Virus record (IMG/VR): IMGVR_UViG_3300021976_000008
Location: 25,164-89,163 of that record
DNA length: 64,000 nucleotides
Reading direction: 5' to 3' (one strand)
DNA from: a virus
Taxonomy: Duplodnaviria > Heunggongvirae > Uroviricota > Caudoviricetes
This document shows positions 1-64,000 of the stretch, in pieces (positions within the stretch are counted from its first letter, which is position 1; each line of letters starts with the position of its first letter). The position numbers were made by a program, and so were the translations under genes. The notes under the pieces are model-generated. The model did not search any database. It worked only from the letters and a program-made list of their open reading frames with translations, and had not been told where the DNA came from.

Positions 1-1
1 C

Positions 2-274
2 GCTGTCGCCGGCAACGCCACTCGCAAGAACGTGACGGCAGCCTTCCCGGCCGCGGCAGGCAACAGCGGGATCGTCAGCAACGATGTCGCTATCTCCTGG
101 ACCATCGTCGAGGTGGACACGGGTGAGGACTACACCCACTGGGCGCTCTTTGATGCCTCCACTTCTGGCACCTTCCTGGCCAGTGGGTTGATGACAGCCA
201 ACGCTGTTCTGGTCGGGGATGAGTTCATCATCCCGATCGGGGACTTGGACCTGAGCTTCCTCGTGACGGCGTGA
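2..274 (+). CDS. 3' end of an upstream structural (tail-region) gene, partial
   Basis: Reading frame is open from the window edge; GC3-rich codon usage; stop overlaps next start (GTGA). Confidence 0.4.
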   Translation, partial: AVAGNATRKNVTAAFPAAAGNSGIVSNDVAISWTIVEVDTGEDYTHWALFDASTSGTFLASGLMTANAVLVGDEFIIPIGDLDLSFLVTA

Positions 275-534
275 CAGTTCCAGAGATAGACCAAGCCGCG
301 GCGGATCACGACATGGCCGCGATGCGGGAAGCGACACGAGCGGCGGTTGTGTCTGGGACACCAGCGGCCGTCGTAGCCGAGTCGATCGTCGCGTACGCCG
401 AAGAACGGAGCCTGGCGGGCGACTCGCGCGCCGTGGGCATGGCCATGTTCCATGCAGTCCACGACGGGGTGCCCCCTGAGGCCCTGTTCGAGGAGGTCAA
501 GCGAATGGCCCGGATACCGAAGGAGAGGCCTTGA
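271..534 (+). CDS. hypothetical protein (87 aa)
   Basis: ORF with typical codon bias, translationally coupled to neighbours. Confidence 0.45.
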   Translation: MTVPEIDQAAADHDMAAMREATRAAVVSGTPAAVVAESIVAYAEERSLAGDSRAVGMAMFHAVHDGVPPEALFEEVKRMARIPKERP

Positions 535-675
535 ATGACTGTTAACGCTTCGTTCGTCATCTGTTCACGCTGCGGTGATGAGCGACCCATCCGTAGCAAC
601 GCGTTTCATGTGTGCTCCTGTGGTCAAACCCGCGTGAAGCTCGGGACGATCAACATCGTGGGTCAGGCGAACTGA
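535..675 (+). CDS. small zinc-ribbon protein (46 aa, CxxC..CxC)
   Basis: ATG 8 nt after AAGGAGAGG RBS; stop overlaps next ATG (TGATG). Confidence 0.5.
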   Translation: MTVNASFVICSRCGDERPIRSNAFHVCSCGQTRVKLGTINIVGQAN

Positions 676-1466
676 TGGCCGCTATCACCACCATGGACGG
701 CATCGCAGCAGGGCTCCAAGCCCAGGAACGCAAGGGCTTCCACAAGGGGTCGTTCACCCCGGCAGTGGCCGGCGGGTATTACTCGCTGTGGCTGACCAAC
801 GGGCAGCCGGGGCCAGGCGCGGCGCCAGGTGCCGTCAACGGAGTGGTGCCCACCGACGCGACGGCGGGGGCATTCCCATTCACCAACGCCGTGGGGGACA
901 GCTACCTCGGCTACGTAGCGGCCACTGGCCTCGCCGTGGGCACGCTCGTCATCTATGACCGCCTGTGGGCCAACAGCACCACCAACGTGACCGCAGGCGC
1001 GCAGGCGATCACCTTCCCCGGTCTATCTCGCTACACCTCTGGGGTTGGCGTCGAGGCATGGGTGGAGTGGTACGTGGCCGGCAGTGCCACAGCGGCCACG
1101 ATGACGGGCACCTTCACCGACCAGGACGGCAACACCTTGCAGCCCGGCACCTTCACTGTCCCGGCGGTGACCAAGGCCGTCGGGCAGATGTTCCCCATGG
1201 ACATGCCCACCGGTGACAGCGGTGTTCGGGCCTTCAGCTCGATGAACATCGGCACCACCCACGCAGCGGGCACGTGGGGCATCACGATGATGAAGCGTCT
1301 GGCGGAGATCCCCATCCGGCCTTCCGACCAAGGAGCGTCCGCTCTCAACATCATCGACCTCGCCATGCCGGAGATCACCGATGACGCCTGCCTGGCGTTC
1401 ATGTTCCAAGGAGCTGCCGCTGCCAACACGCTCGCAGGGTCCCTGGCGATAGCCAAGAGCCTCTGA
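675..1466 (+). CDS. putative minor tail protein (263 aa)
   Basis: Gly/Thr/Ala-rich structural-type protein in tail gene block; start by coupling to upstream stop. Confidence 0.5.
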   Translation: MAAITTMDGIAAGLQAQERKGFHKGSFTPAVAGGYYSLWLTNGQPGPGAAPGAVNGVVPTDATAGAFPFTNAVGDSYLGYVAATGLAVGTLVIYDRLWANSTTNVTAGAQAITFPGLSRYTSGVGVEAWVEWYVAGSATAATMTGTFTDQDGNTLQPGTFTVPAVTKAVGQMFPMDMPTGDSGVRAFSSMNIGTTHAAGTWGITMMKRLAEIPIRPSDQGASALNIIDLAMPEITDDACLAFMFQGAAAANTLAGSLAIAKSL

Positions 1467-1469
1467 CTC

Positions 1470-4400
1470 GTGGGTAGCGTCTCCGGGCTCGCCAGAGTCC
1501 TGAAGTCCTCTCGATCGCCTGTCCGGCTCTCCAACCTCATGGAGTTCCGGGGCACGGCCTGGGAGGCGATGAGTGACTACTTCTTTGGCGTTTCCGCCGT
1601 TGACTACGAGTGGTCTGACGTCGCTGATGAGAACCGGCTGACGAAGTGGGTCTACACCCAGGACGGCGTCGCCGTTAGCGACGCGACCGTCGATCCCGCC
1701 CTTCACGAGCTTGACATTGGGTTAACCGCTGGTCCGGACCCGATCTCCAACCAGCGTGAGATGTATACGATCCCCGAGACGGCGACCTGGGGCATCGCTC
1801 ACGCTCTCGTGGAGATCAAGGGAGAGGCGTACGAGGCTGGGATGGCGCTACCCCAGCACGGTATTGGGTTGCGAGCGCAGGAGGACACCGTCCGACGTGC
1901 GATCGTCGCTTGGCATGACGTCTTCATTGGCAATCCGCACGCGATCAACGTAGGGGTCTGGCAGGGCAACCTGGACGGCTCCGGCTTCACGAACCGGCAG
2001 GGCAACGCCAACCTCGATCTCAAGCAGATATACAACATCCTTTCCGGCGCTCGCGTCGGAGGGACGGTCACGGCTGTCACCAATGTGGCGCACGGGATGG
2101 TGGTCGATGACTATTTGAACATCTCTTGGACCCGGGAGTTTGCCGGGGCCACCCTGAACCGGGCAAGCAACGTTGTCACGGCGACGCTCGGCAGCGGCCA
2201 CCAGATGCAAGCCGGGGATATCGCTTTCTTGTTCGGTGCTGGGTCGTTCAGTGGCACCCATACCGTGACGAGTGCCAACGCCACGCAGGTGTTCTGGGCG
2301 CAAGTGGGCGCCAACGAAGGCGGGTCCGGGACTGTCAAGGATCGCTCTAGCGATGTCCGTCAGGTACAAGTCACCGAGATAGTCAACTCCACCACGTTCC
2401 GCTACGTGGACGGCAAGCACGACCTCACCAACCTCGGTACGTCGACCACTGCGAACGAGCGGCTGTTCCCCTACTTCATGGAGATGCGAGTCTCCGGCAC
2501 CGTGGTCCAGGTTCGCTGTTGGAGCCGACACCAGAGCATCCCTGTTTGGAACGAGCCCACCCGTAGCTTCAACATCGACCTCGACAAGGCGGACCGCGTC
2601 TACACGGTCACCGCTGGCAGTCGCACCTCGGGAATCTCCACCCTCACGATCGGAGCCCACGACTTCGCTGTTGGAAACATCATCACCGTCGATGTCACCG
2701 ATGCGAGTGGCGATGTCGCCAATGGATTTGTCACCGGGATCACCGCCACCGAGGTCCGGTATTGGAACCCAGGGACGGACAACGGCACCCTCGGCACGGG
2801 GACATGCACCCGCCACGGTGGAGCCACGACCGCTGCCGACATAGCAACCATCCCGACTCCTCGTGGCTCGGGGCGTGTCGCTGTCGCCGCGGCGCACGAG
2901 GGAATCACTCAGATCTCCCATTGTTCCTACGGGACGATCGTCGGCTCCAACTCCTACGACAGCAACCTCTTGCCGGTCTCAGCCACCGGAGTCTTCGGAT
3001 TCACCGGGGTCGCGTCGGGAGTGGTTCGGGTTGTAGGAGCTGGTGTCGGGTCATTCGGGTTTACCGGCACGGCTGCCGGCAGGCCACGGGTTGTGGCCGC
3101 GGCTACCGGCAGCTTCGGCTTCACGGGTGTAGCGAGTGGCATCACGAGAGTACGTGGCGCTGCTACGGGTAGCTTCGGGTTCGCTGGTGCCGCTTCTGGT
3201 GTGGTCCGGAAGCTTGGTGCAGCCACGGGGCTGTTTGGGTTCACCGGATCTGCGAGTGGCGAGACGGTGAGTGGCCCTGTGACCGGTAGTGGCACGGGCC
3301 TCTTCGGATTTACAGGTGCTGCTAGTGGTGGTGTCAGGAAGCTGGGCGCCGCATCTGGCTCCTTCGGCTTTACCGGAATTGCCGCCGGTAGACCTCGGGT
3401 CGTGGGAGCGGCTACGGGGAGCTTTGGCTTCACTGGTATAGCGAGCGGACGTCCTCGCGTGGTCGGTGTAGCTGTCGGCAGCTTTGGCTTCATTGGTGTA
3501 GCCGGCGGACACCCTCGTGTGTTCGGGGTGGCTGTAGGTAGCTTCGGTTTCACTGGTGTTGCGCAAGGACGGACGCCAGCCTTCGTATCCTCACATCGCT
3601 GGGCTCCGACAACCGAAGAGATCCTTGACCTCGACGGCGTGAGACGCCGCATCGACCGCTTCCGCTTCGAGCTATGCGATCGCGAGCTGAATCCGATCGG
3701 CGAACTCCATCCCGATCGAAGCGGGACCGTCCCGCAGATCCAGAACGACGCCTCGGACAACACGTCTCGTCGTCTGACCGGTCTCAAGCTAACCCCTGAT
3801 GAGTCCAGCGAAGTCAATACCCTCACCGACCGTCTGCGTGTCTACATGACATTGCAGAATGACGTCGAGTTCCGTCTCGGCACGTTCCTCTGGGCCGATG
3901 ACAGTCGGCCCGAACGGTCTTGGGGTAGCGAGCAGAACGCCGAGCTGGTGGATTTCAGCTACATCCTTAGCCAGCCATCGGCTACCGCCTATGGCTGGGG
4001 TAAGAACGCCACGATTTCGCTGATCATCTACTTCCTCATGTTCCGGGCTGGTTTCTCTCTTGAGGACATCGCCGTTGTTGGAGATGAGGCCAACCGTGGC
4101 CTAGCTGACCCTAAGACATGGGAGCCCGGAGCCACGTGGCTTCAAATGCTCACGGATATCGGGGCGGTGGTCGGATTTACGGCGCCATGGTTCGATCGAG
4201 ATGGGCGAGTCCACTTTGACCAGGCGCCGAACCCAGACGTAGATCGCGTCAGCATCCCCAGCTATGACACTGACACCAGGATCATAGCTGACTCGATTGT
4301 CCGATCAGACGACATGCTGGCCGCCCCAAACATCTTCACCGTCTACGACTCAGGCTCCGACCGACTCCGCTCGGGGACTTACGAGATTCCCTCCTCTGCC

Positions 4401-4682
4401 CCGCACAGCTTCGCTAAGCGAGGCTTCCGGATCGCCAAGGTCGAATCGGTGCAGGGTTTGAGTAATCAGACCATAGCGAATCAGGCCGCCCGCAACCTCG
4501 CCCGCAGTGGCGACGCGTTCGAGTGGTTGACATTCAGCTCGACCGCCGACCCTCGCCACGAGACCCTTGATGTCATAGAGGCGTTTGGTGAGCGATGGCT
4601 CGAAACAGCGTGGACCCTCGAACTTCGTTCTGGCGGGGCGATGCAACACACGATGAAGCGAGTCACCTATGACGTTGTCTGA
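1470..4682 (+). CDS. minor tail protein, 1070 aa, with 13 tandem Gly-rich ~20-aa repeats (GSFGFTGvASG..RVvGAA)
   Basis: Very large ORF in tail region; internal 60-bp DNA tandem repeats; C-terminal globular domain. Confidence 0.7.
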   Translation: MGSVSGLARVLKSSRSPVRLSNLMEFRGTAWEAMSDYFFGVSAVDYEWSDVADENRLTKWVYTQDGVAVSDATVDPALHELDIGLTAGPDPISNQREMYTIPETATWGIAHALVEIKGEAYEAGMALPQHGIGLRAQEDTVRRAIVAWHDVFIGNPHAINVGVWQGNLDGSGFTNRQGNANLDLKQIYNILSGARVGGTVTAVTNVAHGMVVDDYLNISWTREFAGATLNRASNVVTATLGSGHQMQAGDIAFLFGAGSFSGTHTVTSANATQVFWAQVGANEGGSGTVKDRSSDVRQVQVTEIVNSTTFRYVDGKHDLTNLGTSTTANERLFPYFMEMRVSGTVVQVRCWSRHQSIPVWNEPTRSFNIDLDKADRVYTVTAGSRTSGISTLTIGAHDFAVGNIITVDVTDASGDVANGFVTGITATEVRYWNPGTDNGTLGTGTCTRHGGATTAADIATIPTPRGSGRVAVAAAHEGITQISHCSYGTIVGSNSYDSNLLPVSATGVFGFTGVASGVVRVVGAGVGSFGFTGTAAGRPRVVAAATGSFGFTGVASGITRVRGAATGSFGFAGAASGVVRKLGAATGLFGFTGSASGETVSGPVTGSGTGLFGFTGAASGGVRKLGAASGSFGFTGIAAGRPRVVGAATGSFGFTGIASGRPRVVGVAVGSFGFIGVAGGHPRVFGVAVGSFGFTGVAQGRTPAFVSSHRWAPTTEEILDLDGVRRRIDRFRFELCDRELNPIGELHPDRSGTVPQIQNDASDNTSRRLTGLKLTPDESSEVNTLTDRLRVYMTLQNDVEFRLGTFLWADDSRPERSWGSEQNAELVDFSYILSQPSATAYGWGKNATISLIIYFLMFRAGFSLEDIAVVGDEANRGLADPKTWEPGATWLQMLTDIGAVVGFTAPWFDRDGRVHFDQAPNPDVDRVSIPSYDTDTRIIADSIVRSDDMLAAPNIFTVYDSGSDRLRSGTYEIPSSAPHSFAKRGFRIAKVESVQGLSNQTIANQAARNLARSGDAFEWLTFSSTADPRHETLDVIEAFGERWLETAWTLELRSGGAMQHTMKRVTYDVV
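2984..3575 (+). repeat. about 10-13 copies of a 60-bp tandem repeat encoding GSFGFTG(V/I)ASG..R(V/K)(V/L)GAA(T/V)
   Basis: Directly visible periodicity in DNA and protein (ggtagcttcgggttcaccggt... motif). Confidence 0.8.
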
Positions 4683-6495
4683 GCGGAGCATCGCCAGGAT
4701 CATTCGTCGGGCTGTCAAGTCGGCGATCGCTGAAGCTGTCTCGACGGCTCGGGTGTCGACGCAGCTCTCCGGCACTGTTGAGCAGGTGGACGAAGATCTC
4801 GATGTTGTCTGGGTTCGCATGGACAACGAGGTACTCGGCGCCGACCCCATGCAGTCGCTCAACTACGAGGCCCCTGGCATCGTTCCCGCGACGCGCCTGG
4901 GAGAGACCTTCACCGACGAACAGGTTCGAGTCACCTTCGATGGCCCTGCCGGTGCGACGGCTCAGCGCACCAGCGTCGAGAACCGGATCGTGCTGCCTTT
5001 CGGTGCTGAAGGTGAGCGCATCGTTCTTGACGGTGAAGAGGGAGCGATTGGCTTCTATGACATCGACGGTGATCTGGTCGGGTACCTGGACCCGGCTCAA
5101 TGGTTCATTGGCAAGTCTGGTGAATCTCTGCTCCGACTCGACCCCCTAGGCGGGCTTCGCCTGCGGGACAGCAACGACATCCTCAGGGCACAGCTCTCGG
5201 CCCCTGAGGGGCTCGTCATCTCAGACCCAGTAAGCGGCATCTCGGGCCTGATCGCCAACCACGACGGCCTGATGATCCTCGACCCGGCGACCGGGGAGCG
5301 GATCTCGATCACGAGTGGAGGAACGTCAGGCACGCCGACGCCGAGCTGGGCTGGGACCGTGGCGCTCAGTCCCGGCGCCACGCACAGCACGCCAGCGGTC
5401 ACTGACTTCGGGACGGGCGACGATCTCGATATCCGCTTCACGGCGTGCTCGGCCGCCGCCAACCTGGGCGCCCAGAGCTACACCCCGCCCGCCGGATGGA
5501 CCGAGCAGACCGATCAGAACGTGTCGGCGAGCGGGATCACGTTGGGATCCTCGTGCGCGACCAAGGACCCCGCGGACGCCGTGCCGGGCGTGGCCAACTT
5601 CACCAACACATCCGCAGCGTTCACGCGACGCAACGGTCATAGCGTCATCGTTCGAGGCGGAGGCGGGGTCTCGCCCGCCTTTCGCTCCGCCAGCACCGAG
5701 GCCGTCGTTTCCACCGCTGCATCCATCGGGTTCGACATTGACGCTCCGGCCGGGCTAGCTGCTGGCGACCTGGCCCTGGCGCACGTCTCTATCGCATCCA
5801 ACCGAGTCCCGATCGGCTGGACCGTGCCGGATGGCTGGAAGCAGGTCGGGATCGTGGTCGCTGGCCTCGGGACCACCCACATCCTCGCCTCGGGGATCTG
5901 GTACATCCAGGCGCCCGCCTCGCCCCCCTCGATGGAGCACGTCGCCATCAACATGGGCTCGACCGGACTTACCCGAGTGCAGGCCACCGTCGTGGCCATC
6001 AGCGATCCCTATGAGTTCCCGACTGGGCTCGACATCCGCCAGGGCAACCGGTCGATGCCAAGAGGTCTGATGGGTGAGGCAATCGGGACCTCCACTACCA
6101 CGAACTGGGCGAACGCCGCGCTACCGCAGACCGTCGAGACGATCAGCAACGTGGATCTGCTGGCCGGTCGGAGCTACAAGATCGCCTACGACGTCCCGAA
6201 CTACACGTTCAACGGGATCAGTTCTGCTTCTCGCTTCGCTATCGACATTGAGATGGACACGGGGTCGGGGTTCACGCTCTTCCATACGATCATCGCTCGA
6301 TCCATGAGCGTGGCCGGCACGGAAAACGGACCAGCGAGCGGCAGCATCTCCTATGTTCCAGCGGGGAATGAGACGATCAGCCTGCGTAGCCGGGTACGAC
6401 AGATAGCCGCTGGGACCGGTTTCAACATCCAGTTGAGCGGCTCGGCCCAGGCTCGCAGATGGCTCTATATCGAGGACACGGGCGCGGTGTTCTAG
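4669..6495 (+). CDS. minor tail protein (608 aa)
   Basis: Large Ser/Thr/Gly-rich ORF overlapping the upstream tail gene stop; position in the tail-gene block. Confidence 0.6.
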   Translation: MTLSERSIARIIRRAVKSAIAEAVSTARVSTQLSGTVEQVDEDLDVVWVRMDNEVLGADPMQSLNYEAPGIVPATRLGETFTDEQVRVTFDGPAGATAQRTSVENRIVLPFGAEGERIVLDGEEGAIGFYDIDGDLVGYLDPAQWFIGKSGESLLRLDPLGGLRLRDSNDILRAQLSAPEGLVISDPVSGISGLIANHDGLMILDPATGERISITSGGTSGTPTPSWAGTVALSPGATHSTPAVTDFGTGDDLDIRFTACSAAANLGAQSYTPPAGWTEQTDQNVSASGITLGSSCATKDPADAVPGVANFTNTSAAFTRRNGHSVIVRGGGGVSPAFRSASTEAVVSTAASIGFDIDAPAGLAAGDLALAHVSIASNRVPIGWTVPDGWKQVGIVVAGLGTTHILASGIWYIQAPASPPSMEHVAINMGSTGLTRVQATVVAISDPYEFPTGLDIRQGNRSMPRGLMGEAIGTSTTTNWANAALPQTVETISNVDLLAGRSYKIAYDVPNYTFNGISSASRFAIDIEMDTGSGFTLFHTIIARSMSVAGTENGPASGSISYVPAGNETISLRSRVRQIAAGTGFNIQLSGSAQARRWLYIEDTGAVF

Positions 6496-6549
6496 AGGGT
6501 TTGTCATCGCGGTGTTGACGTAATTCCCCCGATCCGAGAGGAACCCATT

Positions 6550-6789
6550 ATGACCGTTCAGGCCACTGTTGTTCCTGAAGATGGCACCCCTGCGCTGATC
6601 ACCGCCCCGTCGGGTGAGTTCATTGTCAGTTACTACTACGAAGTCAATGACGCCGAAGAGGCTCAATCCATATCTGGATGGGTCCGAGCAACTCATACTC
6701 GGGATGAATCGAACCGATCCACAGCCGTCACGCTTGTCGCTGAGTACCCCGGGACAGTGACATTCGAGGCGTTCGTGCTGTCGCTGTGA
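6550..6789 (+). CDS. hypothetical protein (79 aa)
   Basis: ATG preceded by GAGAGGAA RBS. Confidence 0.5.
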   Translation: MTVQATVVPEDGTPALITAPSGEFIVSYYYEVNDAEEAQSISGWVRATHTRDESNRSTAVTLVAEYPGTVTFEAFVLSL

Positions 6790-6980
6790 CCACAGGAGCT
6801 AGCGATCGACTCGAACAAGATCTGCATTTACTGCATGGTCCTTTGGCGAAGCTCGATTCGTTGCTGGGTGTGTGGTCGTCGTGGCGCTCCATGCAGGTTG
6901 TCGCTGCAACAGATACTCGTCCGCACTGAGCGGCAGTTGAGAGGCAGATATGCACGGTTTCAACAAGAAGGGAGAGACTG

Positions 6981-7829
6981 ATGGGAACCCTTGCCGGTCA
7001 TCGGTATCTGACGCGAGCTGAGTGGGTAGCCCGTCCCCCCACTTCGCCGTTTGCCCACATGCCGTCATTGCCGACTCCCCGCTTGTGGATTCACCACTCG
7101 GGCGACGATCGGCAGGGCGCTGCGGCGGTACGAGGTCATCAGCAGTATCACCAGAACACTCGGGACTGGAAGGACATCGCCTACAACTTCCTGGTCGACG
7201 ACGACGGCATCATCTATGAGGGCCGTGGCGCCGGCATCGCTGGTGGAGCGACCGAGGGCGACAACTCGAAGTCCCATGCCATCTGCCTGCTCGGCAACTT
7301 CGAGAACCGCCCTGTCACTTCGAGAGCCTGGCAGGCGACGGTCGACCTCGCTCGACACGGCCGCGATCGCGGTTGGTGGAAGCCGACCTGCGGCGGTCAC
7401 CGCGATGCCCCTGGTGCCCAGACCTCCTGTCCTGGCCGCCTTCTCTACAACCGGCTGCCCGACATGCGCCGCGAGGTCGTCAGTGGCGCCACCATCGCAT
7501 CCGAGCCCCCTGCTGCACCGGAGGAACCTGACATGACCCCAGAAGAGTGTCGCACCGTGGTGCGCGCCGAGAACCAGCGTCTCGCGCAGTACCTCATGAC
7601 CGGAGCAGGCAATCAGGCGTTCAACCCGAACATCCAGAAGTGGATGGCAGCAGCGACTACCTTGCCCCGGCTCTTTGCCGCTGTCCGCGCCGAAGGCACT
7701 GACGTCGATGAGGCGGAGATCGCTGCGCTCGTGCTCGCTGGGCTCAGCCCGCAGGCGATCGCCGATGCGATCCCTGCTGTCATCGCTGTTGAGGTGGTCG
7801 ATCTGCTGGCTGCGCGTCTGGCCGGTTGA
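6981..7829 (+). CDS. lysA: endolysin, N-acetylmuramoyl-L-alanine amidase (PGRP/Amidase_2 domain) with C-terminal extension
   Basis: PGRP-like motifs HHSGDD..YNFLVDDDGIIYEGRG..GHRD..C; located directly after tail genes. Confidence 0.8.
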   Translation: MGTLAGHRYLTRAEWVARPPTSPFAHMPSLPTPRLWIHHSGDDRQGAAAVRGHQQYHQNTRDWKDIAYNFLVDDDGIIYEGRGAGIAGGATEGDNSKSHAICLLGNFENRPVTSRAWQATVDLARHGRDRGWWKPTCGGHRDAPGAQTSCPGRLLYNRLPDMRREVVSGATIASEPPAAPEEPDMTPEECRTVVRAENQRLAQYLMTGAGNQAFNPNIQKWMAAATTLPRLFAAVRAEGTDVDEAEIAALVLAGLSPQAIADAIPAVIAVEVVDLLAARLAG

Positions 7830-8204
7830 GTGATCATCGCCGTCGGCCTAATAGCGGCTGGCCTAATGGAGCCGATCACCATTGTCGCGCTCATTGGCGC
7901 AAGCTCGACGCTGCTCAGTGCAGCGTTCGCCGCGTGGGCGGCGGTCAAACAGCGCCGCACCGAGGACGTCAGGCTCGGCTATGACGCCATGCGTTCCGCC
8001 CTGGACAACTACCGCACCGACAACGTCGATCTGCGGGGCCGAGTGGAGAAGGCCGACGTTCGTATCTATAACGCTGAGCAGCGCGTCTACACCGCGGAAC
8101 AGCGAATGATTGATCTCATCTCAAAGGTCGATCGATGTGAAGCGGACAAGGCTGTTCTTGGCGAGAAGGTCGCCGATCTCGAACGGAGGGCATCTGGTGC
8201 CTAG
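7830..8204 (+). CDS. holin-like membrane protein (N-terminal TM helices, C-terminal coiled coil)
   Basis: GTG start abutting the lysin stop; hydrophobic N-terminus MIIAVGLIAAGLMEPITIVALIGASSTLL. Confidence 0.5.
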   Translation: MIIAVGLIAAGLMEPITIVALIGASSTLLSAAFAAWAAVKQRRTEDVRLGYDAMRSALDNYRTDNVDLRGRVEKADVRIYNAEQRVYTAEQRMIDLISKVDRCEADKAVLGEKVADLERRASGA

Positions 8205-8523
8205 AGCGTTTTCAGCCCCAAATATCAATCTCCTCTCGGGGATCATCGGCGCCATTGCGTCGGTGTTCTTGAGCATAGCGGTGGTGGTGCTTGTCAATCA
8301 GAACAGCGGCCAAGCGGACGAGCTTGCGTGTCGCTCAGAACTCGCCGCTGAGGTTGACGTCCTGCGGAGCGAGATCACTATTGCCTTGAGTCAGGGCTTG
8401 ATCGCCATAACCAACGGTGATGACGCTGATGTCGTTGTCGTTGTCGAGCGGCTGCGTGGCCTTCAGGATGAGCTGGCCGAGGCGTCAGAGCGTCGGGCGC
8501 AAACCGTGGAGATCTGCGGATGA
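8197..8523 (+). CDS. membrane protein, possible second holin or lysis accessory protein
   Basis: GGAGGG RBS then GTG; TM segment LLSGIIGAIASVFLSIAVVVLV. Confidence 0.45.
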   Translation: MPRAFSAPNINLLSGIIGAIASVFLSIAVVVLVNQNSGQADELACRSELAAEVDVLRSEITIALSQGLIAITNGDDADVVVVVERLRGLQDELAEASERRAQTVEICG

Positions 8524-8711
8524 CGACCACCTGTCCAGCCGCCAAAGCAATGCAGCAGTTGACCGACCGGGAACGTGCAGAGATGCAGTCCATCCTCGAC
8601 AACGGCATCGCATCACACGTCATCGCTGTCTGGTTCTCCACCCAGCGCAACATCAAGGTCACGGCTGCTGCCGTGAACTCACATCGGAGAGGACTCTGTG
8701 GGTGTAGCTGA
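8520..8711 (+). CDS. hypothetical protein (63 aa)
   Basis: ATGA start/stop overlap with upstream gene. Confidence 0.4.
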   Translation: MTTTCPAAKAMQQLTDRERAEMQSILDNGIASHVIAVWFSTQRNIKVTAAAVNSHRRGLCGCS

Positions 8712-9798
8712 CGAGATTGCCGATCTTCAATTTGGGCAACGTGTCGCTGAGCTTGAGCTGCAAGTAGAGCAACAGAAGGCGAAGCTTTCGGCGAAGAGCG
8801 CGGCGTTCCGTTTGGTGACGAAGAAGCTCACGGAGCTTGAACGGCACGTACTTCTCAACGAGGCATTCTTCACAGCGACACCTGAGCCACCTCAGTGGCT
8901 CGTGCAGAAGCCGGCGCTGCGGACCCGACACGTGACTGTCTGCGCCATGCTCTCCGACACTCACTTCGATGAGGTCGTGAACCCTCGTGAGGTCAACAGC
9001 GTCAACGCCTACAACCGAGAGATAGCGACACAGCGGCTACGACGGTTCTTCGACAAGGTCATCAGCCTGCCTCGTGACCACTTCGGTGGTCACGAGTACC
9101 AGGGCGTCGTCATCTTCATGGGCGGCGACATGATCTCTGGCGACATCCATGAAGAGCTGCGCGAGACCAACGAGGACACCATCCTCGGCACCTGCCTCTA
9201 CTGGTCCGAGCAACTCGCCGCCGGTTTCAGCATGCTCGCCGATGCCTATGAGCAAGTACACGTCATCAGCGTGTGCGGCAATCACGCTCGACGCACTCGC
9301 AAGGAGAGAGCGAAGCTTCGGGCTCGGGACTCCTTCGACTGGCTGCTTGCCCACATGACAGCTCGTGCGGTGTCGGCCGAGAACGTGACATGGCAGATCC
9401 CAGAAGAGACCGACGCTCGGGTCACGGTGCAGAACACTCGTTATCTCCTCACTCACGGGAACCTGGGTTTCAGTGGAGGCGGAGGAATTGGCGGGGCCTG
9501 GATGTCGATTGTTCGAGGGGACCTGAGACGCCGGCAGCGCGAGAACGCTGCCGGCGAAACGTACGACACCTTGCTCGTCGGTCATTGGCACTGTTACCGA
9601 ACCGGCGGTGAGTTCGTCATCAATGGGTGCTTAAAGGGCGTGGACGAATATGCGTACTCGCGCTCGTTCGGCCTAGAGCCTCCGAAGCAGGCGCTTTGGT
9701 TGGAGACAGCGGACTATGGCCCCTTTGGTCACACGCCGATCTACTGCGCCCCCATGCTCCCCGATGGCCGGATCGATCGCAAGAACGAAGGTTGGTAA
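8698..9798 (+). CDS. calcineurin-like metallophosphoesterase with N-terminal coiled coil
   Basis: Motifs DTHFDE, GDMISGDIHEE, GNHAR, THGN typical of the metallophosphatase superfamily. Confidence 0.7.
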   Translation: MGVADEIADLQFGQRVAELELQVEQQKAKLSAKSAAFRLVTKKLTELERHVLLNEAFFTATPEPPQWLVQKPALRTRHVTVCAMLSDTHFDEVVNPREVNSVNAYNREIATQRLRRFFDKVISLPRDHFGGHEYQGVVIFMGGDMISGDIHEELRETNEDTILGTCLYWSEQLAAGFSMLADAYEQVHVISVCGNHARRTRKERAKLRARDSFDWLLAHMTARAVSAENVTWQIPEETDARVTVQNTRYLLTHGNLGFSGGGGIGGAWMSIVRGDLRRRQRENAAGETYDTLLVGHWHCYRTGGEFVINGCLKGVDEYAYSRSFGLEPPKQALWLETADYGPFGHTPIYCAPMLPDGRIDRKNEGW

Positions 9799-9987
9799 GT
9801 GACCCGGCGAAGGCTTGACCCGAAGGGCAGCCTGCCGGACTTTCCCTGGCTCTACAAGAACCCCAAGGCCTTCACCAATAGTCCGTCGAGGTACTCGCGG
9901 CGGTGCTCTTGGTGCAACGAGCCTTTCTGGATTCTCAAGAACATGTTCCGAGTCTGCCCCAAATGCGACATGAGTGAGGGTGAGTGA
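9799..9987 (+). CDS. zinc-ribbon protein (62 aa)
   Basis: CxxC...CxxC pairs; GTG start after upstream stop. Confidence 0.45.
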   Translation: MTRRRLDPKGSLPDFPWLYKNPKAFTNSPSRYSRRCSWCNEPFWILKNMFRVCPKCDMSEGE

Positions 9988-9988
9988 G

Positions 9989-10903
9989 ATGGCTCGCATC
10001 GGAATCGATCTCGACGGTTGCGTCTACAACTTCGTAGCCGCTCTCCGCAACTATCGCTCTTCGAAGGGCGTCTCATTCGAGTCGATGCCCGAGCCGACAT
10101 CTTGGGAGGTGTGGCGCGACTGGGGAATAACCAAGGAAGAGTTCATCCAGGCGCAGATCGACGCCGAGGCTGTCGGGCTCTTCCACCAGGGTCAAGCGTA
10201 CTTCGGAGCCATTGAAGCCTTGAAGCAGCTCAAAGAGGCTGGGCACTCCATCCACATCATCACCCACCGCCTGCGTCCGGCTGCTCAGACGAGCACGATC
10301 GGATGGCTCAACGCCAACGACGTCCCCTACGACACGCTCACCTTCACTGGGGAGAAGGGCGGCTACCCGGTCGATATCTGCATCGAGGACAACATCGACA
10401 ACGCCCGCGCCATCGAAGCATCGGGCGTTCCGTGCGTCCTTATGAACCGTAGCTGGAACTCTCGCGACACCTGGAGTCGACGTGTCGTCTTCTGGCATCA
10501 GTTCGTGGAGCTGGTACGCAAAGAGGACGTCCTCCTCCGTACGGCTCGCCCGGCTACAGGCGAGGTCCGTGAGACCTCGCCGACTGGTGGAGAGAAAGGC
10601 TCGAAGCCCGAGCAATACTCGATGATCCCGGTAGCCGCTCTGGCTGAGGTGGCCCGAGTCTACGCGATGGGCGCCGATAAGTACTCGCGAGACAACTGGC
10701 GCAAGGGATACCCATGGCACCTGTCCTACGACGCCCTACAGCGCCACATCAACTCCTTCTGGGCCGGGCAGGACTTCGACACCCAGAGCGGGCTCCACCA
10801 CCTTGCCCATGCGACCTTCCATCTCTTCGCTCTCATGACCTATGGCGGAGATCTTGAGAAGTATGCGCAGTACGACGACCGCTATCGGGAGGTGTCGGGA
10901 TGA
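9989..10903 (+). CDS. fusion protein: HAD-type 5'(3')-deoxyribonucleotidase-like N-domain plus dATP/dGTP diphosphohydrolase-like C-domain
   Basis: N-term IGIDLDGCVYNF (HAD motif I); C-term WRKGYPW..SYDALQRH..HHLAHATFHL resembles dGTP_diPhyd_N family. Confidence 0.55.
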   Translation: MARIGIDLDGCVYNFVAALRNYRSSKGVSFESMPEPTSWEVWRDWGITKEEFIQAQIDAEAVGLFHQGQAYFGAIEALKQLKEAGHSIHIITHRLRPAAQTSTIGWLNANDVPYDTLTFTGEKGGYPVDICIEDNIDNARAIEASGVPCVLMNRSWNSRDTWSRRVVFWHQFVELVRKEDVLLRTARPATGEVRETSPTGGEKGSKPEQYSMIPVAALAEVARVYAMGADKYSRDNWRKGYPWHLSYDALQRHINSFWAGQDFDTQSGLHHLAHATFHLFALMTYGGDLEKYAQYDDRYREVSG

Positions 10904-11136
10904 GGGGTATCTGCACCAACTGCATGGCGTTCGGGAACGTCCGGAATGTTCCCGTCGGCAACGACAAGGGGCACCAGCGAGATCCCTATCGGGATCAGAT
11001 CCCCCTCTGCTCCCTCTGCGAAGAGGCGCTTGGGAAGGGCTCGCTGCGCGAGTTCCATGAGCGCTATGAGGACAGCACGACGGTTTACCGCGACGCACTC
11101 GAACCGGAGAAGGAAACCGATGGCAGGGTCACGTAA
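10900..11136 (+). CDS. zinc-finger protein (78 aa)
   Basis: CTNCMAF..CSLCEE cysteine pairs; ATGA coupling. Confidence 0.45.
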   Translation: MRGICTNCMAFGNVRNVPVGNDKGHQRDPYRDQIPLCSLCEEALGKGSLREFHERYEDSTTVYRDALEPEKETDGRVT

Positions 11137-11503
11137 GCCCAACCCCACTCACATCACTCGCTACGAGAGCGAGAGCCACGGTACGAAAGACAGCCAGGGA
11201 ACGCCGTGGCGGTCTTCCCACTACGACCACGGGATCAACGTGCCGGCGGAGTACACGGACGAGATCCGACGCAAGGGGTTCGTTCGAGTCGATGAGACCA
11301 ACGCTGACTACTGGGGTCGCTTGCTCGACGAGCAGGACGATGGCCGTGGCGTCGGCTGGACCGATGGGTACCGGCGGATGGTGGAGAGTCGAGCCGGCGA
11401 CGAGGGGCTCCACTCGGTGCGGACGTGGACCGTTGGCCACATCGTCTGGCCCGGCAAGGCCGACGAGGCATGCAGGGACTGTTCTTATCGGGGAGAAGCG
11501 TGA
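11120..11503 (+). CDS. hypothetical protein (127 aa)
   Basis: ATG at codon 59 of the longer ORF; protein-like composition from MAGSRKPNP. Confidence 0.45.
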   Translation: MAGSRKPNPTHITRYESESHGTKDSQGTPWRSSHYDHGINVPAEYTDEIRRKGFVRVDETNADYWGRLLDEQDDGRGVGWTDGYRRMVESRAGDEGLHSVRTWTVGHIVWPGKADEACRDCSYRGEA

Positions 11504-12102
11504 TGCGACCCGGCGTCACGGTCGTGATTCCGACCATCCCACCTCGCGTTGACATGCTCGAACGCGCTATCCGCTCGACCATGCTTCAGACAAGGTCACC
11601 AGAGGCCCTCAGCGTCGCCCTGGACCTCTCGCACGAGGGCGCGGGTCCCACAAGGACCCGAGCCCTCCGCAACGTCTCTACGGAGTTCAGCGCCTTCCTA
11701 GACGACGACGACTACCTCTATCCCAACCACCTCGAAACGCTCATGGCCGTGCAGGAGCAGACAGGCGCCCTCGTCTGTTGGTCATGGTGGGACGGGAACC
11801 GAGTCTGGGACTACGAGTGCGAGGAACGGCGCTGCCCGGATAACTGCCATCGACACAAGGCGATGGACTTCGAGCACCCGCACCTCTTCGGGATCACCTA
11901 CCTGGTGAACACGGAACTCGCACAGCAGTGCGAGTTCCCCGGACCGGAGCCTGGCGAGGAGTTCTATGGCAACGAGGACTACCACTTCCTTCTACAACTG
12001 ACCAAGCTTACCAAGCCGAGCGACTGGGCTCACGATCCCCGGATCACCTGGCACTACTCCGTCCACGGGGGCAACACGAGCGGCCGAGGCGACCGATGGT
12101 GA
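11503..12102 (+). CDS. glycosyltransferase family 2
   Basis: VTVVIPTIPPRVDMLERAIRS...AFLDDDD (GT-A DxD) ; start overlaps upstream stop. Confidence 0.75.
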   Translation: MRPGVTVVIPTIPPRVDMLERAIRSTMLQTRSPEALSVALDLSHEGAGPTRTRALRNVSTEFSAFLDDDDYLYPNHLETLMAVQEQTGALVCWSWWDGNRVWDYECEERRCPDNCHRHKAMDFEHPHLFGITYLVNTELAQQCEFPGPEPGEEFYGNEDYHFLLQLTKLTKPSDWAHDPRITWHYSVHGGNTSGRGDRW

Positions 12103-12746
12103 GCATCTCCGTCGTCGTGCCGAGCATCCCGCCTCGGGTCGAGCAGCGCGCCGATATCCAAAGGCAGATCGAAGCGCAGACGCGTCCACCAGATGAGCTG
12201 ATCGTTTGGATAGACGAGGTTGGTGCAGGAGCCGCGGTTACTCGCAACATCGGAATGGCACAGGCCAGCTCTGAGTTCATCGCCTTCTTTGATGACGACG
12301 ACGAGATGTACCCCAATCATCTCGAACTGCTCGAACGCACGCAGCGGAGAACAAACGCCGACTTCGTCTACCCGTGGCACCACATCAGGCCCCCGATGCG
12401 CAATCCACTAGCGGTCTGCGGCGAAGATCCGTTCGGGCGACCATTCGATTACGCCGCGAGGCGACAGATCCTGCATGGCATCAACTTCATCCCGATAGCC
12501 GTGCTGGTCCGTCGCGAGCTGATGCTGAGCATCGGTGGCTTCCATGACTTCAAATTGGACGAATGGGACCCGGAGCGCTGCGAGATCCTCAACGCCTGGC
12601 AAAAGCTCCTACGAGCTGGGGCCTCCTTCGCCCACTGCCCATATAGGACGTGGGCCGCTGTGCGGAATGGCCAGAACACGGCCGGGCTCGGCTGGCGGGA
12701 ACACATCGGCACCAAGCAACGCGGCTACGACGAAGGAGACCGCTAG
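12096..12746 (+). CDS. glycosyltransferase family 2 (paralogue of previous)
   Basis: ISVVVPSIPPRV...AFFDDDDEMYPNHLE; ATGGTGA overlap. Confidence 0.75.
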   Translation: MVSISVVVPSIPPRVEQRADIQRQIEAQTRPPDELIVWIDEVGAGAAVTRNIGMAQASSEFIAFFDDDDEMYPNHLELLERTQRRTNADFVYPWHHIRPPMRNPLAVCGEDPFGRPFDYAARRQILHGINFIPIAVLVRRELMLSIGGFHDFKLDEWDPERCEILNAWQKLLRAGASFAHCPYRTWAAVRNGQNTAGLGWREHIGTKQRGYDEGDR

Positions 12747-13354
12747 TGCTGGAAGTCGTCCAGGAACCTTTCCCTCACGCCATCGTCGACGGCTACTGGG
12801 ATCAAGACCTTCTCCGCGACGTACGCGAAGAGATCTGTCTCATCGACGTCGCCCTCTGCCGCCGCTACAACAACGAACGCGAGAACAAGTACGACGCCGG
12901 GGTGCACCTGTTCGGAGCGCAGACGCGGGCGCTCTTCGATCAGATCCGCTCCTTGACTCCGCTACTCAGCGAAGCCTTCGGTGTCCCCGATCTGGAAATG
13001 GAGGAGAACAGCGGGTGTCACCTGATCCCCCCGGGCGGGTATCTCGCTGTCCACACTGACTGGAATCGCAGCCAGGTGACCAAGCTCTACCGGCGGCTGA
13101 ACCTCCTCATCTATCTCAATGAGGGATGGTCGGAGGAGGGGGGCTGCTTGCACATCGAGGGGGTCGATCCTCCGACGCTCATCCGCATCGAGCCCGAGTT
13201 CAACCGGATGGTCGCTTTCGAGGCAAGTGACCGGAGCTGGCATGGGCATCCGCTACCAGCGGAGCGGTGGCGCTTCAGCGCCGCCGGCTACTTCTCGTCA
13301 CCCGAGCCTCCTCCGGGCTACATGGAAGAGCACGACACGCTGTGGCTCCGATGA
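12746..13354 (+). CDS. 2OG-Fe(II) oxygenase superfamily protein (prolyl-4-hydroxylase-like)
   Basis: HTDWN..(Hx D) ...LNLLIYLNEGW...RMVAFEASDRSWHGHP (distal His, RxS). Confidence 0.65.
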   Translation: MLEVVQEPFPHAIVDGYWDQDLLRDVREEICLIDVALCRRYNNERENKYDAGVHLFGAQTRALFDQIRSLTPLLSEAFGVPDLEMEENSGCHLIPPGGYLAVHTDWNRSQVTKLYRRLNLLIYLNEGWSEEGGCLHIEGVDPPTLIRIEPEFNRMVAFEASDRSWHGHPLPAERWRFSAAGYFSSPEPPPGYMEEHDTLWLR

Positions 13355-13983
13355 CCCATATCGCAGTCTGCATCCCGTCGATCGGCAAGTCCGGGCAGAT
13401 GCTCGATGACCTCATTGCCGTGTGTCGTGCGGAGCGAAGCGTCATCCACATCGGCGTCTACGACAACAGCGCAGATGGCTCCTGTGGTCAGGGGATGCCT
13501 CGCCCAGGCTGGACGATCTACGAGGAGTTCAACGAATTCGGCGAGCTGTGGAACAACCACGCACACATGGCCTACCTGAATGACGACATCGTCATGGCCC
13601 CCGGCACACTCGACGCTCTCGCTGCTGAGTTCGTAGGCAATGCTGACCTCGGACTCATATCCGTCGATCGTGACGAGGCACGAGCGAGGGTTCGGCCTAG
13701 TCGTGTACGGCGCACCGCTGGCACGGTGCGCCAGGGTGGCATCAACTCCTGGCTGTTCATGGTTAGGCGCTTCTGCTGGCCGGGAATCGATGAGCGATTC
13801 CAGGTGTGGTATGGGGACGATGATCTCATTTGGAAGATCAGAGAGCGAGACAAGGAAGTCGCTGTCCTCGAAGGTGTAAGCGTCGAGCATCGCCATTCGC
13901 TGACACTGAACACGATCCCCGGTGTCGGTGAACTGCAAGCTGCCGACGCGGATCTGTGGCATCGACAGATGGGGCGCCCGTGA
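13351..13983 (+). CDS. putative glycosyltransferase (GT-A-like)
   Basis: ATGA-coupled; N-terminal Rossmann-like start HIAVCIPSIGK and YGDDDL motif. Confidence 0.5.
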   Translation: MTHIAVCIPSIGKSGQMLDDLIAVCRAERSVIHIGVYDNSADGSCGQGMPRPGWTIYEEFNEFGELWNNHAHMAYLNDDIVMAPGTLDALAAEFVGNADLGLISVDRDEARARVRPSRVRRTAGTVRQGGINSWLFMVRRFCWPGIDERFQVWYGDDDLIWKIRERDKEVAVLEGVSVEHRHSLTLNTIPGVGELQAADADLWHRQMGRP

Positions 13984-14600
13984 TCGGCTACGGAATTTGC
14001 GTTGGCTCGTGGGACAAGTTCCATCGCTACATCGCGCCGAAGGTCAGAGATCGACCCGTCATCGCCATGTCGGGACAGAAGTCGATCAGCATCGCATACA
14101 ACAAGATCCTCAACGAGTTCTACGACTACGACCCAGAGCTTGAGGCCGTCGTGTTGCTGCATGACGACCTTGAGATGGCAGACACCCACGTCGAGGAGAA
14201 GATCCGAGCGGCGATCGAACCCGACGTTGGGCTTATCGGCGTAGCCGGCGGCGGACCAAGCATGTGGTGGTGGAACCATGACCCGATCGGCCATCAGATA
14301 ACTGACACTCGCCTGCTTGAGTTTGGCAATAGGCGCTCCGGTGACGTCGCCATGATCGAAGGCAGCTTCATGGTGTTCACCCGCCGGGCGGTCAAGTGTC
14401 TTCGATTTGATGAGCGCTACGAGTTCTTGGGCTACGACGATATCTGTCTACATGCTCGGGAGATCGAGCTGCGTGTGGTGGTCGCTGACATCACCACCCA
14501 CCATCACTCGACCCTTGGCTTCAAATCGAAAGAGGTCGAGGCGATGTGGAAGCGATCCGAGCGGATCTTCGAGTCCAAATGGGGAAGGCCCCATGACTGA
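13980..14600 (+). CDS. glycosyltransferase (GT-A fold)
   Basis: VIGYGICVGSWDKF...VVLLHDDLEM...GYDDICL motifs; GTGA coupling. Confidence 0.6.
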   Translation: MIGYGICVGSWDKFHRYIAPKVRDRPVIAMSGQKSISIAYNKILNEFYDYDPELEAVVLLHDDLEMADTHVEEKIRAAIEPDVGLIGVAGGGPSMWWWNHDPIGHQITDTRLLEFGNRRSGDVAMIEGSFMVFTRRAVKCLRFDERYEFLGYDDICLHAREIELRVVVADITTHHHSTLGFKSKEVEAMWKRSERIFESKWGRPHD

Positions 14601-14838
14601 AGACTGTCGCTGTATCTGCTACTGCGAGCACACGCTAAGCGAGCACGGCGAGGGCATCTTCGGTCGTCCATGTCTAAAGGACTGCTACTGCTCAGCGTTC
14701 GAGCGCTACCTCGAAAACGACGCTGAGCCCTGCGGGAAGCACCCCGGCTGCGGCGTCCATCTCGACGGCTGGTGCTACTGCGGTGACATCGATGCCAGCG
14801 GGCACGCCATGGTCTGCGCGGAGTGCTTCGATGGCTAA
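14593..14838 (+). CDS. Cys-rich small protein (81 aa, 12 Cys)
   Basis: MTEDCRCICYCEH...; embedded in glycosylation operon by ATGA coupling. Confidence 0.5.
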   Translation: MTEDCRCICYCEHTLSEHGEGIFGRPCLKDCYCSAFERYLENDAEPCGKHPGCGVHLDGWCYCGDIDASGHAMVCAECFDG

Positions 14839-15796
14839 GCGAGTCCTGGTCACAGGCGGCCGGGGCTTCGCCGGCCGCCACACGATCGAGCATCTGCTTG
14901 CTACGACGGATTGGCACATCACCACGCTCGAACGGCCACGGCACCAGCCGTCCATCAGCGATCGCCTCGTGCAACTGCCACACGATCTACGCAAGCCGAT
15001 CCCCGACTGGCTGAGCGAGGATTGGATCGGCCACGTGGATGCGGTGATCCACCTCGCCGCCTCGGCGGATGTGCATCAGTGCTTAAAGGCCCCGTCTGAG
15101 CACGTGCTCAACAACGTGGGTGGCGTACTGACAATGCTCGAATGGGCACGCTCACGGCGCCTGAGCCACTTCGTGCTGGTATCGACCAACGAAGTCTACG
15201 GGCCGACCCTCGTCGGCCCGGACGGGAAGAAGGAGTGGTCGCCGATCATTCCCGCGACGCCCTACTCCGGCAGCAAGGCGGCGCAGGAAGCACTGGCGAT
15301 CTCGTGGTGGCGAACGTTCGATGTTCCCGTCGTCATCACCAACACGATGCAGCTCTTTGGCATTGGGCAACCGAACGAGCGATTCATCCCGACTGTCGTC
15401 AGGCACTTGACGCGAGGCGAGCCCGTACCGGTCTATGCCCTCTGGACCGGCAGCGAATGGCGTTCGGCTAGTCGATGCTGGACCTATGTCAACAACCACG
15501 CTGACGCCCTCAGATGGATTCTGAGCCGCGGGCCTCAAGCCTCGCCTTCGCGCCCCGCTCGATGGAACATCGCTGGCCCAGAGTTGAGCTGTGAGCGACT
15601 CGTGCGGCGCATCGCTGAGCTGCTTGGAGTCGAACCGGAGTTCGAGTTTGTCGAGAGTGACACCGCTCGTCCTGGCCATGAGCTGAGGTACTCGCTCGAC
15701 ACCACGAAGATCCATGACGCGGGTTGGAGCGAGCCATTCGACTTCGATTACGCGTTGGCGGAGACCGTAACGGAACTAGCGAGGGGAAAGCGATGA
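14831..15796 (+). CDS. NAD-dependent epimerase/dehydratase (NDP-sugar 4,6-dehydratase/4-epimerase family)
   Basis: VLVTGGRGFAGRH (GxxGxxG) and YSGSKAAQE (YxxxK) catalytic motifs. Confidence 0.8.
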   Translation: MAKRVLVTGGRGFAGRHTIEHLLATTDWHITTLERPRHQPSISDRLVQLPHDLRKPIPDWLSEDWIGHVDAVIHLAASADVHQCLKAPSEHVLNNVGGVLTMLEWARSRRLSHFVLVSTNEVYGPTLVGPDGKKEWSPIIPATPYSGSKAAQEALAISWWRTFDVPVVITNTMQLFGIGQPNERFIPTVVRHLTRGEPVPVYALWTGSEWRSASRCWTYVNNHADALRWILSRGPQASPSRPARWNIAGPELSCERLVRRIAELLGVEPEFEFVESDTARPGHELRYSLDTTKIHDAGWSEPFDFDYALAETVTELARGKR

Positions 15797-16989
15797 AGCG
15801 CCATTTCTGTGCCGCCTGCGGCTACGACAACCTTGAGATGTTCCTCGACCTCGGGCTGTCGCCAATCGCCGATGCCTATACGAGCGAGCCACGCGAGGTC
15901 AGTCCTCGATTCCCGCTTCAGGTGGGGGTCTGCACGGGCTGCTGGCTCGTGCAGCTCTTGGAAGTCGTTGACCATCAGATCCTGTTTGGCACCGGCTACA
16001 GCTTCTACAGCTCTGCATCGGCGCCGCTCTCGGCTTACCACGAGGACTACGCCACCGATGTCCTGAAGGATTTCCGTCCTTTGGCAGAACGGCTGACTGT
16101 CGAGATCGGATGCAACGACGGCGACATGCTGTATCACTTCGCCGAGGCGGGATGCAGGGTACTAGGAGTCGACCCGGCCTCTGGGCCGGTGTCGGTCGCT
16201 CGCACCCACGGGCTCGATGTCCGAGAAGAGCCGTTCTGCCTGAACACCGCTAAGCAGATCGTCGGCGAGCATGGCCCGGCCGGCGTCGTCATTGCCAACC
16301 ACGTCCTCGCTCATGTCGAGTCGGTGAGCGGTGTCCTTGAGGGCATTGCCTATCTACTGGCCGACGATGGCATTGCTTTCATCGAGGTGCAGTACCTGCC
16401 GGACCTCCTCGTGAACAATGCCTTCGATCTCATCTACCACGAGCACCGCAACTTCTTCTCGCTCACGAGCCTGACAAGCGCCCTAAGCCAATGGGACCTA
16501 CACGTAGCCAAGGTCGAGCTGACCGACCGACAGGGGGGCTCTCTTCGTGTCTGCGTCACCAAGCGGCCAGGCCACAACTCCGGCAGCGATCGCATCATTG
16601 CCAAGGAAGCCTGGCTCAATCAGGTCGGGGTCTACCGCGGGTTCCAGGGGCGAATCGAGCGCATCCGAGATCGACTGCTCGACCTGATCCACGGTGAGTT
16701 CGAGGGGCAATGCGTCGCTGGCTACGGCGCCCCGGCCAAGGCGACCACGCTTCTCAACTACTGCTCGTTGACCGACAGCGACATCAGCTTCGTGATCGAC
16801 TCCACGGCCGCCAAGCAAGGCCGCTACATCCCGGGCACGGGCATCCTGATCGTCAGTCCAGAGACCCCAATTGACTCTGCCGACGCGATGCTTCTTTTGA
16901 GTTGGAATTACTCCGCGCAGATCATCCGCAACAACGCCGACTATCGAGGTAAGTGGATCATCCCGATCCCGGCACCGATGGTCCTATGA
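15793..16989 (+). CDS. NDP-hexose C-methyltransferase (TylC3-like: Zn-ribbon N-domain, class I SAM MTase, C-MTase C-domain)
   Basis: CAACGYDNLEMFLDLGLSPIADAY N-terminal zinc domain; GCNDGDML SAM motif; C-terminal GYGAPAKATTLLNYC. Confidence 0.75.
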   Translation: MKRHFCAACGYDNLEMFLDLGLSPIADAYTSEPREVSPRFPLQVGVCTGCWLVQLLEVVDHQILFGTGYSFYSSASAPLSAYHEDYATDVLKDFRPLAERLTVEIGCNDGDMLYHFAEAGCRVLGVDPASGPVSVARTHGLDVREEPFCLNTAKQIVGEHGPAGVVIANHVLAHVESVSGVLEGIAYLLADDGIAFIEVQYLPDLLVNNAFDLIYHEHRNFFSLTSLTSALSQWDLHVAKVELTDRQGGSLRVCVTKRPGHNSGSDRIIAKEAWLNQVGVYRGFQGRIERIRDRLLDLIHGEFEGQCVAGYGAPAKATTLLNYCSLTDSDISFVIDSTAAKQGRYIPGTGILIVSPETPIDSADAMLLLSWNYSAQIIRNNADYRGKWIIPIPAPMVL

Positions 16990-17981
16990 AGGTCTTCGTG
17001 TCGCCAGGTGATACCGGCCCCTGTGGCTACTACCGCCTTATCTGGCCGGCACGTGCGGCCGCTTGGCACGAGGAAGTCGAGATCGCCGACGATCGCTACA
17101 TCGGCTGGCGGATGGATGACTACATCAACTATCTGACCAAGCCTCACGCTGACGTCGTCGTTATCCAGCGGCCATCGAATCAGACCACGGTCGACGCAGT
17201 ACCCAGGCTCCGTGCTCGGGGGATCGCCGTCGTCGTGGACATGGACGACGACCTCTCCTCCGTCCACCCCGACAACGCCGCCTACTACTGGGCTCAGGAG
17301 TTCAACGACTACGCGATGAAGGCATGCGCTCAGGCCAGCCTCGTCACTGTCACAACAGAAGCACTCGCCAAACGCTACGCGCCTCACGGGCGCGTACGCA
17401 TCCTGCCCAATTGCGTGCCGGCCTCGTATCTCAAGATCCCACATCGAGATAGCGGCTTGGTTGGCTGGGGAGGCGCCCTCAGGTCACACCCGAACGATCT
17501 CGACGTGCTCGGAGACTCGATAGCGAACCTGATCGCTGCCGGCGTTGACTTCAAAGTCGTCGGTCCCAAGGGCGGCCTCGGACGGGCACTGAAGTTGGAG
17601 AAAGAACCCTTCGCTACCGACGGGGTGCCGCTGGACTATTGGCCAACCGAGTTGAGCAAGATCGGCATCGGGATCGCTCCCCTCGCACTGACGGAGTTCA
17701 ACGCAGCGAAGTCACGGCTGCGGCCGTTGGAGTACTCGGCCCTAGGTGTGCCATGGGTCGCCTCGCCGACTGCTGACTATCAGAAGTTCCATGCGCTCGG
17801 CGTTGGACGCCTCGCTAGCTCTCCTGAGGAATGGGAGTCCGAGCTATGGGGCCTTGTGATCAATCGGCACCTTCGCGACGAGCTGGCCGACGCCGGTCGA
17901 GAACTCGCTAAAGCGAACACCATCGAGGCGAACGCTTCCCAATGGATCGAGGCTTGGTCTGATGCCACGAAGAACGCATAG
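16986..17981 (+). CDS. glycosyltransferase (GT-B-like)
   Basis: ATGA-coupled last gene of the cassette; two Rossmann-like halves. Confidence 0.55.
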   Translation: MKVFVSPGDTGPCGYYRLIWPARAAAWHEEVEIADDRYIGWRMDDYINYLTKPHADVVVIQRPSNQTTVDAVPRLRARGIAVVVDMDDDLSSVHPDNAAYYWAQEFNDYAMKACAQASLVTVTTEALAKRYAPHGRVRILPNCVPASYLKIPHRDSGLVGWGGALRSHPNDLDVLGDSIANLIAAGVDFKVVGPKGGLGRALKLEKEPFATDGVPLDYWPTELSKIGIGIAPLALTEFNAAKSRLRPLEYSALGVPWVASPTADYQKFHALGVGRLASSPEEWESELWGLVINRHLRDELADAGRELAKANTIEANASQWIEAWSDATKNA

Positions 17982-18051
17982 GAGCCCGCAGTGATCCCCA
18001 GTCGAGAAGTCATCGAAGAGATCATCATCCGGGAACAACACAGGAGAGAAC

Positions 18052-18255
18052 ATGCTCAACGATCTCCTGCACAAGGTGTCCCTCGTTCGGAACATCCGGG
18101 ATCGATCGAAGATCCGACGCGCTGCTGAGCGCTACCTCGATTCGCGGCACTACACGCTCTACGCCGATTGGGACATCTCTCATCCCGATCGTAAGGCAGA
18201 GGCTGCTGAGTGGCTGACGAATCAAGTCATCAACGTACTCGACGAGATCAACTGA
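18052..18255 (+). CDS. hypothetical protein (67 aa)
   Basis: ORF with RBS ACAGGAGAGAA upstream. Confidence 0.45.
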   Translation: MLNDLLHKVSLVRNIRDRSKIRRAAERYLDSRHYTLYADWDISHPDRKAEAAEWLTNQVINVLDEIN

Positions 18256-18271
18256 TCAAAGGAGAAGCGAC

Positions 18272-18445
18272 ATGCTCAAATACATCAAGGCCATCGCTGC
18301 TGCGGCGTCATCGTTTGCTGCCACGCTTGGCCTCGTCTTGCAGGACGACGCCATCTCCCTGGACGAGCTGAGCGTGCTCAAGGCGGCTGCCGTGGCGATC
18401 CTGGTCGCCGTTGGCGTGGCGTTCTCGCCCAAGAACCAGCCCTGA
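18272..18445 (+). CDS. small membrane protein (57 aa)
   Basis: AAAGGAGAAG RBS then ATG; hydrophobic AAVAILVAVGVAF. Confidence 0.45.
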   Translation: MLKYIKAIAAAASSFAATLGLVLQDDAISLDELSVLKAAAVAILVAVGVAFSPKNQP

Positions 18446-18453
18446 CCAGCGAC

Positions 18454-18481
18454 TTGACGGCGCGGTGCGGTGTGATACCAT
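18454..18481 (+). promoter_or_regulatory. SigA-like promoter TTGACG-16-TACCAT overlapping an operator half-site (GTGATAC)
   Basis: Hexamer match and spacing read from sequence; lies in a 120-bp intergenic gap before a rightward gene block. Confidence 0.3.
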
Positions 18482-18563
18482 ACCGAAGTGACGGCGAGTC
18501 ACCTGCAAGAGCCCTCGGCCTACCCCCCTGGTCCGGGGGCTCTTCCGCGTCCGACGGAGAGTC

Positions 18564-18731
18564 ATGGACATAACCGCTTGCTCCGAGTGTCGAGCTTTCT
18601 ACGTCAGCAACCGCGACGCCTTGATGTACGCGTGCGCGTCGGTTGGGATTGTTGAGGGGAAGTCCACTGGCGCGATGTTGCGGCTCTACATGGAGGGCTA
18701 CCACAACGACGGACATCGGGAGCCGGATTGA
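18564..18731 (+). CDS. hypothetical protein (55 aa)
   Basis: GACGGAGAG RBS; stop overlaps next start. Confidence 0.4.
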   Translation: MDITACSECRAFYVSNRDALMYACASVGIVEGKSTGAMLRLYMEGYHNDGHREPD

Positions 18732-19012
18732 TGGCAATCGAGAAGCCCGAAGATATCGACGAGGTCTTGGACGCACTAGATCGGGCGGGCGACTTGGACT
18801 CGGGCAATATCGAGGACGGCATCCTGCAACTGCACGAGGTATTGCTCAACAGCGGTGCCAACCCCGAGGACCCGACGAACTACCGAGCCATCATCGCCGT
18901 AGGAGCGGTCATCGCCAGCTTGCCCCCGGTGTTGTGGGTACCCATCACGGAAGAGCTGATTCGGGTAAGCATGCGAGCCCTGCGGGACCTGAGGAACCGT
19001 GGCGGGTCCTAG
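18731..19012 (+). CDS. hypothetical protein (93 aa)
   Basis: ATG coupled to upstream stop. Confidence 0.5.
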   Translation: MAIEKPEDIDEVLDALDRAGDLDSGNIEDGILQLHEVLLNSGANPEDPTNYRAIIAVGAVIASLPPVLWVPITEELIRVSMRALRDLRNRGGS

Positions 19013-19235
19013 AACCCGCTTCCGCTACCGGCGGGAGCGGGCGGACAACAAGGAGAACGACACCACCGACCGCAAGGCCTTCGAGCGCTGGCTCAGAGAG
19101 GCCGAGCCAGGCGATAGGTTCTTCGTCGCCGATTGCCGCTGGGTGCAATGCGAGCAGGACGGCACGGTCATCTCCGGCGGCGACGAGATCCCCCACGTGC
19201 GGTGGGTGACCGAAGCCGATGCAGTGGAGAACTAG
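18999..19235 (+). CDS. hypothetical protein (78 aa)
   Basis: GTG start overlapping upstream gene end. Confidence 0.4.
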   Translation: MAGPRTRFRYRRERADNKENDTTDRKAFERWLREAEPGDRFFVADCRWVQCEQDGTVISGGDEIPHVRWVTEADAVEN

Positions 19236-19310
19236 ACAGGGCTAGGTCGAGTGCTCGGGGGTTGACATGGCGTGGTACACTTCTTTCGGAAGCTACGGAA
19301 GGAAGCGTAC

Positions 19311-19733
19311 ATGCCTAGTCAGATACGGCCAGGGGATCTCGATCTAGTCGAGCCCGGCGACGATGCAGGGGTCGGCTGGGAGCCCCCGCCGCCGCTCACG
19401 GGACGCACGAGGAGCAAGCAGCCGTCCAAGTACCTCGAAGTCATTGCTCGGGCGAGTCGGGGCGCCGATGCTGGCACCCGGCCCGAGCAGATCGGAGATG
19501 AGAAGGTGCAGGTTGGTCCGTGGGCGTACTACCCCACGGACCGCAAGCCCGTGGTTGGATACGAGGCCCGCAGGCTCCTGCTCGACACCTTCGGCTCTGA
19601 CACCAGCTATCACAAGGAGAACGGCTTCTACTACGAGGTCTTGCTTCGGGAGAAGGTTGAGGTGCCGTCGAGCAGCGGCAGTAGCACGCGCACCAAGGGC
19701 GTGCTCTGGGTGCGCAGGGTCGTGACCAAGTGA
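19311..19733 (+). CDS. hypothetical protein (140 aa)
   Basis: GGAAGGAAG RBS then ATG (MPSQIR). Confidence 0.5.
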   Translation: MPSQIRPGDLDLVEPGDDAGVGWEPPPPLTGRTRSKQPSKYLEVIARASRGADAGTRPEQIGDEKVQVGPWAYYPTDRKPVVGYEARRLLLDTFGSDTSYHKENGFYYEVLLREKVEVPSSSGSSTRTKGVLWVRRVVTK

Positions 19734-20062
19734 AGACACCCGCCGACAAGCTACGAGCGATGGTCGACGCTGACCGACTGCGAGCCCCAGCAGCGCTAGA
19801 GATCCTCGAAGAGTGGGAGTCGGTCGAGCAGTGGGCCGAAGCACTCACCGAGATCGCCAGCGCGATTGCCACCGCCAAGGACAGCATCGAGGCGTACCAG
19901 TACGCCGAGGGCCGCGATGAGAAGGCAGACGCTCGCGACGACGCCCTCACTGTCATCGAAGAGCTGCTCGGCTCGATCATGACGCTGGATGAGCTGCCGG
20001 ACCTGCCGAACGTCAGCGAGACCCCGGCCATGTTCGAGATCGTCACCAAGGCAGCATCGTGA
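19730..20062 (+). CDS. hypothetical acidic protein (110 aa)
   Basis: GTGA coupling. Confidence 0.5.
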   Translation: MKTPADKLRAMVDADRLRAPAALEILEEWESVEQWAEALTEIASAIATAKDSIEAYQYAEGRDEKADARDDALTVIEELLGSIMTLDELPDLPNVSETPAMFEIVTKAAS

Positions 20063-20251
20063 GCACCGCCGAGCGCTACATCGAGCTGTGCGAGCTGGCC
20101 AAGTGCGTGGATGAAGATGAGCTGTGATGGACACACTCTCTACCGGAGCGCTGGTTCTAGCGATAGCGGGAGCCACCTACCAAGACGGGCGTTGGTTTGT
20201 CGCCGCTGGTGTGTGCGTCGGACTCAGGCTCGCTGCTGAGTGGTGGGCAGG

Positions 20252-20677
20252 ATGAGCACCGACACCACCGAGTTCGAGACTGTCGAGTGGGTCTATCTCG
20301 GCCGGCGGATCTTCAAGGGCGGCAAGCTGTCCCACGTGTTCCAATCGGACGACGACATCAAGATCTTCTCCAAGGCCCCGAGGCACCCGGTAGTGGGCGA
20401 CCTTTACGCCATCGAGTGGAACGGGCAGAGCGCGAGACTCGCTGACGCCAAGAGGCTCAGCGCAACCCACGATGAGCGCCTCTCCGAGTGGCGACTCCGC
20501 GATCGCGAAGCTCTGACCAACGACGAGGCACGCAAGGCGACCAAGCGGCTTCATGACCGCAATGGTGACCTCGGTGAGCTGACTCTGGATGATCTCAAGG
20601 CGATCATGAGCAAGCAGCCTCAACACATCCGTGCTGGCACTGTCGCTACCGTTCTGTCCTACCTGGGGGCGGTCTGA
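20252..20677 (+). CDS. hypothetical protein (141 aa)
   Basis: ATG MSTDTTEFE; coding bias. Confidence 0.5.
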   Translation: MSTDTTEFETVEWVYLGRRIFKGGKLSHVFQSDDDIKIFSKAPRHPVVGDLYAIEWNGQSARLADAKRLSATHDERLSEWRLRDREALTNDEARKATKRLHDRNGDLGELTLDDLKAIMSKQPQHIRAGTVATVLSYLGAV

Positions 20678-21027
20678 TGGTCGCCACTCAGGCGCACGGC
20701 AAGATCGGCCATACGCTTTACCGGTGGAGCCTCACTCGATGGCACGAGGAGTTCGGTGACAACGTGCTGCTAGCCGACGGCGAATGCTACGCCGGCATTC
20801 GCGAGCCCGCCCAATGGCGGGCTCGGGTCTTCGCCAAGAGGGCGCTGGATCGGTACCCCGGAGCCGACCAAATCGAAATCACCCGCGGCACCTACGAGGA
20901 GTCGATCATCGAAGATCAAGAGGTCGGCACCATCTACGACGCCGATTGGGTCAGGGATGAACGCTGGGTCGAGCACGGTTGGCCGCAGGGGTCGAGCGAG
21001 ATCGAGTGGGAAGAGGAGTCGCTGTGA
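20677..21027 (+). CDS. hypothetical protein (116 aa)
   Basis: ATG overlapping upstream stop. Confidence 0.5.
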   Translation: MVATQAHGKIGHTLYRWSLTRWHEEFGDNVLLADGECYAGIREPAQWRARVFAKRALDRYPGADQIEITRGTYEESIIEDQEVGTIYDADWVRDERWVEHGWPQGSSEIEWEEESL

Positions 21028-21320
21028 GTCACGAACGCTTCCGACTGAACGTCGACCTCGCCGCGATGAACCTGCCCCACCCGAAGCAGGAGCTGGCCGA
21101 CATGCTGCGCTACATCGCTCGGGATATCGAGAAGGGCCGCGGCGGTGACGCCGCTACAACCTGCCGTGGCGACAAGGTTGGCGAGTGGGCGCTTGAGGAC
21201 ATCTCATGTCCAAGGTGCCGTCGTGACGGCGGCTCCCGTGCCACCAACGTGCTCATCTACGCCGACGGCCGCCTCTATCGCTGCGATCAGCACGCACTCG
21301 AAGGGTCGGTGCCGTTATGA
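21024..21320 (+). CDS. hypothetical protein (98 aa) with CxxC pair
   Basis: GTGA coupling. Confidence 0.5.
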   Translation: MSHERFRLNVDLAAMNLPHPKQELADMLRYIARDIEKGRGGDAATTCRGDKVGEWALEDISCPRCRRDGGSRATNVLIYADGRLYRCDQHALEGSVPL

Positions 21321-21538
21321 GGGCCAAGCCGAAGAGACGATTCGCCGAGCTGGCTACCATCGGCTTCGAGGACGGTGCGATGTGGATCGAGTGTGAGTTG
21401 ATGGCGCCCCCCTCGATGGCGGGTCGGTCGGTCGACGTGTACTTCGACCCGGCCGAAGTGACGGAGCTGCTGCTGGACGCACGTCGCGCCGCCGTGCGTG
21501 GGCGCTCGAACAGTGAGGTAGGTCGAGTCGATGGCTGA
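21317..21538 (+). CDS. hypothetical protein (73 aa)
   Basis: ATGA coupling. Confidence 0.45.
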   Translation: MRAKPKRRFAELATIGFEDGAMWIECELMAPPSMAGRSVDVYFDPAEVTELLLDARRAAVRGRSNSEVGRVDG

Positions 21539-21773
21539 GGAAGAGCGAGGTCAGTGCCCCGACGAAGGCACGTGTCACCACGAGTGCGGTGATGCCGGCT
21601 GCTGGCGAGTCACGTTCTGTGCCCCGCTGTCGAGCTACGGCGACGACTGGACAGACGAGGATCGAGCAGCGAACCCCAACCCTCCGCTCCGGATCGAGGC
21701 GGCGCTCATCATCGAGAAGCCCCTCGGGCTGCCGAGGGGGCCGATCCTCCGTAGAGCTGGCTACGAGCCATGA
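21531..21773 (+). CDS. hypothetical Cys/His-rich protein (80 aa)
   Basis: Coupled ORF. Confidence 0.45.
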   Translation: MAEEERGQCPDEGTCHHECGDAGCWRVTFCAPLSSYGDDWTDEDRAANPNPPLRIEAALIIEKPLGLPRGPILRRAGYEP

Positions 21774-21931
21774 GCGAGACCGAGATCAAGCTGACCTGCA
21801 TGCACTGCCAGCGACCCGTCGGCAGGATCGGCGGCTGTCTCGCCAGGGCGTACACGATCGAGATGACCGGCCAGGGCGTGGGGCCGGCGTGCAGGGACAA
21901 GGGCTCGTGCCGGCGTGCCCGGCACGAGGAC
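21770..21931 (+). CDS. zinc-ribbon protein (53 aa)
   Basis: CMHCQ...C..C; ATGA coupling. Confidence 0.4.
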
Positions 21932-22023
21932 GGAAAGTAGCGACCCCCTCTTCCACCCCGCCGTGGCCGCTGCTACCGTAACGCCGTGATGCGGTATCAC
22001 ACCGGGCGGACCGGGGGAACGAA

Positions 22024-22290
22024 GTGAGCGGCGAGCACGTGTTCAAGGACCTGAAACGGCAGGTAGCGAGGGACTTCGGCGCCATGAGCCCGATGGCTCT
22101 GCAAGTCAACGCGATGCAGGCGGCCCTCGATCGCAAAGACCAGAGGATCGCCGATCTCGAACGGCAGAACGCCAGCCTGTATGCGGCGGTCGGCACCCTT
22201 GAGGGGAAGATCCTGCGGGTGGTCAGCGAGACCCGCCTCGGGCTCGCCGTGGAGAAGCTGGTCGACCACAAGAACGGCGATGGCAAGTAA
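22024..22290 (+). CDS. hypothetical coiled-coil protein (88 aa)
   Basis: GTG start 24 nt downstream of a palindromic operator-like site. Confidence 0.45.
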   Translation: MSGEHVFKDLKRQVARDFGAMSPMALQVNAMQAALDRKDQRIADLERQNASLYAAVGTLEGKILRVVSETRLGLAVEKLVDHKNGDGK

Positions 22291-22308
22291 AGCCCCCCAA
22301 GGAGAGCG

Positions 22309-22563
22309 ATGAAGATCATCCGGCGGACAGCAATGCTGATCGTGGTCATGCTGCCGGCGATTGCCTGCGGTAGTGACGACGATGGCATAGACGAATCTGC
22401 ACCACCCGAAGAGTGGTGCGAGAGTCTATGGGAAGAAGGGCTCGCCCCGTCCGACTGGGATCACGCCCGGTTCATGCGCGACTGCTTAACCGCTCTCGAA
22501 GCCGGGTTCGCCCGCGACGTGACGCTTGACATCTACGAGGAACGCAAGGCTGCCGGTGGATGA
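22309..22563 (+). CDS. lipoprotein (84 aa, signal peptide + lipobox AIACG)
   Basis: MKIIRRTAMLIVVMLPAIAC. Confidence 0.5.
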   Translation: MKIIRRTAMLIVVMLPAIACGSDDDGIDESAPPEEWCESLWEEGLAPSDWDHARFMRDCLTALEAGFARDVTLDIYEERKAAGG

Positions 22564-22614
22564 TCCGGTCGGAAGACTCGTCGCTGCGTTGGCGCGACGT
22601 AGCGGAGGCGAACC

Positions 22615-22803
22615 ATGTCTGAACAACACCGTGCCCCACGTTGGTGGCGCTGGCTGCGAGCGTTCATCGGTGGCTACTTTTGGTGGCCGTGCCCGAGATG
22701 CGGGGAGCCGTTCGCTGGGTACGAAGTCACTGGTGCCACCATCGAGCGTGGGGGCAAATCCTGGGCCGTGTGCCCGCCCTGCGCCAGAGACATCAGAGAA
22801 TGA
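22615..22803 (+). CDS. zinc-ribbon protein (62 aa)
   Basis: CPRCGEP...CPPC. Confidence 0.45.
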   Translation: MSEQHRAPRWWRWLRAFIGGYFWWPCPRCGEPFAGYEVTGATIERGGKSWAVCPPCARDIRE

Positions 22804-22900
22804 CCCCATCGCCCGCCTGGTGGCCGATGGGCGGCGCCTCAGCGCCGCCTGGGGACAAGCCCTACTCGAACCCAACTCACGCAACGAGGGCGCAACCTAA

Positions 22901-23212
22901 GTGGTGAAACGAGTCCACGATCTACATGCGCTCCTGGCGCTCAGTCGCCCCGGCGAACTCATACTCGACACCGATTCCATCGTCGGCCAGCACCGACGAC
23001 TCGACGTCGTAGACGAGCCCGTCGAAGGCATCCCTGCTGTCAGGAGCGTTGACGGCATGGCCATGCCGCTGATGCGCTGCCACATCGACGGCGAAGGCAG
23101 CGGCCTCGAAGACCTCATGCGCCTAGGACAACTAGTCGCCACGCAGCAACAGGTGCGGCTAGAGCTAGTCCGGTTCACCTTTCGCCACCACATCCAATGG
23201 ATCGAGCCATGA
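22901..23212 (+). CDS. hypothetical protein (103 aa)
   Basis: GTG start; ATGA coupling to next gene. Confidence 0.4.
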   Translation: MVKRVHDLHALLALSRPGELILDTDSIVGQHRRLDVVDEPVEGIPAVRSVDGMAMPLMRCHIDGEGSGLEDLMRLGQLVATQQQVRLELVRFTFRHHIQWIEP

Positions 23213-23601
23213 GAACATTCCACAAGGACGGCACGTTGCCCGATGACGACGACGTGATCTTCGTGTTCGGCAGCAACATGGCCGGCTTCCACGGTGCTGG
23301 CGCCGCCAGGGTCGCAGCGCATCAGTTCGGGGCCGTGCATCGCATCGGTGTCGGGCGTCGGGGCTCGTCATATGCCATCCCGACCAAGGACTTCGAGATC
23401 CGCACGCTGCCTCTACCGATCATCAGGGTCTATGTAGACAGGTTCGTCGCCTACGCCAGTGAGAACTCGGATCTGACATTCTTCGTCACCTCGATCGGCT
23501 GCGGGCTGGCGGGCTACGAGCCTGCAGCGATCGCGCCGTTGTTCAAGGGTGCCCCAGAGACATGCAGCTTCCCCGACACCTGGGAGGAGCGTCTTGGCTA
23601 A
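23209..23601 (+). CDS. conserved phage protein with Rossmann-like motif VIFVFGSNMAGFHGAGAA
   Basis: Gly-rich loop GSN.AG.HG.GAA..A and SYAIPT resemble a widespread phage/bacterial small domain; family name not recalled with certainty. Confidence 0.45.
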   Translation: MRTFHKDGTLPDDDDVIFVFGSNMAGFHGAGAARVAAHQFGAVHRIGVGRRGSSYAIPTKDFEIRTLPLPIIRVYVDRFVAYASENSDLTFFVTSIGCGLAGYEPAAIAPLFKGAPETCSFPDTWEERLG

Positions 23602-23815
23602 CGCGATACATCCAGCCAGGATCGATCACGTTATATACGTCGCCTACGGTCTCGAAGAGTTCACCATCGTCGAGTTAGCTAATAAATCTGACGAACTGGT
23701 GACGGTCGTCAGGAAGTTAGTTGACAAGAAATTCGCTGCTGGCGAGTTGATTCGGATGAACAAAGGCAGCAGATACAACCCAAGTAAGTACAGGTGGGCT
23801 TCCGATGACAGGTGA
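23594..23815 (+). CDS. hypothetical protein (73 aa) in a low-GC patch
   Basis: TTG start 5 nt after GGGAGGAG RBS; local GC about 50%. Confidence 0.4.
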   Translation: MANAIHPARIDHVIYVAYGLEEFTIVELANKSDELVTVVRKLVDKKFAAGELIRMNKGSRYNPSKYRWASDDR

Positions 23816-23923
23816 CGACCAATTAGAGAGGAAGGCCGTAATGATCAAGGTTCTCGGAATAGCACTCTTCACCGGATGCGTTGCCGTCTGGCTCTACGCA
23901 CACCTGCGCGGGAGGAAGCAGTG

Positions 23924-24073
23924 ATGAACGAGGACAAGGCGACCGAGGACTTTGGGTTCCTAACCCGGATGTTCCAGGAAGTCGATCTTGCCCTGTACGA
24001 CGCGGAGCTGAAGGTGCAGGCGTTCAAGCGCGGTTCGAGACGGTGGCTCCCGGAACGTGGGGTGGCGTCATGA
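23924..24073 (+). CDS. hypothetical protein (49 aa)
   Basis: Short ORF with ATGA coupling to the next gene. Confidence 0.3.
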   Translation: MNEDKATEDFGFLTRMFQEVDLALYDAELKVQAFKRGSRRWLPERGVAS

Positions 24074-24324
24074 ACGGCTGGCTCCTTGCCATGGAGACGG
24101 AGTCGGCGAACGCGATCTTCTACATCTGCGTGGCAGCCGTTGCCGTCGTCTTCATCATCTGCGCAGCGTGGGTCTTGCGGGGCTGGGGTCCTCTGCAGGG
24201 GCCAGCGGTCAAGGTGAGTGATCCGCCCATGTGGTCAGAGACGACGGTTGAGTACGGGCCAGCAGCGGCATCGAGTGCTCCCGCTGCGGACAAGACCGAA
24301 GAGGCGACAGGAGAACAGCAGTGA
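24070..24324 (+). CDS. membrane protein (84 aa)
   Basis: TM helix AIFYICVAAVAVVFIICAAWVL. Confidence 0.45.
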   Translation: MNGWLLAMETESANAIFYICVAAVAVVFIICAAWVLRGWGPLQGPAVKVSDPPMWSETTVEYGPAAASSAPAADKTEEATGEQQ

Positions 24325-24809
24325 GATCCCCCACAGTCAACGGAGACCTCGATGGGGCCGCATTTGCCGTCCAGGTTGGAGCCCGACTCCGAGCCTTGCG
24401 TAAGGCCAGGATGTGGTCGCTTCAAGACGTCGTGAACCGGCAGGCCGGTTGGAGCGCCTCGGCGATAGGAGCCTGGGAGCGAGGCTCACGCGCCATCAGC
24501 GTGCCCCTCCTCTACGAGGTCGCTGCTTTCTACGGCGTCTCTGTCTCGCTTCTACTCGGCGGCGACCGTGAACTGAAGCCGAAGCCCAAGCAACGCCGGC
24601 TGGTCTTCGATCTCGAAGCCCTGCAAAGCACTCCCGACGCTGCCATGGTCGAGCGCTTCGTCCGGACGATCATCGTCGAGCGCGGCGACTACAACGGTCG
24701 GGTCCTGACGATCCGCGACGACGACATGAACGCGATCTGCACGCTGGTCGGCGTCGAGACCCACGCCGAGGCGATCGCTCAGCTCGACAACTGGGGCGTA
24801 CTCGCGTGA
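24321..24809 (+). CDS. helix-turn-helix (XRE-like) DNA-binding protein
   Basis: LRALRKARMWSLQDVVNRQAGWSASAIGAWERG HTH; GTGA coupling. Confidence 0.55.
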   Translation: MRSPTVNGDLDGAAFAVQVGARLRALRKARMWSLQDVVNRQAGWSASAIGAWERGSRAISVPLLYEVAAFYGVSVSLLLGGDRELKPKPKQRRLVFDLEALQSTPDAAMVERFVRTIIVERGDYNGRVLTIRDDDMNAICTLVGVETHAEAIAQLDNWGVLA

Positions 24810-24894
24810 GCCGAGCCGTCGCCTGGACCGTGGGCGTCTCCGGTCTCCTGGCCTTCTGGCTCTACGTCGTCATCGGCACCCAGAAGGGATGGCT

Positions 24895-25059
24895 GTGAAC
24901 CAGCGCAAGTGGGTGCTCCACCTCGATCTCACCCGGTTCGGCGATCAGGGCGACGAGATCCAACACGAGATCGAGCACCTGCTTCAGGGCCACGCCTACC
25001 TCGCTGATGTCGCTCCCCATGACATCCGCACGTGGAAAGAGGTCGAGGGGACTTGACGA
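24895..25059 (+). CDS. hypothetical protein (54 aa)
   Basis: Short ORF after a 30-aa membrane peptide ORF. Confidence 0.3.
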
Positions 25060-25248
25060 CCAGCGCCATCTGGCCCTAGCTTTACCCCTGTCGTCAGTAC
25101 GGCGGCAATCCATCATCAACACCAACTGAATGCCGATTCCGTAGAACACCCGCCCAGGCGGGTGTTCTACGTTTGTATCTCCGTGACTCGGAGAGCCCCG
25201 GGCGATCGTATGAACGCCAGCTCGGATGTCGTCCGGTAGACGCGGAAA

Positions 25249-25279
25249 GGCCCGGCCCTTTGGGGCCGGGCCTTTGTCG
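25249..25279. terminator. bidirectional rho-independent terminator GGCCCGGCCC-TTTG-GGGCCGGGCC with T-runs on both strands
   Basis: Perfect 10-bp stem plus flanking TTTG / TTTCC. Confidence 0.7.
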
Positions 25280-25285
25280 AGGAGA

Positions 25286-25888
25286 TCACTCCGGCGTCGG
25301 CGTCTCCGCCGGCTTGACCTGGTACAGATGCGGTGCCCGGCCGCGACCGGTGTAGTCGGGCGTCGGACCCAGCTTCTCGACCTGACCAGAGGCAACCAGC
25401 TCATCGAGGGCGCCGCGGACGGTGGCCTGGCTGCTGCCGATGGCCTCGATGACCTCGGCGAGCTGGAAGGGCTTCGTCAGGGTGAGCACGTGGGCCTTGA
25501 CCGCCTCGACCGGCACGGCCTTCGCCCGCAGACGAGCGGCACCGCCGAGCTTCGGACGAGAGACGGTGATGTCGAAGCCGGCGGCACGCAGCACCTCGGG
25601 CGGCACCTTCAGATCCGTGAACGCCTTCCACGGGACACCCGCCTCCTCACTCCATGCCTTCGCATGGGCGACGAACCCCTCACGCAGCGGTGCCTCGTCC
25701 ATGTTGGTGGCCGCGTCCAACGCAGCGAAGGCCTTCAGCTTGTCGATCGGGTCGATCGCCCCGGCGACATCCTTGGTCGCCTTCTCGACCTCGTCGGCGT
25801 CGATGAGCTGCCTCGGGTCGTCGAGATAGAGCATGTAGTTGCGGACGGCGTCCTCGGGCTTGGTCTTATCGGTGGTGGTCTTCGGCAT
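25286..25888 (-). CDS. winged-helix DNA-binding protein (200 aa), terminator-flanked stand-alone unit; candidate regulator
   Basis: C-terminal QATVRGALDELVASGQVEKL wHTH; hairpin terminators on both sides. Confidence 0.5.
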   Translation of the reverse strand: MPKTTTDKTKPEDAVRNYMLYLDDPRQLIDADEVEKATKDVAGAIDPIDKLKAFAALDAATNMDEAPLREGFVAHAKAWSEEAGVPWKAFTDLKVPPEVLRAAGFDITVSRPKLGGAARLRAKAVPVEAVKAHVLTLTKPFQLAEVIEAIGSSQATVRGALDELVASGQVEKLGPTPDYTGRGRAPHLYQVKPAETPTPE

Positions 25889-25969
25889 AGCCGGCACCCT
25901 AGCGCTTAGAGAGAAGGATGCGATGGATCATCACGAAACAGGCAAGAAAAATCCCCGTCGACGCGGAAA

Positions 25970-25993
25970 GGCCGGCTCTCATCGGAGCCGGCC
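25970..25993 (-). terminator. terminator hairpin GGCCGGCTC-loop-GAGCCGGCC followed by TTTCC on minus strand, downstream of integrase
   Basis: Stem-loop 40 bp after the integrase stop codon. Confidence 0.6.
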
Positions 25994-26033
25994 TGATCCT
26001 AAAGTCCTGGTAGATCGGCGCTTCTGCGATCTC

Positions 26034-27578
26034 CTAAGCCGCCGCTTCCCCGGTACCCGCTGGCGCATTGTCCATCGCGATGGGTGTAAGGCAGCGAGTC
26101 CCATCGCGCCCGGGGAGGTCTCGGGGGACGCTGGGGTCGTTGCGAGTCCAGATGCGGAACTCCCCGCCACGCTGGACGGCGATGACCTCGAAGGCATCGG
26201 CTAGGAACGCTCGCCTCTCTTCGATACCGAGCGTCTCCCAGATCTCGCTGAGGTTCACGGGCAGAGCAACGCCGAGCACGGCGTTGCGAGCTTCAGCGAC
26301 AGCCTCGCGAGCTTCCATTACCCGAGCCAGACGAGCCTGTTGCCCGTCCTCGACCCAGGACTTGCCCAGAACCCGCCCCATTTCGATCGTGCTGTCCGAG
26401 ACGAGGAACTCCCTCAGCTCTGCCTCTGCGGTCTCCTGCTCCAACAGCGCGGCTTCTAGGGCGTCTGTGGACACCTCGCCACGAGCGAAGCGATCGCAGC
26501 ACGGACCGAGGAACTTGGTCCTGAAGACCTCCTCGACCGCTGCCTCGATGACGTCAGCTCGGATACGGGCCGGCGCCGGGCACTTGCCGAACGTGTGGTT
26601 GCGGCGGCAGTCGTAGTAGCGGTAGTGGCCGTAGGCGTTCTTGGTGCCGACGCCGCGCATGGTGACACCGCAGCCGGTGCAGCGGATGATGCTGGTGAGC
26701 TTGTACGTGGCCTCGTCGTTCCGCAGGACGTTCCGGTTGTGAGCGTTGGCTCGCTGCCACAGATCGAGCGACACGATGCCCTTGTGGGCGTTGAGGTTCA
26801 CGAACTCACCCGAGGTGATCTCGCCGAGGTAGACGCGAGACTGGACGAGGCGGCGCACACTGTTGATCCCCCAGAGGCCGCCTTCTCTAGTCCGGATGCC
26901 CCCTTCGTTGAGCCAGTCGGCGATCTTGGCCCAGGCCATTGGCCCGGTAGTGCCGTCGGGTCGGGGAGCTTCGGCTCGCCGCTCGAACATGCCGACGACC
27001 CAGTCCTCCTCGTCGGGGACGGACACCAAGCGACGCGTTCCGATGAGCTTGCCGTTCGGACCGGGCACGCCGTCCTTGCGGTAGCCGTAGGGCTCGGCTG
27101 TGTGGACACCGTTGGCGACGCGGCGCCGGGTGACGTCCTCCCAGCCCTTGGTGACGGACTTGAGGTACCACTCAGCCATCCACAGCAGCACGGCCAGGAT
27201 CAACTGCGACAACTCGCTACCGTCGCCGTAGATGCCGTCCTTGACGGCGATGAACACCTTGCCGTTGTTCTCCAACTCGCGCACGGCCAGGAGACCACCG
27301 ATCATGTCGCGAGCGAGGCGATCGACCTTCATGACGATGATCCCGTCGGCCTCGTCAGCAAGAACCCCAGCGACGGCTTTCTGAAGCTCCTTGCGCTCGA
27401 CCGTCTTGCCCGAGACCGAGTCGGACTCATCGAACCAGTGCACGATGCGGTGGCCGTTGGCCTTGGCCCAGGCCTCGCAGGAATCGACCTGCTCGAAGGG
27501 CGAGTGGTACGAACCGTTGTCCGAATCCGAGCGGTTGTTGTCTCGGGAGACACGCTTGATGCCGAAGAGGTCAGCCAT
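26034..27578 (-). CDS. int: large serine recombinase (phage integrase, resolvase catalytic domain + recombinase domain + zinc ribbon/coiled coil)
   Basis: N-terminal resolvase motifs with catalytic Ser (VSRDNNRSDS...), RLARD, long C-terminal recombinase domain with Cys cluster CTGCGV..C. Confidence 0.9.
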   Translation of the reverse strand: MADLFGIKRVSRDNNRSDSDNGSYHSPFEQVDSCEAWAKANGHRIVHWFDESDSVSGKTVERKELQKAVAGVLADEADGIIVMKVDRLARDMIGGLLAVRELENNGKVFIAVKDGIYGDGSELSQLILAVLLWMAEWYLKSVTKGWEDVTRRRVANGVHTAEPYGYRKDGVPGPNGKLIGTRRLVSVPDEEDWVVGMFERRAEAPRPDGTTGPMAWAKIADWLNEGGIRTREGGLWGINSVRRLVQSRVYLGEITSGEFVNLNAHKGIVSLDLWQRANAHNRNVLRNDEATYKLTSIIRCTGCGVTMRGVGTKNAYGHYRYYDCRRNHTFGKCPAPARIRADVIEAAVEEVFRTKFLGPCCDRFARGEVSTDALEAALLEQETAEAELREFLVSDSTIEMGRVLGKSWVEDGQQARLARVMEAREAVAEARNAVLGVALPVNLSEIWETLGIEERRAFLADAFEVIAVQRGGEFRIWTRNDPSVPRDLPGRDGTRCLTPIAMDNAPAGTGEAAA

Positions 27579-27808
27579 CAGCGGACTTCCATGAACTCGG
27601 CAATGCCTTCGACCGCCTGGGACTTGGTCTTCCAGTAGTGCCCGCATTCGCATGACACCGAGGCGAACCCGCCAGCTTCAGCGAGGGCCTCGCCCATGAT
27701 CATCTCGCCGGTCTCCTCATCGATCGAGACGTCCTGCACGAGGACGCCTCGACGGATTACGCGGAAGGTGAGTGAGCCGCAGCTGGTCGGGCAGTAGAGA
27801 CGGCGCAT
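27578..27808 (-). CDS. zinc-ribbon protein (76 aa) translationally coupled to integrase
   Basis: CPTSC...CECGHYW; TGATG overlap with int start. Confidence 0.5.
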   Translation of the reverse strand: MRRLYCPTSCGSLTFRVIRRGVLVQDVSIDEETGEMIMGEALAEAGGFASVSCECGHYWKTKSQAVEGIAEFMEVR

Positions 27809-28185
27809 CACTTGGCCTTCCTCAGACTCATCCGCAGAGCGTCGACGGTGATCGGGGCGACGTAACCATGCGGGCTGCGAACGTGCTGCTTGTAGCAGCC
27901 GGCATCTTCGACCCACACCGGAGAGCCGACGACCTCGTACTCGCCGATCGGGTCGCTGAACTTCGATCCGACCGGCACGCCGTTGACCTCTGGCTGCTCG
28001 GGCAGCGTGATCTTGGCCGGAGCCCATTCGGCGCTGGCCAGCTCGACTCCGCCGATGTCGGTGGAGAGCCGGTGTCGCAGATCCTCGGTGAACGTGTCGA
28101 TGATGTCGGCGGCGAGATCCTCGGGGTCGGTCAGGGCCGGGTCAAGGTCGTCAGAGACCTTGACCCGGATGATCAGCTCGGCCAT
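27808..28185 (-). CDS. hypothetical acidic protein (125 aa)
   Basis: Coupled ORF in the int operon. Confidence 0.5.
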   Translation of the reverse strand: MAELIIRVKVSDDLDPALTDPEDLAADIIDTFTEDLRHRLSTDIGGVELASAEWAPAKITLPEQPEVNGVPVGSKFSDPIGEYEVVGSPVWVEDAGCYKQHVRSPHGYVAPITVDALRMSLRKAK

Positions 28186-28352
28186 CAGGCCACCATCCCG
28201 TTGTTCAGGTCGTCGTCCATCGTGCGACCTTTGGCCTCGTACCAGGCCTGCACCTGCGCCCGAGACGCGAGTCCCAGGCGGCCGTAGAAGGCGTTGATCT
28301 GTCGTCGGGTGTCGTCGTCCACCTCGACGGTGTAGCTCACTCGTACTCGCAT
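28185..28352 (-). CDS. small protein (55 aa), ribbon-helix-helix-like N-terminus (low confidence)
   Basis: MRVRVSYTVEVDDDTRRQINAFYGRLGL; coupled ORF below the 60-aa ORF-track cutoff. Confidence 0.35.
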   Translation of the reverse strand: MRVRVSYTVEVDDDTRRQINAFYGRLGLASRAQVQAWYEAKGRTMDDDLNNGMVA

Positions 28353-28573
28353 CACTCAGCCGCCTTGTGCTTGTGCGTGTTGAACTCGTCGTCCGCCTCT
28401 GCCCGGCTCACCGCTTGAGCGGGGAAATCGTCGCACTCCTCGCAGTGGACGTCGTAGGCGGTGTGCTTCGACTCGCCGACCACTCGGCCGTACCGCTCGA
28501 TCTCGTAGGTGACCTCCGTCTCTACGAGCTGCAACGGCCCGTTCTCCTCGATGACGTGGCTCGTGATGGACAT
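28352..28573 (-). CDS. hypothetical protein (73 aa)
   Basis: ATGA coupling. Confidence 0.45.
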   Translation of the reverse strand: MSITSHVIEENGPLQLVETEVTYEIERYGRVVGESKHTAYDVHCEECDDFPAQAVSRAEADDEFNTHKHKAAE

Positions 28574-28881
28574 CAGGTGTTCTCCTTCAGGTTGTCGTAG
28601 CCAATTCGGACAGCGTGCTTGCCCCACTGCTCATCGAGCAGTATCAACAAGCTGCGGCCAGTCTCGGTCAGGTGGCTCACGTGCTCACCCTCACCGATCT
28701 GGACCTTCTCGACGCATCCCCAGCGACGCAAGGTCGCCAGGCACGTGCGCATGCCCCTGGCCTCCGAAAAGGGGGTCGTGGGGCCGGAGAGTTTCAGATC
28801 GAGGGATAGGCACGTGAGCACCTTGTGATGACCGCTGAGCGACCGAGCTGCCATCTGCTTGAGCGTCGGGGCTGCTGCCAT
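28573..28881 (-). CDS. winged-helix transcriptional regulator (102 aa), first gene of the integrase operon
   Basis: LATLRRWGCVEKVQIGEGEHVSHLTETGRSLL wHTH pattern. Confidence 0.5.
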   Translation of the reverse strand: MAAAPTLKQMAARSLSGHHKVLTCLSLDLKLSGPTTPFSEARGMRTCLATLRRWGCVEKVQIGEGEHVSHLTETGRSLLILLDEQWGKHAVRIGYDNLKENT

Positions 28882-28898
28882 AACCGCAGCGTACAGCT

Positions 28899-28948
28899 AG
28901 TTGTACCAAGTTGACATCCCCCAACGGCAGCGAGAACTTGGTACAACT
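28899..28948. promoter_or_regulatory. 50-bp element with perfect 14-bp terminal inverted repeats (AGTTGTACCAAGTT-22 bp-AACTTGGTACAACT): candidate serine-integrase attP or operator
   Basis: Read directly from sequence; 18 bp upstream of the int-operon start; contains TTGACA. Confidence 0.4.
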
Positions 28949-28987
28949 ACTCTGACCAGGAGGTTCAGGGGAAACGGGTGACGGATG

Positions 28988-29305
28988 TCATGATCGTGAG
29001 GGCCGTCGTCGTTCCTGCAAGTCAGTCTCATCGTCGCTGTCGCCAGGAACCAGTCCTATCGCCACCCACACCTTGCGAGCGCAGGATTGGCACACGACGA
29101 CCATCTCCGGATCAGCGGCCATCTCACGAACGAGTTCGTCGTCCTCGACCTCGGCGCCACACTGGTGGCAGGCGAAGTCACTCACGAGAACCTCCGACGG
29201 CTGGCCCGGCTCGCCGCACCAGTGACACGCCGACTCGGGCCAGTGAGCGCAGTGGTCGCAAGGGGGGATGGCCAAGCGGCCCGGCTCTACGACGGTCACA
29301 CTCAT
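28988..29305 (-). CDS. zinc-finger protein (106 aa, three CxxC pairs, acidic tail)
   Basis: CDHCAHW..CHWCGE..CHQCGA..CQSCA. Confidence 0.45.
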   Translation of the reverse strand: MSVTVVEPGRLAIPPCDHCAHWPESACHWCGEPGQPSEVLVSDFACHQCGAEVEDDELVREMAADPEMVVVCQSCARKVWVAIGLVPGDSDDETDLQERRRPSRS

Positions 29306-29334
29306 GAGCGTACTACTTGTCCGGGAACGAGGGC

Positions 29335-29359
29335 GGCCCCCGGCCGAGAGCCGGGGGCC
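29335..29359. terminator. GC-rich stem-loop GGCCCCCGGC-CGAGA-GCCGGGGGCC (no U-tract)
   Basis: Perfect 10-bp stem between convergent/tandem leftward units. Confidence 0.4.
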
Positions 29360-29571
29360 GCAGCGTGAGTCACGCAGAGCGCGACCGCACATGTTTGGCG
29401 GGAGAGACACTACTCGAAGGGTCGCCCGTCAACAAACATGCGAGCATCGGAGCTGGCTACTGATTCATGGGTTCTGATGGCGGACCGGCCGAGGATCTCC
29501 CTCGGCACCACAACACCAGCTCCGACGCTGGCAATGATCCTAGTCGTCCTCGATGTCGCGGGGAGCCGCAT

Positions 29572-29847
29572 TCAGCTCGACCACTGCTGCTTGACGGATG
29601 CGACGAGAGCGAACACTTCGGCGATGCGGCGGACCCGACGAATGGCAGAGTGATAGGTGAATGCACTGCCACGCGCGTCGAAGGGTCCCACAGCGACGCG
29701 ATAGTGGTACCGGAGCCTCTTGTGGGTGATCGTCATGATGAGTGGATAGCGGATCGCATTCGACTCATCGAAGACCTCGGTCTGGCTACTCACTCGCCTG
29801 CCTCCGTCGAGAGAATGGGTCATTCCGCAGGATTGGGACGACGACAA
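29572..29847 (-). CDS. hypothetical protein (91 aa), weak
   Basis: ORF at the end of the leftward island; composition only moderately protein-like. Confidence 0.3.
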   Translation of the reverse strand: MSSSQSCGMTHSLDGGRRVSSQTEVFDESNAIRYPLIMTITHKRLRYHYRVAVGPFDARGSAFTYHSAIRRVRRIAEVFALVASVKQQWSS

Positions 29848-29892
29848 CCACGCCCGCTACACCGAGGCCCATCGAGGCGAGGAGGAGGGCGA

Positions 29893-30513
29893 TCATGCGA
29901 TGACCGGATATCTCTGCTTGAAGAACTCCTCGACTTCACCTCGACGCCAAGCCGGACCCATGGCCAGGACAAGGGCCGGCTCAGGGAAGCCAGACTCCTT
30001 GGAAAGCTGGTTCGCTCGCTGCCTGCTGAACCCACGCATCTCACCGATCTCCGCGAGGCCGACGAAATCCGGGATCTCGATGCCCTCCCGGCGGTAGCCG
30101 GCCAGCTCGAACTCGGCCTCAACCTCCACGCTGTCGGGTAGCGCTGACAGCTCATCCAGGTCTTGCTCGTAGAGCCAGATCAGGAAGGGCTCGAACAGCG
30201 GACACACCCAGATGCGGTGCTTGCTGAGGTCGTGGCTAGCATCACCGCCCGGAAAGAAGGCGGCGCCTTCCTGGGTCTGAAGGTCGAACACGATGATGTG
30301 ATTCAAGCCCCAGCCGATCTGCGCCAGCAGAGAGCGATCGGCGATGTGCTCGGGTTCCCAGCCAAGCATCGCCAGTATCTCCGGAGCGGCCTCTACCTCA
30401 CACCCCGGAGTCGCGGCCGATCGCTTCCACTCGACGTCGGGGTGCATCACCATGAACTTGCCCCAGTTCTGAGGGACACCCGGTTGCACGGCCTCAATGA
30501 TCTTGGTTTGCAT
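29893..30513 (-). CDS. protein with C-terminal AlpA/excisionase-type HTH_17 domain (206 aa)
   Basis: C-terminus LAEIGEMRGFSRQRANQLSKESGFPEPALVL..WRRGEVEEF resembles HTH_17. Confidence 0.5.
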   Translation of the reverse strand: MQTKIIEAVQPGVPQNWGKFMVMHPDVEWKRSAATPGCEVEAAPEILAMLGWEPEHIADRSLLAQIGWGLNHIIVFDLQTQEGAAFFPGGDASHDLSKHRIWVCPLFEPFLIWLYEQDLDELSALPDSVEVEAEFELAGYRREGIEIPDFVGLAEIGEMRGFSRQRANQLSKESGFPEPALVLAMGPAWRRGEVEEFFKQRYPVIA

Positions 30514-30522
30514 CAGAGCCTC

Positions 30523-31116
30523 CTAGAAAACGATGCCGGGCCGGACGTGTGTCCCACCCATGGACGAGACCATGAGCAAGGTGTCGGCCATGTACCGCAG
30601 ACCCTCGGGGATGGCTCCTTCAAGCGTCGCCTCGCGCTCGTTGTCGGGGAGCGCAATGATCTCGTTCTGTCGGCGAAATCGGATGACAGAGTAGACCGTC
30701 GATCCGGCCATGAGAGTCCCGAGCACGATGCGGTTCTCGCGCCGATTGACGTGTTGGTGGATGCGGCGCTCCCGAGCGACCCGCTCGACGTCTTCTGCCT
30801 CATCGGTGCCAAGCGCCCAACCCTCACAGACGACGCCCACTCCGATCATGTCAGGACGTATCAGCTTGGACGTCATGCCCTGATGCTGTGAGATCAGGTC
30901 AGCGCTGCGATGCAGGAACCCGCCCAACGTGCGATTCATGCCCCAGACCCATGGCTCAAGCCTGACATCGTTGGCGGTCACCCCGTCTCTGCCCTTGTTG
31001 TAGAGGAGGTACAGGTACGGCGTGGCTTGGCCCGAAGGACGCCATCCGTCGACCCCGTTGTGGTGTGCCTCTAGCTCTAGCAAGCACGCCTGTAAGCGCT
31101 CGACCAGCTTGCCCAC
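30523..31116 (-). CDS. hypothetical protein (198 aa)
   Basis: GTG start 10 nt after AAGAGGGG RBS; upstream part of the long ORF is Arg-rich artefact. Confidence 0.45.
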   Translation of the reverse strand: MGKLVERLQACLLELEAHHNGVDGWRPSGQATPYLYLLYNKGRDGVTANDVRLEPWVWGMNRTLGGFLHRSADLISQHQGMTSKLIRPDMIGVGVVCEGWALGTDEAEDVERVARERRIHQHVNRRENRIVLGTLMAGSTVYSVIRFRRQNEIIALPDNEREATLEGAIPEGLRYMADTLLMVSSMGGTHVRPGIVF

Positions 31117-31391
31117 TACGGATCTACCCCTCTTATCCGGCGGATAATATGGCGGAGGTAGAAGAGCCCCCCGACACCCGCTGCCGCGTCCACGGCAGCC
31201 CAGAACCAGTTGCCGAGGGCAAGGTTGAGGAGCACAATCGCCGTAAAGGGGAGAGTGGCGGCGAGGTACGGATACCTCTGCACGAGCTTCAACAAGGGGT
31301 CGCCTCCCGGAAGCGAGCCCCCACGTTTCCGTGGGGTGCAGTGGGCCTGACTCTCGGGAACGGAAGGCGACCCCTTGCAGGATGTTAGCAC
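31116..31391 (-). CDS. small membrane protein (91 aa)
   Basis: TM segment LAATLPFTAIVLLNLALGNWFWAAV. Confidence 0.4.
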   Translation of the reverse strand: MLTSCKGSPSVPESQAHCTPRKRGGSLPGGDPLLKLVQRYPYLAATLPFTAIVLLNLALGNWFWAAVDAAAGVGGLFYLRHIIRRIRGVDP

Positions 31392-31394
31392 GGC

Positions 31395-31595
31395 CTAGCA
31401 GGTTGGAGGATCGAACTGCCCAGAGGTGGCCTCGGCCAGGAACGCCTTCCACGCGGCGGTTGTGAAGTGGAGGACCAGGCCATCCGGTGCTGTCGAGCTG
31501 CGCACCATGACTCCTTCCGGAGTCACGCACACTTCGACACAGGCAGCATCTTCGCACGCGAAGCTTCGTTGCCAGAGCAGTGCCTTTTCCGTCAT
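31395..31595 (-). CDS. DUF397 domain protein (66 aa)
   Basis: WQRSFACEDAACVEVCV..VMVRSS..GLVLHFT..AWKAFL matches DUF397 pattern (WRKSSYS..CVEVA..VRDSK). Confidence 0.7.
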   Translation of the reverse strand: MTEKALLWQRSFACEDAACVEVCVTPEGVMVRSSTAPDGLVLHFTTAAWKAFLAEATSGQFDPPTC

Positions 31596-32692
31596 CGCTC
31601 GATCCCTGCCTTGACGTGCTCACCGTTCCCGTTCTTCTTCTCGAACACCTCTTCGTCCATCGCCGCGAAACCAGGTGCCGTGGGGACTTGACGATCATGG
31701 CGGCGACCACGTCGCCGGAGAACCTTCTTGCGAAGCACCTTCCCATGTCTGTCGTATAGTGCCGGGAAGTCCTCTGCCGCGTAGCCCGCGCCACGCCAAC
31801 TCAAAGCGCCGTTGATCTCATCACCCATCACCCACGCGTTCCATGCCTTGACCGTGACGGCAAGACGTGTAACTTGGCTCGGATTCTCACGGTCCGAATG
31901 CTTCCGCCCAGACCACCTGCGTAGCTGATATGTACCACTGCGCTCAGTTAGATCCACCCCCCGCATCAACTCATCATGGAACTTGTCCGAAAGCTCGGGC
32001 TCATAGCTGCTGATGACGTAGTGAAAGGCAGTGGTCACCGACTCGACGAAACCTAGTGCCTTCTCGCGACGAGCTAGAGCCCGAGCGAGTCGAAGCGATG
32101 CGTGGACCTCGTCATGGTTGCCCAGCCAACGAAGCACCTGATTCGCTGTTGGAGGCGTGTTCGACATCAGAGTGCCGAGGTCCCATCGAACGAGCAGTCG
32201 TGCAGCCGGCGCCAACTTGGCTGGTTGGGCGTATTTGTGCATCGCCAGGACATGCTGAAGGCTGCGCCTTCGACCGGTATCGATGGTGTCCCACGCGTCA
32301 GGCGAGGCGTGAGTGAGAACGATTGTGCGGAACGTCTCACTCTTCTCGATGCATGCTTCCAGACGTGTTTGCCCGTCCATCAACCGACCCCAGGGTGGGA
32401 AGCGTTCATCGTCACAGAAGGAGATCGTGCTCCCGTTGACGAACCACACCCCATCCGCCATGTCCTCGCCATAGCGATCGATGTGGCCGTCGCTCTTCGG
32501 ACGGTTGCGTTCGTTGCCAGCGAGCATCTGCTTGGCGATCTCGGGGGTGATCCACATGATCCGGACCTCTTCGGTCCAGACCTCTTCCTCCGACGGCGTC
32601 TTCTCGGATCTAACTGTCGAGGCCATCTGCACCACCTTGGGGTTCGAGGACTGTGTCGCCATCGTAGCAAAACTTGGTGGGCCGAGGGGCAT
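31592..32692 (-). CDS. ParB/Srx-fold protein (ParB-like nuclease domain; DGQTRLEA motif resembling DUF262 DGQQR)
   Basis: N-terminal domain with DGQTRLEA; start may be at a downstream Met (codon 11 or 23). Confidence 0.55.
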   Translation of the reverse strand: MPLGPPSFATMATQSSNPKVVQMASTVRSEKTPSEEEVWTEEVRIMWITPEIAKQMLAGNERNRPKSDGHIDRYGEDMADGVWFVNGSTISFCDDERFPPWGRLMDGQTRLEACIEKSETFRTIVLTHASPDAWDTIDTGRRRSLQHVLAMHKYAQPAKLAPAARLLVRWDLGTLMSNTPPTANQVLRWLGNHDEVHASLRLARALARREKALGFVESVTTAFHYVISSYEPELSDKFHDELMRGVDLTERSGTYQLRRWSGRKHSDRENPSQVTRLAVTVKAWNAWVMGDEINGALSWRGAGYAAEDFPALYDRHGKVLRKKVLRRRGRRHDRQVPTAPGFAAMDEEVFEKKNGNGEHVKAGIER

Positions 32693-32721
32693 ACCCTTGC
32701 CCCCCGGCCCGGGGAAGTGTT

Positions 32722-32795
32722 TAGCGATGACGGGACTTGAACCCGCGACATCACGCGCCAGAGGCGTGCGCTCATACCAACTGAGCTACATCACA
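32722..32795 (-). tRNA. tRNA with anticodon CUG (Gln) on minus strand
   Basis: Hand-folded cloverleaf: D-arm GCTC/GAGC, anticodon stem CACGC/GCGTG loop CTCTGGC, T-arm GCGGG-TTCAAGT-CCCGT, 7-bp acceptor with one T-T mismatch at 1:72; no CCA encoded. Confidence 0.65.
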
Positions 32796-32866
32796 CTTTT
32801 GATATCGGACGTTGGCTTGCCCGTGTCTAAACCGGAAGAATCTTGCCATTAGATCATCCCGCCATG

Positions 32867-32912
32867 TGGAGGCGGGAGCGGGGATCGAACCCGCATGTCC
32901 CCGGATTGGGCT
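32867..32912 (-). pseudogene. tRNA 3'-half-like fragment (T-arm GCGGG-TTCGATC-CCCGC + acceptor strand + encoded CCA) without a matching 5' half
   Basis: Perfect T-arm and ...TCCCGCCTCCA; no GGCGGGA 5' acceptor strand within 100 nt. Confidence 0.4.
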
Positions 32913-32924
32913 CACCTGTCCGAA

Positions 32925-33000
32925 GGTTTAGCTTGAGCTTAAGCTTGGAGCGAGAGCTTCAGCTTGATTCATGAGCTTGAGCTTGAACTTGAACTTGTGC
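32925..33000. repeat. array of about 10 degenerate hexamers AAGCT(C/T)/GAGCTT including two AAGCTT palindromes
   Basis: gcttgagcttaagcttggagcgagagcttcagcttgattcatgagcttgagcttgaacttgaactt. Confidence 0.5.
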
Positions 33001-33020
33001 TCCACTCCCTCTCGGGAGAT

Positions 33021-33758
33021 CTATGGGGCGAGAAGATACTCGAACACAGGGCTGCCGACCTTGAGGTCGGTGACCGGGGTCCGGTTGGCTTCCTCTCGCG
33101 CGAACGTGACGGCGTCGATGAGAACGTCGATGCGATCGAGCAACTGCTGCCGCCGAGAACCGTCGATGGCGCCGGAGAGCTTGGTCACCGTCCAGGTCCC
33201 TTCCGGCTCGCTGACCGTGTAGACGTGGACTTTCTCAGGATGCTCCTTCGTCGCCGGGGAGATGCGGTGGTTCTTGAACACCTCGTGAGTCTTCTGCCGC
33301 TCTTCGGGTTCCGATCGGGAGACACCGGTCGTTTCATCGGTGTTCCAGATCTCAGCCGGGTCGAGGATTGGGAGGTGAACCAGGAAACCGCGCAACTCGA
33401 TGAGCTGCTTCTCGAACCACACCAGGTACGAAGCAGGGACATCCGCGAGCAGCACGTCCCCCTCGACCACGATGTTCGCCTTGGCCTCGGTGTTCGTCCT
33501 GTCGCGACTGGCCGTGATGTCCCACCAGCGACCGAGATCGGCGGCGAGGCGATCGGTGATGCCCTTCACCGTGAGCTGCACTTGGGTCGACTCCTGCGGG
33601 TACCCCTGCTCGCCGTCCACCTTGGGCGCGTACTTCCGAGCTAGCCCATTCAGTGGACCGCTCTTGTTGATGTCATCCGTCGCCTGAGCCCGAGTGCTTT
33701 CGGCCTTCGCTCGGGCTCGCCCCTCGACCCCGAGGAGCTGGTTAAGTAGTGTCGGCAT
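33021..33758 (-). CDS. hypothetical protein (245 aa)
   Basis: Long protein-like ORF; no recognisable motif. Confidence 0.5.
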   Translation of the reverse strand: MPTLLNQLLGVEGRARAKAESTRAQATDDINKSGPLNGLARKYAPKVDGEQGYPQESTQVQLTVKGITDRLAADLGRWWDITASRDRTNTEAKANIVVEGDVLLADVPASYLVWFEKQLIELRGFLVHLPILDPAEIWNTDETTGVSRSEPEERQKTHEVFKNHRISPATKEHPEKVHVYTVSEPEGTWTVTKLSGAIDGSRRQQLLDRIDVLIDAVTFAREEANRTPVTDLKVGSPVFEYLLAP

Positions 33759-33969
33759 GGCTCGATACCGTACCGAACGGTTGGTCGTCGGGGCAAGGGG
33801 TTTCTAGCCGGGCGTGAACAGCCTTCCGCGCCTCGGCTTGAACAGTTGAGGTGACCGGCCCGCAGAACCAGCACGTGCAGCCTTCCCTCGTGCACGGGAA
33901 GTTCGCTATCACTCCGTTTCCGAGGTCGTAGTGACCCTTGCGGCAGTCGGCGCAGCGTCCGTCGGTCAC
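33742..33969 (-). CDS. Cys-rich protein (75 aa)
   Basis: CADC..C..C.C.FC cysteine cluster. Confidence 0.35.
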   Translation of the reverse strand: MTDGRCADCRKGHYDLGNGVIANFPCTREGCTCWFCGPVTSTVQAEARKAVHARLETPCPDDQPFGTVSSHADTT

Positions 33970-35084
33970 GGCCCGATGAGACTCAGCGTGGACACGATGT
34001 GTTCCCGCAGGTCGTCCGCCTCGGGTCCTCTGAACCTGGCCGGGTCGAGGATGTTGTGCATGCGAGTGATGCGGTCAACGACTCGACGAGACATCATCCC
34101 GTTGCGCTCCACGCGCGACAGCATGTCGTGGCCGAGGGTGTAACCCCTTTCGATCTCGACCCCGCCGTCTGTCAGGTGGAGCCAAACGAGCGAACCGCAG
34201 ACGAGAATCCCGCTTCGCTCGTTTGCGTCTGCCGTGCCGGTGAGCGCCTGCTCGTAGAGCCCGATGGCGGCTGAGCGGTGTCGGTAGCCATGGCCCACCA
34301 GGGCTCGTAGCGCGGCGCCCGTGTCGCCCTGGTGGTGGGCGACGTCGTAGTGGCTGATCCACGGTCGGTCGGCCGCGTCATCGGGGCTGCTCTTGGAGTA
34401 CATGAATTTGTCAGCTTCGCCGATCTCTGTGAGCGTGGCTTGCTCGTCGCCGAGCTTGCCGTACGCACGAGCCCGTAGGGCGTGCAGCATGGCTAGGTCC
34501 GTACCCGACAGCTCCTTACGTCGGTCACCCTCGATCGCATGCGAGAGGTCGGCGAGGGCCTTGTCGGGCTGGCCGATCGCCAAGTGCTGACGCGACTGCT
34601 GGCCGAATATGCGCGCGGCCAAAGGCCAGTTGTTCGCTGACTTGACCGTCTCAATTGCCAGCCACCACAAGCGGTAGGCCTCCAAGTGTTCGCCGACGTC
34701 GTGACGAGCGAACGCCGCGTTGTTGAACACCCACGCTGCTGCTGCTGCTCGCTCGCCGAACAAGTTCGGCTTGCTGGACGGTCGACAGGGTGCTTCGAGG
34801 ACCATCTTGGCCTGCTTGACCTGCGCATCCGCTTGCCGCAGGGCGTAGCCCCCTCCGTTGCGCATGTCTGCCCGCTTGAGACGCATTGCTGCGCCTCGGA
34901 GCCCTTCGACTTCCGCCCAGCCCACCGAGGTGGGCGGTTCCGTGAGCAACATCTGTCTGCCTCCCATTCCAAGGAAGAGCGCAGCGGCGGTCCCACCCAC
35001 GACGAAGGTTCGACGTTCCATGCCGTCTATGGTAACCCCTGCACTGCTCCGTGTTGATCGGTCAACCCTCCACGACACCCTCAA
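33966..35084 (-). CDS. hypothetical protein (372 aa; alternative start at codon 22 gives a twin-arginine-like N-terminus MERRTFVVGG)
   Basis: Long ORF with helical repeat-like composition. Confidence 0.45.
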   Translation of the reverse strand: MRVSWRVDRSTRSSAGVTIDGMERRTFVVGGTAAALFLGMGGRQMLLTEPPTSVGWAEVEGLRGAAMRLKRADMRNGGGYALRQADAQVKQAKMVLEAPCRPSSKPNLFGERAAAAAWVFNNAAFARHDVGEHLEAYRLWWLAIETVKSANNWPLAARIFGQQSRQHLAIGQPDKALADLSHAIEGDRRKELSGTDLAMLHALRARAYGKLGDEQATLTEIGEADKFMYSKSSPDDAADRPWISHYDVAHHQGDTGAALRALVGHGYRHRSAAIGLYEQALTGTADANERSGILVCGSLVWLHLTDGGVEIERGYTLGHDMLSRVERNGMMSRRVVDRITRMHNILDPARFRGPEADDLREHIVSTLSLIGP

Positions 35085-35418
35085 CCGTCGCTCCGGTTGC
35101 GCACTCGATCAGCTCGATCAGGGCTCCGATGTCAGCGGAGTCACGGAACCGAGCCACCAGGTCTGATCGTTCCTCGACCCGTTGAACGACATCGAATCGG
35201 GTCGAGAGCTTCCAGGCGACGGGCAGCGGCTCGCCGCCGGTGATGCCGGCGTCGAGCACTCGGAGGTGTCCGACGAGATCGTCGAGCATCCGGAAGCAGT
35301 CGAGGGGCGGGTCGAACCAAGGCCCAGCCGCGTCGTACTGGGCGATGAGCTGGCGCAAGCGCTTCAGGCGCTCATCGAGCGTCAGTAACACTTCGCTAGA
35401 CCTCTTCAAGGTAGCCAT
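35062..35418 (-). CDS. hypothetical protein (118 aa)
   Basis: ORF in the leftward island; helical composition. Confidence 0.45.
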   Translation of the reverse strand: MATLKRSSEVLLTLDERLKRLRQLIAQYDAAGPWFDPPLDCFRMLDDLVGHLRVLDAGITGGEPLPVAWKLSTRFDVVQRVEERSDLVARFRDSADIGALIELIECATGATVEGVVEG

Positions 35419-35642
35419 TCAGAAACCTGTCTCTTGCGGCGACGATCGATGAACCACAGCCCGAGCAGCAGACAGGCGCCATGAGAGACCGCCAACCCGG
35501 CGATGAGCGGCCAGGCGCTCCATAGCAGCCAGTAGCTGTACAGCACCGCCCAAGCCGGAACAGGCAGAGCAGCGATCACGAGCACCCTCGTTGCCCTCGG
35601 TGGAGGCCGGCGAAGCGCGGTCACGAGTGTGCCCAGTCCCAC
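35406..35642 (-). CDS. membrane protein (78 aa, two TM helices)
   Basis: VLVIAALPVPAWAVLYSYWLLWSAWPLIAGLAV. Confidence 0.4.
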   Translation of the reverse strand: MGLGTLVTALRRPPPRATRVLVIAALPVPAWAVLYSYWLLWSAWPLIAGLAVSHGACLLLGLWFIDRRRKRQVSEWLP

Positions 35643-35953
35643 ACAGCAAGGGCATCTTCGCGGTCAGTGCGGCCCGCGGCCTTCTGTAGCTCGTTGCAGT
35701 GGCCGATGTACTCACATCGACCTTCGACGTGATCGAGCCCTCCCAGGATCATCCGTAGCTGGCACTCTCGGTGGATCGGCAACTGCTCGGGAGCCAGGCT
35801 CTTGAACGCTGTCTGTATGAACCCGCGGTCGGCCTCAGCGATCTCCTCGCGGCAGTACAGGCAAGGCTCGCCGACGGGCGTAGGCACCTGTCGAACGTCG
35901 CCGTCATCGAAGATGGCGGCGTCCCAGCGCTCACCGAAGTACATGACCGTCAT
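35621..35953 (-). CDS. Cys/His-rich zinc-binding protein (110 aa)
   Basis: CLYC..HREC..C..C; start at internal Met MTVMYFGERW. Confidence 0.45.
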   Translation of the reverse strand: MTVMYFGERWDAAIFDDGDVRQVPTPVGEPCLYCREEIAEADRGFIQTAFKSLAPEQLPIHRECQLRMILGGLDHVEGRCEYIGHCNELQKAAGRTDREDALAVWDWAHS

Positions 35954-36122
35954 GACGATCCACACCGGGCGGGGCGGACCCCTCGCGCCCCACCCGGTGC
36001 CTGCGAGTGCTCCCGGGAGGCAGACCCTCCTCCACATACGGCCACGCGAAGCGGTCTAGGTCCAACGTGGCCGCGCGTGGGGAGAATGGGATAACGTCCG
36101 CTCCCCCGGGAGCGCAGGGACC

Positions 36123-36827
36123 CTAACACGGGACTAGGCCCGGTGTGCGTTGCTGGTACAGGAACTGCGCATAGGCGGTTTGACCAGCGAGAGTTTGATG
36201 GACCGGGTCGATGTACCACTCCGGATGACCCGTCGAGCAGGCTTGGAAGTCAGCGACCCGCAGCGCTCGCCAGGTGGGGTCGGCGGAAGCGTCGACCTGT
36301 CGCAGCCAGGCGTTCCACTGCTGGGTCTTGGTCAGACGAGCCCCGGTGAGTGCAGTCGTCGAGAGGTTCGGCACCACGACGGCGCTTGCTCTGGCGTTCG
36401 TCGTCTTGATCACCGCGTCGGCCAGTTGGAGCTTCGTAATGTCGAGGTTGGCGTCGAGGGTGATGTCGTTCGAGCCGAGAGCTATGACCACAACCGCCCC
36501 TGACTGGGATGGAGCATTGCCCACGAGGCTGTACTTCTGCACCCAAGAGGGGCTCTCGAACTGAGTCCCGCCGAAGCAGTTCAGCGACGTCCGCCAGGCG
36601 GGGTCAGCTACGTAGAAGACCGTCAGTCTGCTGGAAGCATCCCAGCAGAGCGAGTCGCCGAAATACACGGCGATGTTCGAGCCGACGTCGCCCGGTACCG
36701 GCGTGTTGACCGGAGTCCCGTCGGCGGGGAGGCAACCCACGATCAGCACCGTCAGAGCAGCGGCTGCGAGGGCAACCTTCAATCGACCTATCACTATCCA
36801 CCCACCATCCAGTTGTTCGCGTCGCAA
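36123..36827 (-). CDS. secreted SGNH/GDSL hydrolase lipoprotein
   Basis: Lipobox LIVGC; GDSL block VYFGDSL, GSND block, DPVH catalytic His block. Confidence 0.65.
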   Translation of the reverse strand: MRREQLDGGWIVIGRLKVALAAAALTVLIVGCLPADGTPVNTPVPGDVGSNIAVYFGDSLCWDASSRLTVFYVADPAWRTSLNCFGGTQFESPSWVQKYSLVGNAPSQSGAVVVIALGSNDITLDANLDITKLQLADAVIKTTNARASAVVVPNLSTTALTGARLTKTQQWNAWLRQVDASADPTWRALRVADFQACSTGHPEWYIDPVHQTLAGQTAYAQFLYQQRTPGLVPC

Positions 36828-37009
36828 TCATGGTGATCGGCGTACCAATGCACGCGCCTGTCGCGGTCGACCTCGTTGATCGGCGGCACGAAGTTCACGT
36901 AGCTTCCGCACTCGTCATGGAACATACGTACCCATCGCCGGACGGTCGGCACGAGCCTGAACCGTCCCCCTCCGCGACCGGTGATCTCCTGATCGCTAAG
37001 CTCCGCCAT
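36794..37009 (-). CDS. hypothetical protein (71 aa)
   Basis: First ORF of the leftward island. Confidence 0.4.
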   Translation of the reverse strand: MAELSDQEITGRGGGRFRLVPTVRRWVRMFHDECGSYVNFVPPINEVDRDRRVHWYADHHDCDANNWMVGG

Positions 37010-37475
37010 CGGGTCGTGACCTCCCGTTAGGTCCGACTCGCCCCGGGCGCTGTGCGATCGGCGCCTGGGGCACTATGCAACTTTGCAGGGTCGAGCGTAC
37101 CGCTTGTTACGTCATCAAGCAACAGCTTCCTTGGACGCGAGACAGCCCGCCGCGGGGACGAGGCGGGCTGTCTCTGGGGGAGTGGTTATGGCCGGAAGGC
37201 AAACCCCCGGTGTCCTGCCGGAGTGTCGCGCCCCGCCACCGCCCCAACCCCAACCGGGCCTCGACAGTAGCCAGGTTGTTGCCGTGATGGTCTATCACGG
37301 CGTCGGATGGGGATCAAGGGGCTGTGGCGAGGAGACCGCAGCGCCTCCCCGCCACAAACCCCAACGGCGAGCACGGGGGCTGGCGGTAACTCCCGTCGCT
37401 CACGCGTCACCCATGCTAACGCTCTGACCGCTCCTCGTCCAACGGCTTGATACGTCATCACACGCCGAGTGAGAC

Positions 37476-37490
37476 CGTGATACGGTATCG
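37476..37490. promoter_or_regulatory. palindromic operator-like site GTGATAC-G-GTATCGA immediately upstream of 37496 gene
   Basis: Member of a recurring GTGATAC-N-GTATCAC family (also 21986-22000, 39701-39715). Confidence 0.4.
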
Positions 37491-37495
37491 AGCCG

Positions 37496-37780
37496 ATGAC
37501 CAGCAAGGCGACGTCCATGCTCCGGGCTCTCACCCCGCCAGCAGCAGCCGGCGATGATGTCGCTCTCAAGCTGAGGGACCGCATGTCGATGGCCCTCGAC
37601 GCCGGGATGGACCCCGACGAGGTGGCCGACGCCGTCCTCGACCAGCTCTTCCATCATCTCGACCACAGCGACTGCGAGTACCACCGCACCGCTCTGCTCA
37701 TGTGGAAGGGGCTCGTGAACTGGGGCATCACCGACGCGTACCTGTACATCAACGATCCAACGAACCATGGGAACACGTAG
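37496..37780 (+). CDS. hypothetical protein (94 aa)
   Basis: ATG 5 nt after an operator-like site. Confidence 0.45.
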   Translation: MTSKATSMLRALTPPAAAGDDVALKLRDRMSMALDAGMDPDEVADAVLDQLFHHLDHSDCEYHRTALLMWKGLVNWGITDAYLYINDPTNHGNT

Positions 37781-37813
37781 CCTGGTAAGTTCACTCCCGG
37801 TGGTGAACGAGCC

Positions 37814-38536
37814 ATGCTGATCGTGGCCGGCGTGATCCTCGCGATCGCGTTGGCAGCCGGGTCACTGGTCGTATCGACGCGCACTCGGCGCTCACAGCAG
37901 GATCTTCAGAGTCGGGTCATGGAGGCCCTTGATGTGCTCGACGCCGAGACCGCTGCGGCCACCGATGCCAAGCGCATCATCAGCGAGGCCCGAGGCGGGA
38001 AGCTGGTGTCGGTTCCAGCGGCGGCATGGCTGGCCAAGAAAGCCGGAGAGAACAAGCGGACCACCGGGGTGTTGCTCGCCCTGGCGATCATGGCGTCGAC
38101 CGGAGTCGGAGTCGTGGCCCATCGGGACCCGAAGCCAGAGCCAACAAGGCAAGAACCCACCGTTGGCCTGACGACCGCTATTCCATCGACTTCGACCACG
38201 ACCGTGCCGTCGAGCACGACGAGCCCCAGCCAGCCGGCGCCGTCGCTTCCCGCTGGCGAGACGACCACGACCACCACGGCATCCACGTCGACGTCACCTC
38301 CGCCTGCGACGACAGCGCCCCTATCCGACGAGCTGCTGGTCCTCGCCAGCCTGCAACTCGGCAACGAGTTGCAGGCGAGTGTCCTGGGGCAGGACATCGT
38401 GCTCCATGATCTGACGGACGTCCTGGCGGGTCAGATCGGGGACGACTTGGCGGGCGCTAAAGAGCTGCTTGACGTGGTCGAGCGCTGCCTCACCGGAGAC
38501 GTACCCAGCCCGACAGAGGACTGCCCCCCGCTGTAG
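37814..38536 (+). CDS. membrane protein with S/T/P-rich linker (240 aa); 3' end overlaps the convergent HTH gene
   Basis: N-terminal TM MLIVAGVILAIALAAG and a second TM; Thr/Ser/Pro tract. Confidence 0.4.
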   Translation: MLIVAGVILAIALAAGSLVVSTRTRRSQQDLQSRVMEALDVLDAETAAATDAKRIISEARGGKLVSVPAAAWLAKKAGENKRTTGVLLALAIMASTGVGVVAHRDPKPEPTRQEPTVGLTTAIPSTSTTTVPSSTTSPSQPAPSLPAGETTTTTTASTSTSPPPATTAPLSDELLVLASLQLGNELQASVLGQDIVLHDLTDVLAGQIGDDLAGAKELLDVVERCLTGDVPSPTEDCPPL

Positions 38537-38716
38537 ACCGCAGCAGTCCTCGATCTGGATGATCTTGCGCAGATCGGGCTCGAAGCGACCCAGCGCCCAA
38601 TCCGACACGGCGCTCTGTTGCACACCAAGCGCTGTAGCCACGTCACGCTGCCGGAGACCGGCACTCGTGTACGCCCAGCGGATGGCTTCGCCCAGCGGTG
38701 ACCTCACGCCTGACAT
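38321..38716 (-). CDS. XRE-family HTH regulator (131 aa as ORF; functional protein may be shorter)
   Basis: LRQRDVATALGVQQSAVSDWALGR HTH; divergent from the 38866 gene. Confidence 0.5.
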   Translation of the reverse strand: MSGVRSPLGEAIRWAYTSAGLRQRDVATALGVQQSAVSDWALGRFEPDLRKIIQIEDCCGLQRGAVLCRAGYVSGEAALDHVKQLFSARQVVPDLTRQDVRQIMEHDVLPQDTRLQLVAELQAGEDQQLVG

Positions 38717-38865
38717 CGTAACGTAACAGTGCAGCCCTTACAACCAGAGCCCCCTTAGCGGGCCTGAGCAGGGAAAACGCCTGCTGCCCATAGGTGCTTG
38801 ACTGTTATGACCGCCACTGCCAAACTGAGCCGCTTATTGACGCCTCTTGGAACCGAGGAAAGCTA

Positions 38866-39162
38866 ATGGCGATCACGGACAGTGCTGTGCGTGACGACCC
38901 GGCGGAAGATGCGGCCGTTCGCATTGCACTGCTGGAAGCCGCTGTCGAGCGCTTGCGTTCGGAGATCGAAGCGTACCGGCGGGCCTTCGAGATCATCAGG
39001 GTGGCTGGCAAGATCATCGCCATGGGAGTGAGCCCCCTGTGCGAGCAAGGCGGCCCCCCGTCCGGATCATCCAGGGGAAAGGATGAGAAACCCCTGAACA
39101 TCGCAGACGAGGGACCGCTTGGTCAGCCCCTGTGGTATCCCGTCTCATCCACCGGGGGCTGA
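38866..39162 (+). CDS. coiled-coil protein (98 aa)
   Basis: GAGGAAAGCTA RBS region then ATG. Confidence 0.45.
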   Translation: MAITDSAVRDDPAEDAAVRIALLEAAVERLRSEIEAYRRAFEIIRVAGKIIAMGVSPLCEQGGPPSGSSRGKDEKPLNIADEGPLGQPLWYPVSSTGG

Positions 39163-39172
39163 GACCTAAACC

Positions 39173-39556
39173 CTATCCGGTCCACTCCTTGACGACAAAC
39201 GCCCGGTAGAGTTCGCGGAAGGCGCCCTTCTGAGCGAGGTTCAACTCGCGCCGGGACATGACGAACGTCTCGAAGTCCGTGTCATCCTCGACGGCGTGTA
39301 GCCGCTTGAAGATGGCCCCTCTCGGCAGCTCGAAGACATCTTCGAGCGCCATGACGTTGTGGATGTGCAGGCCCCCGAAGTGACGGCCGCCGTTCTCCCA
39401 CGTAGAGACGCCCGACTGGCGCATCCCGAGCCTCTCGGCGAGCTGCGCCGCGGTCCAGTCGCGACGCTCGCGCTCCGCCTTGATGAGCGCGCCCAACGCC
39501 GCGGAAAGCTCCAAGGCGTGAGCCTCACGCCGTGCCGCCACGTCTTCACCAGGCAT
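39173..39556 (-). CDS. XRE-family HTH protein with C-terminal domain; candidate immunity repressor (cI-like)
   Basis: WTAAQLAERLGMRQSGVSTWENG HTH; divergent from a promoter/operator region. Confidence 0.5.
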   Translation of the reverse strand: MPGEDVAARREAHALELSAALGALIKAERERRDWTAAQLAERLGMRQSGVSTWENGGRHFGGLHIHNVMALEDVFELPRGAIFKRLHAVEDDTDFETFVMSRRELNLAQKGAFRELYRAFVVKEWTG

Positions 39557-39681
39557 TTTTAGCCCCACTCCTCTTATCTGCATATCGAGGGTCCACAGTA
39601 CGTTATCGCACCGCGACTTGCAACGAGTCCTATGTCACGAATCCTACCCGTGGTAGGGGTCGCGGACTGTGGTCGAGTTGT

Positions 39682-39715
39682 TTGACCAGCCAAAAGGGGC
39701 GTGGTACGGTATCAC
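39682..39715 (+). promoter_or_regulatory. promoter TTGACC-17-TACGGT overlapped by palindromic operator GTGGTAC-G-GTATCAC
   Basis: Hexamers and spacing read from sequence; intergenic between the divergent HTH gene and rightward early genes. Confidence 0.4.
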
Positions 39716-39944
39716 ATCACACAGCACGGATGGTGGATGGAAGGAGGTCAGAGGTGCCGTCTGTTCGTCGCCGACCCCGTGGTTCCGGGGGAGTTACCAG
39801 CGCGTCACTACTCGCCCAGTGTAGGCGATGCGGCGCCACGAGCACAGCTCGCCTGACCCGTCGAGGAGCGACGGTCTACCTTCCCATCGAGAAGGGCCGC
39901 CACGCCGGCTGCGGTGGCTGGTTCCGCCTGTTCAGGAACGTCCC

Positions 39945-40403
39945 GTGAGCGGCGGCAAGGAACCGTTCACCGGAGCGGAGCTGCGCAGGTTCTTCGAGAG
40001 ACGCTACTCGGCGAAGAGCTTACGGCAGACCGGCTCTCACCTCTCGATGGAGTTGCCCGACGGCCGCGTGCTGCGCTGCACGGACGACAAGGGCACCGTG
40101 ACCAAGGTGTTGATGCAGTGGAACGCCAAGGTGCTCGGCGTCAGCTATGCGGAGCTACGGGCTCAGCTCGCTCCGATCCAGAACAAGAACAAGCCCCGCT
40201 TCAGACCTCGTACGCATCCTCCCGCTCGACCGGTGTCGAGGAAGGATGCGCTGTCATGCCTCGATGAGCTGATCGGCGACGCGAGGCAGATCAAGCACCA
40301 GATCTGCAATGGCGACCGGGACCCGTCTGTCTACCGCCGCATCCACGATGCAGCTCGCTCAGCGCGTGGATCACTGCGCCAACACAACCGGGTGAAGAGA
40401 TGA
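39945..40403 (+). CDS. HicA/YcfA-like domain protein (possible mRNA-interferase-type toxin fold), 152 aa
   Basis: TGSHLSMELPDGRVLRCTDDKGTVTKVL resembles the HicA GSH...P.G...TV motif; GTG start. Confidence 0.35.
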   Translation: MSGGKEPFTGAELRRFFERRYSAKSLRQTGSHLSMELPDGRVLRCTDDKGTVTKVLMQWNAKVLGVSYAELRAQLAPIQNKNKPRFRPRTHPPARPVSRKDALSCLDELIGDARQIKHQICNGDRDPSVYRRIHDAARSARGSLRQHNRVKR

Positions 40404-40579
40404 CAGATGGCCCGGTTGACGCGGTGAGCCTCTACGGCGATGACCCGAGCGTCATCCTGGCTGGCCTGACCGATGGCGCCCAACACGCGACTTGCGAGTC
40501 ATGTCGAGACGTGATGCGACGTGCTCACGACCTGATCGAACAACTGCTGCTAGGAAGCGACCGTGGCCTTCAGTCCTAA
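40400..40579 (+). CDS. hypothetical protein (59 aa)
   Basis: ATGA coupling. Confidence 0.4.
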   Translation: MTDGPVDAVSLYGDDPSVILAGLTDGAQHATCESCRDVMRRAHDLIEQLLLGSDRGLQS

Positions 40580-40850
40580 CCTCATCCCCATGACCTGCGG
40601 CAACTGCGGTCGAATTCTTGACTGCCATCATTCGCTCTTCCGGTCGGGGGCGACTCCGTCTGATGGTGACGCCATGTTATGCGCCAAGTGTGGAGCCCTT
40701 GGTGTCTGCGAGGCAGGAGTGCTTCGGCCACCCACACCGGCCGAAGCCAAGCGGCTACGTGGTGACCCCCGGATCGCCATGGCGCTCTTCAGCGCAGCCT
40801 CCATCTCTTCCGTCGATGAGGCGATCAAGCGGTGGGGCAAGTGGACATAG
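40563..40850 (+). CDS. zinc-ribbon protein (95 aa)
   Basis: CGNCG...CAKCG. Confidence 0.4.
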   Translation: MAFSPNLIPMTCGNCGRILDCHHSLFRSGATPSDGDAMLCAKCGALGVCEAGVLRPPTPAEAKRLRGDPRIAMALFSAASISSVDEAIKRWGKWT

Positions 40851-41154
40851 ACCTAGTACAAGGAGATGACGACCATGGCTAACATCGGCCGGCCAACGAG
40901 CGACGAGCCCCTTCAGGTCCCGGCGCCATGGGAGTGGCCTGAGCCCAAGCGCGAGACCACGCCGGAGCCCGAGCGCAAGCCGGAGCAGGTGCCAGCGGGG
41001 GTCTAGGTGTTCTGCTCGATCCTCGAATGTGTTGAGCACGGGCGTCAGGGTGTGATCGGCGTTCAACGGACGCAGGGCTACACCGTCACGCTCGACAACG
41101 GCACTCGCTCAGAGGGCACCTGGCCGGCGACGCCGCGATCGCGATGTCCCATCT

Positions 41155-42546
41155 GTGATGGACGGCTCTCCTTCTACACCTACCCCGGCGGGGCCTGAGC
41201 TTCGCGGTATACGTCAAGCTGAAGAAGATCTAGACAGACTGCGTCGATGGCCACCGGACTCCCTGGTCTTCTCGCCAGACGGAGAGCCATGGTGTCGCTT
41301 CATCGTCGGTACGACAGAGTGCGTCTATCAGGACGCCTGTCTCAATCCCCGTCACAACATCCCGAGCTGTAAGCGCTGTGGTTGGCAGTGGGATGGCTTT
41401 GGCGACCCTCCGCGGGCCTGTCAGAGGTGTAAGTGCTCGAAGTGTGGCTGGCAATATCCAGGCACCAAGGAACTGCCAGATCCATGCAGTGTCTGCAAGG
41501 CGAATCTCTATCTCGAACCCGCCGACCCGAAGGACCCATGGAACGTGGACGTACGAATCAAGCACGATCACTGGGGACGCTACGTTCTCCCCCATCCGAT
41601 CACCGGCAAGGAGACCCACTTCACTCGGGTCACTACGGCGGCAGGTGCTCTTGAAGACACGTACGGGCTCATGGACTGGAAGGCCCGCATGGTCGCCTTC
41701 GGCATGGGTCAACGTGCAGACCTCGTCACCCTTGCTGCATCGGCGAACGGCTCGGATGACAAGGACGTCCTGAACCAGGTAGTCAAGCAAGCGGAGCAAG
41801 CAGCCGCTGTTGACAAGAAGGCAAACATCGGTACGGCACTGCATGCGATGACCCAGCGGATTGACTTGGGCGAGGCCGTGAAGATTCCGCCTGACCATCG
41901 CGACAGGATCATCCGCTACAAGACCGCCGTCGCTCAGCACCGACTGGACTTCATCCCCATCTTCATCGAAGCAGTCGTGTGCGTTCCTGATCTCGGGCTC
42001 TGCGGCACCATGGACCGTGGGGCCATCTGGCCCCACGCTTCCCTACCAGTGATCTATGACCTGAAGACTGGCTCTCTCGACTACATCAAGGTCAAGACAG
42101 CGCAGCAGTTGGCGGCCTACGCCAATGCGACACATCGGTGGGATGGCTCTCGCTGGCACGAGATGCCGCCGTTCAACAAAGAGATGGCTCTCGTCATGCA
42201 CCTGCCAGCCGAGGGCGATGACGAGCCCAAGCTCTACCGAGTGAACATCAGAGAAGGCTGGCGGCTACTAAACCAGGCGATCGACGTGCGCAGCCTGCGC
42301 TCAGGACGGGGCAAGCACCTCTTCACCGAGATCACCGCTGACGCCATTCCGACGCCTTCCGCCAATCGCGAGGAAGAGCTGCGGGAGCGCATCACGAAGA
42401 TCGTGGCGGTCGCTGCGGCGAAGCAGGCGCTGCTCGGCATGTGGCCTCAATCCATGCCCACGCTGTCCGAGGGGGGCCTGAGCGATACCCAGCTCGATCT
42501 CATCGAGGGATGGTGCGGTGAGGTCGAGAGGGAGCACGGGCTATGA
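41155..42546 (+). CDS. PD-(D/E)XK nuclease (Cas4/RecB-like exonuclease) with N-terminal multi-CxxC zinc-finger region
   Basis: CVPDLGLCGTMDRG...VIYDLKTGS matches the D..(D/E)xK core; N-terminal CKRCGW..CQRCKC..CGW..CSVC. Confidence 0.6.
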   Translation: MMDGSPSTPTPAGPELRGIRQAEEDLDRLRRWPPDSLVFSPDGEPWCRFIVGTTECVYQDACLNPRHNIPSCKRCGWQWDGFGDPPRACQRCKCSKCGWQYPGTKELPDPCSVCKANLYLEPADPKDPWNVDVRIKHDHWGRYVLPHPITGKETHFTRVTTAAGALEDTYGLMDWKARMVAFGMGQRADLVTLAASANGSDDKDVLNQVVKQAEQAAAVDKKANIGTALHAMTQRIDLGEAVKIPPDHRDRIIRYKTAVAQHRLDFIPIFIEAVVCVPDLGLCGTMDRGAIWPHASLPVIYDLKTGSLDYIKVKTAQQLAAYANATHRWDGSRWHEMPPFNKEMALVMHLPAEGDDEPKLYRVNIREGWRLLNQAIDVRSLRSGRGKHLFTEITADAIPTPSANREEELRERITKIVAVAAAKQALLGMWPQSMPTLSEGGLSDTQLDLIEGWCGEVEREHGL

Positions 42547-42953
42547 CCGGTGCTCTGGCTCGTGTCTACGAGTCGCTAATGAGAGAAGCACAGTTTGAGA
42601 GGCTGAGGAACTACGCCGAGGCGATCGGGTTGCCGAGAACCAGAGCGGACGAGGTAATGGTACACCTCGTCGCCCGGCGACAACGGGTGGAGTCATACGA
42701 GGCGGTAGCGCGTCAGTGCCTCATGGCTGAGGTGGCGTACCGAGTCGGGGCTTTCGACATGGGCTTGGGTTCGCTAGTCGCTTCTTCGATAAATGCCGCG
42801 GCAGCCATACAGGCGGTCAGCGGAGTCCTCGGCAACTCTGACCAGATGGCCTACGACGCTAGCCCTGATGATTGCTGGCGCTGTGATGCCAAGCCCGCCG
42901 ATGGGGCACTCGGGCTATGCACAACTTGCCGGCGGGATCTGACGGAGAAGTGA
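42543..42953 (+). CDS. hypothetical protein (136 aa)
   Basis: ATGA coupling. Confidence 0.5.
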   Translation: MTGALARVYESLMREAQFERLRNYAEAIGLPRTRADEVMVHLVARRQRVESYEAVARQCLMAEVAYRVGAFDMGLGSLVASSINAAAAIQAVSGVLGNSDQMAYDASPDDCWRCDAKPADGALGLCTTCRRDLTEK

Positions 42954-43147
42954 GGGCTCGGTTTCGACGCCCACACATAGAAGGTAGCCGTTGGCGTTAT
43001 GGATTACTGATGACGCACTACGACGAGGACACGCAAACCGCTGCCATCAAGGACGACAACACAGGCGGACTCTACGTCATAAGCCGAGAACATGTGCAGG
43101 TGCAGGGTAAAGGCCCACGAGGAGGAGCTAAGTGGTTGCCACTCTAG
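42950..43147 (+). CDS. hypothetical protein (65 aa)
   Basis: GTGA coupling. Confidence 0.35.
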   Translation: MRARFRRPHIEGSRWRYGLLMTHYDEDTQTAAIKDDNTGGLYVISREHVQVQGKGPRGGAKWLPL

Positions 43148-43347
43148 CGAGACCGCTCGATGCCACTAGCGACGGCGATGAGGAGATCGACCACATCGTC
43201 TGTTGCATCGATGACGACGTTTCTTTCTGCGGGGAGGACGTTGAAGGTGCGGTGTGGATTACCGATGGTCCCGCCGTCGCCTGCCTTGCCTGCCGCGAAG
43301 TCGACCGACGAACCAGTGGATGTCCATTCGGGAAGAAGTGCCCCTAG
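43132..43347 (+). CDS. zinc-finger protein (71 aa)
   Basis: CCIDDD..FCGED...CLACRE. Confidence 0.4.
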   Translation: MVATLARPLDATSDGDEEIDHIVCCIDDDVSFCGEDVEGAVWITDGPAVACLACREVDRRTSGCPFGKKCP

Positions 43348-44009
43348 TGACCGTCTACGACCTCGCTGAGCCCATCGAGGCATATCGCTGGTGGCGGAGC
43401 ACCCCACTGTGGCAGCCGGCCGCTCAAAAGCTGGCCTCAGTCTCCTTCCAATTCGTCTGGGACAGGGAAGTCACCGCTAGCCCCTGTCATACGACCGCCA
43501 TACGGTACAACTTCGGTCCACGAGCCTTGCCGGCATGTGACGGGCCGCCATGCTCTGAGCCCAAGAGCGACCAAATCAACGCTCGGCAGTCCTTCTCGAT
43601 AGCCAGCGGCTGTGGGATATACGCCCTCAAGACTCTGACAGATGCGCTGCTCCAAGTCGAGAGCGGCGGGATACTCGGGAAGGTGCTCCTTGGCGGGAAG
43701 GTGTGGCCATACGAGAAGGGCTATCGCGCCGAGAAGGCACAAATAGTCGGCCTCTATCCGCCTAGCGCCTTCGAGCGATACAACAGGTACTTCGACGACA
43801 GGATGTTTCTGACGTTGAGCTGCCCGGTTGAAGAGCTGGCACATCGCTACGACGTGGAAGTGCTAGAGCCGACGAGCGGCGAACACGAAGGCATCCTCTA
43901 CGCAGCCGAGGCACACTTCGTCGCGTCACGCGTGGGTGCGGCGGTTTCGGCTTCGCGGTACTACAGCCATTCACGGGTCTACAGCCAGACCAGAAAGTTT
44001 CCCTGGTGA
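43347..44009 (+). CDS. hypothetical protein (220 aa)
   Basis: GTG start overlapping the upstream TAG stop. Confidence 0.5.
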   Translation: MTVYDLAEPIEAYRWWRSTPLWQPAAQKLASVSFQFVWDREVTASPCHTTAIRYNFGPRALPACDGPPCSEPKSDQINARQSFSIASGCGIYALKTLTDALLQVESGGILGKVLLGGKVWPYEKGYRAEKAQIVGLYPPSAFERYNRYFDDRMFLTLSCPVEELAHRYDVEVLEPTSGEHEGILYAAEAHFVASRVGAAVSASRYYSHSRVYSQTRKFPW

Positions 44010-44377
44010 GCGGCAGCAAGTCTCGCCGCAAGGGAGACAACTACGAACGCGATGTCGTCACGTATCTGAACTCGATCGGTCTGCCTGTGCGTCGAGCAAA
44101 GCGGGGCAACGACACGGGCGACATCCTCGGGACTCCAAGGCTCGTCCTTGAGTGCAAGGACGCGGTGCAATTCAAGTTGGCCGCTTGGGTTGATCAGATG
44201 CAGGTCGAGAAGTTAGCAGGCAACGCTACCTTCGGTGCCGTCATCGCAAAGCGGCCCAGGAAACGAAACGTTGGCGAGCACTACTTCGTGATGACCGTTG
44301 AGGACGGCCTGCTGCTCTTGCAGCAGGCCGGCGTGATCGAGCTAGCCGAGCCAGAGGCTCGTCATGGCCTTACATGA
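44006..44377 (+). CDS. Holliday-junction resolvase-like endonuclease (Hjc/PD-(D/E)XK type)
   Basis: KGDNYERDVVTYL...GDILG...LECKD resembles archaeal Hjc / actinophage resolvases. Confidence 0.5.
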   Translation: MSGSKSRRKGDNYERDVVTYLNSIGLPVRRAKRGNDTGDILGTPRLVLECKDAVQFKLAAWVDQMQVEKLAGNATFGAVIAKRPRKRNVGEHYFVMTVEDGLLLLQQAGVIELAEPEARHGLT

Positions 44378-44606
44378 TGAGGATATCGCCACCATCATCA
44401 ACGTCGAGATCGGTGATGAAGGCATGGCCGATCTGCTGGCCATGGTTGGCCTTGAGTCATCGGGCAACTCCGTAGACGACATGAAAACCATGGCTGGGGC
44501 GATGGGCGTCGAGGCCGAAGATCTGCTCTATGCGTTGTTCGTCAACGAACCTCTCTTTGATGACGACACATGGACGAACCTGACGACAGGGGATGGATCA
44601 TCATGA
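44364..44606 (+). CDS. hypothetical acidic protein (80 aa)
   Basis: Coupled ORF. Confidence 0.4.
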   Translation: MALHDEDIATIINVEIGDEGMADLLAMVGLESSGNSVDDMKTMAGAMGVEAEDLLYALFVNEPLFDDDTWTNLTTGDGSS

Positions 44607-44887
44607 TCGTGTTGAAGATAGTTGGAATCCTCATTGCGACAGCGATCATCGCATATGCGCTTTACCTGCCCATCATCGCTGAACGCAAGCGTCAGGGGAT
44701 CGTCAAAGTGGGCGCTGATCTCATTCCCCCGAATCGATTCTTGGTGGTCTACACCCACGATCTCCAAGCAACCCGTTGCCTTGAGCGGGTGCTCCAACAA
44801 GACCGCACTCTCGCAATCCTCAGTGATGAGGATCGAGTGGAAGCGGAACGCCTAGTCAAGGCGTTCTACAACGACAAAGGAGATTGA
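44603..44887 (+). CDS. membrane protein (94 aa), NfeD-like partner of the SPFH protein (inferred)
   Basis: TM MIVLKIVGILIATAIIAYALYL; immediately upstream of the SPFH gene. Confidence 0.45.
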   Translation: MIVLKIVGILIATAIIAYALYLPIIAERKRQGIVKVGADLIPPNRFLVVYTHDLQATRCLERVLQQDRTLAILSDEDRVEAERLVKAFYNDKGD

Positions 44888-44891
44888 GCAC

Positions 44892-45893
44892 GTGATCTGG
44901 TTCATTAGTGCCGTGGTTCTCTTGCTCTTCGCTGTGGGCTGCTTGGCCGCTCCTGGTATCCCCGCAGAAGAGAAGGTGGCGTCCCGCGTCATCGGTGTCG
45001 TGCTGGCCCTGATCGCGTTGATCTTCCTCGCCGTGTCGGGCTCGTACACGCAATCGACCGGCGAGACCGTGCTCATCCGCGGTGCCGGCGGCAACGTCAT
45101 CGACACCGACAGCACCTCTGGCTTCGGGTGGACGGCGCCATGGAACAAGCGAGAGAAGTGGGACACCCGCCTGCAACGGATCGAGCTGGCCGGCAAGGGC
45201 GATGATGTCGATGGCCCGGCGGTCCCGGTCCCGAGCCTCGGCAACGACGCTTCGATCAACGTGGCGCTCGTCTACAACATCGAAGGCGAGAGCGTCGAGA
45301 AGCTCGACAACGAACACCGCGATCAGGGCAAGCTCGAAGACAACCGCCTGCGGCTCGCCCTTCGCGACGTCACGGCGACCGTCGGATCGGACTACAACGC
45401 GGTCGAGATCAGCGGGCAGCGCGATGAGCTACAAGAAGAGCTGACGCGACGCCTGAACGAGGAGCTGACCGAGGTCGACGTCGAGCGAGTCGAGGTCGGC
45501 GACATCAACCTGCCGAAGTCGACGCGGGACGCCCTCGACCGGGTGAACCAGCGCCAGCTCGAAGTCGAGGAAGCTCGGGCCAACCTCAACACGGTTCGGA
45601 TCAACGGCAACGCCAGGCGAGAGGAATCGCTCGCCGACGCCGACGCCGACCAGATCGCCCGCTGCGGAGCCACCGTCGAGAGAGTCGACACCGAGGTTGC
45701 CGGCGCCACCACCGAGGAGATCATCGTCACTCCGATCCCCAATGCGCAGTGCCAGAACCGGCTCAACGAGCAGGTGCTGATCTCGAAGTGGATCGACGCC
45801 ATGACGGAGATGAGCAAGGACGGCACGGTCTTCGTCCTTCCCGATGACCCGAGCCAGATCCTTCAGCTCCCCGTGCCGGCGGTGCAGGAGTGA
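44892..45893 (+). CDS. SPFH/Band-7 (stomatin/prohibitin-like) membrane protein
   Basis: N-terminal TM then the SPFH-like block TVLIRGAGGNVID...INVALVYNIEG and a long coiled coil. Confidence 0.55.
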   Translation: MIWFISAVVLLLFAVGCLAAPGIPAEEKVASRVIGVVLALIALIFLAVSGSYTQSTGETVLIRGAGGNVIDTDSTSGFGWTAPWNKREKWDTRLQRIELAGKGDDVDGPAVPVPSLGNDASINVALVYNIEGESVEKLDNEHRDQGKLEDNRLRLALRDVTATVGSDYNAVEISGQRDELQEELTRRLNEELTEVDVERVEVGDINLPKSTRDALDRVNQRQLEVEEARANLNTVRINGNARREESLADADADQIARCGATVERVDTEVAGATTEEIIVTPIPNAQCQNRLNEQVLISKWIDAMTEMSKDGTVFVLPDDPSQILQLPVPAVQE

Positions 45894-46309
45894 CAGCCAA
45901 GGGCGGGGACGGTGACGTCCCCGCCCGCTTCCCTGAGTTCGAAGCTGTGCTGAGCAGGTATGTGAATCGCCTCATGGGCGGCCTGCTGCACCTCGCCATG
46001 TTCGGCGAGTACTACGCCCCGGGCGGTGGACCGAACTGCGGCTACCGCGGCAATGGTCAACCACTAGCGAACCTGCGCGGCCTACCCGTCACCCTAGGCG
46101 TCGCGGGCATGTCGCTTCGGGAGTGGATCGACAAGGGCACTGAGCACATCTGTGGTCAACAGTTCCACTCCTGTCGCTGCGGGGTGGCCGCTGGTACGGA
46201 GCATGATCTTCATGTCTGCAAGTGCGGCGGGAGTTGGCGTGGCGAGCCGGGCAGCGAATGGGTTGTCCAGCTCCCCCATGGGCCATGGGATCTGTGGAGC
46301 AATGACTAA
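45890..46309 (+). CDS. hypothetical Cys-rich protein (139 aa)
   Basis: GTGA coupling. Confidence 0.45.
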   Translation: MTAKGGDGDVPARFPEFEAVLSRYVNRLMGGLLHLAMFGEYYAPGGGPNCGYRGNGQPLANLRGLPVTLGVAGMSLREWIDKGTEHICGQQFHSCRCGVAAGTEHDLHVCKCGGSWRGEPGSEWVVQLPHGPWDLWSND

Positions 46310-47051
46310 GGCGATCGAGACCGCCAAGGCGGCGCTGCGGGCGATGTACCCCGACGTGCCAGACATCGAGGCGATAGCGGAGACAGCGATCGAGGTGGCG
46401 CTCGAAGCCCTCTATCCCACCAAGAGCAGCGTTGTCGCCTGCTACCCATGGCGCACCAACGCTGACCTCATCTACGACGCGTGGCGACTCGGGTATGTGA
46501 CGGGCTTCGTCTACGACGCCACGCCCGGCGCAGGAGGGCTCTGGTCTTCCAGGCTCGGACCAACTCCAACTTCGCAATGCCCTGAGGGCATCGAGCAGAT
46601 CACGCTCAACCTCAACGGCAGCGACTTCCGGCGATTCTCATTCGAGGACAAGTCCTTCGACACGGTCTTCTTCGATCCGCCCTACAAGCTCAACGGCAAC
46701 CCCGATGGACTGTCAGAGCTGAGCAAGCGCTACGGCGTCGACGTGCCCGCAAAGGTCGTCGACCGTCACGTGCTGATGCTCGACGGGCTCGCCGAGTGCA
46801 TCCGCATCTCACGCAAGTACGTACTGGTCAAGTGCCAGGACCAGGTGGCCAACGGTCGCGTCTACTGGCAGACAGAAATGCTGACTCGGTTCACCGAGGA
46901 ATCCAGCGAAGCGACCCTCGTGGACCGCTTCGACATGCTCGGCCACCACATCCCTCAGCCCATGGCGCCGTCAGAGCGCTATCCCAACGGGCGCGAGCAG
47001 CGCCACGCCCATGGCCGACCCTCGACATTGCTGGTCTTTGAAAGGACTTGA
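46302..47051 (+). CDS. DNA methyltransferase (amino-MTase, DPPY motif)
   Basis: VFFDPPYKL catalytic motif IV of N6A/N4C DNA methyltransferases. Confidence 0.7.
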   Translation: MTKAIETAKAALRAMYPDVPDIEAIAETAIEVALEALYPTKSSVVACYPWRTNADLIYDAWRLGYVTGFVYDATPGAGGLWSSRLGPTPTSQCPEGIEQITLNLNGSDFRRFSFEDKSFDTVFFDPPYKLNGNPDGLSELSKRYGVDVPAKVVDRHVLMLDGLAECIRISRKYVLVKCQDQVANGRVYWQTEMLTRFTEESSEATLVDRFDMLGHHIPQPMAPSERYPNGREQRHAHGRPSTLLVFERT

Positions 47052-47368
47052 TGATGGACACAATCGTGATCGTCTTGGTCTTGGCGGGCCTGGCCGTCTT
47101 GTCCGAGTTCCAGCGACGAATGGGCAACAAGCTGCTCGTCGCCATGCTCGACAAGATCCACCTCCTGGTCAACAGCAACCTGACCACAGTGATGCAGTCT
47201 GAGCTGAACTCGCTACAGGGACAACTCATCCTCATGAGGAGGGTGGAAGCGGTGCCCGGAGAAACCGTGGTCGATCCGAGCGTCGAAACAATCGAGGCGC
47301 GGATCAGCGAGCTATCAGCGCAACTGAACGATCGTTACAAGACGGCAGATCGAGAGGCAGCCCAATGA
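47048..47368 (+). CDS. membrane/coiled-coil protein (106 aa)
   Basis: TM IVIVLVLAGLAVL. Confidence 0.45.
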   Translation: MMMDTIVIVLVLAGLAVLSEFQRRMGNKLLVAMLDKIHLLVNSNLTTVMQSELNSLQGQLILMRRVEAVPGETVVDPSVETIEARISELSAQLNDRYKTADREAAQ

Positions 47369-47508
47369 AGCGCAAAGACGACGATCTCGACAACCTCGTG
47401 AACGGCTGCGCGGCGGCGTTCGGCTGTGTTTGGCTGGTGTACGCAGCTCTGATCATCTCCATCGTGGCCGCTGTGTCGGTGATCCTGTGGAGGATCGCGT
47501 TCGGATGA
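47365..47508 (+). CDS. small membrane peptide (47 aa)
   Basis: Coupled ORF with a TM helix. Confidence 0.3.
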   Translation: MKRKDDDLDNLVNGCAAAFGCVWLVYAALIISIVAAVSVILWRIAFG

Positions 47509-47831
47509 GCAAGGGGCTGAACATCAAGTTCAACATCACTGCGCCCGAGGGCATCAAGTTTGAGGACATCAAGGCCAGCCTTGATCACAGCCTGCGGGCG
47601 CCGACCTTCCGATGCGTGTTCTTCGACGGTCCCTTTCATGGCGAGGTCCGATATATCTACGACGGTGAGCCCAAGCAGTACCTCATCCTCGCAGAGCCTC
47701 CAAGGATGGAGGATTGGAACATCGCCGATCGCAACCCGCTGTTGCCCGACCTTCGTGAGCACCACTACCGGCTAGCGAGAACCTTCCGCGAGTTCATGAC
47801 GGTGCTCTACAACTATGACGGTCCGCGTTGA
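47505..47831 (+). CDS. hypothetical protein (108 aa)
   Basis: ATGA coupling. Confidence 0.5.
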   Translation: MSKGLNIKFNITAPEGIKFEDIKASLDHSLRAPTFRCVFFDGPFHGEVRYIYDGEPKQYLILAEPPRMEDWNIADRNPLLPDLREHHYRLARTFREFMTVLYNYDGPR

Positions 47832-48058
47832 TGATGCAGACGTATGAAGGTTTCCGGACACGAGTCTCACTCTCCCTTGAGGAGCAACGACTTGACGTCC
47901 GTCCTGGACAACACGCCTTCATTGCCCTGAACCGAGCACGGCCTGATATCGCCAACCAGATCCGTGGGCGCTACCGGGTCGATCCGTTCTACATAGACGA
48001 GAACCTGCCGGAGTTCTGGGCCGCTGTCGAGAAGCTATGGGGATCTGATGTCTCCTGA
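47828..48058 (+). CDS. hypothetical protein (76 aa)
   Basis: Coupled. Confidence 0.45.
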   Translation: MMMQTYEGFRTRVSLSLEEQRLDVRPGQHAFIALNRARPDIANQIRGRYRVDPFYIDENLPEFWAAVEKLWGSDVS

Positions 48059-48072
48059 GAGGAACCTAATCA

Positions 48073-48372
48073 ATGGCTGTTGATTACGATGTTGATGCTG
48101 CGAGGATCACGCTTTGGCGCGATCATCACCGCGCCCGGTCTCGCGTGCATAAGAAACGAGCAACAATGATGAACGCCGAATCAACACGCTGGAAGGAGGA
48201 CCAAAGAGAGATTGAACACAGGTTGGACCAACTACATGAACGCGCAGGTAACGAATGTTCGGCGCTCAAGTCAACACTCAAAGAGCTTGACTCGTTGTAT
48301 ATTGAATATTGGCGTCTATTCTATGAGGGTTCCCAAAAGTTCCCAGACGGGAAGTGGAATGACACCCCGTGA
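48073..48372 (+). CDS. hypothetical protein (99 aa) in a low-GC patch
   Basis: Local GC about 48-50% against 66% background. Confidence 0.45.
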   Translation: MAVDYDVDAARITLWRDHHRARSRVHKKRATMMNAESTRWKEDQREIEHRLDQLHERAGNECSALKSTLKELDSLYIEYWRLFYEGSQKFPDGKWNDTP

Positions 48373-50116
48373 GCTTGCACAAGACCTGATGGCTCGTGGC
48401 GCAGCGGTGCTACCGCTGCGCTCCGACAAGAGCCCGGTGACACACCTCGTGCATGATGGATTCCATGACGCTTCGAGCGATACCCGGGATCTGTGGTGGT
48501 TCGAGCACGAGGACACCGAGATGGTCGGGCTCGTCCCTGGCAGCTTGGGGCTCATTGTCCTCGACGTCGACACCAAGGGAGAGAGGAGTGGGATCGATGA
48601 ATTGAACGAGATCGCTCCGGGCTGGGGTCACAACGACGCCTGGGGGGCGGTAGTCGGAACGCCATCTTACGGTCGGCCGTATGGACGGCCGACCGGCTAT
48701 CACGCCTATCTTGCCAAGCCGATCACAGCCGAACACATCGGCAACCATGATCTATGCCCCGGCGTGAACGTGCGCAGCGACGCCGGCTACGTCGTCGCTC
48801 CCGGCAACATGGCCTATGAGTTCACCCATGGCGACCTCACGGGGTGTCTCCTCGCCCCTGACTGGGTCATGGAGCGGCTGCGGGCAGCAGCGAAGGCCGA
48901 GGCTGAGGTGTCGCTCGACGACCCGTATGACATCCCTGACGCCCGCATGGAGGCAGTGCACGAGTGGCACCCGAAGGTGACCGCGGCATTCAGCAGCTTC
49001 GACCCCCAGGGGGACCGTCACACGTCCATGACTGTCGCTGTAGCCGCCTTGTGCAACCACGAGTTGCTCGGCTATCCCGGGGCGACGCGAGCACTGTTCA
49101 TCCTCGAAGAGAACTTCACGAAGGCAGTAAGGGATCGCTCCGACGAATGGGCAGCGAGGCGGGAGTTCCGGCGAGCCCTCGATGGGGGTCGGGCTCGGGT
49201 GCGGAGCACCGTAAGCATCGGGCTCGAAGAGCGGGACAAGGATCGTCAGTTCGTGGAGCAGATCATCCTCGAACACGGCGGTAGCCAGGAGGACGTCGAG
49301 AAGGTGCTGAGTCAGCACCCGTCGCATCTGCGCATGTTCACGATGCGAGAGCTGATGGCGTCGGACCTCACGTTGAACTGGCTGGTGCGCAACGTCATGG
49401 TCGTGCCGACCTATGGCCAGATAGCCGGCGAGAAGAAGACGCTCAAGACCTATTTGTCGCAGTACCTGGCGGTGGCGGTGGCGACCGGCGAGCCCTTCCT
49501 GCGTCAATTCCCGGTGGAGAAGCAGGGCAACGTGGTCATGTTCGTCGGCGAGGGCGGCAAGATCCCCTGGACGAGGCGCATGCCTCGCATCGCCGAGTCC
49601 GTCGGCATCCGTGACATCGGTGATGCGCCGATACACGCGGTGTTCCAGACAGCACCGCTGCTATCGCCGGCCTTCAAGGGGACGGTGGAGACGGCGATAG
49701 AGCAGCTCGACCCGGTGCTCACGATCATCGACCCGTTCTACGCCTATCACGGGTCCGAGACGAACTCGGCGAACATACATGAGGAGGGTGCCCTGCTGAC
49801 CGCGGTAGCCGCTCCGTTCATCGAGCATGGAAGTAATTTACTGATAGTAAATCACTTCAAGAAGGGCTCGGAGTCGAGGGGGATCAACCGCATCACGATG
49901 GCGGGCTCGGGTGAGTGGGTCGACTCCTGGATCTTCACCGAGGAGAGGGAGTCGGCTGACCTCAACAGTGGCGACTTCTACATCGCTGCGGAGTTCGGCT
50001 CCCGCCAGTGGGGCGGGAGCCGCTGGGAGATCGACTTCAACATCGGGGTGCAGAACGCCATGGGGGAAGAGCCAGACTCTCCGATCCACTTCGAGCTACG
50101 GAGGAGCTACTCGTGA
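48359..50116 (+). CDS. bifunctional DNA primase/polymerase (Prim-Pol N-domain) with C-terminal RecA/RepA-like NTPase region
   Basis: Prim-Pol-like N-terminus (AAVLPLRSDKSP...LIVLDVDTK...YHAYL...GYVVAPG); C-terminal P-loop-like segment. Confidence 0.65.
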   Translation: MTPRELAQDLMARGAAVLPLRSDKSPVTHLVHDGFHDASSDTRDLWWFEHEDTEMVGLVPGSLGLIVLDVDTKGERSGIDELNEIAPGWGHNDAWGAVVGTPSYGRPYGRPTGYHAYLAKPITAEHIGNHDLCPGVNVRSDAGYVVAPGNMAYEFTHGDLTGCLLAPDWVMERLRAAAKAEAEVSLDDPYDIPDARMEAVHEWHPKVTAAFSSFDPQGDRHTSMTVAVAALCNHELLGYPGATRALFILEENFTKAVRDRSDEWAARREFRRALDGGRARVRSTVSIGLEERDKDRQFVEQIILEHGGSQEDVEKVLSQHPSHLRMFTMRELMASDLTLNWLVRNVMVVPTYGQIAGEKKTLKTYLSQYLAVAVATGEPFLRQFPVEKQGNVVMFVGEGGKIPWTRRMPRIAESVGIRDIGDAPIHAVFQTAPLLSPAFKGTVETAIEQLDPVLTIIDPFYAYHGSETNSANIHEEGALLTAVAAPFIEHGSNLLIVNHFKKGSESRGINRITMAGSGEWVDSWIFTEERESADLNSGDFYIAAEFGSRQWGGSRWEIDFNIGVQNAMGEEPDSPIHFELRRSYS

Positions 50117-50268
50117 ACGTCTTCCGTCTCTGGCTACGTCGTCGGCGTCAGCGACGCTGCCTGCATGCCTGGCGGCCAGATCCACCCGGCTGGTGCTGTA
50201 TGTGGTGTGACGCTCCCGCACCTCCGGGCCACGGCGGCATGTTCAGCTACGAAGGTGAGGGGCAGTGA
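50113..50268 (+). CDS. hypothetical protein (51 aa)
   Basis: GTGA coupling. Confidence 0.3.
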   Translation: MNVFRLWLRRRRQRRCLHAWRPDPPGWCCMWCDAPAPPGHGGMFSYEGEGQ

Positions 50269-50843
50269 AGAAGATCCCGACGCTCTTCAAGCGCGACCCC
50301 GACGACATGCGTCGCCTGTTACCCGAGGTCACTCCCGGCTGCGAGTGGGTGCTAGCCGGCGAAGGCATAGCGACTCGCAAGTACGACGGAGTCTGTGTCC
50401 GGCTGACGGCGGATGCTCAGTGGTGGGCTCGGCGAGAGGTGAAGCCCGGGAAGGAAGCGCCGACTGCGTTTGTAGAGGTCGACTACGACCCGGTGACCGA
50501 CAAGCGATACGGCTGGGAGCCGATCGAGCAGACCGGCTGGGGCAAGTTCCTGGCCGAGGCGGACTTTGACGTCGAGTCGCTTCTAGACGCCGGCACCTTC
50601 GAGCTGTGCGGCCCGAAGATCAACGGCAACCCTGAGCACTATGAGACGCATCGACTGGTGCGCCACGCCAGCGCACAAGTCGCCCCTGACGCGGAGCTGC
50701 GTCTATCCGGCGTCTCCATCGAGCAGGCGTACGAACGACTCAAGCCCTGGATTCTCGACCTGGGTCAATACGGCTGGGAAGGCGTGGTCTGGCATCACCC
50801 CGACGGGCGCATGGCCAAGCTCAAGGCACGGGACTTCGTGTGA
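50265..50843 (+). CDS. minimal ATP-dependent ligase-like nucleotidyltransferase (RNA/DNA ligase KxDG family), 192 aa
   Basis: Motif I TRKYDGVCVRL (KxDG), motif IV-like WEGVVWH, motif V-like KLKARDF. Confidence 0.45.
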   Translation: MKKIPTLFKRDPDDMRRLLPEVTPGCEWVLAGEGIATRKYDGVCVRLTADAQWWARREVKPGKEAPTAFVEVDYDPVTDKRYGWEPIEQTGWGKFLAEADFDVESLLDAGTFELCGPKINGNPEHYETHRLVRHASAQVAPDAELRLSGVSIEQAYERLKPWILDLGQYGWEGVVWHHPDGRMAKLKARDFV

Positions 50844-51031
50844 TGAAGGCCTACCTCATGCCGGGAGCTGACCTTCGTCTCATTCGGGAGGGCCTTTGCC
50901 CTCATGGACATGGCCCGCTTGAGCGCCGCGACGACTATGGCTGGTGTGCAGAGTGCAGTGCCGGCTGGTCGATAACTGCCAGCACGTTCGCTGTTCACTT
51001 CGAGTTCGAGTTCCGGCAAAGCCACGCATGA
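50840..51031 (+). CDS. zinc-finger protein (63 aa)
   Basis: CPHGHG...CAEC. Confidence 0.4.
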   Translation: MMKAYLMPGADLRLIREGLCPHGHGPLERRDDYGWCAECSAGWSITASTFAVHFEFEFRQSHA

Positions 51032-51357
51032 TGAAATACGAATCGCCCGAGGAAGTCGCGGGGGTGGTGGAGCGCGTCCGTATGTGCATGGCCGAAGCCG
51101 GCTATGTGGACCACGTAGATGGGCGTATCGACGTAGTTGAACACGACGACGGCTTCTATGAGATTCGTTGGTGGTGGTTCGTTGATGAGCGTCGACCACC
51201 AGCCGAGACCCTTTGGCGAGCACGTGAGCTGTCGAGTGTCGGTGAGCCGGCATGCTTCAAGCATTACGAGGAGGAGTGCTACGAAAACTACGACACAGGG
51301 CGAGGGCTTTACCCATGCCAGGCCAGTAGCCGCCTGGTCAAGGATTGCAAGGAGTGA
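51028..51357 (+). CDS. hypothetical protein (109 aa)
   Basis: Coupled. Confidence 0.45.
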   Translation: MMKYESPEEVAGVVERVRMCMAEAGYVDHVDGRIDVVEHDDGFYEIRWWWFVDERRPPAETLWRARELSSVGEPACFKHYEEECYENYDTGRGLYPCQASSRLVKDCKE

Positions 51358-51674
51358 TGAATTTGCCGGCGGCCTGTCCAGCGCTGGGCTACGGCTCTTA
51401 CATGTGTCCGTCGTACTCGCACACCTTCATCATCACGGACTGCTGGTACTGCGAGAGCCTGCTGCCCGAGGTGATGCGGAAGATGGAGGAGTTGAAGGAT
51501 AGGCAACCGGGGCGGTTCCCGAACCTGCGCGAACTCATACACCCGGCGAACCTCATATACGACGATGCCTACCTAGAGGTCTTTGATGTCGCGGTCAGCA
51601 ACACGATCGGACTCTGTCCTCGCTGTCTCGCGAGGTTGAGCAGAGTTCGCCCTAGTTCTCCTGGCTATCGGTGA
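51357..51674 (+). CDS. Cys-rich protein (105 aa)
   Basis: CPALG..CPSYSH..CWYCE..CPRC. Confidence 0.45.
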   Translation: MNLPAACPALGYGSYMCPSYSHTFIITDCWYCESLLPEVMRKMEELKDRQPGRFPNLRELIHPANLIYDDAYLEVFDVAVSNTIGLCPRCLARLSRVRPSSPGYR

Positions 51675-51704
51675 TGCAAGCGGCTACTTCGACTTTCAAT
51701 GCAG

Positions 51705-51729
51705 CCAGGTCGCCTCTAGGGCGACCTGG
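51705..51729 (+). terminator. terminator hairpin CCAGGTCGCC-TCTAG-GGCGACCTGG
   Basis: Perfect 10-bp stem 30 nt after the stop of the upstream gene. Confidence 0.55.
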
Positions 51730-52130
51730 CTCTATGACCTCACCGGTGGCGGGCGCCAGAGCCTCCCGCGGAGGCGACCGCCTTCTATGCTTCTTCAGAG
51801 ATCTCTGTAAACCCCGCCCTGGGGAGGCCCACCGAACCTTTTACCGAATGAATCGCAGTTTCCTGCGAGGCTTCGGAGAGCTGTCCTCGCTCGGCCTGTC
51901 GTCCTTTTGCTTCGGCCTCGAAGAGCACTCGTTGCTCTCCAAGGCCGCGACGACTAATGCCCCTCTGACGGGCGAAGCGACCTCGGGTGGCCAAGCCTCT
52001 GAGGTCCGCATGACCGTTCCCCGACCGTTCGGGAAACTCTGCTTGTCCCTGACTTCAACCAGTACTCTACCCAACATATGCCCAGATAATACATCATTGT
52101 TATTACAACCGTGTAACTTCCGTGTTGCAA

Positions 52131-52361
52131 ATGAATGACACTTGTCGGCTTTGCAGAAAGAGTGAGGCGAAGTGGCTCGTCCTCGACGAGAAGCAGCACG
52201 TCTACTGGGAGGTGTATCTCACTCCCCGGCTGGTGCTCGACCTGAAACGTAGGACTCAGCAGGACGCCTACGTCGTATGCAGGCAATGCAGGAAGCAGAT
52301 CGAACGCTACAACTCTCGATCCAAGTGGCCCAGAGGACTGAAATTCCTACCTTGGAGCTGA
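52131..52361 (+). CDS. zinc-finger protein (76 aa) preceded by an AT-rich promoter-like region
   Basis: CRLCRK...CRQCRK. Confidence 0.4.
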   Translation: MNDTCRLCRKSEAKWLVLDEKQHVYWEVYLTPRLVLDLKRRTQQDAYVVCRQCRKQIERYNSRSKWPRGLKFLPWS

Positions 52362-52364
52362 CCT

Positions 52365-52946
52365 ATGCACAGCCAAGCCCCCCGCCCTCGGCTCATCGCC
52401 AAGAGGATGATCTCGACCTGTGAGAAGTTGATGAACGGTGGCGACACCGCACTGAGGGTCGCGAGGGAGCAGCAGTCCCCCCTCCGGGCTCGGAACTACA
52501 GCTCCGACCGTGCCCATGGCCGGAACCAGAACGAGGACCACGAGGAAGACCCTGGCTACAACGATCAGACTGGCGCGGTGGCCTGCGCCAGGGCCACTCG
52601 TAAGGGCACGTCCTACGACTCCTTCGTGCGGGCGCTGCGTGGCCTCGACCTCAGCCTCACCAAAGTCGATGGCGTCTACGAGGACATCATGGGCAAAGCG
52701 AGGCGTCACGAGGCGCAGCGCAAGCTCAGAGAGGAGGGGCAGGTTGCCGGTTCTGGGCGTTGCGTGGCCTGTCATGAGTGGATGCCAGGTGGCGAGGACC
52801 GAGCCAATCGGATCGTGAATGGGTTCTGTCCTGGGCATAACAAGGGATGGGACCGGGCCAAGCGAGGCGGTGAGATCAGGTCCGACTACATCGCTCGGGT
52901 GAGGCGGAATCGGGGCGTAGACTTGGAGGATGCCGATGAGTCGTGA
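52365..52946 (+). CDS. hypothetical basic protein (193 aa) with C-terminal CxxC
   Basis: Protein-like ORF; antisense ORF rejected. Confidence 0.45.
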   Translation: MHSQAPRPRLIAKRMISTCEKLMNGGDTALRVAREQQSPLRARNYSSDRAHGRNQNEDHEEDPGYNDQTGAVACARATRKGTSYDSFVRALRGLDLSLTKVDGVYEDIMGKARRHEAQRKLREEGQVAGSGRCVACHEWMPGGEDRANRIVNGFCPGHNKGWDRAKRGGEIRSDYIARVRRNRGVDLEDADES

Positions 52947-53319
52947 CCGACACACCTGCCCTCGTCGCATGCAGGAGATGGGACCCTGGGATCGCGAGGA
53001 GAACCTTGATCGCTGGTCAAAGCGCAGCGGTCTTGTCAAGTCCAAGGAGCCGGCGTGCACCTTCTGTGGCTCGATGCAGCCGGATCGATTCATGCACCTG
53101 ATCGAGCACGGCTACGAGCTGGGCACGACCGTTAAGGACTACAAGGCGTACTTGCATAACCCCACCGGAGGAACGGTTGGCAAGTTCTACTACCAGCACT
53201 TGGATGAAGAGCAGAAGCTTCGCTTCATCCATTTGCTGAACAGCCGAGAGGTGAACATCGGAGTGCCCGGCTACTTCCCTGTGCTCCCCTTCTTCTGTCG
53301 ACCGAACCCAGCGGGGTGA
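52930..53319 (+). CDS. hypothetical protein (129 aa)
   Basis: Coupled ORF. Confidence 0.45.
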   Translation: MPMSRDRHTCPRRMQEMGPWDREENLDRWSKRSGLVKSKEPACTFCGSMQPDRFMHLIEHGYELGTTVKDYKAYLHNPTGGTVGKFYYQHLDEEQKLRFIHLLNSREVNIGVPGYFPVLPFFCRPNPAG

Positions 53320-53326
53320 CAATCCA

Positions 53327-53569
53327 GTGAGTGAAGTGCAACGTCCGACAGTGCGTGCGTTCCCTAATGGGGAAGACGAGGACCACTGGCGATACGACAT
53401 CTTCCTGCACGATGAGGACCGCTGGACTGGGATGGTGATCGCCTCTGAGGCACGGCTACTGCTCCGGTCCAAGGGTCTCAACAAGAAGCAGGTGATTCAG
53501 AGGTTACAGGGCGCTCGACGCCGCTATGCCGGCAAGGTCAACGGTACGTGGAAGGGTGACCGGAGGTAA
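53327..53569 (+). CDS. hypothetical protein (80 aa)
   Basis: GTG start. Confidence 0.4.
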   Translation: MSEVQRPTVRAFPNGEDEDHWRYDIFLHDEDRWTGMVIASEARLLLRSKGLNKKQVIQRLQGARRRYAGKVNGTWKGDRR

Positions 53570-53919
53570 TGGCGCGACCCAAGTCCATTGATGTCCGTCG
53601 ACTAGCGGTCGAGCTGCACCAGAAGCGTGGCCATCCTGCTGAGTACGACGGTCCATGTTGGGGTCCGACGCCGGCTGATTTTGCTGAGGCTCGACGGCAC
53701 GTGGAGGAAGACCCCCAAGCCACCTCCGAGGTCCCCTCGAAGGGCCATACGGGTTCGCCACATGAACCCCTATGGGGGGTCGCTGGGATCTCGGGATTTC
53801 GTGGGGCCGGATTTGAAAAGACCGTATGGGGGGTCGGCTACGCCCCAGGAAAGGGTATGGGGGTGTTTTCAAATTCTCGGATTTCTCTGGGACGGATTTC
53901 GGATTTGTCATGCACATAG
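53569..53919 (+). CDS. hypothetical protein; the 3' half runs through a DNA repeat region so the true stop is uncertain
   Basis: N-terminal 60 aa protein-like; C-terminal part encoded by TATGGGGGGTCG / GGATTTC repeats. Confidence 0.3.
   Translation: MARPKSIDVRRLAVELHQKRGHPAEYDGPCWGPTPADFAEARRHVEEDPQATSEVPSKGHTGSPHEPLWGVAGISGFRGAGFEKTVWGVGYAPGKGMGVFSNSRISLGRISDLSCT
53750..53910. repeat. short direct repeats (TATGGGGGGTCG x2-3, GGATTTC x4) upstream of the SLOG gene
   Basis: cccctatggggggtcgctgggatctcgggatttcgtggggccggatttgaaaagaccgtatggggggtcgg... Confidence 0.5.
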
Positions 53920-54278
53920 TGACGACCGGACCGCGCGACTGTCGCAACAGCGAGGTGATTCGGTTGCTAATGGTCCACCTGCGCGAGGCGATCGGGCCTG
54001 ACCTCCTAGTCATCCAGGGTGGGGCTCGTGGCTCTGATCGACACGTCAAGGAGGCATGTAGAGCCCTTGGCGTGGTATGTGAGACGGAGTGGGCCAACTG
54101 GACTGGCCCCTGCGATATCGAGGGAGGCTGGTGCCGCCCCTTCCATCGACGCCGGCGCGCTGATGGCACCGAATACTGCCCTGCAGCTGGCCCCCGACGC
54201 AACGCCATGATGCTCTACAAGTGGGAGCCGGCGCTTGTCATCGCCCTCTATCGGAGACCAGGGGCACCAAGGACATGA
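53910..54278 (+). CDS. DUF2493/YspA-type SLOG domain protein
   Basis: IVTTGPRDC...LLVIQGGARGSDRHVKEACRALG pattern typical of DprA/LOG-like SLOG proteins common in actinophages. Confidence 0.55.
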   Translation: MHIVTTGPRDCRNSEVIRLLMVHLREAIGPDLLVIQGGARGSDRHVKEACRALGVVCETEWANWTGPCDIEGGWCRPFHRRRRADGTEYCPAAGPRRNAMMLYKWEPALVIALYRRPGAPRT

Positions 54279-54388
54279 TCGAGCGAGCAGAGAGGGCCGG
54301 TTGTATGTACGTCGAGGTCGACGTGCGCTTCGGGCTGGGCAGGGCCGTCGCTGCTGTCGAGTCGAAGCTTGCCGAGCTGGCCGCTTGA
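54275..54388 (+). CDS. hypothetical peptide (37 aa)
   Basis: ATGA-coupled short ORF. Confidence 0.25.
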   Translation: MIERAERAGCMYVEVDVRFGLGRAVAAVESKLAELAA

Positions 54389-54409
54389 ACTTTGCCTAGC
54401 CTCTCTCCC

Positions 54410-54520
54410 CTAGGTATTTTTTTTTTCTATTATGTATTATATATATATATATATATAAAGTAGGGACGATATCGGCCCTATATCGGCCTCGATCCTCGGT
54501 TTTTTTTTTCGGGGTACAGG
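54410..54520. repeat. AT-rich tract: T10, (AT)9 microsatellite, ATATCGGCC direct repeat, T10
   Basis: ttttttttttctattatgtattatatatatatatatataaagtagggacgatatcggccctatatcggcc...tttttttttt. Confidence 0.8.
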
Positions 54521-54527
54521 TGTTCGT

Positions 54528-54640
54528 ACGAACAGACGTTGGGGGTACGGGCGTTCGCCCCGAACAGGTGCGCGGGGAACGGGCGTTCGCAGGCGAACAC
54601 GTGCGCGCACGTACAGACGTTCGTACCGATCGGCCGATAG
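54528..54640. repeat. cluster of four palindromes with GTTCG...CGAAC arms (GTTCGTACGAAC, GTTCGCCCCGAAC, GTTCGCAGGCGAAC, GTTCGTACCGATCGG)
   Basis: Read directly from sequence. Confidence 0.7.
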
Positions 54641-54799
54641 CGCTCTAGGCGCGCACTCCGCCGCTCTACGTGGGAGACCCGGAAATCGGCGCCGATAGAT
54701 GCCCTGGTCAAGGCTCTTGACAAGTCGCGATTCGTCCCAGATCTCCCGCGAGGGTCGCCCATGGGTGCTAGGTGCTGCCAGCACTTCAAATGGAGTAGG

Positions 54800-54860
54800 C
54801 GACCCTCTAGACCCCAATGGGAGCACGTCAGTCGGTAGACCCCAATGGGTGGACTAGACC
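54800..54860. repeat. direct repeat TAGACCCCAATGGG x2 plus CTAGACC motifs
   Basis: ctctagaccccaatgggagcacgtcagtcggtagaccccaatgggtggactagacc. Confidence 0.6.
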
Positions 54861-55396
54861 GGGGAGACTGTAACGGGATCGCAACACGTTCTAGACCTCC
54901 GGCACTAGAGCAGGGACTACGCTGGGGGTTGATCCCAGGAGAGACCGAGCACCCCGCGAGGGACGGTCCCCAGCTAGAGCACCTAGCGAGCGATAGGGCA
55001 GGGATTCACCCCTAGGGGATGCGCTCCGATCTCGGGAGCGTCCCCCTATCTCTTGGTGGGTGACGGCCAGTGCCAGGCCAGGGATATATGGCAGGCCAGA
55101 CTTAGCCACCGTTGACGGTTCGGCAGTCGTTCCGCGTGAGGGAAGCAATCCGCGGCAGTAGACGACACTTGACCTAGGGGTGAAGGGTCTCCGTAGCGCA
55201 CGGGGGTTTACGGCTCAGCTATCGGGCTAGTTCCCCGGTAGCGAGCTAGTGGACACTGCCTAGGCCTTCCCGGTCTGCCGCTAGTAGCTATACGGACCGC
55301 GCTAGCGAGACCTCGGAGACCTAATGGTCTCTAACGTTGCTCGCTTTAACGACTCGACATCGTCGCGGTTCACTGACCTAGAAGAGGGATGAGGCT

Positions 55397-55606
55397 ATGC
55401 CTAGCAACGAAATCGTTACTGAGGATGGTGTCACGGTTCACAAGGGTGACCGCGTGTTCAACTACTACGATCGCGTCTACTGCGTGATCACGGAAGATCC
55501 CGACTCTCAGGGATGGTTCAACACAACCGAGGACGATGGCAGGCGGACGCCACTGAACGGGGCTCGTATCTGTTCCGTTGCTTTCGCAGAAAGGAAGGGT
55601 TGGTAA
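55397..55606 (+). CDS. hypothetical protein (69 aa), first gene of the compositionally distinct right-hand segment
   Basis: GAGGGATGAGG RBS; lower-GC codon usage. Confidence 0.5.
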   Translation: MPSNEIVTEDGVTVHKGDRVFNYYDRVYCVITEDPDSQGWFNTTEDDGRRTPLNGARICSVAFAERKGW

Positions 55607-55818
55607 TGGCAGTCACAACGCGGGCCATCAACGGCCGTACCTATGAGGTTTACCGGCCGGTAGGTCACAAGCGCGGTGGCAACGCGGCGGTAGCGATCTC
55701 TGGTCACCTCACGGACGACTTGCGAGGAGAGATCTCGCATGCTGGCAGACAGTTGAATGTCGACCAGGTCGCGGTATGGCGCGGTGATGAGGTGATCGCC
55801 ATGGTCCCCGCATCATGA
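55606..55818 (+). CDS. hypothetical protein (70 aa)
   Basis: TAATG coupling. Confidence 0.45.
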   Translation: MAVTTRAINGRTYEVYRPVGHKRGGNAAVAISGHLTDDLRGEISHAGRQLNVDQVAVWRGDEVIAMVPAS

Positions 55819-56246
55819 GCACCCACCAATGCGACATCGCTACGTGCACGCTCACGTTCCCGACTGATCGGGAGCGCTACTTGCACCGTATGAACGATCA
55901 CACCGCGGACGAACGCGGCGACGTCGTTCCGGACGGACCTACCACTAGGGCCAGCTCGGGCGCGCCACCCGCGGAGTACGCGGAAGCGAAGAGCAACCGT
56001 CGCGCCGCTCGCCGCGCCGCTCGTGCCGATCACGTGATGTCAATGCGAACGACACTAGGGCTCGTGCGCTTCAGCGAAGCTACGGAGGACGGCGCGTGTC
56101 CTCGTTGCCACGGCTACACATTCAAGGCTAAGCGCTCCGCTGGTGCGAAGCTCTTTGGCGCCGTGTTCGGGGGGATCGGAATCCTCGCCATGCCAAAGGG
56201 TGACGTTCAGTGCGAGTCGTGCGGAATCACATTCAAGAGGGGATGA
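55815..56246 (+). CDS. zinc-finger protein (143 aa)
   Basis: CDIATC..H..H and CPRCHG...CESCG. Confidence 0.45.
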   Translation: MSTHQCDIATCTLTFPTDRERYLHRMNDHTADERGDVVPDGPTTRASSGAPPAEYAEAKSNRRAARRAARADHVMSMRTTLGLVRFSEATEDGACPRCHGYTFKAKRSAGAKLFGAVFGGIGILAMPKGDVQCESCGITFKRG

Positions 56247-56250
56247 GGAA

Positions 56251-56640
56251 ATGAGCTACTACGACACTCCGACCTGGTCGGATTTCAACTACCAAGAGCG
56301 TCACGGACACCTACCGGACAAGGGCTCTAGCGCGGAGGAAATGCGCGAGTACTTCGGAGATCCCGACGGTGGCGACTACGATCATGAGCACGTGCGCGAC
56401 GTCATGCGCGCCGTTGGGGAAGAAAGCATGTCGCAACGTATGCGCGAGTTAGAGGACGAGAACGCGGCGCTGCGCGAAGAGCTTGACGTCAACTACTGCG
56501 GTACTTGCGGGAGACGAGAGGTTAAGGGCGTGCCCTTCCCGACTCGCGCTCGCCACGTGGCAAGCGGAGAGGTACACGCGACCGACGGTCTCGTTTGTGG
56601 CATATGCCTAGTTCGGGACGGTTACGAGCATGTCGGTTAA
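56251..56640 (+). CDS. hypothetical protein (129 aa) with C-terminal CxxC pairs
   Basis: AAGAGGGGATGAGGAA RBS. Confidence 0.5.
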   Translation: MSYYDTPTWSDFNYQERHGHLPDKGSSAEEMREYFGDPDGGDYDHEHVRDVMRAVGEESMSQRMRELEDENAALREELDVNYCGTCGRREVKGVPFPTRARHVASGEVHATDGLVCGICLVRDGYEHVG

Positions 56641-56872
56641 GCGACTTACCCCGCATCAACGCGAAGTGTGGAAGCGCCTTTGCAAGTACGCAAGCAACGA
56701 TAACGCTCGCGGCGGCGACGGTTGGGTTAGCGCTAAGGACATTGGGAGTCGGGGCGCGCTTGACCACCTAGTGGCTAAGGGCTACGCGGAGCGGAAAGAG
56801 GACATCGGCCCGCGGGGCGGTAGCCACTACTTCTATCGCCAGACCGGCGCCAATTGGGACTGGCAGGGCTAG
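56630..56872 (+). CDS. winged-helix DNA-binding protein (80 aa)
   Basis: RGALDHLVAKGYAERKE wHTH-like. Confidence 0.4.
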   Translation: MSVKRLTPHQREVWKRLCKYASNDNARGGDGWVSAKDIGSRGALDHLVAKGYAERKEDIGPRGGSHYFYRQTGANWDWQG

Positions 56873-57120
56873 TGACGACACTTCTATTCGCACTCGCCTA
56901 CTACGCGTCGCGACCATTCAACCGCAAGCGCTCCGACCCCTACCGGTCAACGCGAATCGGTCCTAACGGAAACGTCATCGTCGTCTATCGCTATCCCGAC
57001 CCAGGACCGATCCCCGATCCTGGCCAGGGGGACTAGCACCTACCGAGCGATACCGGTCTAGGCGGAATCGGTATTAGCTCGGATGGCTACTAGGCCAGTA
57101 GAGCAACAAAGGATGGGAAA

Positions 57121-57261
57121 CATGAACGCATTTCGTTTCTTCGCAATCGTCGCGGGCAAGATCACCCGCGGGACTGTCCTGGCAATCGATGCCGCGGAAG
57201 CGCGAGCGATGGTCCGCGAGCACTTCGACAATGTCGCCAACGTCAACGTTCGTGGCATCTA
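57121..57261 (+). CDS. small protein (46 aa) after the conserved leader CAAAGGATGGGAAAC
   Basis: RBS motif shared with genes at 57477 and 62993. Confidence 0.4.
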
Positions 57262-57476
57262 GGTGGACGCACTCGACTACTACGACGCTTGGTTTCGTGG
57301 CGTCAATGACGCTAGTCGCCAAGCGATGGTCTACGTTCCCCCGCCGAACGCACAAGAGCGTAAGGCCTATAGCGAGGGATGGCACGCCTACAGCGCTTGC
57401 TAGTCGCTAGATCTAGGCGCACTCTCGCGAGTGCGCCTACACCTAGTTATTAGGGCAAAGGATGGGAACACAAAGG

Positions 57477-57641
57477 ATGTTGGAAACCGAGAGAGTGCGT
57501 TCGCTCATGGATGGGGTCGAGCGCGTGATCAGTGAGTATCAGAACAAGGACGCTCCGACCCCTACCGATAGCGCTATCGCGTTTGGTCGCGTTCTCGGAG
57601 TGATCGACTACTACCGCGAGCGATTCGGCGTGACGTCATGA
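57477..57641 (+). CDS. small protein (54 aa)
   Basis: Preceded by CAAAGGATGGGAACACAAAGGATG leader. Confidence 0.4.
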   Translation: MLETERVRSLMDGVERVISEYQNKDAPTPTDSAIAFGRVLGVIDYYRERFGVTS

Positions 57642-57841
57642 GTCGTCTCATAGAGGACTACCTAGACGCCGCGGAGCGCATGCGTTGGACACCAGCGACG
57701 TTCCTAAAGCGCAAGGGTCATGATTTCGTGCGACATCACGCCGCGCTAATCTGTGCGCTAGATGAGCGCGTGTCCGCCGGACGTGTCGTCGCGGTGTCAT
57801 CGAAGAATGGTGGCATTGCCTACCTAGAGGTAATCGAATGA
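57638..57841 (+). CDS. hypothetical protein (67 aa)
   Basis: ATGA coupling. Confidence 0.45.
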   Translation: MSRLIEDYLDAAERMRWTPATFLKRKGHDFVRHHAALICALDERVSAGRVVAVSSKNGGIAYLEVIE

Positions 57842-58002
57842 TGAGGCATGATGTTGACATTACCTACGGTCCGCATCAATGCCCTGACTGCAACTACGTA
57901 ATGATCCCTCCCGAACCTTTGGGGACTCCGGGCGATGATTCGTGGTACTGCGATCGTTGCGGACAATCCTGGTCGTTAGACCTAACCACCCGCGTACTGT
58001 GA
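57838..58002 (+). CDS. zinc-ribbon protein (54 aa)
   Basis: CPDCNY...CDRCG. Confidence 0.4.
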   Translation: MMRHDVDITYGPHQCPDCNYVMIPPEPLGTPGDDSWYCDRCGQSWSLDLTTRVL

Positions 58003-58016
58003 ATAGAGGTAATCAA

Positions 58017-58226
58017 ATGAGCGACTATATCAAAGACATCGCTGGTGAGACCGTTGCGACGGTCGTTGGCGACATGGGCGCGGTGCGCTGGTTTCTCGAT
58101 AACGGTCGGAGAGGTGATCGCCTAGCCAGTACCAACGAGCTAATGAGCGATCTCACCTCCGATCTCATGCCAGACCTGGCAGTCACCTTTGACGGTGACG
58201 GACAAGTGAAAGGTGAAAGGAAATGA
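58017..58226 (+). CDS. hypothetical protein (69 aa)
   Basis: AGAGGTAATCAA RBS then ATG. Confidence 0.45.
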   Translation: MSDYIKDIAGETVATVVGDMGAVRWFLDNGRRGDRLASTNELMSDLTSDLMPDLAVTFDGDGQVKGERK

Positions 58227-58552
58227 GCAATAGCGCTCCGATCTTTCTCCGGGCGGATAATTCGCCATGGGAAGAGCAGGGTGACGCGATCCGCGCCGCG
58301 CTCTTTGGCGAGCTGGTCAAGGTTGGCCACGATGTCGTCAAGCACTATCACTCCGACATCTACCACGATGCGACATGGGTTCAGGAGTACGTGGACGGAC
58401 CCATGACGTTCTACTACGCGGTACGTGATACCGGTACGTCTATCGGTACCGATCTCGCGCTGGTCGACCGTATAGCAGCAGCAGCGACTTACCGCGTTGA
58501 TCTCTCCGAGAACCGTGGCCGTTGGACCGTGACTATCCGAGAGGTGAATTGA
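58223..58552 (+). CDS. hypothetical protein (109 aa)
   Basis: ATGA coupling. Confidence 0.45.
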   Translation: MSNSAPIFLRADNSPWEEQGDAIRAALFGELVKVGHDVVKHYHSDIYHDATWVQEYVDGPMTFYYAVRDTGTSIGTDLALVDRIAAAATYRVDLSENRGRWTVTIREVN

Positions 58553-59328
58553 TGAGTAAGACCCTTACGTCTGACGAAATGGTCGTCATACTCCGCGAGG
58601 ACGCGGGCGACCATTTCTCGTTCCTGACATCAACGCGAGACCGGGTAAACGAATGGCTGGCGCGAGGTGATGGGATCGCGGTCTATCAGAACGAGGACTT
58701 AGGTTCTCGTAATGTTGGGGCGCGTCGATTCGTCTCTTTCGGCTCCCACGATGCGATGATCGAAACCGATGATCCCACGCGACAAATGCCAGGTGCTAGG
58801 GGTGAGATCACGTGGCGTTATCAACTAGAGGCTACGTATCGCGGCGCTCCGTTGGTGTTCGTTGTCGACAACCCTCGTGATCTCCGCCAAACGAGCAAGC
58901 GTTCCGATCTCCGCGACGTGGTCGATTTGTGGTGGTCCGCGACACTGGACAATCACGAGCCTGCGCGTTCGTGGGGATCGGGATACGCGCAAGAGTATTC
59001 GACCGATCATGGCACTCGCTCCATTGTCCTCTGGGATAGCGAGGAATTGCGTGATGCTGACAAGTGCGTATTCCTCATCGATGATGGGGATACGGTGCGT
59101 CCGTACTACGTATCTGGGCATCCTGCCGATAACGAGAGTCTTTGGCTTAAGCCCTTCCCGACAACGATTCACGCATGCGATGAGTGCGGAATCGAGTTCA
59201 CGGAACGCGAAGAGGCTTGCGACTCTTGCTACTCGCGTAAGCAGCGCAATGGATTCCGTCCGATCGAATTCGGCACGTGGTCGCTCGGACCGCGTCGCGC
59301 CTATCACTTGAAAGTGAGGAGAGGTTAG
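58552..59328 (+). CDS. hypothetical protein (258 aa) with C-terminal CxxC..CxxC
   Basis: Long protein-like ORF. Confidence 0.5.
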   Translation: MSKTLTSDEMVVILREDAGDHFSFLTSTRDRVNEWLARGDGIAVYQNEDLGSRNVGARRFVSFGSHDAMIETDDPTRQMPGARGEITWRYQLEATYRGAPLVFVVDNPRDLRQTSKRSDLRDVVDLWWSATLDNHEPARSWGSGYAQEYSTDHGTRSIVLWDSEELRDADKCVFLIDDGDTVRPYYVSGHPADNESLWLKPFPTTIHACDECGIEFTEREEACDSCYSRKQRNGFRPIEFGTWSLGPRRAYHLKVRRG

Positions 59329-59331
59329 GCA

Positions 59332-59544
59332 ATGGTGACACTTACGGGTTTCGAGCATGATATTGAGCGCGCTCACTATTATGCACTAGGCGCGATGCAT
59401 CGCGTTTATATCGCTGGTGTCGCGTGGGATGATCTCTACGCGGTTGCTACCGGTTTCACTTACTACTACACGCGGCACGTAGGCAAGGGTCTCGGCCACG
59501 CGTGGGAGGAGTACGCGAAGGCGCTAAGCGAGTTGAGTTCGTAG
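59332..59544 (+). CDS. hypothetical protein (70 aa)
   Basis: GAGGAGAGG RBS. Confidence 0.45.
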   Translation: MVTLTGFEHDIERAHYYALGAMHRVYIAGVAWDDLYAVATGFTYYYTRHVGKGLGHAWEEYAKALSELSS

Positions 59545-59612
59545 CTCTACTACGCGTAGCGAGCCTTAAGGGTTCGGTACGCGTCATGGCACTACGAAAG
59601 GGAAGGAAGGCT

Positions 59613-60050
59613 ATGCGAGCAATTGAGTTTGTGCGTAAGTATCGGATCACCGGTGAGATCATCGATGGTCCGAATACGTCAAGCGATGGTGGTTGGGAGC
59701 ACTACGCAATGCAAGTGCGTCTATCCCTCACAACTGGCGTGGGCGAGATTCGACACTTTGAAATGTCGTTCATGGCAGGCGTTGCGTGGAGCATGCCGGA
59801 GTTCACCGGTGATAGCGACACTCTTCCTGCTAAGTCGGTTGGGGAGATCATCGGCTCGTTGGCTGACAATCTCCGTAGCCGCGATAAGTCATGGGGCGAG
59901 TACGCGAGCGACTTTCATCCCGGTGACCCCAATGACTTGACGGTGCGCGAGCACAACACGTGGGAAGAAGTGATCGCGCAGGGTCGCAAGGTCGCCGATT
60001 GGCTTTACAGTCAAGCCATGCTTGACGACATGGAAAGTGTGGTTGAGTGA
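59613..60050 (+). CDS. hypothetical protein (145 aa)
   Basis: GAAAGGGAAGGAAGG RBS then ATG. Confidence 0.5.
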   Translation: MRAIEFVRKYRITGEIIDGPNTSSDGGWEHYAMQVRLSLTTGVGEIRHFEMSFMAGVAWSMPEFTGDSDTLPAKSVGEIIGSLADNLRSRDKSWGEYASDFHPGDPNDLTVREHNTWEEVIAQGRKVADWLYSQAMLDDMESVVE

Positions 60051-61240
60051 TCGAACTATTCCTCTTAGGCGCCGCGGCTGGCGCGGTGGTCAAGGCGCGG
60101 CAAGCGCGCCCGGCCAGGGTCGGCCCTAGACGTCGTAGGGGGCGAGCGTGGGAGCTACCCGGCCTAGATGTACTGGCAAGCGCTCCGCGGCCCTTAGGGG
60201 GCGATCTAGGGGGCTATGGCGAGACCCTGATCTCCGGACTCTCTGCCCGTGGCCTAGAGGTCCGCTTAGCTGGGACCGTCACCGGTCCCAGCGTCGTCCG
60301 GTACGAACTAGACCTAGGCGACGCTCGACTCTCACGGTTGACGGGGCTTACGAGGGATATTGGCTACCTATTGGGTGCTTCTAACCCTCGCATCCTGACT
60401 CCCGTAGACGGTCGGAGCGTCGTAGGTATCGAAGTGCCGCGTAGGGAGCGTGAGCTAGTCACGCTTGCGTCCGTCCTCGGACGCAAGCGTCTAGGGGTCC
60501 TAGACGTAGCCATAGGGCTAACGACTGACGCCATGCCAGTAATGGCAAACCTCGCGCAGCTACACCACGTGCTAGTAGCGGGAGCTACTGGCGCGGGCAA
60601 GTCGACATTCCTCAATTCGCTTATCGTAAGTCTGCTAGTAGGTGCTAGCCCTAAGGACTTGCAGCTACTGCTAATCGACCCTAAGCGAGTTGAGCTATCA
60701 CAGTACGCAGGCTTACCTCATTTGTGGCGACCGATAGCCAAGGATGGCGGTGACGCCATAATCGCATTGGTGGCAGTCGTAGAGGAAATGAACCGACGCT
60801 ATGCGTTCATGGAGCGCAAGGGTTTCCGGAACATCGCGGAGGCTAGGGCGAAAGGCGTTGACCTTCCTTACTTGGTTGTCATCATCGATGAGGTAGCAGA
60901 GTTGATGATGGTCGCTAGGGAGCACGTAGAGCCTGCCATAGCGGGTATAGCTCGCTTAGGACGGGGCGCGGGAATTCACCTCGTGCCAGCTACGCAGAGA
61001 CCAGACGTGAAAGTCATTACCGGAGAGATCAAAGCAAACATCCCGGCTCGTGTTGCCTTTGCAGTCGCTAGCAACACTGATAGCAGGGTGATACTTGACG
61101 CCAACGGAGCGGAGAATCTCACCGGTAAAGGTGATCTCCTCTTTAGTACCGGCGGACATGAGTTGACACGAGCGCAAGGCGCGTACGTGACAGACGACGA
61201 AATTAGGAAGGTAGTGCAATGGTGGATAAAGCAAAGGTGA
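60047..61240 (+). CDS. FtsK/SpoIIIE-family DNA translocase (TraB-like), 397 aa
   Basis: Walker A VLVAGATGAGKSTFLNSL, Walker B VVIIDEVAEL, N-terminal TM helix. Confidence 0.8.
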   Translation: MIELFLLGAAAGAVVKARQARPARVGPRRRRGRAWELPGLDVLASAPRPLGGDLGGYGETLISGLSARGLEVRLAGTVTGPSVVRYELDLGDARLSRLTGLTRDIGYLLGASNPRILTPVDGRSVVGIEVPRRERELVTLASVLGRKRLGVLDVAIGLTTDAMPVMANLAQLHHVLVAGATGAGKSTFLNSLIVSLLVGASPKDLQLLLIDPKRVELSQYAGLPHLWRPIAKDGGDAIIALVAVVEEMNRRYAFMERKGFRNIAEARAKGVDLPYLVVIIDEVAELMMVAREHVEPAIAGIARLGRGAGIHLVPATQRPDVKVITGEIKANIPARVAFAVASNTDSRVILDANGAENLTGKGDLLFSTGGHELTRAQGAYVTDDEIRKVVQWWIKQR

Positions 61241-61620
61241 CGACGACGGTAAAGATTGACGTGGAGATCACGTCAGTCCGCTACGTCAAGGCGGTTGACC
61301 CTGACCCTGACCTTTCGTGGTTAGAGCAGGAGTGCTTTAACGACGCGACAGATACCGAACCGGCTGATTACGGTAAGCGTCGTATTGAGGCTTACCGTCA
61401 AGGGGAATGGTGGGCGGTTGGGATCTACGCGGAAGCGTTGACTCGCGACGAGACCGTCATTGCTCGGAGCGGAGGAGTGTGGGGAATCGAAAGCGATTCC
61501 GATGACGCTCATTTCAACGAGGTTGCTAGTGACGAACGTTCCGAGCTTTCCTCATCACTAGGGCTCGGCGTTGACGGACTCGATAGCGTTCGGACCGATT
61601 GGGTTGAGTTAGATGTCTAA
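61219..61620 (+). CDS. hypothetical acidic protein (133 aa)
   Basis: Overlaps translocase 3' end. Confidence 0.45.
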   Translation: MVDKAKVTTTVKIDVEITSVRYVKAVDPDPDLSWLEQECFNDATDTEPADYGKRRIEAYRQGEWWAVGIYAEALTRDETVIARSGGVWGIESDSDDAHFNEVASDERSELSSSLGLGVDGLDSVRTDWVELDV

Positions 61621-61795
61621 GGACGAACGTATTCCGCTTCCCGATAACACGTTCTATCGTCCGATGCGAAGGGGTCATCTTATCCTTAAGGGGCATGAGC
61701 TTGACGCTTACTACGGTCCGTTCGACGAGACGACCGGTATCGGTACCGGCATTATCCGCGTGTGTTGCGGAGAGGACAAGTGCGATGACGACTAA
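61613..61795 (+). CDS. hypothetical protein (60 aa)
   Basis: Coupled ORF. Confidence 0.4.
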   Translation: MSKDERIPLPDNTFYRPMRRGHLILKGHELDAYYGPFDETTGIGTGIIRVCCGEDKCDDD

Positions 61796-62399
61796 CGCAT
61801 TTCGCGTGTGGTCAGAACGCTTGGATACTGGCACTTTGACCAAATCGCAAGTGCAGCAATTCGCGGGTGCTATCAGTACCGTTGCGCTAGGTCGAATGCA
61901 ACGCGGCAGGCACTCCGCCTTGACTCATGAGGAGTGCGTCTCTCTGTATAGGCGCATTCGTTCGCAGTCCGTTCGCTTGACCGATGATCACACGCGGCAA
62001 GGTCACGATTGGCTAAGTCGCTATGGCGCAAAGGTGCTCGCTATGGATAGCGAGACTCATTCCGCCATGATGCTCGCATTCGACCATTTCTCATGGGACG
62101 GTCAAATCGTAGATGGGTCGGTATTGCCTATCTGGACTGTTCACCTCACGACTGGCGCGGTTCTGCAATACTTCAATGCGTCATGGGTCAGCAAGGCTTA
62201 CGACAACGAGCGTGACTCTGCTTACTGGTGGGGTATTCGTGATAGCGAGCCTATCGAACGGTCGGATTACGACTATCTCGATTCGTTTGCTGACGCGGAA
62301 CGCGTGTCTGTCTTTGCAGACAACGAGATCGACGAATGGAATTCGTTCGTTGATGGCATCCGCGAGCGTACTAAGAGCTTGCGAGGGAAGGTGCGCTAG
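61785..62399 (+). CDS. hypothetical protein (204 aa)
   Basis: GGAGAGGACAAG RBS then ATG. Confidence 0.5.
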   Translation: MTTNAFRVWSERLDTGTLTKSQVQQFAGAISTVALGRMQRGRHSALTHEECVSLYRRIRSQSVRLTDDHTRQGHDWLSRYGAKVLAMDSETHSAMMLAFDHFSWDGQIVDGSVLPIWTVHLTTGAVLQYFNASWVSKAYDNERDSAYWWGIRDSEPIERSDYDYLDSFADAERVSVFADNEIDEWNSFVDGIRERTKSLRGKVR

Positions 62400-62918
62400 A
62401 TGGCACTCATACTGAAATCCGAATGGTGCAAGCACTGCCGCGAGCGAATCACGCTTAGGCGTTATGCCGCGGCTCGACCGTTACCCGGATTCCCCGCGGC
62501 GGATAGCGTTGATCTCTGGGTCAACGGTAACGGCGCGTTCCCTGGTGATCAGTCATTGTGCGAGCATCACGACATAGGCGACGACATCGGTTCCTATGGG
62601 CATCACGAGCCGGCCGGTAACTCTCTGGTCGTTAGTGTCTGGTCTGCCTATGGGCATCGGTTCCTTTGGGAAGATGGCAGAAAGGCCTGTTTCGCATGCG
62701 GAGCGGTTTATGATCTAGTAGCGGACTCCGATGACCCAACCCGCGGCGAGTATGTCAATCGACGCGGTGATGCTGCTATGTCTTGCGCTGACTTGCGAGA
62801 TCTCGTTCATGGCATAGAGCGCAATTGCGAAGTTGACAATGGGAAACCCTGCAATGGCGGTAGCGAGCCGTGCGAGCACACTGACCACGATTGCAACTGC
62901 CTACAGTGCCAAACCTGA
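62400..62918 (+). CDS. Cys/His-rich protein (172 aa)
   Basis: Coupled ORF; multiple CxxC/H pairs. Confidence 0.45.
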   Translation: MALILKSEWCKHCRERITLRRYAAARPLPGFPAADSVDLWVNGNGAFPGDQSLCEHHDIGDDIGSYGHHEPAGNSLVVSVWSAYGHRFLWEDGRKACFACGAVYDLVADSDDPTRGEYVNRRGDAAMSCADLRDLVHGIERNCEVDNGKPCNGGSEPCEHTDHDCNCLQCQT

Positions 62919-62992
62919 CCCTCTAGTCCCTGATAGTCTCCGGTACCGAGCGCTACCGTAAAGCGCTCATCAACAAAGGATGGGAATCCAAC

Positions 62993-63496
62993 ATGCGTAA
63001 GTTCATGATCATGGCCGCACTCGCGGCAACCGTGGTGATGCTGGGAGCGTGCGATGCCGCGCCCGAGCGCGAAGGTCCGACCGCGGAATCTATCGAATCC
63101 GCCCTAGAGAACTACGATCGCCGCACGTCTGACACGACCACCCCCGACGCGGATGGTCCCGCGGTCGACCGCGAGGACACCATGACGTCAACCGAGCGTG
63201 AGCGTTTCGGTTCGTGGGATGGCACGGGCGACACGCCCTATGGCGACGACTCTGACAACGATGGTCGGTTCTCGGACGTCACGTGCGGAGGGTGGCACGG
63301 TAGCGAGCACAAGATGACGTGCACGTATGGCGATGGCACCATTGCTGCTATCGGCATCGACTACGTCAACGCTGGTTGGGTGTGGGGCATCACGCCTATC
63401 TCCCAGCCTGGCCAATGTCCCAGCGAGTCAATGTGTCTGGTCACGTGGGACCATGCCACGACGAGCCCCGTGGTCGTGCCAGTCCCAGGAGGCTAG
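62993..63496 (+). CDS. lipoprotein (167 aa; signal peptide, lipobox LGAC)
   Basis: MRKFMIMAALAATVVMLGAC; CAAAGGATGGGAATCCAAC leader. Confidence 0.6.
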   Translation: MRKFMIMAALAATVVMLGACDAAPEREGPTAESIESALENYDRRTSDTTTPDADGPAVDREDTMTSTERERFGSWDGTGDTPYGDDSDNDGRFSDVTCGGWHGSEHKMTCTYGDGTIAAIGIDYVNAGWVWGITPISQPGQCPSESMCLVTWDHATTSPVVVPVPGG

Positions 63497-63535
63497 GCCT
63501 AGCCCTAACCCTCTAGCCCCCTAAGCCTTGCATTA

Positions 63536-63570
63536 GGCCCCTCCGCCTACGGGCGGAGGGGCCTTTGCGC
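63536..63570 (+). terminator. strong rho-independent terminator GGCCCCTCCGCC-TACG-GGCGGAGGGGCC-TTTGCGC
   Basis: Perfect 12-bp stem plus T-run. Confidence 0.8.
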
Positions 63571-63677
63571 GCCCGCACTCTGATTAGTTGCGCAGTCAAC
63601 TACTTTGAATGGGGTCGACCAGCTCGCACCGCGTGGCTACTGTCAACGCTCGTGCACGAGCGCTCGTGCTCCCCTCA

Positions 63678-63750
63678 GTAGCCAGGGTGGAGGAGGGGGG
63701 TAGTAGGTGGGAGGGTAGGTAGATGGGAGGAGGGATGGATGGGGACGGGG
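63678..63750 (+). repeat. 70-nt purine/G-rich C-free tract (GGTGGAGGAGGGGGGTAGTAGGTGGGAGGGTAGGTAGATGGGAGGAGGGATGGATGGGGACGGGG)
   Basis: Read directly from sequence; many GGG runs. Confidence 0.8.
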
Positions 63751-64000
63751 CGCGGTAGAGTGACAGAGTTGTCATTTGTTAAGGTAATGAACAAACTCGC
63801 CCCGCCGGCCAGCTATCCACCCTCATGCATAAGTACGCATAGCGAGCGCTATGCTGACTGCGCATACCCCCACCCCGTATACCGATCTAGGGTCACATAC
63901 CCCCGTAGGGTATGGGTGGAGAGGCGAGCCTAGATGCTAATACCCTGGTCAGAGGGTATGGGGCCGCGAAAGGTTGCGGGGTACCCCCACCCCGTAAGGC

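Follow-up and report, generated by a model that had tools for sequence, protein, structure and literature searches.

The closest described counterparts of the locus reported here are the attP sites of large serine integrases. Those of A118/LI, Bxb1 and phiC31 are 40-50 bp long and, as at our locus, consist of two inverted half-sites around a non-palindromic central dinucleotide (PMC3783163). A dimer of the integrase contacts 50 bp of attP. In each half-site, positions 1-12 lie under the recombinase domain, and the zinc-ribbon domain recognizes a 9-bp stretch (positions 16-24) in which positions 18-19 tolerate substitution; the crossover dinucleotide is non-palindromic (Rutherford et al., PMC3783163). 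Symmetry in the known sites is strongest in the outer part, which the zinc-ribbon domain reads, and weaker in the inner part, a gradient that the element described below resembles (PMC3783163). Known sites also lie near the int gene and do not need accessory sites, which is a further likeness. The attP of phiC31 also has perfect outer repeats (CCCCAACTG and CAGTTGGGG) and a TT crossover. Another counterpart is res site I of Tn3 and gamma-delta, where a serine recombinase crosses over within the promoter region of its own gene and so represses its own transcription.

In the 64,000-nt stretch of phage DNA analyzed here (the window), we found a 52-bp inverted-repeat element composed of two inverted 26-bp half-sites around a non-palindromic TT (Table 1). 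This layout, with strong outer and weak inner symmetry, is why we regard the element as the probable attP of a large serine integrase (514 aa), placed within the promoter of the operon that encodes the enzyme. The sequence-only reading of this DNA had described a 50-bp element at 28899-28948 with 14-bp arms, located 18 bp upstream of the integrase operon. The place is confirmed, but the arms are 15 nt each. The element does lie upstream of the operon, since all genes around it are on the minus strand, but the gap to the ATG at 28881 is 16 nt. The arms are 100% complementary to each other across a 22-nt spacer, occupy positions 12-26 from the center on each side (center CCGT/TGGG, with TT at the dyad), and have a G+C content of 33% compared with 62% for the surrounding sequence. 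Over the inner 22 bp of the window copy, symmetry is weak (3 of 11 positions). When the window was simulated 200 times under a first-order Markov model, a perfect inverted repeat of at least 15 nt (spacer 10-40 nt) appeared in a single simulation. When arms of at least 12 nt are counted, the window holds three perfect inverted repeats against 0.26 expected, and the element is the longest. The 64-kb window contains no further copy of the arm with up to 3 mismatches allowed, and there is no other inverted-repeat candidate beside int. That this is the sole such element near the integrase operon, as previously proposed, is borne out: the other two noncoding stretches beside int are intrinsic terminators and a probable leaderless promoter.

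Table 1. Coordinates of the element, its operon and adjoining genes in the window
Feature	Position	Strand	Remarks
Conserved upstream flank, CCTGGTCAGAG	28950-28960	-	Operon strand; adjoins distal arm on outer side
Distal arm	28935-28949	-	Operon strand TAGTTGTACCAAGTT; + strand AACTTGGTACAACTA
Asymmetric spacer, 22 nt	28913-28934	-	Operon strand CTCGCTGCCGT/TGGGGGATGTC
Near-invariant core, CCGTTGGG(GG)	28918-28927		+ strand coordinates
Proposed crossover dinucleotide, TT	28923-28924		
Proximal arm	28898-28912	-	Operon strand AACTTGGTACAACTA; + strand TAGTTGTACCAAGTT
-10-like hexamer, TACGCT (TAnnnT)	28888-28893	-	6 nt before ATG
First operon gene, 102 aa, orphan	28573-28881	-	ATG at 28881
Four small operon genes	28352-28573, 28185-28352, 27808-28185, 27578-27808	-	Contig gene calls, translations
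Large serine recombinase (integrase), 514 aa	26034-27578	-	Final operon gene
Intrinsic terminator after int	25970-25993	-	Hairpin GGCCGGCTC...GAGCCGGCC, then TTTCCGCGTC; closes operon
200-aa gene downstream of int	25286-25888		Same terminator type after it
105-aa protein, four CxxC motifs, weak zinc-ribbon matches	28988-29305	-	Upstream of element

Some other features of the window were recorded along the way. A perfect TTGACA on the + strand (28911-28916) spans the arm/spacer junction within the element; it was rejected as a + strand promoter, having neither an acceptable -10 nor a credible + strand gene downstream. Partial symmetry of the flanks outside the arms was not significant and was dropped. 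The exact flank 11-mer recurs once in the window, at 63944, in an unrelated palindrome (ATACCCTGGTCAGAGGGTAT) within the last stretch of the window (63860-64000), where repeated CATACCCCC(A)CCCCGTA-like motifs are clustered. At 37139-37174, a perfect 13-nt inverted repeat (GAGACAGCCCGCC, 10-nt spacer) adjoins the divergent junction of a minus-strand and a + strand block of genes, the latter beginning at 37496.

The element is followed by six tightly packed genes whose stops and starts abut or overlap, and the last of these is the integrase, 1.3 kb away in the same operon. The integrase carries Resolvase (PF00239), Recombinase (PF07508) and Zn_ribbon_recom (PF13408) domains in Pfam and matches the PHROG 95 integrase family (E=3e-73), while its N-terminal domain matches chains of the TP901-1 integrase and of gamma-delta/Tn3 resolvases. 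Its best identity to any integrase in 50,697 phage records is 29%. A megablast of positions 26000-30500 against the same records gave no match, and sensitive blastn of the element returned chance matches only. Two of the small operon proteins have counterparts in relatives: L005 encodes the 55-aa protein at 85% identity, and both L004 and L005 show partial conservation of the 125-aa protein. Phage genes run along the whole window, including those for a tail protein, exonucleases, a primase/polymerase and an FtsK/SpoIIIE-like protein. The window matches part of an 89-kb metagenomic contig at 100% identity and lacks close relatives among cultured phages. This source contig begins at window position 12466 and may be a circular permutation. 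Upstream of the element, the minus-strand 105-aa zinc-ribbon reading frame looks like the real gene, and the antisense + strand call of the source contig (29087-29368) does not.

Around the operon, the terminator after int is also present in seven relatives, where its stems vary with compensation and its tail is conserved. The type is common to this phage group: a G+C-rich hairpin with compensated stem variation and a conserved tail, TTTC(C)GCGTC, occurs on the minus strand at 25240-25275 and 25970-25993 in the window and at the same positions in L003, L004, L005, L026, L031 and L032. Immediately past the int stop codon is a conserved GAGATC(G/A)CAGAAGCGC. The start of the 200-aa gene (25889-25910, minus strand) reads TAGGGT-N7-ATG, lacks a ribosome-binding site and is kept in relatives; it is a second probable leaderless promoter. 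Judged by eye only, the C-terminus of the 200-aa product is similar to a winged helix. A gene on the + strand (24321-24809) that converges with the integrase module, and that is conserved in L003 and L032, encodes an XRE-type helix-turn-helix protein with a BldD-like C-terminal domain. This protein is a candidate immunity repressor and points to an actinobacterial host.

We collected metagenomic integrase homologues that are 33-62% identical to the window's enzyme, fetched their contigs, and scanned collections with patterns from the first matches. The same architecture was found in 11 other lineages (L002, L004, L005, L007, L013, L026/L027, L031, L032, L033, L062 and L063). In these relatives the element heads an operon that ends in the integrase, with one to about ten genes between. 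A gap-free alignment of the elements on the operon strand runs flank, 15-nt arm, 22-nt spacer, arm, 15-16 nt containing TAnnnT, and ATG. The flank, with the consensus CC(T/A)GGTCA(G/C)AG, is identical or carries one or two changes (CCAGGTCACAG) in nine of the ten full-length relatives and is absent in L013. The core CCGTTGGG is invariant across nine aligned sequences, with CCGTTCGGG in L062 and CTATTGGG in L063. Symmetry of the inner part is 3-7 of 11 positions over the window and relatives. TT-centered inverted half-sites are present in the window and in every relative with a full element; in L002 there is the proximal half only. Both L062 and L063 were added by two profile searches of viral contigs with the integrase alignments. 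The former (integrase 40% identical) has 19-nt arms, an 18-nt spacer and the center CCGT/TCGGG, followed by TACCAT-N7-ATG. The latter (33% identical) keeps the arms and center and lacks a clear -10 hexamer. For more distant integrases (25-32% identical), viral-contig profile searches gave no recognizable element, and the window's own arms had no match when viral contigs were scanned with the exact pattern.

The outer spacer is variable, even among phages with an identical integrase. Four contigs from four sequencing runs (L026, L027, L028 and L029, element centers at 172, 3922, 2483 and 1299) share an identical integrase and about 650 nt that are identical except for two dinucleotide differences: CA or GC at -7/-6 left of the center, and, within the first gene some 75 nt downstream, TG or GA. 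Each of the four possible combinations is represented.

The sequence-only reading had offered an alternative, namely that the element is an autoregulatory operator of the winged-helix protein encoded by the first gene of the operon. Position is what recommends it, as the site is directly upstream of this gene and overlaps its promoter. A single-sequence AlphaFold2 model of the 102-aa protein has an H-H-H-E-E topology, compatible at low confidence with a winged helix, and the protein may have that fold; with a mean pLDDT of 55, however, the fold is not reliable. The protein has no Pfam or PHROG family, and a homologue search in 5.8 billion proteins returned the protein itself alone. Such an orphan does not suit an element found in 11 other lineages, where the first genes belong to four other unrelated families. 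Across the window and relatives, these five families do not follow the arm type. For example, L004 (family A) and L031/L032 (family B) have one arm type and integrases that are 76-79% identical, but their first genes differ; L013 (family B) and L033 (family C) likewise have a common arm type and integrase clade with different first genes. Since the protein lacks homologues and the arms are dissociated from the five families of first genes, we reject this alternative and leave it next to no weight.

Arm sequences differ greatly between phages, with changes on both sides at 13 of the 15 positions, and 87% of arm cells are Watson-Crick paired, compared with 63.5% in shuffles (0 of 500 reach 87%) and 33-44% when the partner arm is slid. 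For example, L004 has GTCGTACCATTCG and CGAATGGTACGAC where L031 has GTCGTACTATTCG and CGAATAGTACGAC. Mismatches in relatives fall at positions 16-20 and, in several, also at the outermost positions 25-26. Among unpaired cells, G-U accounts for 3 of 17, which is no excess. Judged from these substitutions, the symmetry of the arms is under selection, and concerted change with no G-U excess indicates that it is kept at the DNA level.

The same observations bear on whether the repeat could work as a hairpin (15-bp stem, 22-nt loop) in RNA or single-stranded DNA, for instance as a processing site or as a terminator of read-through coming from the upstream zinc-ribbon gene. Folding is predicted (-45.2 kcal/mol for 121 nt, z = -2.8), the two sides of the stem covary, and no terminator lies between the element and that upstream gene. 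A stem kept for pairing in RNA fits poorly with the G-U count, however, and the mismatches of relatives are mid-stem. The stem is also AT-rich and has no T-run, in contrast to the terminators of this phage group, which are a GC hairpin followed by TTTCCGCGTC, and the most conserved part of the element is the center of what would be the loop. Rfam gave no match at E<=1, the element is not among the terminators called by the scan, and transcription is predicted to start downstream of it. We consider a hairpin function very unlikely.

Arm types cluster with integrase clades (Spearman 0.39, p=0.018, with non-independent pairs); there are about four arm types and few independent contrasts, and the association could partly reflect linkage. 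With the first genes not following arm type, the comparison indicates that the arms' partner is the integrase and not the neighboring gene.

In 11 of 12 lineages, a hexamer TA(C/A/T)(G/C)CT is followed by 6-7 nt and then ATG, although the downstream genes are unrelated. No Shine-Dalgarno sequence is present within the 16 nt between the proximal arm and the ATG, and a consensus sigma-70 scan called no promoter at the element. Actinobacterial promoters have TAnnnT about 7 nt ahead of a leaderless start. Given this knowledge and the TAnnnT spacing, the operon transcript is probably leaderless and starts at or beside A28881. The element thus probably overlaps a conserved leaderless promoter of the int operon, the proximal arm spanning -17 to -31 relative to the ATG. 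The overlap was absent from the sequence-only reading.

This arrangement would also suit a promoter operator for a dedicated transcription factor, neither the integrase nor the winged-helix-like protein, with no recombination site involved; two 15-bp sites, their centers 37 bp apart, would then flank the -35 region. The proximal arm sits at a fixed place in the conserved TAnnnT-ATG promoter, and the element is always at the operon promoter and not directly beside int, whatever the number of intervening genes. The conserved 11-nt flank lies outside the 52 bp. Nearby candidate regulators are the BldD-like/XRE protein and the 200-aa protein. However, the BldD-like gene was seen only in the window, L003 and L032, and the 200-aa gene is missing beside int in L002 and L033, so that the integrase is the only DNA-binding gene common to all carriers. 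The arm motif is single-copy in the window, unlike typical immunity operators, and a near-invariant asymmetric center between variable arms 37 bp apart is unlike the operators of dimeric helix-turn-helix proteins. With the arms clustering by integrase clade, we consider a dedicated operator unlikely.

The proposal that the element is attP, already made in the sequence-only reading, is thus partly supported. In its favor are the architecture conserved by related integrases, the near-invariant asymmetric center, the covariation of the arms and their clustering with integrase clades. The marked symmetry of the outer part (positions 12-26), broken in relatives at 16-20 and at its far ends, resembles the description of the LI attP (PMC3783163). 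The element is intact and phage genes are found throughout the window, as expected of attP in a non-integrated genome. However, the attP reading falls short of proof, since our scans yielded neither an attB nor an attL or attR junction. An attR-compatible pattern (TTGGG...GTAMGCTGSGGWTATG) run against 185,579 species genomes, JGI metagenomes and viral collections returned intact elements and chance matches, with no junction. A scan of viral contigs for the distal half gave 29 matches; besides the known L007 and L008 these were due to chance, and several lay in tRNA genes. What had been named as a rival place for attP, a "tRNA fragment" at 32.9 kb, turns out to be a complete tRNA-Gln (anticodon CTG) gene, at 32722-32795 on the minus strand; it sits within the minus-strand block. 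The attP model also leaves two features unexplained: the flank CCTGGTCAGAG, and the conservation of the 9-10 central bp across integrases that are 33-62% identical. These could reflect a shared attB core, a conserved specificity of the recombinase domain, or an added regulatory role.

A single hint of recombination comes from one contig. The 46.5-kb Logan contig of L002 begins with CCCCGTTGGGGGG, 6 nt from the dyad, and carries the proximal half only; the chance of a contig starting at such a position is about 3 in 10,000. This start could be an assembly-graph branch at the crossover core, a polymorphism, or a physical DNA end. Since L026-L029 differ from one another at exactly these positions (-7/-6), the break could also be due to a simple variant bubble. 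A physical end would be in keeping with some other twofold-symmetric DNA-processing site, either cos with a 12-nt overhang (CCCCGTTGGGGG) on the dyad or a resolution site of an extrachromosomal prophage. The conserved, G+C-rich center and the primase/polymerase-like and FtsK/SpoIIIE-like proteins of this phage are consistent with such a role, as is the exact place at which the L002 contig starts. However, the other eleven lineages hold an intact element inside their contigs, so that a contig ends at the site in 1 of 12. The scan of the window proteins identified no terminase, either near the element or elsewhere, and the element co-occurs with the integrase and promoter in every lineage. As for resolution, recombination between two identical sites is not known for large serine integrases (PMC3783163). 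We give sites of this kind little credence.

If the element is attP, as we favor, an integrase dimer would bind the two 26-bp half-sites, with zinc-ribbon domains and linkers reading the 15-nt arms (positions 12-26) and recombinase domains reading the inner, more conserved positions. The distal arm would form the outer part of the P half-site and the proximal arm that of P'. After synapsis with a host attB, both strands would be cut at the central TT and exchanged. In the resulting prophage, one end would carry the int operon with its promoter and the proximal half-site, and the other end the distal half-site. The predicted attB has the core CCGTTGGG with the zinc-ribbon-domain motif of the arm (TGGTACAAC in the window) placed 5 bp further inward; for the window this gives GTTGTACCA-N20-TGGTACAAC, with TT central.

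The overlap with the promoter gives this mechanism a possible second side. The proximal half-site covers about -17 to -42 of the promoter, so integrase binding there would probably hinder RNA polymerase and repress the integrase's own operon, and after integration host DNA would take the place of all sequence upstream of about -43. We tentatively suggest, as a possibility with the odds against it, that attP doubles as the operator of the int operon: the integrase would repress its own leaderless promoter from the proximal half-site, in the manner of Tn3 resolvase at res, integration would alter int-operon expression in the lysogen, and the center CCGTTGGG would mark a shared, conserved attB in uncultured actinobacterial hosts.

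The element is of an expected, ordinary kind, and its interest is modest; it belongs to a lineage of phages and integrases that has no cultured representative. If confirmed, it would provide a ready-made attP for an uncharacterized clade of large serine integrases (at most 29% identical to those of cultured phages). With the relatives, there are a dozen natural pairs of integrase and predicted attP, and their arms differ coordinately. Sets of this kind help to work out how DNA is read by the zinc-ribbon and recombinase domains, and can serve genome engineering as orthogonal tools. Because site and promoter overlap in a fixed way, the element would also be a simple natural example of recombination coupled to integrase expression.

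Compared with known attP sites, the element differs first in its enzyme, which is at most 29% identical to cultured-phage integrases, and in its position: it heads a six-gene operon, lies 1.3 kb away from int and abuts a conserved promoter of leaderless type. In the window copy the perfect arms are unusually long (15 nt) and inner symmetry is almost absent, its 3 of 11 positions being below several characterized attP sites. A center of 9-10 bp conserved across integrases that are only 33-62% identical is a further difference. The crossover site lying over a promoter recalls res site I of Tn3 and gamma-delta, and the N-terminal domain of the integrase matches these resolvases. However, res consists of three subsites and resolution takes place between identical sites, whereas the element is a single site tied to a large serine recombinase, and autoregulation is here proposed from its position. 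The loxP site of phage P1, the target of Cre, also has perfect inverted arms and an asymmetric spacer that gives direction, and its form resembles the element; yet loxP is 34 bp (13+8+13), is used by a tyrosine recombinase and recombines with an identical partner, whereas the 52-bp element is associated with a serine integrase. Finally, phage repressor operators, like the element, place an inverted repeat over the -35/-10 region of a promoter. They are usually palindromes of 14-20 bp, often in multiple copies and tied to a conserved regulator gene, whereas the element is present in one copy, its half-site centers are 37 bp apart, and the integrase is the only conserved regulator candidate.

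What the first reader, a model, noticed from the sequence alone, without database searches (positions are those of the whole stretch)
32722..33000. tRNA (anticodon CUG, Gln), a 46-nt tRNA 3'-half mimic with encoded CCA, and a hexamer repeat array
The full tRNA folds with good D, anticodon and T arms but has a 1:72 mismatch. About 70 bp further on there is a perfect T-arm plus acceptor strand plus CCA with no 5' half, followed by about 10 AAGCT(C/T)/GAGCTT hexamers that include two AAGCTT palindromes. Possibilities for the 3' half: a remnant or decoy related to an integration core, a tRNA-like RNA structure, or a pseudogene. The hexamer array lies next to the ParB-like gene and could be its binding (parS/centromere-like) site.
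Basis: seen in the sequence. Interest (0 to 1): 0.55.

Follow-up and report, generated by a model that had tools for sequence, protein, structure and literature searches.

The report
Permuted tRNA mimic RNA beside DUF7873
The "tRNA 3' half" is half of a complete, circularly permuted tRNA look-alike which, with the hexamer repeats, forms a conserved non-coding RNA behind an uncharacterised gene (DUF7873); this RNA-protein pair occurs in hundreds of bacteria and phages and appears undescribed.

Summary
Everything lies on the minus strand. The tRNA-Gln(CUG) at 32722-32795 is real.

The "3' half with no 5' half" was misread. Three nucleotides after its CCA come a perfect 5' acceptor strand and a D arm. 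Together they form a circularly permuted cloverleaf: the acceptor stem is capped, there is no anticodon loop, and the domain sits on a base-paired rod.

This domain and the hexamer array form the 3' non-coding RNA of a DUF7873 gene (33021-33758).

- **Distribution:** the same gene-plus-RNA unit, usually with two tRNA-like domains, was found in 66 of 75 viral contigs and 77 of 80 actinomycete chromosomes.
- **Structure support:** all 31 base pairs covary. A covariance model built without the window hits it at 58 bits (E 2e-14).
- **Known families:** Rfam has no family for it. The only match is a weak one to YrlA, the bacterial Y RNA that mimics tRNA. No Ro60 gene is nearby.
- **Hexamers:** they are a strand-specific RNA motif (A-R-R-Y-U-N). 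They do not look like a parS site or a single ORF.

Best reading: a reduced, one-domain member of a new DUF7873-linked branch of YrlA-like tRNA mimics. RNase P probably cleaves it at G1. Its function is unknown.

The parts
33021..33758 (-). DUF7873 gene (245 aa). Its stop codon, TAG, is at 33021-33023. The RNA element is its 3' flank.
   Evidence: Pfam PF25283, E 2e-74. AlphaFold2 model pLDDT 93.6, with no fold neighbour in PDB or BFVD.
33005..33018 (-). Small hairpin just after the stop codon, CUCCC-GAGA-GGGAG. It is followed by UGGAGCAC (32997-33004), the conserved GAGCAC lead-in to the first hexamer array.
   Evidence: Sequence. The same hairpin and G(A/C)GC(A/G)C lead-in are seen in L001, L002 and many family loci.
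32973..32996 (-). Hexamer array A: AAGUUC AAGUUC AAGCUC AAGCUC.
   Evidence: The homologous arrays in other loci all have the form A-R-R-Y-U-N.
32929..32965 (-). Hexamer array B: AAGCUG AAGCUC UCGCUC C AAGCUU AAGCUC AAGCUA. The conserved centre is UCGCUC (32948-32953). After it the hexamer register shifts by +1.
   Evidence: It aligns with the region between the two tRNA-like domains of 40 family loci, consensus UCAGRYU-NUYGCUCYA-RRYUCA. In the window only 7 nt (32966-32972) separate arrays A and B, at the place where the first tRNA-like domain sits in other loci.
32918..32923 (-). Outer rod helix, 5' strand UCGGAC. It pairs with GUCCGA at 32805-32810.
   Evidence: Minimum-free-energy fold. 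L001 has the same helix, UUCGGAU/GUCCGAA.
32908..32916 (-). Second rod helix, 5' strand GGUGAGCCC. It pairs with GGGCAAGCC at 32814-32822.
   Evidence: Minimum-free-energy fold. L001 has GAGCGCAG/CUGUGCUC at the same place.
32899..32904 (-). Stem that closes the tRNA-like domain, in the position of an anticodon stem. The 5' strand CCGGGG pairs with UUCCGG at 32832-32837.
   Evidence: L001 has CCACCG/CGGUGG here, so every position changed and pairing was kept.
32878..32894 (-). T arm: GCGGG-UUCGAUC-CCCGC.
   Evidence: G53, U54, U55, C56, A58 and C61 are invariant in 24 aligned domains.
32857..32877 (-). Capped 7-bp acceptor stem. 3' strand UCCCGCC (32871-32877), U73 (32870), CCA (32867-32869), CAU (32864-32866), 5' strand GGCGGGA (32857-32863). 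The predicted RNase P site lies between 32864 and 32863.
   Evidence: 7 of 7 pairs. The acceptor stem is paired in 99.7% of cells, and all 7 pairs show changes on both sides, across 53 independent family members. The RNase P site is inferred from M. smegmatis YrlA (PMC4201824).
32840..32854 (-). D arm, AUCU-AAUGGCA-AGAU, preceded by U8-G9 (32855-32856).
   Evidence: U8, A14, G18, G19 and A21 are invariant. All four D-stem pairs covary.
32823..32831 (-). Unpaired UUUAGACAC on the 3' side of the rod. It corresponds to the hexamer-like bulge found after the second tRNA-like domain in other loci.
   Evidence: The family covariance model R1 aligns through this stretch (UuAaac). See also the alignment.
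32722..32795 (-). Ordinary tRNA-Gln(CUG), with no encoded CCA. It is inserted between the rod and the terminal hairpin.
   Evidence: L001 has tRNA-Arg(UCU) at the same place.
32679..32710 (-). Terminal GC-rich hairpin with loop AAGGGUAU, followed by ACCAAGUUUUGC. It probably ends the transcription unit.
   Evidence: Sequence. Hairpins with a GGAUAUG- or GGGUAUG-type loop end the unit in chromosomal and phage loci. The simple terminator scan does not call it.

Best explanation
**What it is.** Window 32805-33018 (minus strand) is the non-coding 3' part of the DUF7873 transcript. Its order is: a small hairpin, two arrays of single-stranded A-R-R-Y-U-N hexamers, then a base-paired rod tipped by a circularly permuted tRNA-like domain. 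That domain runs T arm, acceptor 3' strand, U-CCA, 3-nt cap, acceptor 5' strand, D arm, and has no anticodon loop.

It is a reduced, single-domain member of a large family of RNAs that follow DUF7873 genes in actinomycete chromosomes and in phages. Most members carry two such domains. The architecture is that of YrlA, the bacterial Y RNA that mimics tRNA, but the linked protein is DUF7873 instead of Ro60.

**Proposed mechanism.**
1. The RNA is co-transcribed with DUF7873 and, here, with tRNA-Gln (inferred from layout).
2. The domain folds into a tRNA L-shape (supported).
3. Its 7-bp G1:C72 acceptor stem makes it an RNase P substrate, cut 5' of G32863. The upstream piece is then trimmed to, or completed as, ...U-CCA. 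The result is a nicked RNA held together by base pairing (inferred from M. smegmatis YrlA).
4. DUF7873 binds the hexamer arrays or the rod, and the tRNA mimic docks a tRNA-recognising partner. The particle would be a Y-RNA-like scaffold acting in RNA or tRNA metabolism (inferred).
For: **Anatomy in the window.**
- Permuted cloverleaf.
- Rfam YrlA aligns T arm, capped acceptor and D arm in that order.

**Family.**
- The same layout follows DUF7873 in L001 and L002.
- It also follows DUF7873 in Arthrobacter, Rhodococcus and Gordonia phages, in unannotated gaps of about 280-530 nt inside tRNA arrays, and in Vibrio and Rhizobium phages.
- Strict pattern scan: 101 hits just after the gene in 75 viral loci. 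Controls gave 3 upstream, 2 antisense, and 7 in 20 shuffles.
- 77 of 80 chromosomal loci also have it.

**Covariation.**
- On 53 matches not used for training, 95.8% of cells are paired, against 61.6% when shuffled and about 40% when the partner is slid.
- All 31 pairs show changes on both sides; 0 of 500 shuffles reach the observed values.

**Membership of the window.**
- Model R1, built without the window or L001, gives one hit in 64 kb: 32825-32894(-), 58.4 bits, E 1.8e-14.
- For comparison, Ro60-linked YrlA copies score 36 bits or less, and pairs of adjacent tRNAs 23 bits or less.

**Kinship with YrlA.**
- Rfam YrlA matches full length at 36.9 bits, E 1.4e-6, in L017.
- YrlA copies next to a TROVE/Ro60 gene in L185 (taken as genuine from that context, not from any experiment) share the D arm UAGCCCAAUUGGUAGAGGC.

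**Processing precedent.** M. smegmatis YrlA has a 7-bp acceptor stem, is cut by RNase P and receives CCA in vivo.

**CCA.** N-CCA is encoded in 44% of viral and 20% of chromosomal cap loops.

**Hexamers track DUF7873.** There are 4.2 per 140 nt around DUF7873-linked domains, against 0.5 around permuted domains without DUF7873.
Against: - There is no experimental datum for this family.
- DUF7873 has no recognisable RNA-binding fold. Its binding to the hexamers is inferred only from co-occurrence, and the comparison group has just 6 loci.
- The window copy lacks the first tRNA-like domain. It also lacks the family's conserved internal loop (AUCGACC / UUAAACG), so R1 aligns only the core.
- Rfam YrlA scores are far below the gathering threshold (16.8 bits here, against 69).
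- CCA is absent from more than half of the cap loops, so a free CCA end may not be essential.
- The strict-scan sequences were preselected for pairing. The model-based alignment leans toward the model's structure.
Confidence: 0.6

Rival explanations
1. It is simply a YrlA Y RNA that works with the host's Ro60 (Rsr), as in M. smegmatis and mycobacteriophages. On this view DUF7873 is an incidental neighbour.
For: - Rfam YrlA is the only family that matches.
- YrlA copies next to Ro60 in L185 score just as poorly with that model (27-29 bits), so failing the Rfam threshold means little.
- The D arm is identical to that of the Ro60-linked YrlA.
Against: - No TROVE domain was found in any window ORF tested. 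This covers every ORF listed within 4 kb and all ORFs of about 270 aa or more that are not buried inside a longer ORF.
- None was found in the two chromosomal loci examined.
- The RNA follows DUF7873 in 66 of 75 viral loci and 77 of 80 chromosomal loci.
- The GNCGAAN0-1G motif is absent from the window element.
- Hexamer arrays are absent from the Ro60-linked copies.
Confidence: 0.2
2. It is a two-piece (permuted) tmRNA-like RNA. After RNase P cleavage the CCA end would be aminoacylated, and the hexamer arrays would be translated as a (Lys/Arg)-(Leu/Phe) tag.
For: - The gene order (T arm, acceptor 3' strand, CCA, short loop, acceptor 5' strand) is that of permuted tmRNA precursors.
- There are weak partial Rfam hits to tmRNA families.
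- The hexamers read as AAG/AGA plus CUN/UUN codons, with the sixth base free.
Against: - ARAGORN finds no tmRNA.
- The acceptor stem has C3:G70 and U73. G3:U70 occurs in 0 of 108 viral and 11 of 133 chromosomal domains.
- The hexamer register shifts by +1 after UCGCUC, and there is no conserved start or stop.
- The array frame relative to the upstream stop codon is not conserved (22/20/11).
- Arginine-like triplets are only ever AGR, never CGN, even in roughly 70% GC genomes.
- Phendrix carries a genuine tmRNA as well as this element.
Confidence: 0.04
3. The phage copies act as decoys or sponges for host tRNA-targeting defence nucleases or tRNA-modifying toxins. This would protect the phage's tRNA supply.
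For: - In phages the module sits inside tRNA arrays.
- It is a close tRNA mimic with all tertiary-contact nucleotides conserved.
- N-CCA is more frequent in phage copies (44%) than in chromosomal copies (20%).
Against: - The module is at least as common in bacterial chromosomes, outside any phage or tRNA context.
- It has no anticodon loop, which is the usual nuclease target.
- There is no PADLOC match.
Confidence: 0.1
4. It is a remnant or attP core of integration into a host tRNA gene, or a decayed tRNA pseudogene.
For: Phage attP cores often copy the 3' end of a tRNA, and the window encodes an integrase.
Against: - The integrase is a large serine recombinase about 5 kb away.
- The 5' acceptor strand and D arm are present in permuted order.
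- The element is conserved with compensatory changes in more than 100 loci, including chromosomes.
Confidence: 0.02
5. The hexamer array is a DNA centromere (parS-like) site for a neighbouring ParB-like protein.
For: It is a short tandem repeat containing one AAGCTT palindrome. By eye, the downstream ORF has a ParB-like N-terminal motif; this was not verified.
Against: - There is no ParB Pfam hit, even at E of 1 or less.
- The motif is strand-specific and always in the sense of DUF7873.
- It lies inside a covarying RNA.
- It is present in chromosomal copies whose neighbouring genes are unrelated.
Confidence: 0.03

Closest known systems
YrlA (Y RNA-like A; Rfam RF02553; Chen et al. 2014, PMC4201824)
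   Same: - tRNA-like module with T arm, closed acceptor-like stem-loop and D arm, in that 5'-to-3' order.
- It sits at the tip of a rod formed by the RNA's 5' and 3' parts, with no anticodon loop.
- The tRNA tertiary-contact nucleotides are conserved.
- It is found in actinobacteria and their phages, often with two modules in tandem (YrlA and YrlB).
   Different: - It is linked to DUF7873, not to a Ro60/TROVE gene.
- It lacks the GNCGAAN0-1G motif.
- It carries arrays of A-R-R-Y-U-N hexamers, which were absent from the Ro60-linked copies examined.
- The Rfam score is 16.8 bits here and at most 36.9 bits in the family members tested, against a gathering score of 69.
M. smegmatis YrlA (processed form)
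   Same: It has a 7-bp acceptor stem with G1. There, this leads to RNase P cleavage and a CCA tail in vivo, and the two halves stay together.
   Different: In the window the CCA is already encoded (U-CCA-CAU-G1). Processing has not been tested here.
Two-piece (circularly permuted) tmRNA of alpha- and beta-proteobacteria and cyanobacteria
   Same: The gene is permuted, with the acceptor ends joined by a short loop that is removed to expose the CCA.
   Different: It has no alanine identity (no G3:U70 or A73), no tag ORF with a fixed frame, and no detection by ARAGORN or Rfam.
Permuted tRNA genes of the red alga Cyanidioschyzon merolae (from memory)
   Same: The 3' half precedes the 5' half in the gene.
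   Different: Those mature into true tRNAs with an anticodon loop. Here the 'anticodon stem' continues into a closed rod.
Viral and cellular tRNA-like structures used as processing or end-protection signals (TYMV TLS, MALAT1 mascRNA; from memory)
   Same: A tRNA mimic in the 3' part of a longer transcript that tRNA enzymes recognise.
   Different: The topology is different (a capped acceptor), and the setting is bacterial or phage.

Membership tests
YrlA (Rfam RF02553 / Chen et al. 2014) | T and D stem-loops with tRNA-invariant nucleotides, separated by a closed acceptor-like stem-loop, on a stem formed by the 5' and 3' parts | tested here: met
YrlA (Rfam RF02553 / Chen et al. 2014) | Reaches the Rfam gathering score (69 bits) | tested here: not met
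   16.8 bits in the window and 36.9 bits in L017. However, Ro60-linked phage YrlA copies in L185 also reach only 27-29 bits, so this threshold does not discriminate for actinophage copies.
YrlA (Rfam RF02553 / Chen et al. 2014) | Encoded within about 4 kb of, and on the same strand as, a Ro60/TROVE gene | tested here: not met
   No TROVE hit in any ORF within 4 kb, or in any window ORF of about 270 aa or more that was scanned. The upstream gene is DUF7873.
YrlA (Rfam RF02553 / Chen et al. 2014) | GNCGAAN0-1G motif near the 5' end (putative Ro60 contact) | tested here: not met
   Reading the sequence, 32796-33020(-) contains no GNCGAA. The nearest stretch is CUUCGGAC. Other family members have GAUCGACC at the comparable place.
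YrlA (Rfam RF02553 / Chen et al. 2014) | Bound by Ro60/Rsr | not testable with these tools
   Needs immunoprecipitation.
   58.4 bits, E 1.8e-14. It is the only hit in the window below E 1.
   Only one domain is present, and only 7 nt separate arrays A and B. The internal loop is not recognisable. The same reduction is seen in L001 and in the chromosomal locus L123. The window is therefore a reduced variant.
tmRNA (one-piece or permuted) | G3:U70 with A73, and a tag ORF with a resume codon and a stop codon | tested here: not met
   The acceptor has C3:G70 and U73. No tmRNA by ARAGORN. No conserved frame. G3:U70 is rare in the family.
Functional tRNA (including permuted tRNA genes) | Anticodon stem with a 7-nt anticodon loop | tested here: not met
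   The stem continues into rod helices closed by the RNA's own strands.
Phage attP core copied from a host tRNA 3' end | Adjacent tyrosine integrase, and identity to a host tRNA 3' end | tested here: not met
   The integrase is a serine recombinase at 26034-27653. Identity to a host tRNA could not be tested because the host is unknown.
parS / ParB centromere | A neighbouring ParB-family protein, and palindromic DNA boxes that work in either orientation | tested here: not met
   No ParB domain. One palindrome only. The motif is strand-biased.

The most novel reading that the evidence does not exclude
After RNase P cleavage the domain carries a free, encoded CCA end and is aminoacylated. The A-R-R-Y-U-N arrays then serve as a template-like or ribosome-engaging segment. 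This would be a new, Ala-independent kind of trans-translation or ribosome-targeting RNP, with DUF7873 in the role SmpB plays for tmRNA.
Probability: 0.04. Interest if true: 0.95.

Novelty: new variant of a known kind. Interest (0 to 1): 0.7.

Why it matters
- **An open question becomes testable.** Bacterial Y RNAs that mimic tRNA (YrlA) are known only as partners of Ro60. What their tRNA-like module binds is still unknown.
- **A second branch.** Here the same module appears in a second, much larger branch that has swapped Ro60 for a protein of unknown fold (DUF7873) and gained hexamer arrays.
- **Scale.** Of the loci examined, 77 of 80 chromosomal and 66 of 75 viral ones carry the RNA. Many of the phage copies sit inside tRNA arrays.
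- **Use.** This gives a comparative handle on what tRNA mimicry is for. It points to a new RNA-protein particle in Streptomyces and its relatives.
- **Annotation.** It also explains the unannotated gaps of about 280-530 nt in well-studied actinobacteriophage genomes.

Tried and rejected
- **Close DNA relatives among phages:** a megablast of the 3-kb region against phage records found nothing.
- **Rfam at gathering thresholds:** searches on 20 viral and 16 chromosomal family loci returned only ordinary tRNAs and one true tmRNA.
- **Stop-codon read-through into the array:** rejected, because the frame is not conserved.
- **Arrays A and B pairing with each other:** rejected. In L036 both arrays are AGACUC, so they are not complementary.
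- **Hexamers pairing with the T loop:** rejected by inspection.
- **Pattern search for domain 1 in viral contigs:** it mostly caught tandem ordinary tRNAs (88 of 123). It could not show that the RNA is exclusive to DUF7873.
- **Simple terminator scan:** it does not call the terminal hairpin.
- **Two resemblances noted from memory, not tested:** UCGCUCU(A/U)A resembles boxA, and UCGCU resembles a MazF-mt7 site.
- **A correction of my own memory:** I recalled that Wang et al. 2018 report phage YrlAs. On reading the abstract this was wrong.
Full report
**1. Observation**

All three features lie on the minus strand.
- ARAGORN finds one tRNA in the 64-kb window: tRNA-Gln(CUG) at 32722-32795(-).
- Rfam's tRNA model scores it 58.3 bits and flags the 1:72 pair (U.U) as non-canonical.
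After three bases (CAU) comes GGCGGGA, the exact complement of the acceptor strand. Then come UG and a D arm, AUCU-AAUGGCA-AGAU.
- Upstream, CCGGGG pairs with UUCCGG just after the D arm.
- The minimum-free-energy fold gives a four-way junction of T arm, capped acceptor hairpin, D arm and a closing stem. That stem continues into two more helices (z = -2.7 to -3.5 against shuffles).
- So this is a circularly permuted cloverleaf with a closed acceptor end and no anticodon loop.
- Tandem Repeats Finder confirms the hexamer array (32930-33001, period 6, 11.7 copies). There is one AAGCTT in it, not two.

**2. Genomic setting**

- The element starts 3 nt after the stop codon of ORF 33021-33758(-), which is a DUF7873 protein (Pfam E 2e-74).
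- Downstream come the tRNA-Gln, a GC-rich hairpin, and an ORF of unknown function (phrog_5931).
- Neither neighbour has a ParB domain, even at E of 1 or less.
- The window is a temperate actinophage-like genome. It encodes a serine integrase, a primase-polymerase, an FtsK-like protein, an amidase and an NsdA-type regulator.

**3. Relatives**

Viral relatives:
- Two viral contigs with DUF7873 homologues show the same layout after the stop codon: a hairpin, G(A/G)GCAC, four N-A-A-G-Y-U hexamers, and permuted tRNA-like domains.
- In L001 the closing stem is CCACCG/CGGUGG against the window's CCGGGG/UUCCGG. The D-stem pair 10:25 is G:C against A:U. These are full compensatory replacements.
- In the cultured phages Racecar, NiceHouse, Keelan and Phendrix the DUF7873 gene sits in a tRNA array. 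It is followed by an unannotated gap of about 280-530 nt that holds two permuted domains.
- A Vibrio phage and a Rhizobium phage have one domain each, plus AAACUN hexamers.

Counts:
- A profile-guided scan of viral contigs confirmed 235 DUF7873 loci, and the best 80 were kept.
- A strict pattern scan was run on the 75 distinct loci. It required a T arm, a 7/7 complementary acceptor pair with a 4-39 nt linker, and a D arm with GG.
- It gave 101 hits in the 900 nt after the gene. Controls gave 3 in the 2.2 kb before it, 2 on the opposite strand, and 7 in 20 shuffles of all loci.

Chromosomal relatives:
- The best 80 are all actinomycete genome contigs (Streptomyces, Actinomadura, Actinoplanes, Kitasatospora, Nocardia, Glycomyces and others).
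- 77 of the 80 carry the permuted domains right after the gene, and 56 carry two.
- Their neighbouring genes are unrelated housekeeping genes. No TROVE domain and no tRNA array was found.

**4. Structure support**

- On 24 aligned cores including the window, T, acceptor and D stems are 97% paired, and 14 of 16 pairs change on both sides. These sequences were preselected for pairing.
- The invariant positions are U8, A14, G18, G19, A21, G53, U54, U55, C56, A58, C61 and G1:C72. This is the tRNA tertiary-contact set.
- A covariance model (R1) was built from 27 second-domain units, none from the window or L001.
- R1 finds 53 further units at E of 1e-12 or less in loci not used for training, 47 of them full length and all but one (L011, opposite strand) just after the DUF7873 gene.
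- On that alignment all 31 pairs in five helices show changes on both sides. Pairing is 95.8%, against 61.6% when shuffled and 37-46% when the partner is slid. None of 500 shuffles reaches the observed values.
- In the window R1 gives a single significant hit, 32825-32894(-), at 58.4 bits and E 1.8e-14. The ordinary tRNA-Gln is not hit.

**5. Relation to known families**

- At Rfam's gathering thresholds nothing but ordinary tRNAs matches the element, in 20 viral and 16 chromosomal loci.
- In E-value mode the only meaningful family is YrlA (RF02553):
  - 16.8 bits for the window core;
  - 36.9 bits (E 1.4e-6, full length) and 23.8 bits for the two units of L017;
  - 21.6 and 17 bits in a Streptomycetaceae chromosome.
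- YrlA is defined by T and D stem-loops flanking a closed acceptor-like stem, a GNCGAAN0-1G motif, and a position within 4 kb of Ro60.
- The first feature is met. The other two are not.
- One viral contig found by chance (L185) has TROVE/vWA_Ro60-linked YrlAs, taken as genuine from that context. They share the D arm UAGCCCAAUUGGUAGAGGC but have 4-nt cap loops and no hexamers. They score only 27-29 bits with Rfam's model and 36 bits or less with R1.
- I therefore file the element as a YrlA-like tRNA mimic of a distinct, DUF7873-linked branch, not as a YrlA in the published sense.

**6. The hexamers**

- Across loci the arrays are same-sense repeats of A-R-R-Y-U-N. They lie before domain 1, between the domains, and as a bulge after domain 2.
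- The array between the domains has a conserved UYGCUC centre, followed by a +1 shift of register.
- They look like Lys/Arg-Leu/Phe codons, but five things argue against coding:
  - there is no start codon;
  - the frame relative to the DUF7873 stop codon is not conserved (22/20/11);
  - the register shifts;
  - Arg-like triplets are always AGR and never CGN, even in roughly 70% GC genomes;
  - there is no conserved stop codon.
- Arrays A and B are not complementary (in L036 both are AGACUC).
- Motif density is 16.6 per kb on the sense strand, 7.9 on the antisense strand, and 8.1 upstream.
- They flank DUF7873-linked domains (4.2 per 140 nt, n = 17) but not permuted domains without DUF7873 (0.5 per 140 nt, n = 6).
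- I infer that they are the module specific to this branch, most simply a binding platform for DUF7873.
- DUF7873 itself models confidently (pLDDT 93.6; four long helices plus a beta sheet). It has no neighbour in PDB or BFVD, and no PADLOC, PHROG or NCBIfam match.

**7. Mechanism**

Shown:
- the permuted tRNA-like fold, its conservation and covariation;
- its linkage to DUF7873;
- its co-orientation with tRNA genes.

Inferred from M. smegmatis YrlA (7-bp acceptor stem, RNase P cleavage and CCA tail in vivo, halves remaining associated):
- RNase P cuts 5' of G32863;
- the upstream piece is trimmed to U-CCA;
- the RNA persists as a nicked particle.

Two observations fit this. N-CCA is enriched in cap loops (44% of viral and 20% of chromosomal copies). 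G1:C72 is near-invariant.

Speculative: DUF7873 on the hexamers, plus the tRNA mimic docking a tRNA-recognising factor, would form a Ro60-independent, Y-RNA-like scaffold.

A tmRNA-like role is unlikely:
- G3:U70 occurs in 0 of 108 viral and 11 of 133 chromosomal domains;
- Phendrix has its own tmRNA.

**8. The window copy**

- The window copy is a reduced form. Domain 1 is missing: 7 nt separate arrays A and B.
- The AUCGACC/UUAAACG internal loop is not recognisable.
- An ordinary tRNA has been inserted between the rod and the terminal hairpin.
- L001 shares all three traits. The chromosomal locus L123 also lacks domain 1.

**9. Prior art**

- No paper in the searchable library mentions DUF7873.
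- Searches for YrlA, for tRNA-like RNAs in phage tRNA clusters, for tRNA-like sRNAs in Streptomyces, and for Y RNA/Ro60 in phages found no description of this branch.
- The library is incomplete, so absence there is not proof of novelty.

Noticed in passing
window 32679-32710 (-); L091, L093, L099, L108 at about 5100-5130; L014, L019 and others: The unit ends in a GC-rich hairpin whose loop is conserved (GGAUAUG or GGGUAUG type) across chromosomal and phage loci. That is more conservation than a plain terminator needs. In the window and in L001 an ordinary tRNA is inserted just before it.
   Followed up: partly
L006 569-1097 (Gordonia phage Phendrix, MN096369): A true tmRNA (Rfam 89 bits) lies in a stretch of the tRNA array that has no annotated feature in the record.
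   Followed up: no
L185 4974-5490 and 5639-7354 (IMGVR_UViG_2799113165_000002): A phage contig has a Ro60 gene (TROVE plus vWA_Ro60) preceded by three or four capped-acceptor tRNA-like domains, taken as genuine phage YrlA/YrlB because of the adjacent Ro60 gene. Two of them match Rfam's YrlA model, at only 27-29 bits against a gathering score of 69. That model therefore misses actinophage members.
   Followed up: partly
L011 3427-3597 (-): In this viral contig the family RNA (125.8 bits) lies on the strand opposite to DUF7873, about 1.2 kb downstream. It is the only such case seen.
   Followed up: no
window 32661-32692 (-): The ORF list starts ORF 31592..32692 at an ATG inside the loop of the terminal hairpin. 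A start near 32663 (MATQSSNPK...) is more plausible. This ORF also overlaps ORF 30523..31794 by about 200 nt.
   Followed up: no
window 5645-5720 (+): My strict pattern for a permuted tRNA-like domain also hits once on the plus strand, inside ORF 4669..6495. Covariance model R1 does not support it, so it is probably a chance match.
   Followed up: partly
window 32948-32953 (-) and homologous positions in family loci: The conserved centre of array B, UCGCUC(U/C)A, resembles the boxA core CGCUCUUA and contains the pentamer UCGCU, reported as a MazF-mt7 cleavage site. Both resemblances are from memory and untested.
   Followed up: no
P0011, P0012 (DUF7873 homologues): JGI names these proteins 'antitoxin component of RelBE/YafQ-DinJ toxin-antitoxin module'. 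The precomputed Pfam annotation for both lists only DUF7873 (PF25283), so the name finds no support there.
   Followed up: no
window 33966-35084 (-): An NsdA-family TPR regulator (NCBIfam E 2.6e-43) lies next to the DUF7873 gene. It points to a Streptomyces-like host.
   Followed up: no

Follow-up and report, generated by a model that had tools for sequence, protein, structure and literature searches.

A candidate CI-like lysis-lysogeny switch with palindromic, promoter-overlapping operators in a metagenomic phage

The repressor sites of the Streptomyces phage phiC31 are conserved inverted repeats in intergenic regions. In mycobacteriophage L5, the sites known as stoperators are asymmetric, about 13 bp long, bound by a monomer and present in 18-30 copies, and they block elongation; phiC31 belongs to the same many-site class (18-30 sites) (PMC4557955). 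The switch of the Cluster G mycobacteriophage BPs was likewise studied experimentally, covering O_R, O_Rep and the other promoters that carry operators (PMC4557955).

Here we describe a region from a circular metagenomic phage genome of ~89 kb, within a stretch of 64,000 nucleotides that we call the window. The window encodes a serine integrase (26034-27653; phrog_95, 3e-73), and the integrase together with divergent early genes provides a temperate context. On balance, the DNA probably represents the lysis-lysogeny switch region of a temperate actinobacterial phage.

Palindromic sites and the promoters that carry them

A preliminary description of this DNA had placed 15-bp palindromes of the form GTGATAC-N-GTATCAC at 21986, 37476 and 39701 and partial sites at 18472-18478 and 37451-37463, all in intergenic gaps. 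These sites are present, with two of them shifted slightly (37476-37490 to 37477-37491 and 37451-37463 to 37447-37461):

21986-22000, + strand: operator GTGATGCGGTATCAC, 1 mismatch to the ideal palindrome
37447-37461, + strand: operator O_A2, TTGATACGTCATCAC, 3 mismatches
37477-37491, + strand: operator O_A1, GTGATACGGTATCGA, 2 mismatches
39701-39715, + strand: operator O_R, GTGGTACGGTATCAC, 1 mismatch
18472-18478, + strand: half-site GTGATAC

The motif search proposed in that description returned three copies with up to two mismatches (0.10 expected) and six with up to three mismatches (1.57 expected), and none of 100 shuffles reached either count. All four strong copies (21986, 37447, 37477 and 39701) are intergenic, as had been claimed, and intergenic DNA makes up 10.5% of the annotated part (p ~1e-4 for this placement, based on rough gene calls). 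The spacing TGA-N7-TCA occurs in every copy and the position counts of the motif are symmetric, with a total information content of 19.5 bits in the position weight matrix (PWM); no copy in the window is a perfect palindrome. The weaker sites at 18488, 37104, 37284 and O_rep of the window each score within the chance range of the PWM when taken alone. Another 18 kb of this genome, beyond the window, contained no further copies with up to three mismatches. With 82 kb of the ~89-kb genome scanned, the family is thus small: about 4-7 sites, of which four are strong and roughly three weak, all of them at or beside promoter-like elements. This census rules out a large stoperator-like family. The earlier comparison with stoperators was not borne out: the sites are 15 bp long and symmetric (perfectly so in the related locus L001), few in number, and located on or just after promoter -10 elements, indicating classical operators rather than sites of the L5 type.

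O_R lies in the intergenic region between a leftward gene for a helix-turn-helix protein, which we call HTH1, and a rightward early operon:

39173-39583, - strand: HTH1, XRE/Cro-CI-type helix-turn-helix protein and candidate immunity repressor (Pfam, PHROG and predicted fold)
39595-39623, - strand: P_rep, own promoter of HTH1, -35 TTGCAA at 39618-39623, 17-nt spacer, -10 TACTGT at 39595-39600
39595-39609: weak operator O_rep, ACAGTACGTTATCGC on the + strand, overlapping the P_rep -10 and spacer
39682-39715, + strand: P_R, early rightward promoter, -35 TTGACC at 39682-39687, 17 nt, -10 TACGGT at 39705-39710
39754-39948, + strand: first gene of the P_R operon, small protein of 64 aa with CxxC...HxGC
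41155-42546: Cas4-like exonuclease of the early operon (phrog_466)

The promoter TTGACC-17-TACGGT was found as previously described, with the palindrome over its -10; O_R covers the TGn-extended -10 of P_R. The same overlap occurs at O_A1 (TACGGT at 37481-37486), in agreement with the claim that two palindromes lie over -10 hexamers. In actinobacteria, the -10 element follows the rule TAnnnT with a TGn extension. Our promoter calls were based on this rule and on conservation; a generic sigma-70 scan detected no promoter at the switch region because TACGGT agrees with TATAAT at only three of six positions. The first gene of the P_R operon has a ribosome binding site (GAAGGAGGT at 39740-39748) and is followed by 39945-40403 and then by the early operon facing HTH1, in which Band_7 and Prim-Pol genes lie farther downstream of the Cas4-like exonuclease. 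Since 39754-39948 and 39945-40403 are missing from the relatives L001 and L022, these two genes are not core to the switch; related DNA was found behind P_R in L023, L024 and L030.

Further members of the family are associated with other promoters:

21971-21979, + strand: extended -10 TGCTACCGT, followed after 6 nt by operator 21986-22000
18454-18502, + strand: promoter TTGACG-16-TACCAT with TGA extension, the extension region being half-site 18472-18478
37284-37298, + strand: possible auxiliary site GTGATGGTCTATCAC (GTGA-N7-TCAC) in a 485-bp divergent intergenic region
37104-37118: second degenerate copy TTGTTACGTCATCAA in the same 485-bp region

The tandem operators O_A2 and O_A1 (37447-37491, + strand) precede gene 37496-37780, the ATG of which starts 5 nt downstream of O_A1, and O_A1 includes the extended -10 TGATACGGT. 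Operator 21986-22000 covers the point where transcription is predicted to begin and precedes the operon 22024-25056, one gene of which encodes a BldD-like protein; a hairpin at 21902-21927 terminates the unit upstream of promoter 21971. Promoter 18454-18502, upstream of genes 18564-21940, has the same geometry as 21971-22000, with a variant palindrome (GTGACGGCGAGTCAC) at 18488-18502, 6 nt past the -10. By position and geometry only, given its chance-range PWM score, this site may be counted as a weaker family member. The two degenerate copies at 37284-37298 and 37104-37118 are tentative members, and the former is not conserved in L001.

HTH1 and its conservation with the operator

HTH1 comprises 127 aa when started at ATG 39556 or 136 aa from the in-frame ATG 39583, which is conserved in all six HTH1 loci compared below. 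The preliminary annotation of 39173-39556 as a leftward XRE-HTH gene is upheld by Pfam scores above cutoff for both HTH_31 (38.7 bits, cutoff 27) and HTH_3 (35.6 bits, cutoff 23), and HTH1 also matches repressor/regulator families in PHROG. An AlphaFold model (pLDDT 75) predicts an XRE fold with a helical C-terminal extension; the best Foldseek matches were C.BclI, P22 c2, ClgR and Stl, and the last 50 residues, modelled as helical, match no known fold. No Peptidase_S24 domain was detected in Pfam or NCBIfam, so HTH1 differs from SOS-cleavable repressors of the lambda CI type, which have a LexA-like autoprotease, and induction probably does not proceed through RecA-stimulated self-cleavage. 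HipB-type antitoxins were the best matches in PDB and NCBIfam, but all scores were far below the cutoffs; no toxin gene follows this monocistronic gene, and we rejected this assignment. Searches of a sequenced-phage collection retrieved only unrelated Vibrio phage HTH domains, and a metagenome scan yielded only HTH-domain look-alikes.

Searching ~5.8 billion proteins and IMG/VR identified only five HTH1 relatives, giving six loci with the window (L001, L022, L023, L024 and L030 being the others), in which HTH1 is 50-100% identical. In 6/6 HTH1-encoding loci, the promoter TTGACC-17-TAC(G/A)(G/T)T is present with the palindrome over its -10, and a weaker second copy lies over the HTH1 promoter in all six as well. 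The copies of O_R read:

Window: GTGGTACGGTATCAC
L001: GTGATACGGTATCAC, a perfect palindrome
L022: GTGATACATTATCAC
L023: GTGATACGTTATCAA
L024: ATGATACGGTACCAC
L030: ATGATACGGTATCGC

Column identity was 0.91 in the block from the -35 to the operator and 0.81 in the P_rep block, compared with 0.65 in the spacer and 0.61 in the leader. O_rep and O_R of L030 have 16 identical bases in common. The copy before gene 37496 is kept wherever sequence exists, namely in L001, which retains both O_A2 and O_A1, and in the IMG/VR relative L030, where O_A1 is identical. The left half-site coincides with the extended -10 (TGnTACnnT), and part of the conservation is therefore promoter conservation. The right half ATCAC, where there is no known promoter element, is kept at unrelated sites too. 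The recognition helix of HTH1, GMRQS(G/T)(V/I/L)(S/A)T(W/Y)E, hardly changes among proteins that are 48-60% identical overall. The earlier proposal that the divergent XRE-HTH gene is the best candidate repressor gains from this, as the five independent related contigs keep the promoter-plus-palindrome opposite HTH1.

We moderately favour a reading in which HTH1 would act in the manner of CI, repressing a small regulon through dispersed operators that overlap promoters. From the sequence features described above we infer the identity of the binder (HTH1), its dimeric state on the DNA and the repressive direction of regulation: an HTH1 dimer would bind the 15-bp palindrome and, as one half of it is the extended -10, would occlude RNA polymerase. 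Predicted targets are P_R (39701-39715) and the promoter of gene 37496 with its two sites, further the promoter at 21971-22000 and, more weakly, that at 18454-18502, where the palindrome would lie over the transcription start. The degenerate copy at 39595-39609 over P_rep may mediate negative autoregulation. Predicted transcription starts lie at about 39717, 37493, 21986, 18488 and 39588(-). The arrangement is that of an immunity switch: an integrase-bearing temperate phage in which HTH1 diverges from an early promoter, with a repeated operator over the lytic promoter that is conserved together with HTH1 in 6/6 loci.

Outside these loci, relatives were scarce. Megablast and blastn searches with 8 kb against sequenced phages gave no relative and no DNA match, protein matches of the exonuclease in sequenced phages were all below 60% identity (26-37% for those listed), and IMG/VR protein-pattern scans with HTH1, the exonuclease and gene 37496 gave no close match. 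Scans of genome collections revealed no prophage copy that would assign a host directly; the sole match was a chance promoter in a Ruminiclostridium MAG. The host is probably an uncultured member of the Acidimicrobiia.

Other candidate binders of the palindrome

The preliminary description had named three other candidates for the repressor. One of them (25286-25888, here 25286-25897) was dismissed, as it has no match to a recognised DNA-binding family or structure; its C-terminal part shows just a stretch that looks winged-helix-like, and the motif is absent from its vicinity. The remaining two merit closer consideration; the first stays a rival, whereas the second is disfavoured:

38321-38716, - strand: HTH2, second XRE HTH protein (Pfam HTH_3, 32.7 bits)
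24321-24809, + strand: BldD-like regulator with XRE HTH and BldD C-terminal domain, in the operon downstream of operator 21986

That the palindromes are operators of HTH2, acting alone or as a Cro-like competitor of HTH1, appears unlikely to us. HTH2 is a genuine leftward XRE HTH protein of the same region, it is kept in L001, L022, L023 and L030, and its start codon carries a partial site (CTGATACGGCATCAT with 3 mismatches in L001; TGTTACGTT at 38720-38728 in the window). However, its recognition helix varies at four positions among the relatives (QQSAVSDW, TQGLVSAW, HQTAVSDW and HQTMVSQW) while the operator is unchanged, and HTH2 is not adjacent to P_R: it is divergent from its own partner gene 38866-39162(+), with the promoter TTGACT (38798-38803), 17 nt, CAAACT (38821-38826), and has a conserved promoter of its own that lacks the full palindrome. 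Every contig of sufficient length encodes HTH2 together with HTH1, and consequently co-occurrence cannot separate the two as binders. Covariation between repressor and operator was also sought in the six relatives, where the operator barely varies; it is too constant to pin down the binder in this way. The shared sequence could instead be a mere promoter signature of the phage, TGnTACnnT, with an incidental dyad and no repressor. GTGATACGGT includes TGn plus TAnnnT, five of the eight matches to TGNTACNNT in the window lie in intergenic gaps with a sixth being O_R on the reverse strand, and half-sites without a second half occur at 18472 and at the leftward promoters, P_rep and that of HTH2. 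We regard this explanation as quite improbable, because TGNTACNNT is not enriched overall (8 found, 10.4 expected), the right arm ATCAC is kept in 6/6 orthologous O_R copies and at non-orthologous sites, the palindrome is kept at 21986 (TGCGGT) and 37447 (TACGTC) where no TAnnnT is present, and at 21986 and 18488 it follows a separate -10.

The BldD-like protein has a Pfam BldD-like_C score of 60.6 bits (cutoff 27), and both BldD domains match solved structures (2ewt and 4oaz). In BldD, RXD-X8-RXXD is the c-di-GMP-binding signature (PMC4151990), which the phage protein keeps as RGD-YNGRVLTI-RDDD. It scores 121 bits against the NCBIfam BldD equivalog, under the cutoff of 250, and judged by these matches it is a BldD family member but not an equivalog. 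As a dimeric-type XRE regulator with RGD-X8-RDDD, whose own operon carries operator 21986 in a manner that would fit autoregulation, it might bind the palindromes, possibly in a c-di-GMP-dependent way, and the GTGA...TCAC at the ends of the motif is reminiscent of BldD half-sites. BldD boxes, however, canonically read TNAC-N5-GTNA (PMC4151990), so that GTGA-N7-TCAC presents the half-sites in the opposite order, and TCAC-N5-GTGA was not enriched (1 found, 1.3 expected). The helix of host BldD-like proteins, WSASAIGA[Y/W]ERG, is nearly the same as that of the phage (WSASAIGAWERG), yet the regions upstream of these host genes lack the motif; L030 has the operators, but family-specific peptide patterns found no BldD-like gene anywhere in IMG/VR; and 15 kb separate the phage gene from the switch. 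On box order, enrichment, host loci and L030 we rejected BldD-like binding as the main reading, consider it very improbable, and view the gene as a candidate regulon member rather than the likely binder. The contig encoding L032, another short BldD-like protein, turned out to be unrelated (72% GC) and lacks the motif. We give equally little credence to a c-di-GMP-gated switch, in which the BldD-like protein would bind the palindromes or compete with HTH1 at high c-di-GMP; if true, the level of c-di-GMP in the host would feed into the choice between lysis and lysogeny or into developmental reprogramming of the host. Least probable of all is recognition by a host regulator of the CRP/FNR or another type. 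CRP and FNR boxes read TGTGA-N6-TCACA and TTGAT-N4-ATCAA, with a core of TGA-N6-TCA, and the half-sites TGA/TCA and TTGAT/ATCAC resemble them; but TGA-N7-TCA is one base longer than this core, the motif travels with phage HTH1 in six contigs, and no copies occurred in the seven host-type chromosomal loci examined.

Comparison with described switches

With HTH1 as the favoured repressor, the closest parallel is BPs gp33, a small HTH repressor divergent from the early lytic P_R (PMC4557955). BPs has a palindromic operator over the core elements of P_R, a weaker second operator at the repressor's own promoter and further copies at other promoters, amounting to five loci in BPs and about four promoters here. 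In BPs, however, immunity depends on integration: attP lies within the repressor gene, which has a tyrosine integrase as its neighbour, whereas the phage described here has a serine integrase 11.5 kb away. Furthermore, the 12-bp palindrome of BPs is the half-site of a tetramer, in contrast to the odd 15-bp palindrome with 7-bp arms found here, and neither the BPs repressor nor other actinophage repressors were among the HTH1 matches in the sequenced-phage collection. As in this phage, the repressor sites of actinophage L5 (the gp71 stoperators) are not confined to the main operator. The repressor gene c of phiC31 produces three isoforms and lies downstream of the structural genes in rightward orientation, compared with one small HTH protein, about 4-7 sites and a divergent, CI-like layout here.

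Divergent repressor and lytic promoters, operators over the -10 and the autoregulation proposed here are also reminiscent of lambda CI, whose GMGQSGV resembles GMRQSGV of HTH1 (25% identity over 57 aa, pairwise E 4e-5), although lambda CI was not among the significant PDB sequence matches of HTH1. The half-site TATCAC is presumably shared with the lambda operators, which we take as a lead only; the hexamers are oriented the opposite way relative to the dyad. Lambda has three O_R sites and an S24 autoprotease, in contrast to the single site here and the absence of such a domain from HTH1.

For this lineage, the analysis provides a testable regulatory map consisting of a repressor, two divergent promoters and a four-promoter regulon. 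An operator half-site that is the phage's own extended -10 would illustrate a repressor competing directly with the sigma factor, and actinobacterial genetics could gain an orthogonal component in the HTH1-operator pair. Less ordinary is what this phage carries as cargo, a BldD homologue whose c-di-GMP signature is intact and which might hijack the developmental control of the host. The phage lineage itself is without a cultured or sequenced relative; the kind of system is already known, being a conventional CI-like switch that leaves the general understanding unchanged.

Operator family and its conservation

The preliminary description had proposed a candidate immunity switch with a palindromic operator family. 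A motif search with GTGATAC-N-GTATCAC showed that this family is real and enriched in the window, with three copies at up to two mismatches (0.10 expected) and six at up to three (1.57 expected), none of them a perfect palindrome. The copies described earlier are present, although two of the intervals need small shifts. Scored with a weight matrix derived from the sites of the window and of a related phage contig (L001), the top sites at 21986, 39701, 37477 and 37447 reached 21–24 bits, compared to an average null maximum of 12.6. All four are intergenic, as are the three matches to GTGA-N7-TCAC in the window; intergenic DNA accounts for 10.5% of the annotated part. A further 18 kb of this genome, from beyond the window, contained no operator with up to three mismatches, and the family is small.

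The main new result is the comparative evidence across related loci. HTH1, the XRE-HTH candidate repressor encoded at 39173-39556/39583(-), is rare: 5.8 billion proteins yielded, besides the window protein, only four relatives with 50–60% identity, and a DNA-pattern scan added one more locus on an IMG/VR contig of 83 kb (L030). All six loci are syntenic and have the same early rightward promoter, P_R, with the palindrome in place, which in L001 is perfect. In a six-way alignment of the region between HTH1 and P_R, column identity was 0.91 for the block from the -35 to the operator and 0.81 for an island over the repressor's own promoter (P_rep), versus 0.65 for the DNA between the islands and 0.61 for the leader.

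Promoters and operators of the proposed switch
39682-39687 and 39705-39710, rightward: P_R, TTGACC, 17 nt, TACGGT (coordinates checked)
P_rep island, minus strand: TTGCAA-17-TACTGT, overlapped by a degenerate operator copy
39595-39609: this degenerate operator (O_rep), ACAGTACGTTATCGC in the window
21971-22000 and 18473-18502: promoters of a second geometry, extended -10 TGCTACCGT or TGATACCAT
6179-6193, 7869-7883 and 10545-10559 (reverse-complement coordinates of L030): three operator copies within 20 kb of the 83-kb relative

The O_rep copy of L030 has 16 consecutive bases in common with the P_R operator of the same phage. All six loci keep an in-frame ATG (at 39583 in the window) that lies 11 nt past the P_rep -10; HTH1 is therefore probably a protein of 136 aa, translated from a near-leaderless transcript. 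Both tandem sites ahead of gene 37496 are kept in L001, and L030 has the proximal one without a single base change. The half-sites of L030 show CGATAC more frequently, and in its repressor helix RQSTLATYE takes the place of RQSGVSTWE, a hint of co-variation that is too thin to use.

Promoter architecture and the predicted binder

The palindrome at P_R covers roughly -17 to -2 and provides the TGn extension. At gene 37496, TGATACGGT lies within the palindrome and the ATG 5 nt beyond it; this ATG is kept in L001, unlike the downstream ATG that the database gene caller chose, and the mRNA therefore has little or no leader. In the second geometry, the extended -10 is followed after exactly 6 nt by GTGA-N7-TCAC over the predicted start. 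Neither P_R nor the other operator-bearing promoters were detected by a generic sigma-70 scan, because actinobacterial -10 elements follow the TAnnnT rule. An inverted repeat, TGGTC-N9-GACCA (39670-39688), overlaps the P_R -35; it is perfect in four of the six relatives, its flanking GTGGYC is kept in all six, and it could be the site of a second regulator or an upstream promoter element.

Part of the conservation is explained if the shared sequence is only a promoter signature, since the left half-site GTGATAC doubles as the extended -10 of the phage (TGnTAC..T), and the leftward promoters (P_rep and that of HTH2, a second XRE HTH protein) as well as 18472 have only this half. A promoter signature leaves the dyad unexplained, however: the right arm ATCAC, downstream of the -10, persists at orthologous and non-orthologous sites alike, and 21986 and 37447 retain the palindrome even though that position has no TAnnnT hexamer. 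Full palindromes would label the promoters that are to be silent in the lysogen, while half-sites would merely be promoters, a pattern that fits a simple lysogen shut-off design.

With the evidence weighed across three XRE-type candidates, we predict with moderate confidence from sequence that the operators are bound by HTH1. Its gene is adjacent and divergent to P_R, and its recognition helix has remained nearly constant (GMRQS-G/T-V/I/L-S/A-T-W/Y-E), although elsewhere in the protein identity has fallen to 48–60%. HTH2 (38321-38716(-)) is likewise a conserved candidate, but four positions of its helix vary, and it is paired divergently with gene 38866-39162, where a separate conserved promoter lacks a full palindrome. 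The BldD-like product of 24321-24809(+) is disfavoured: the BldD box, TNAC-N5-GTNA (PMC4151990), has the opposite half-site order and is not enriched here; BldD-like proteins of hosts have nearly the same recognition helix, yet no such motif lies upstream of their genes. Moreover, the gene is 15 kb away from the switch, and a pattern scan of IMG/VR found no BldD-like gene, though the IMG/VR relative has the operators. No S24 protease domain was found in HTH1, so that induction is unlikely to proceed by RecA self-cleavage and may need an antirepressor.

Genome, host and neighbouring elements

The window is identical to part of metagenome contig k141_1022293 (ENA ERZ27267804; 89,276 bp), both ends of which overlap by the assembler's 141-mer, and the genome is therefore a circular or terminally redundant molecule of ~89.1 kb. 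Besides tail and lysis genes, it contains a serine integrase, a leftward block of 12 kb and, from 37496 on, rightward early genes for a Cas4-like exonuclease (phrog_466, 2e-64), a Band_7 protein and a Prim-Pol, a gene content that identifies it as a temperate phage. No nucleotide match was found among 50,697 sequenced phages at blastn sensitivity; the protein matches listed were to Streptomyces, Mycobacterium and Gordonia phages, with 26–37% identity.

Further features
26034-27653(-): large serine integrase (phrog_95, 3e-73)
25138-25175: strong intrinsic terminator, ends the rightward BldD operon
32722-32795: tRNA-Gln(CTG), within 31395-32795(-)
33021-33758: DUF7873 protein
37128-37176: strong hairpin, 13-bp stem, GAGACAGCCCGCC...GGCGGGCTGTCTC, in a 485-bp divergent intergenic region

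The most unusual item is the phage-borne BldD homologue in an operator-headed operon. It is full-length, with XRE HTH and BldD C-terminal domain and an intact c-di-GMP signature (RGD-X8-RDDD), and neither the 50,697 sequenced phages nor an IMG/VR pattern scan yielded a homologue that has the C-terminal domain. Its closest relatives (55–60%) are BldD-like genes on the chromosomes of Acidimicrobiales and Microthrixaceae MAGs, where the FKBP-bldD-aspartate kinase context is conserved. Together with the G+C content (62%) and an XRE/DUF397 gene pair, these relatives point to an actinobacterial host, probably within Acidimicrobiia. The tRNA adjoins a 366-aa protein (phrog_5931) and a DUF397 protein, an arrangement typical of actinomycete XRE/DUF397 modules. 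Two copies of a 41-nt terminator-like repeat (within 25138-25275 and 25954-25994) flank gene 25286-25897(-), whose product has a C-terminal winged-helix-like stretch and gave no family or structure match.

Gene orientation alternates unusually at 38321-39173. The 3' end of 37814-38536(+) shares 216 bp with HTH2, and 38866-39162(+) converges on the HTH1 3' end across a gap of only 10 nt that lacks a clear terminator; transcription running on from TTGACT-17-CAAACT (38798-38826) could hamper expression of the repressor. Just past the initial codons of the P_R operon, the window carries an insert of ~650 bp (~39775-40400) compared to the relatives L001 and L022, with related DNA at this place in L023, L024 and L030. 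It codes for a CxxC...HxGC protein of 64 aa and for one of 152 aa that carries the conserved motif RQTGSHxSMExPDGRVLRC; neither gave a family match. The hairpin, kept in L001, may be a terminator or structured RNA; near it, GCTTG-N9-CAAGC (37102-37122) is a conserved palindrome that shares bases with a degenerate operator-like sequence. A (TA)10 run (54438-54457) lies within ~2 kb of low coding density (53570-55500), which may be an origin or regulatory region.

Relation to known switches

The analogy to L5-type stoperators fails, as the window sites differ in symmetry, copy number and location. CRP/FNR boxes have the form TGA-N6-TCA, in contrast to TGA-N7-TCA here. Lambda is the general archetype, and the HTH1 helix GMRQSGV resembles GMGQSGV of lambda CI; the half-site contains TATCAC as in the lambda operator, with the hexamer in reversed orientation relative to the dyad, a mere curiosity. 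The immunity switch as the main interpretation of the preliminary description holds, and phylogenetic footprinting in six uncultured phages lends it further weight. The switch belongs to an already known kind of system and is of modest general interest; the closest functional analogue is mycobacteriophage BPs, in which gp33 occupies a palindromic site at P_R as well as a weaker O_Rep and operators of three other promoters (PMC4557955).
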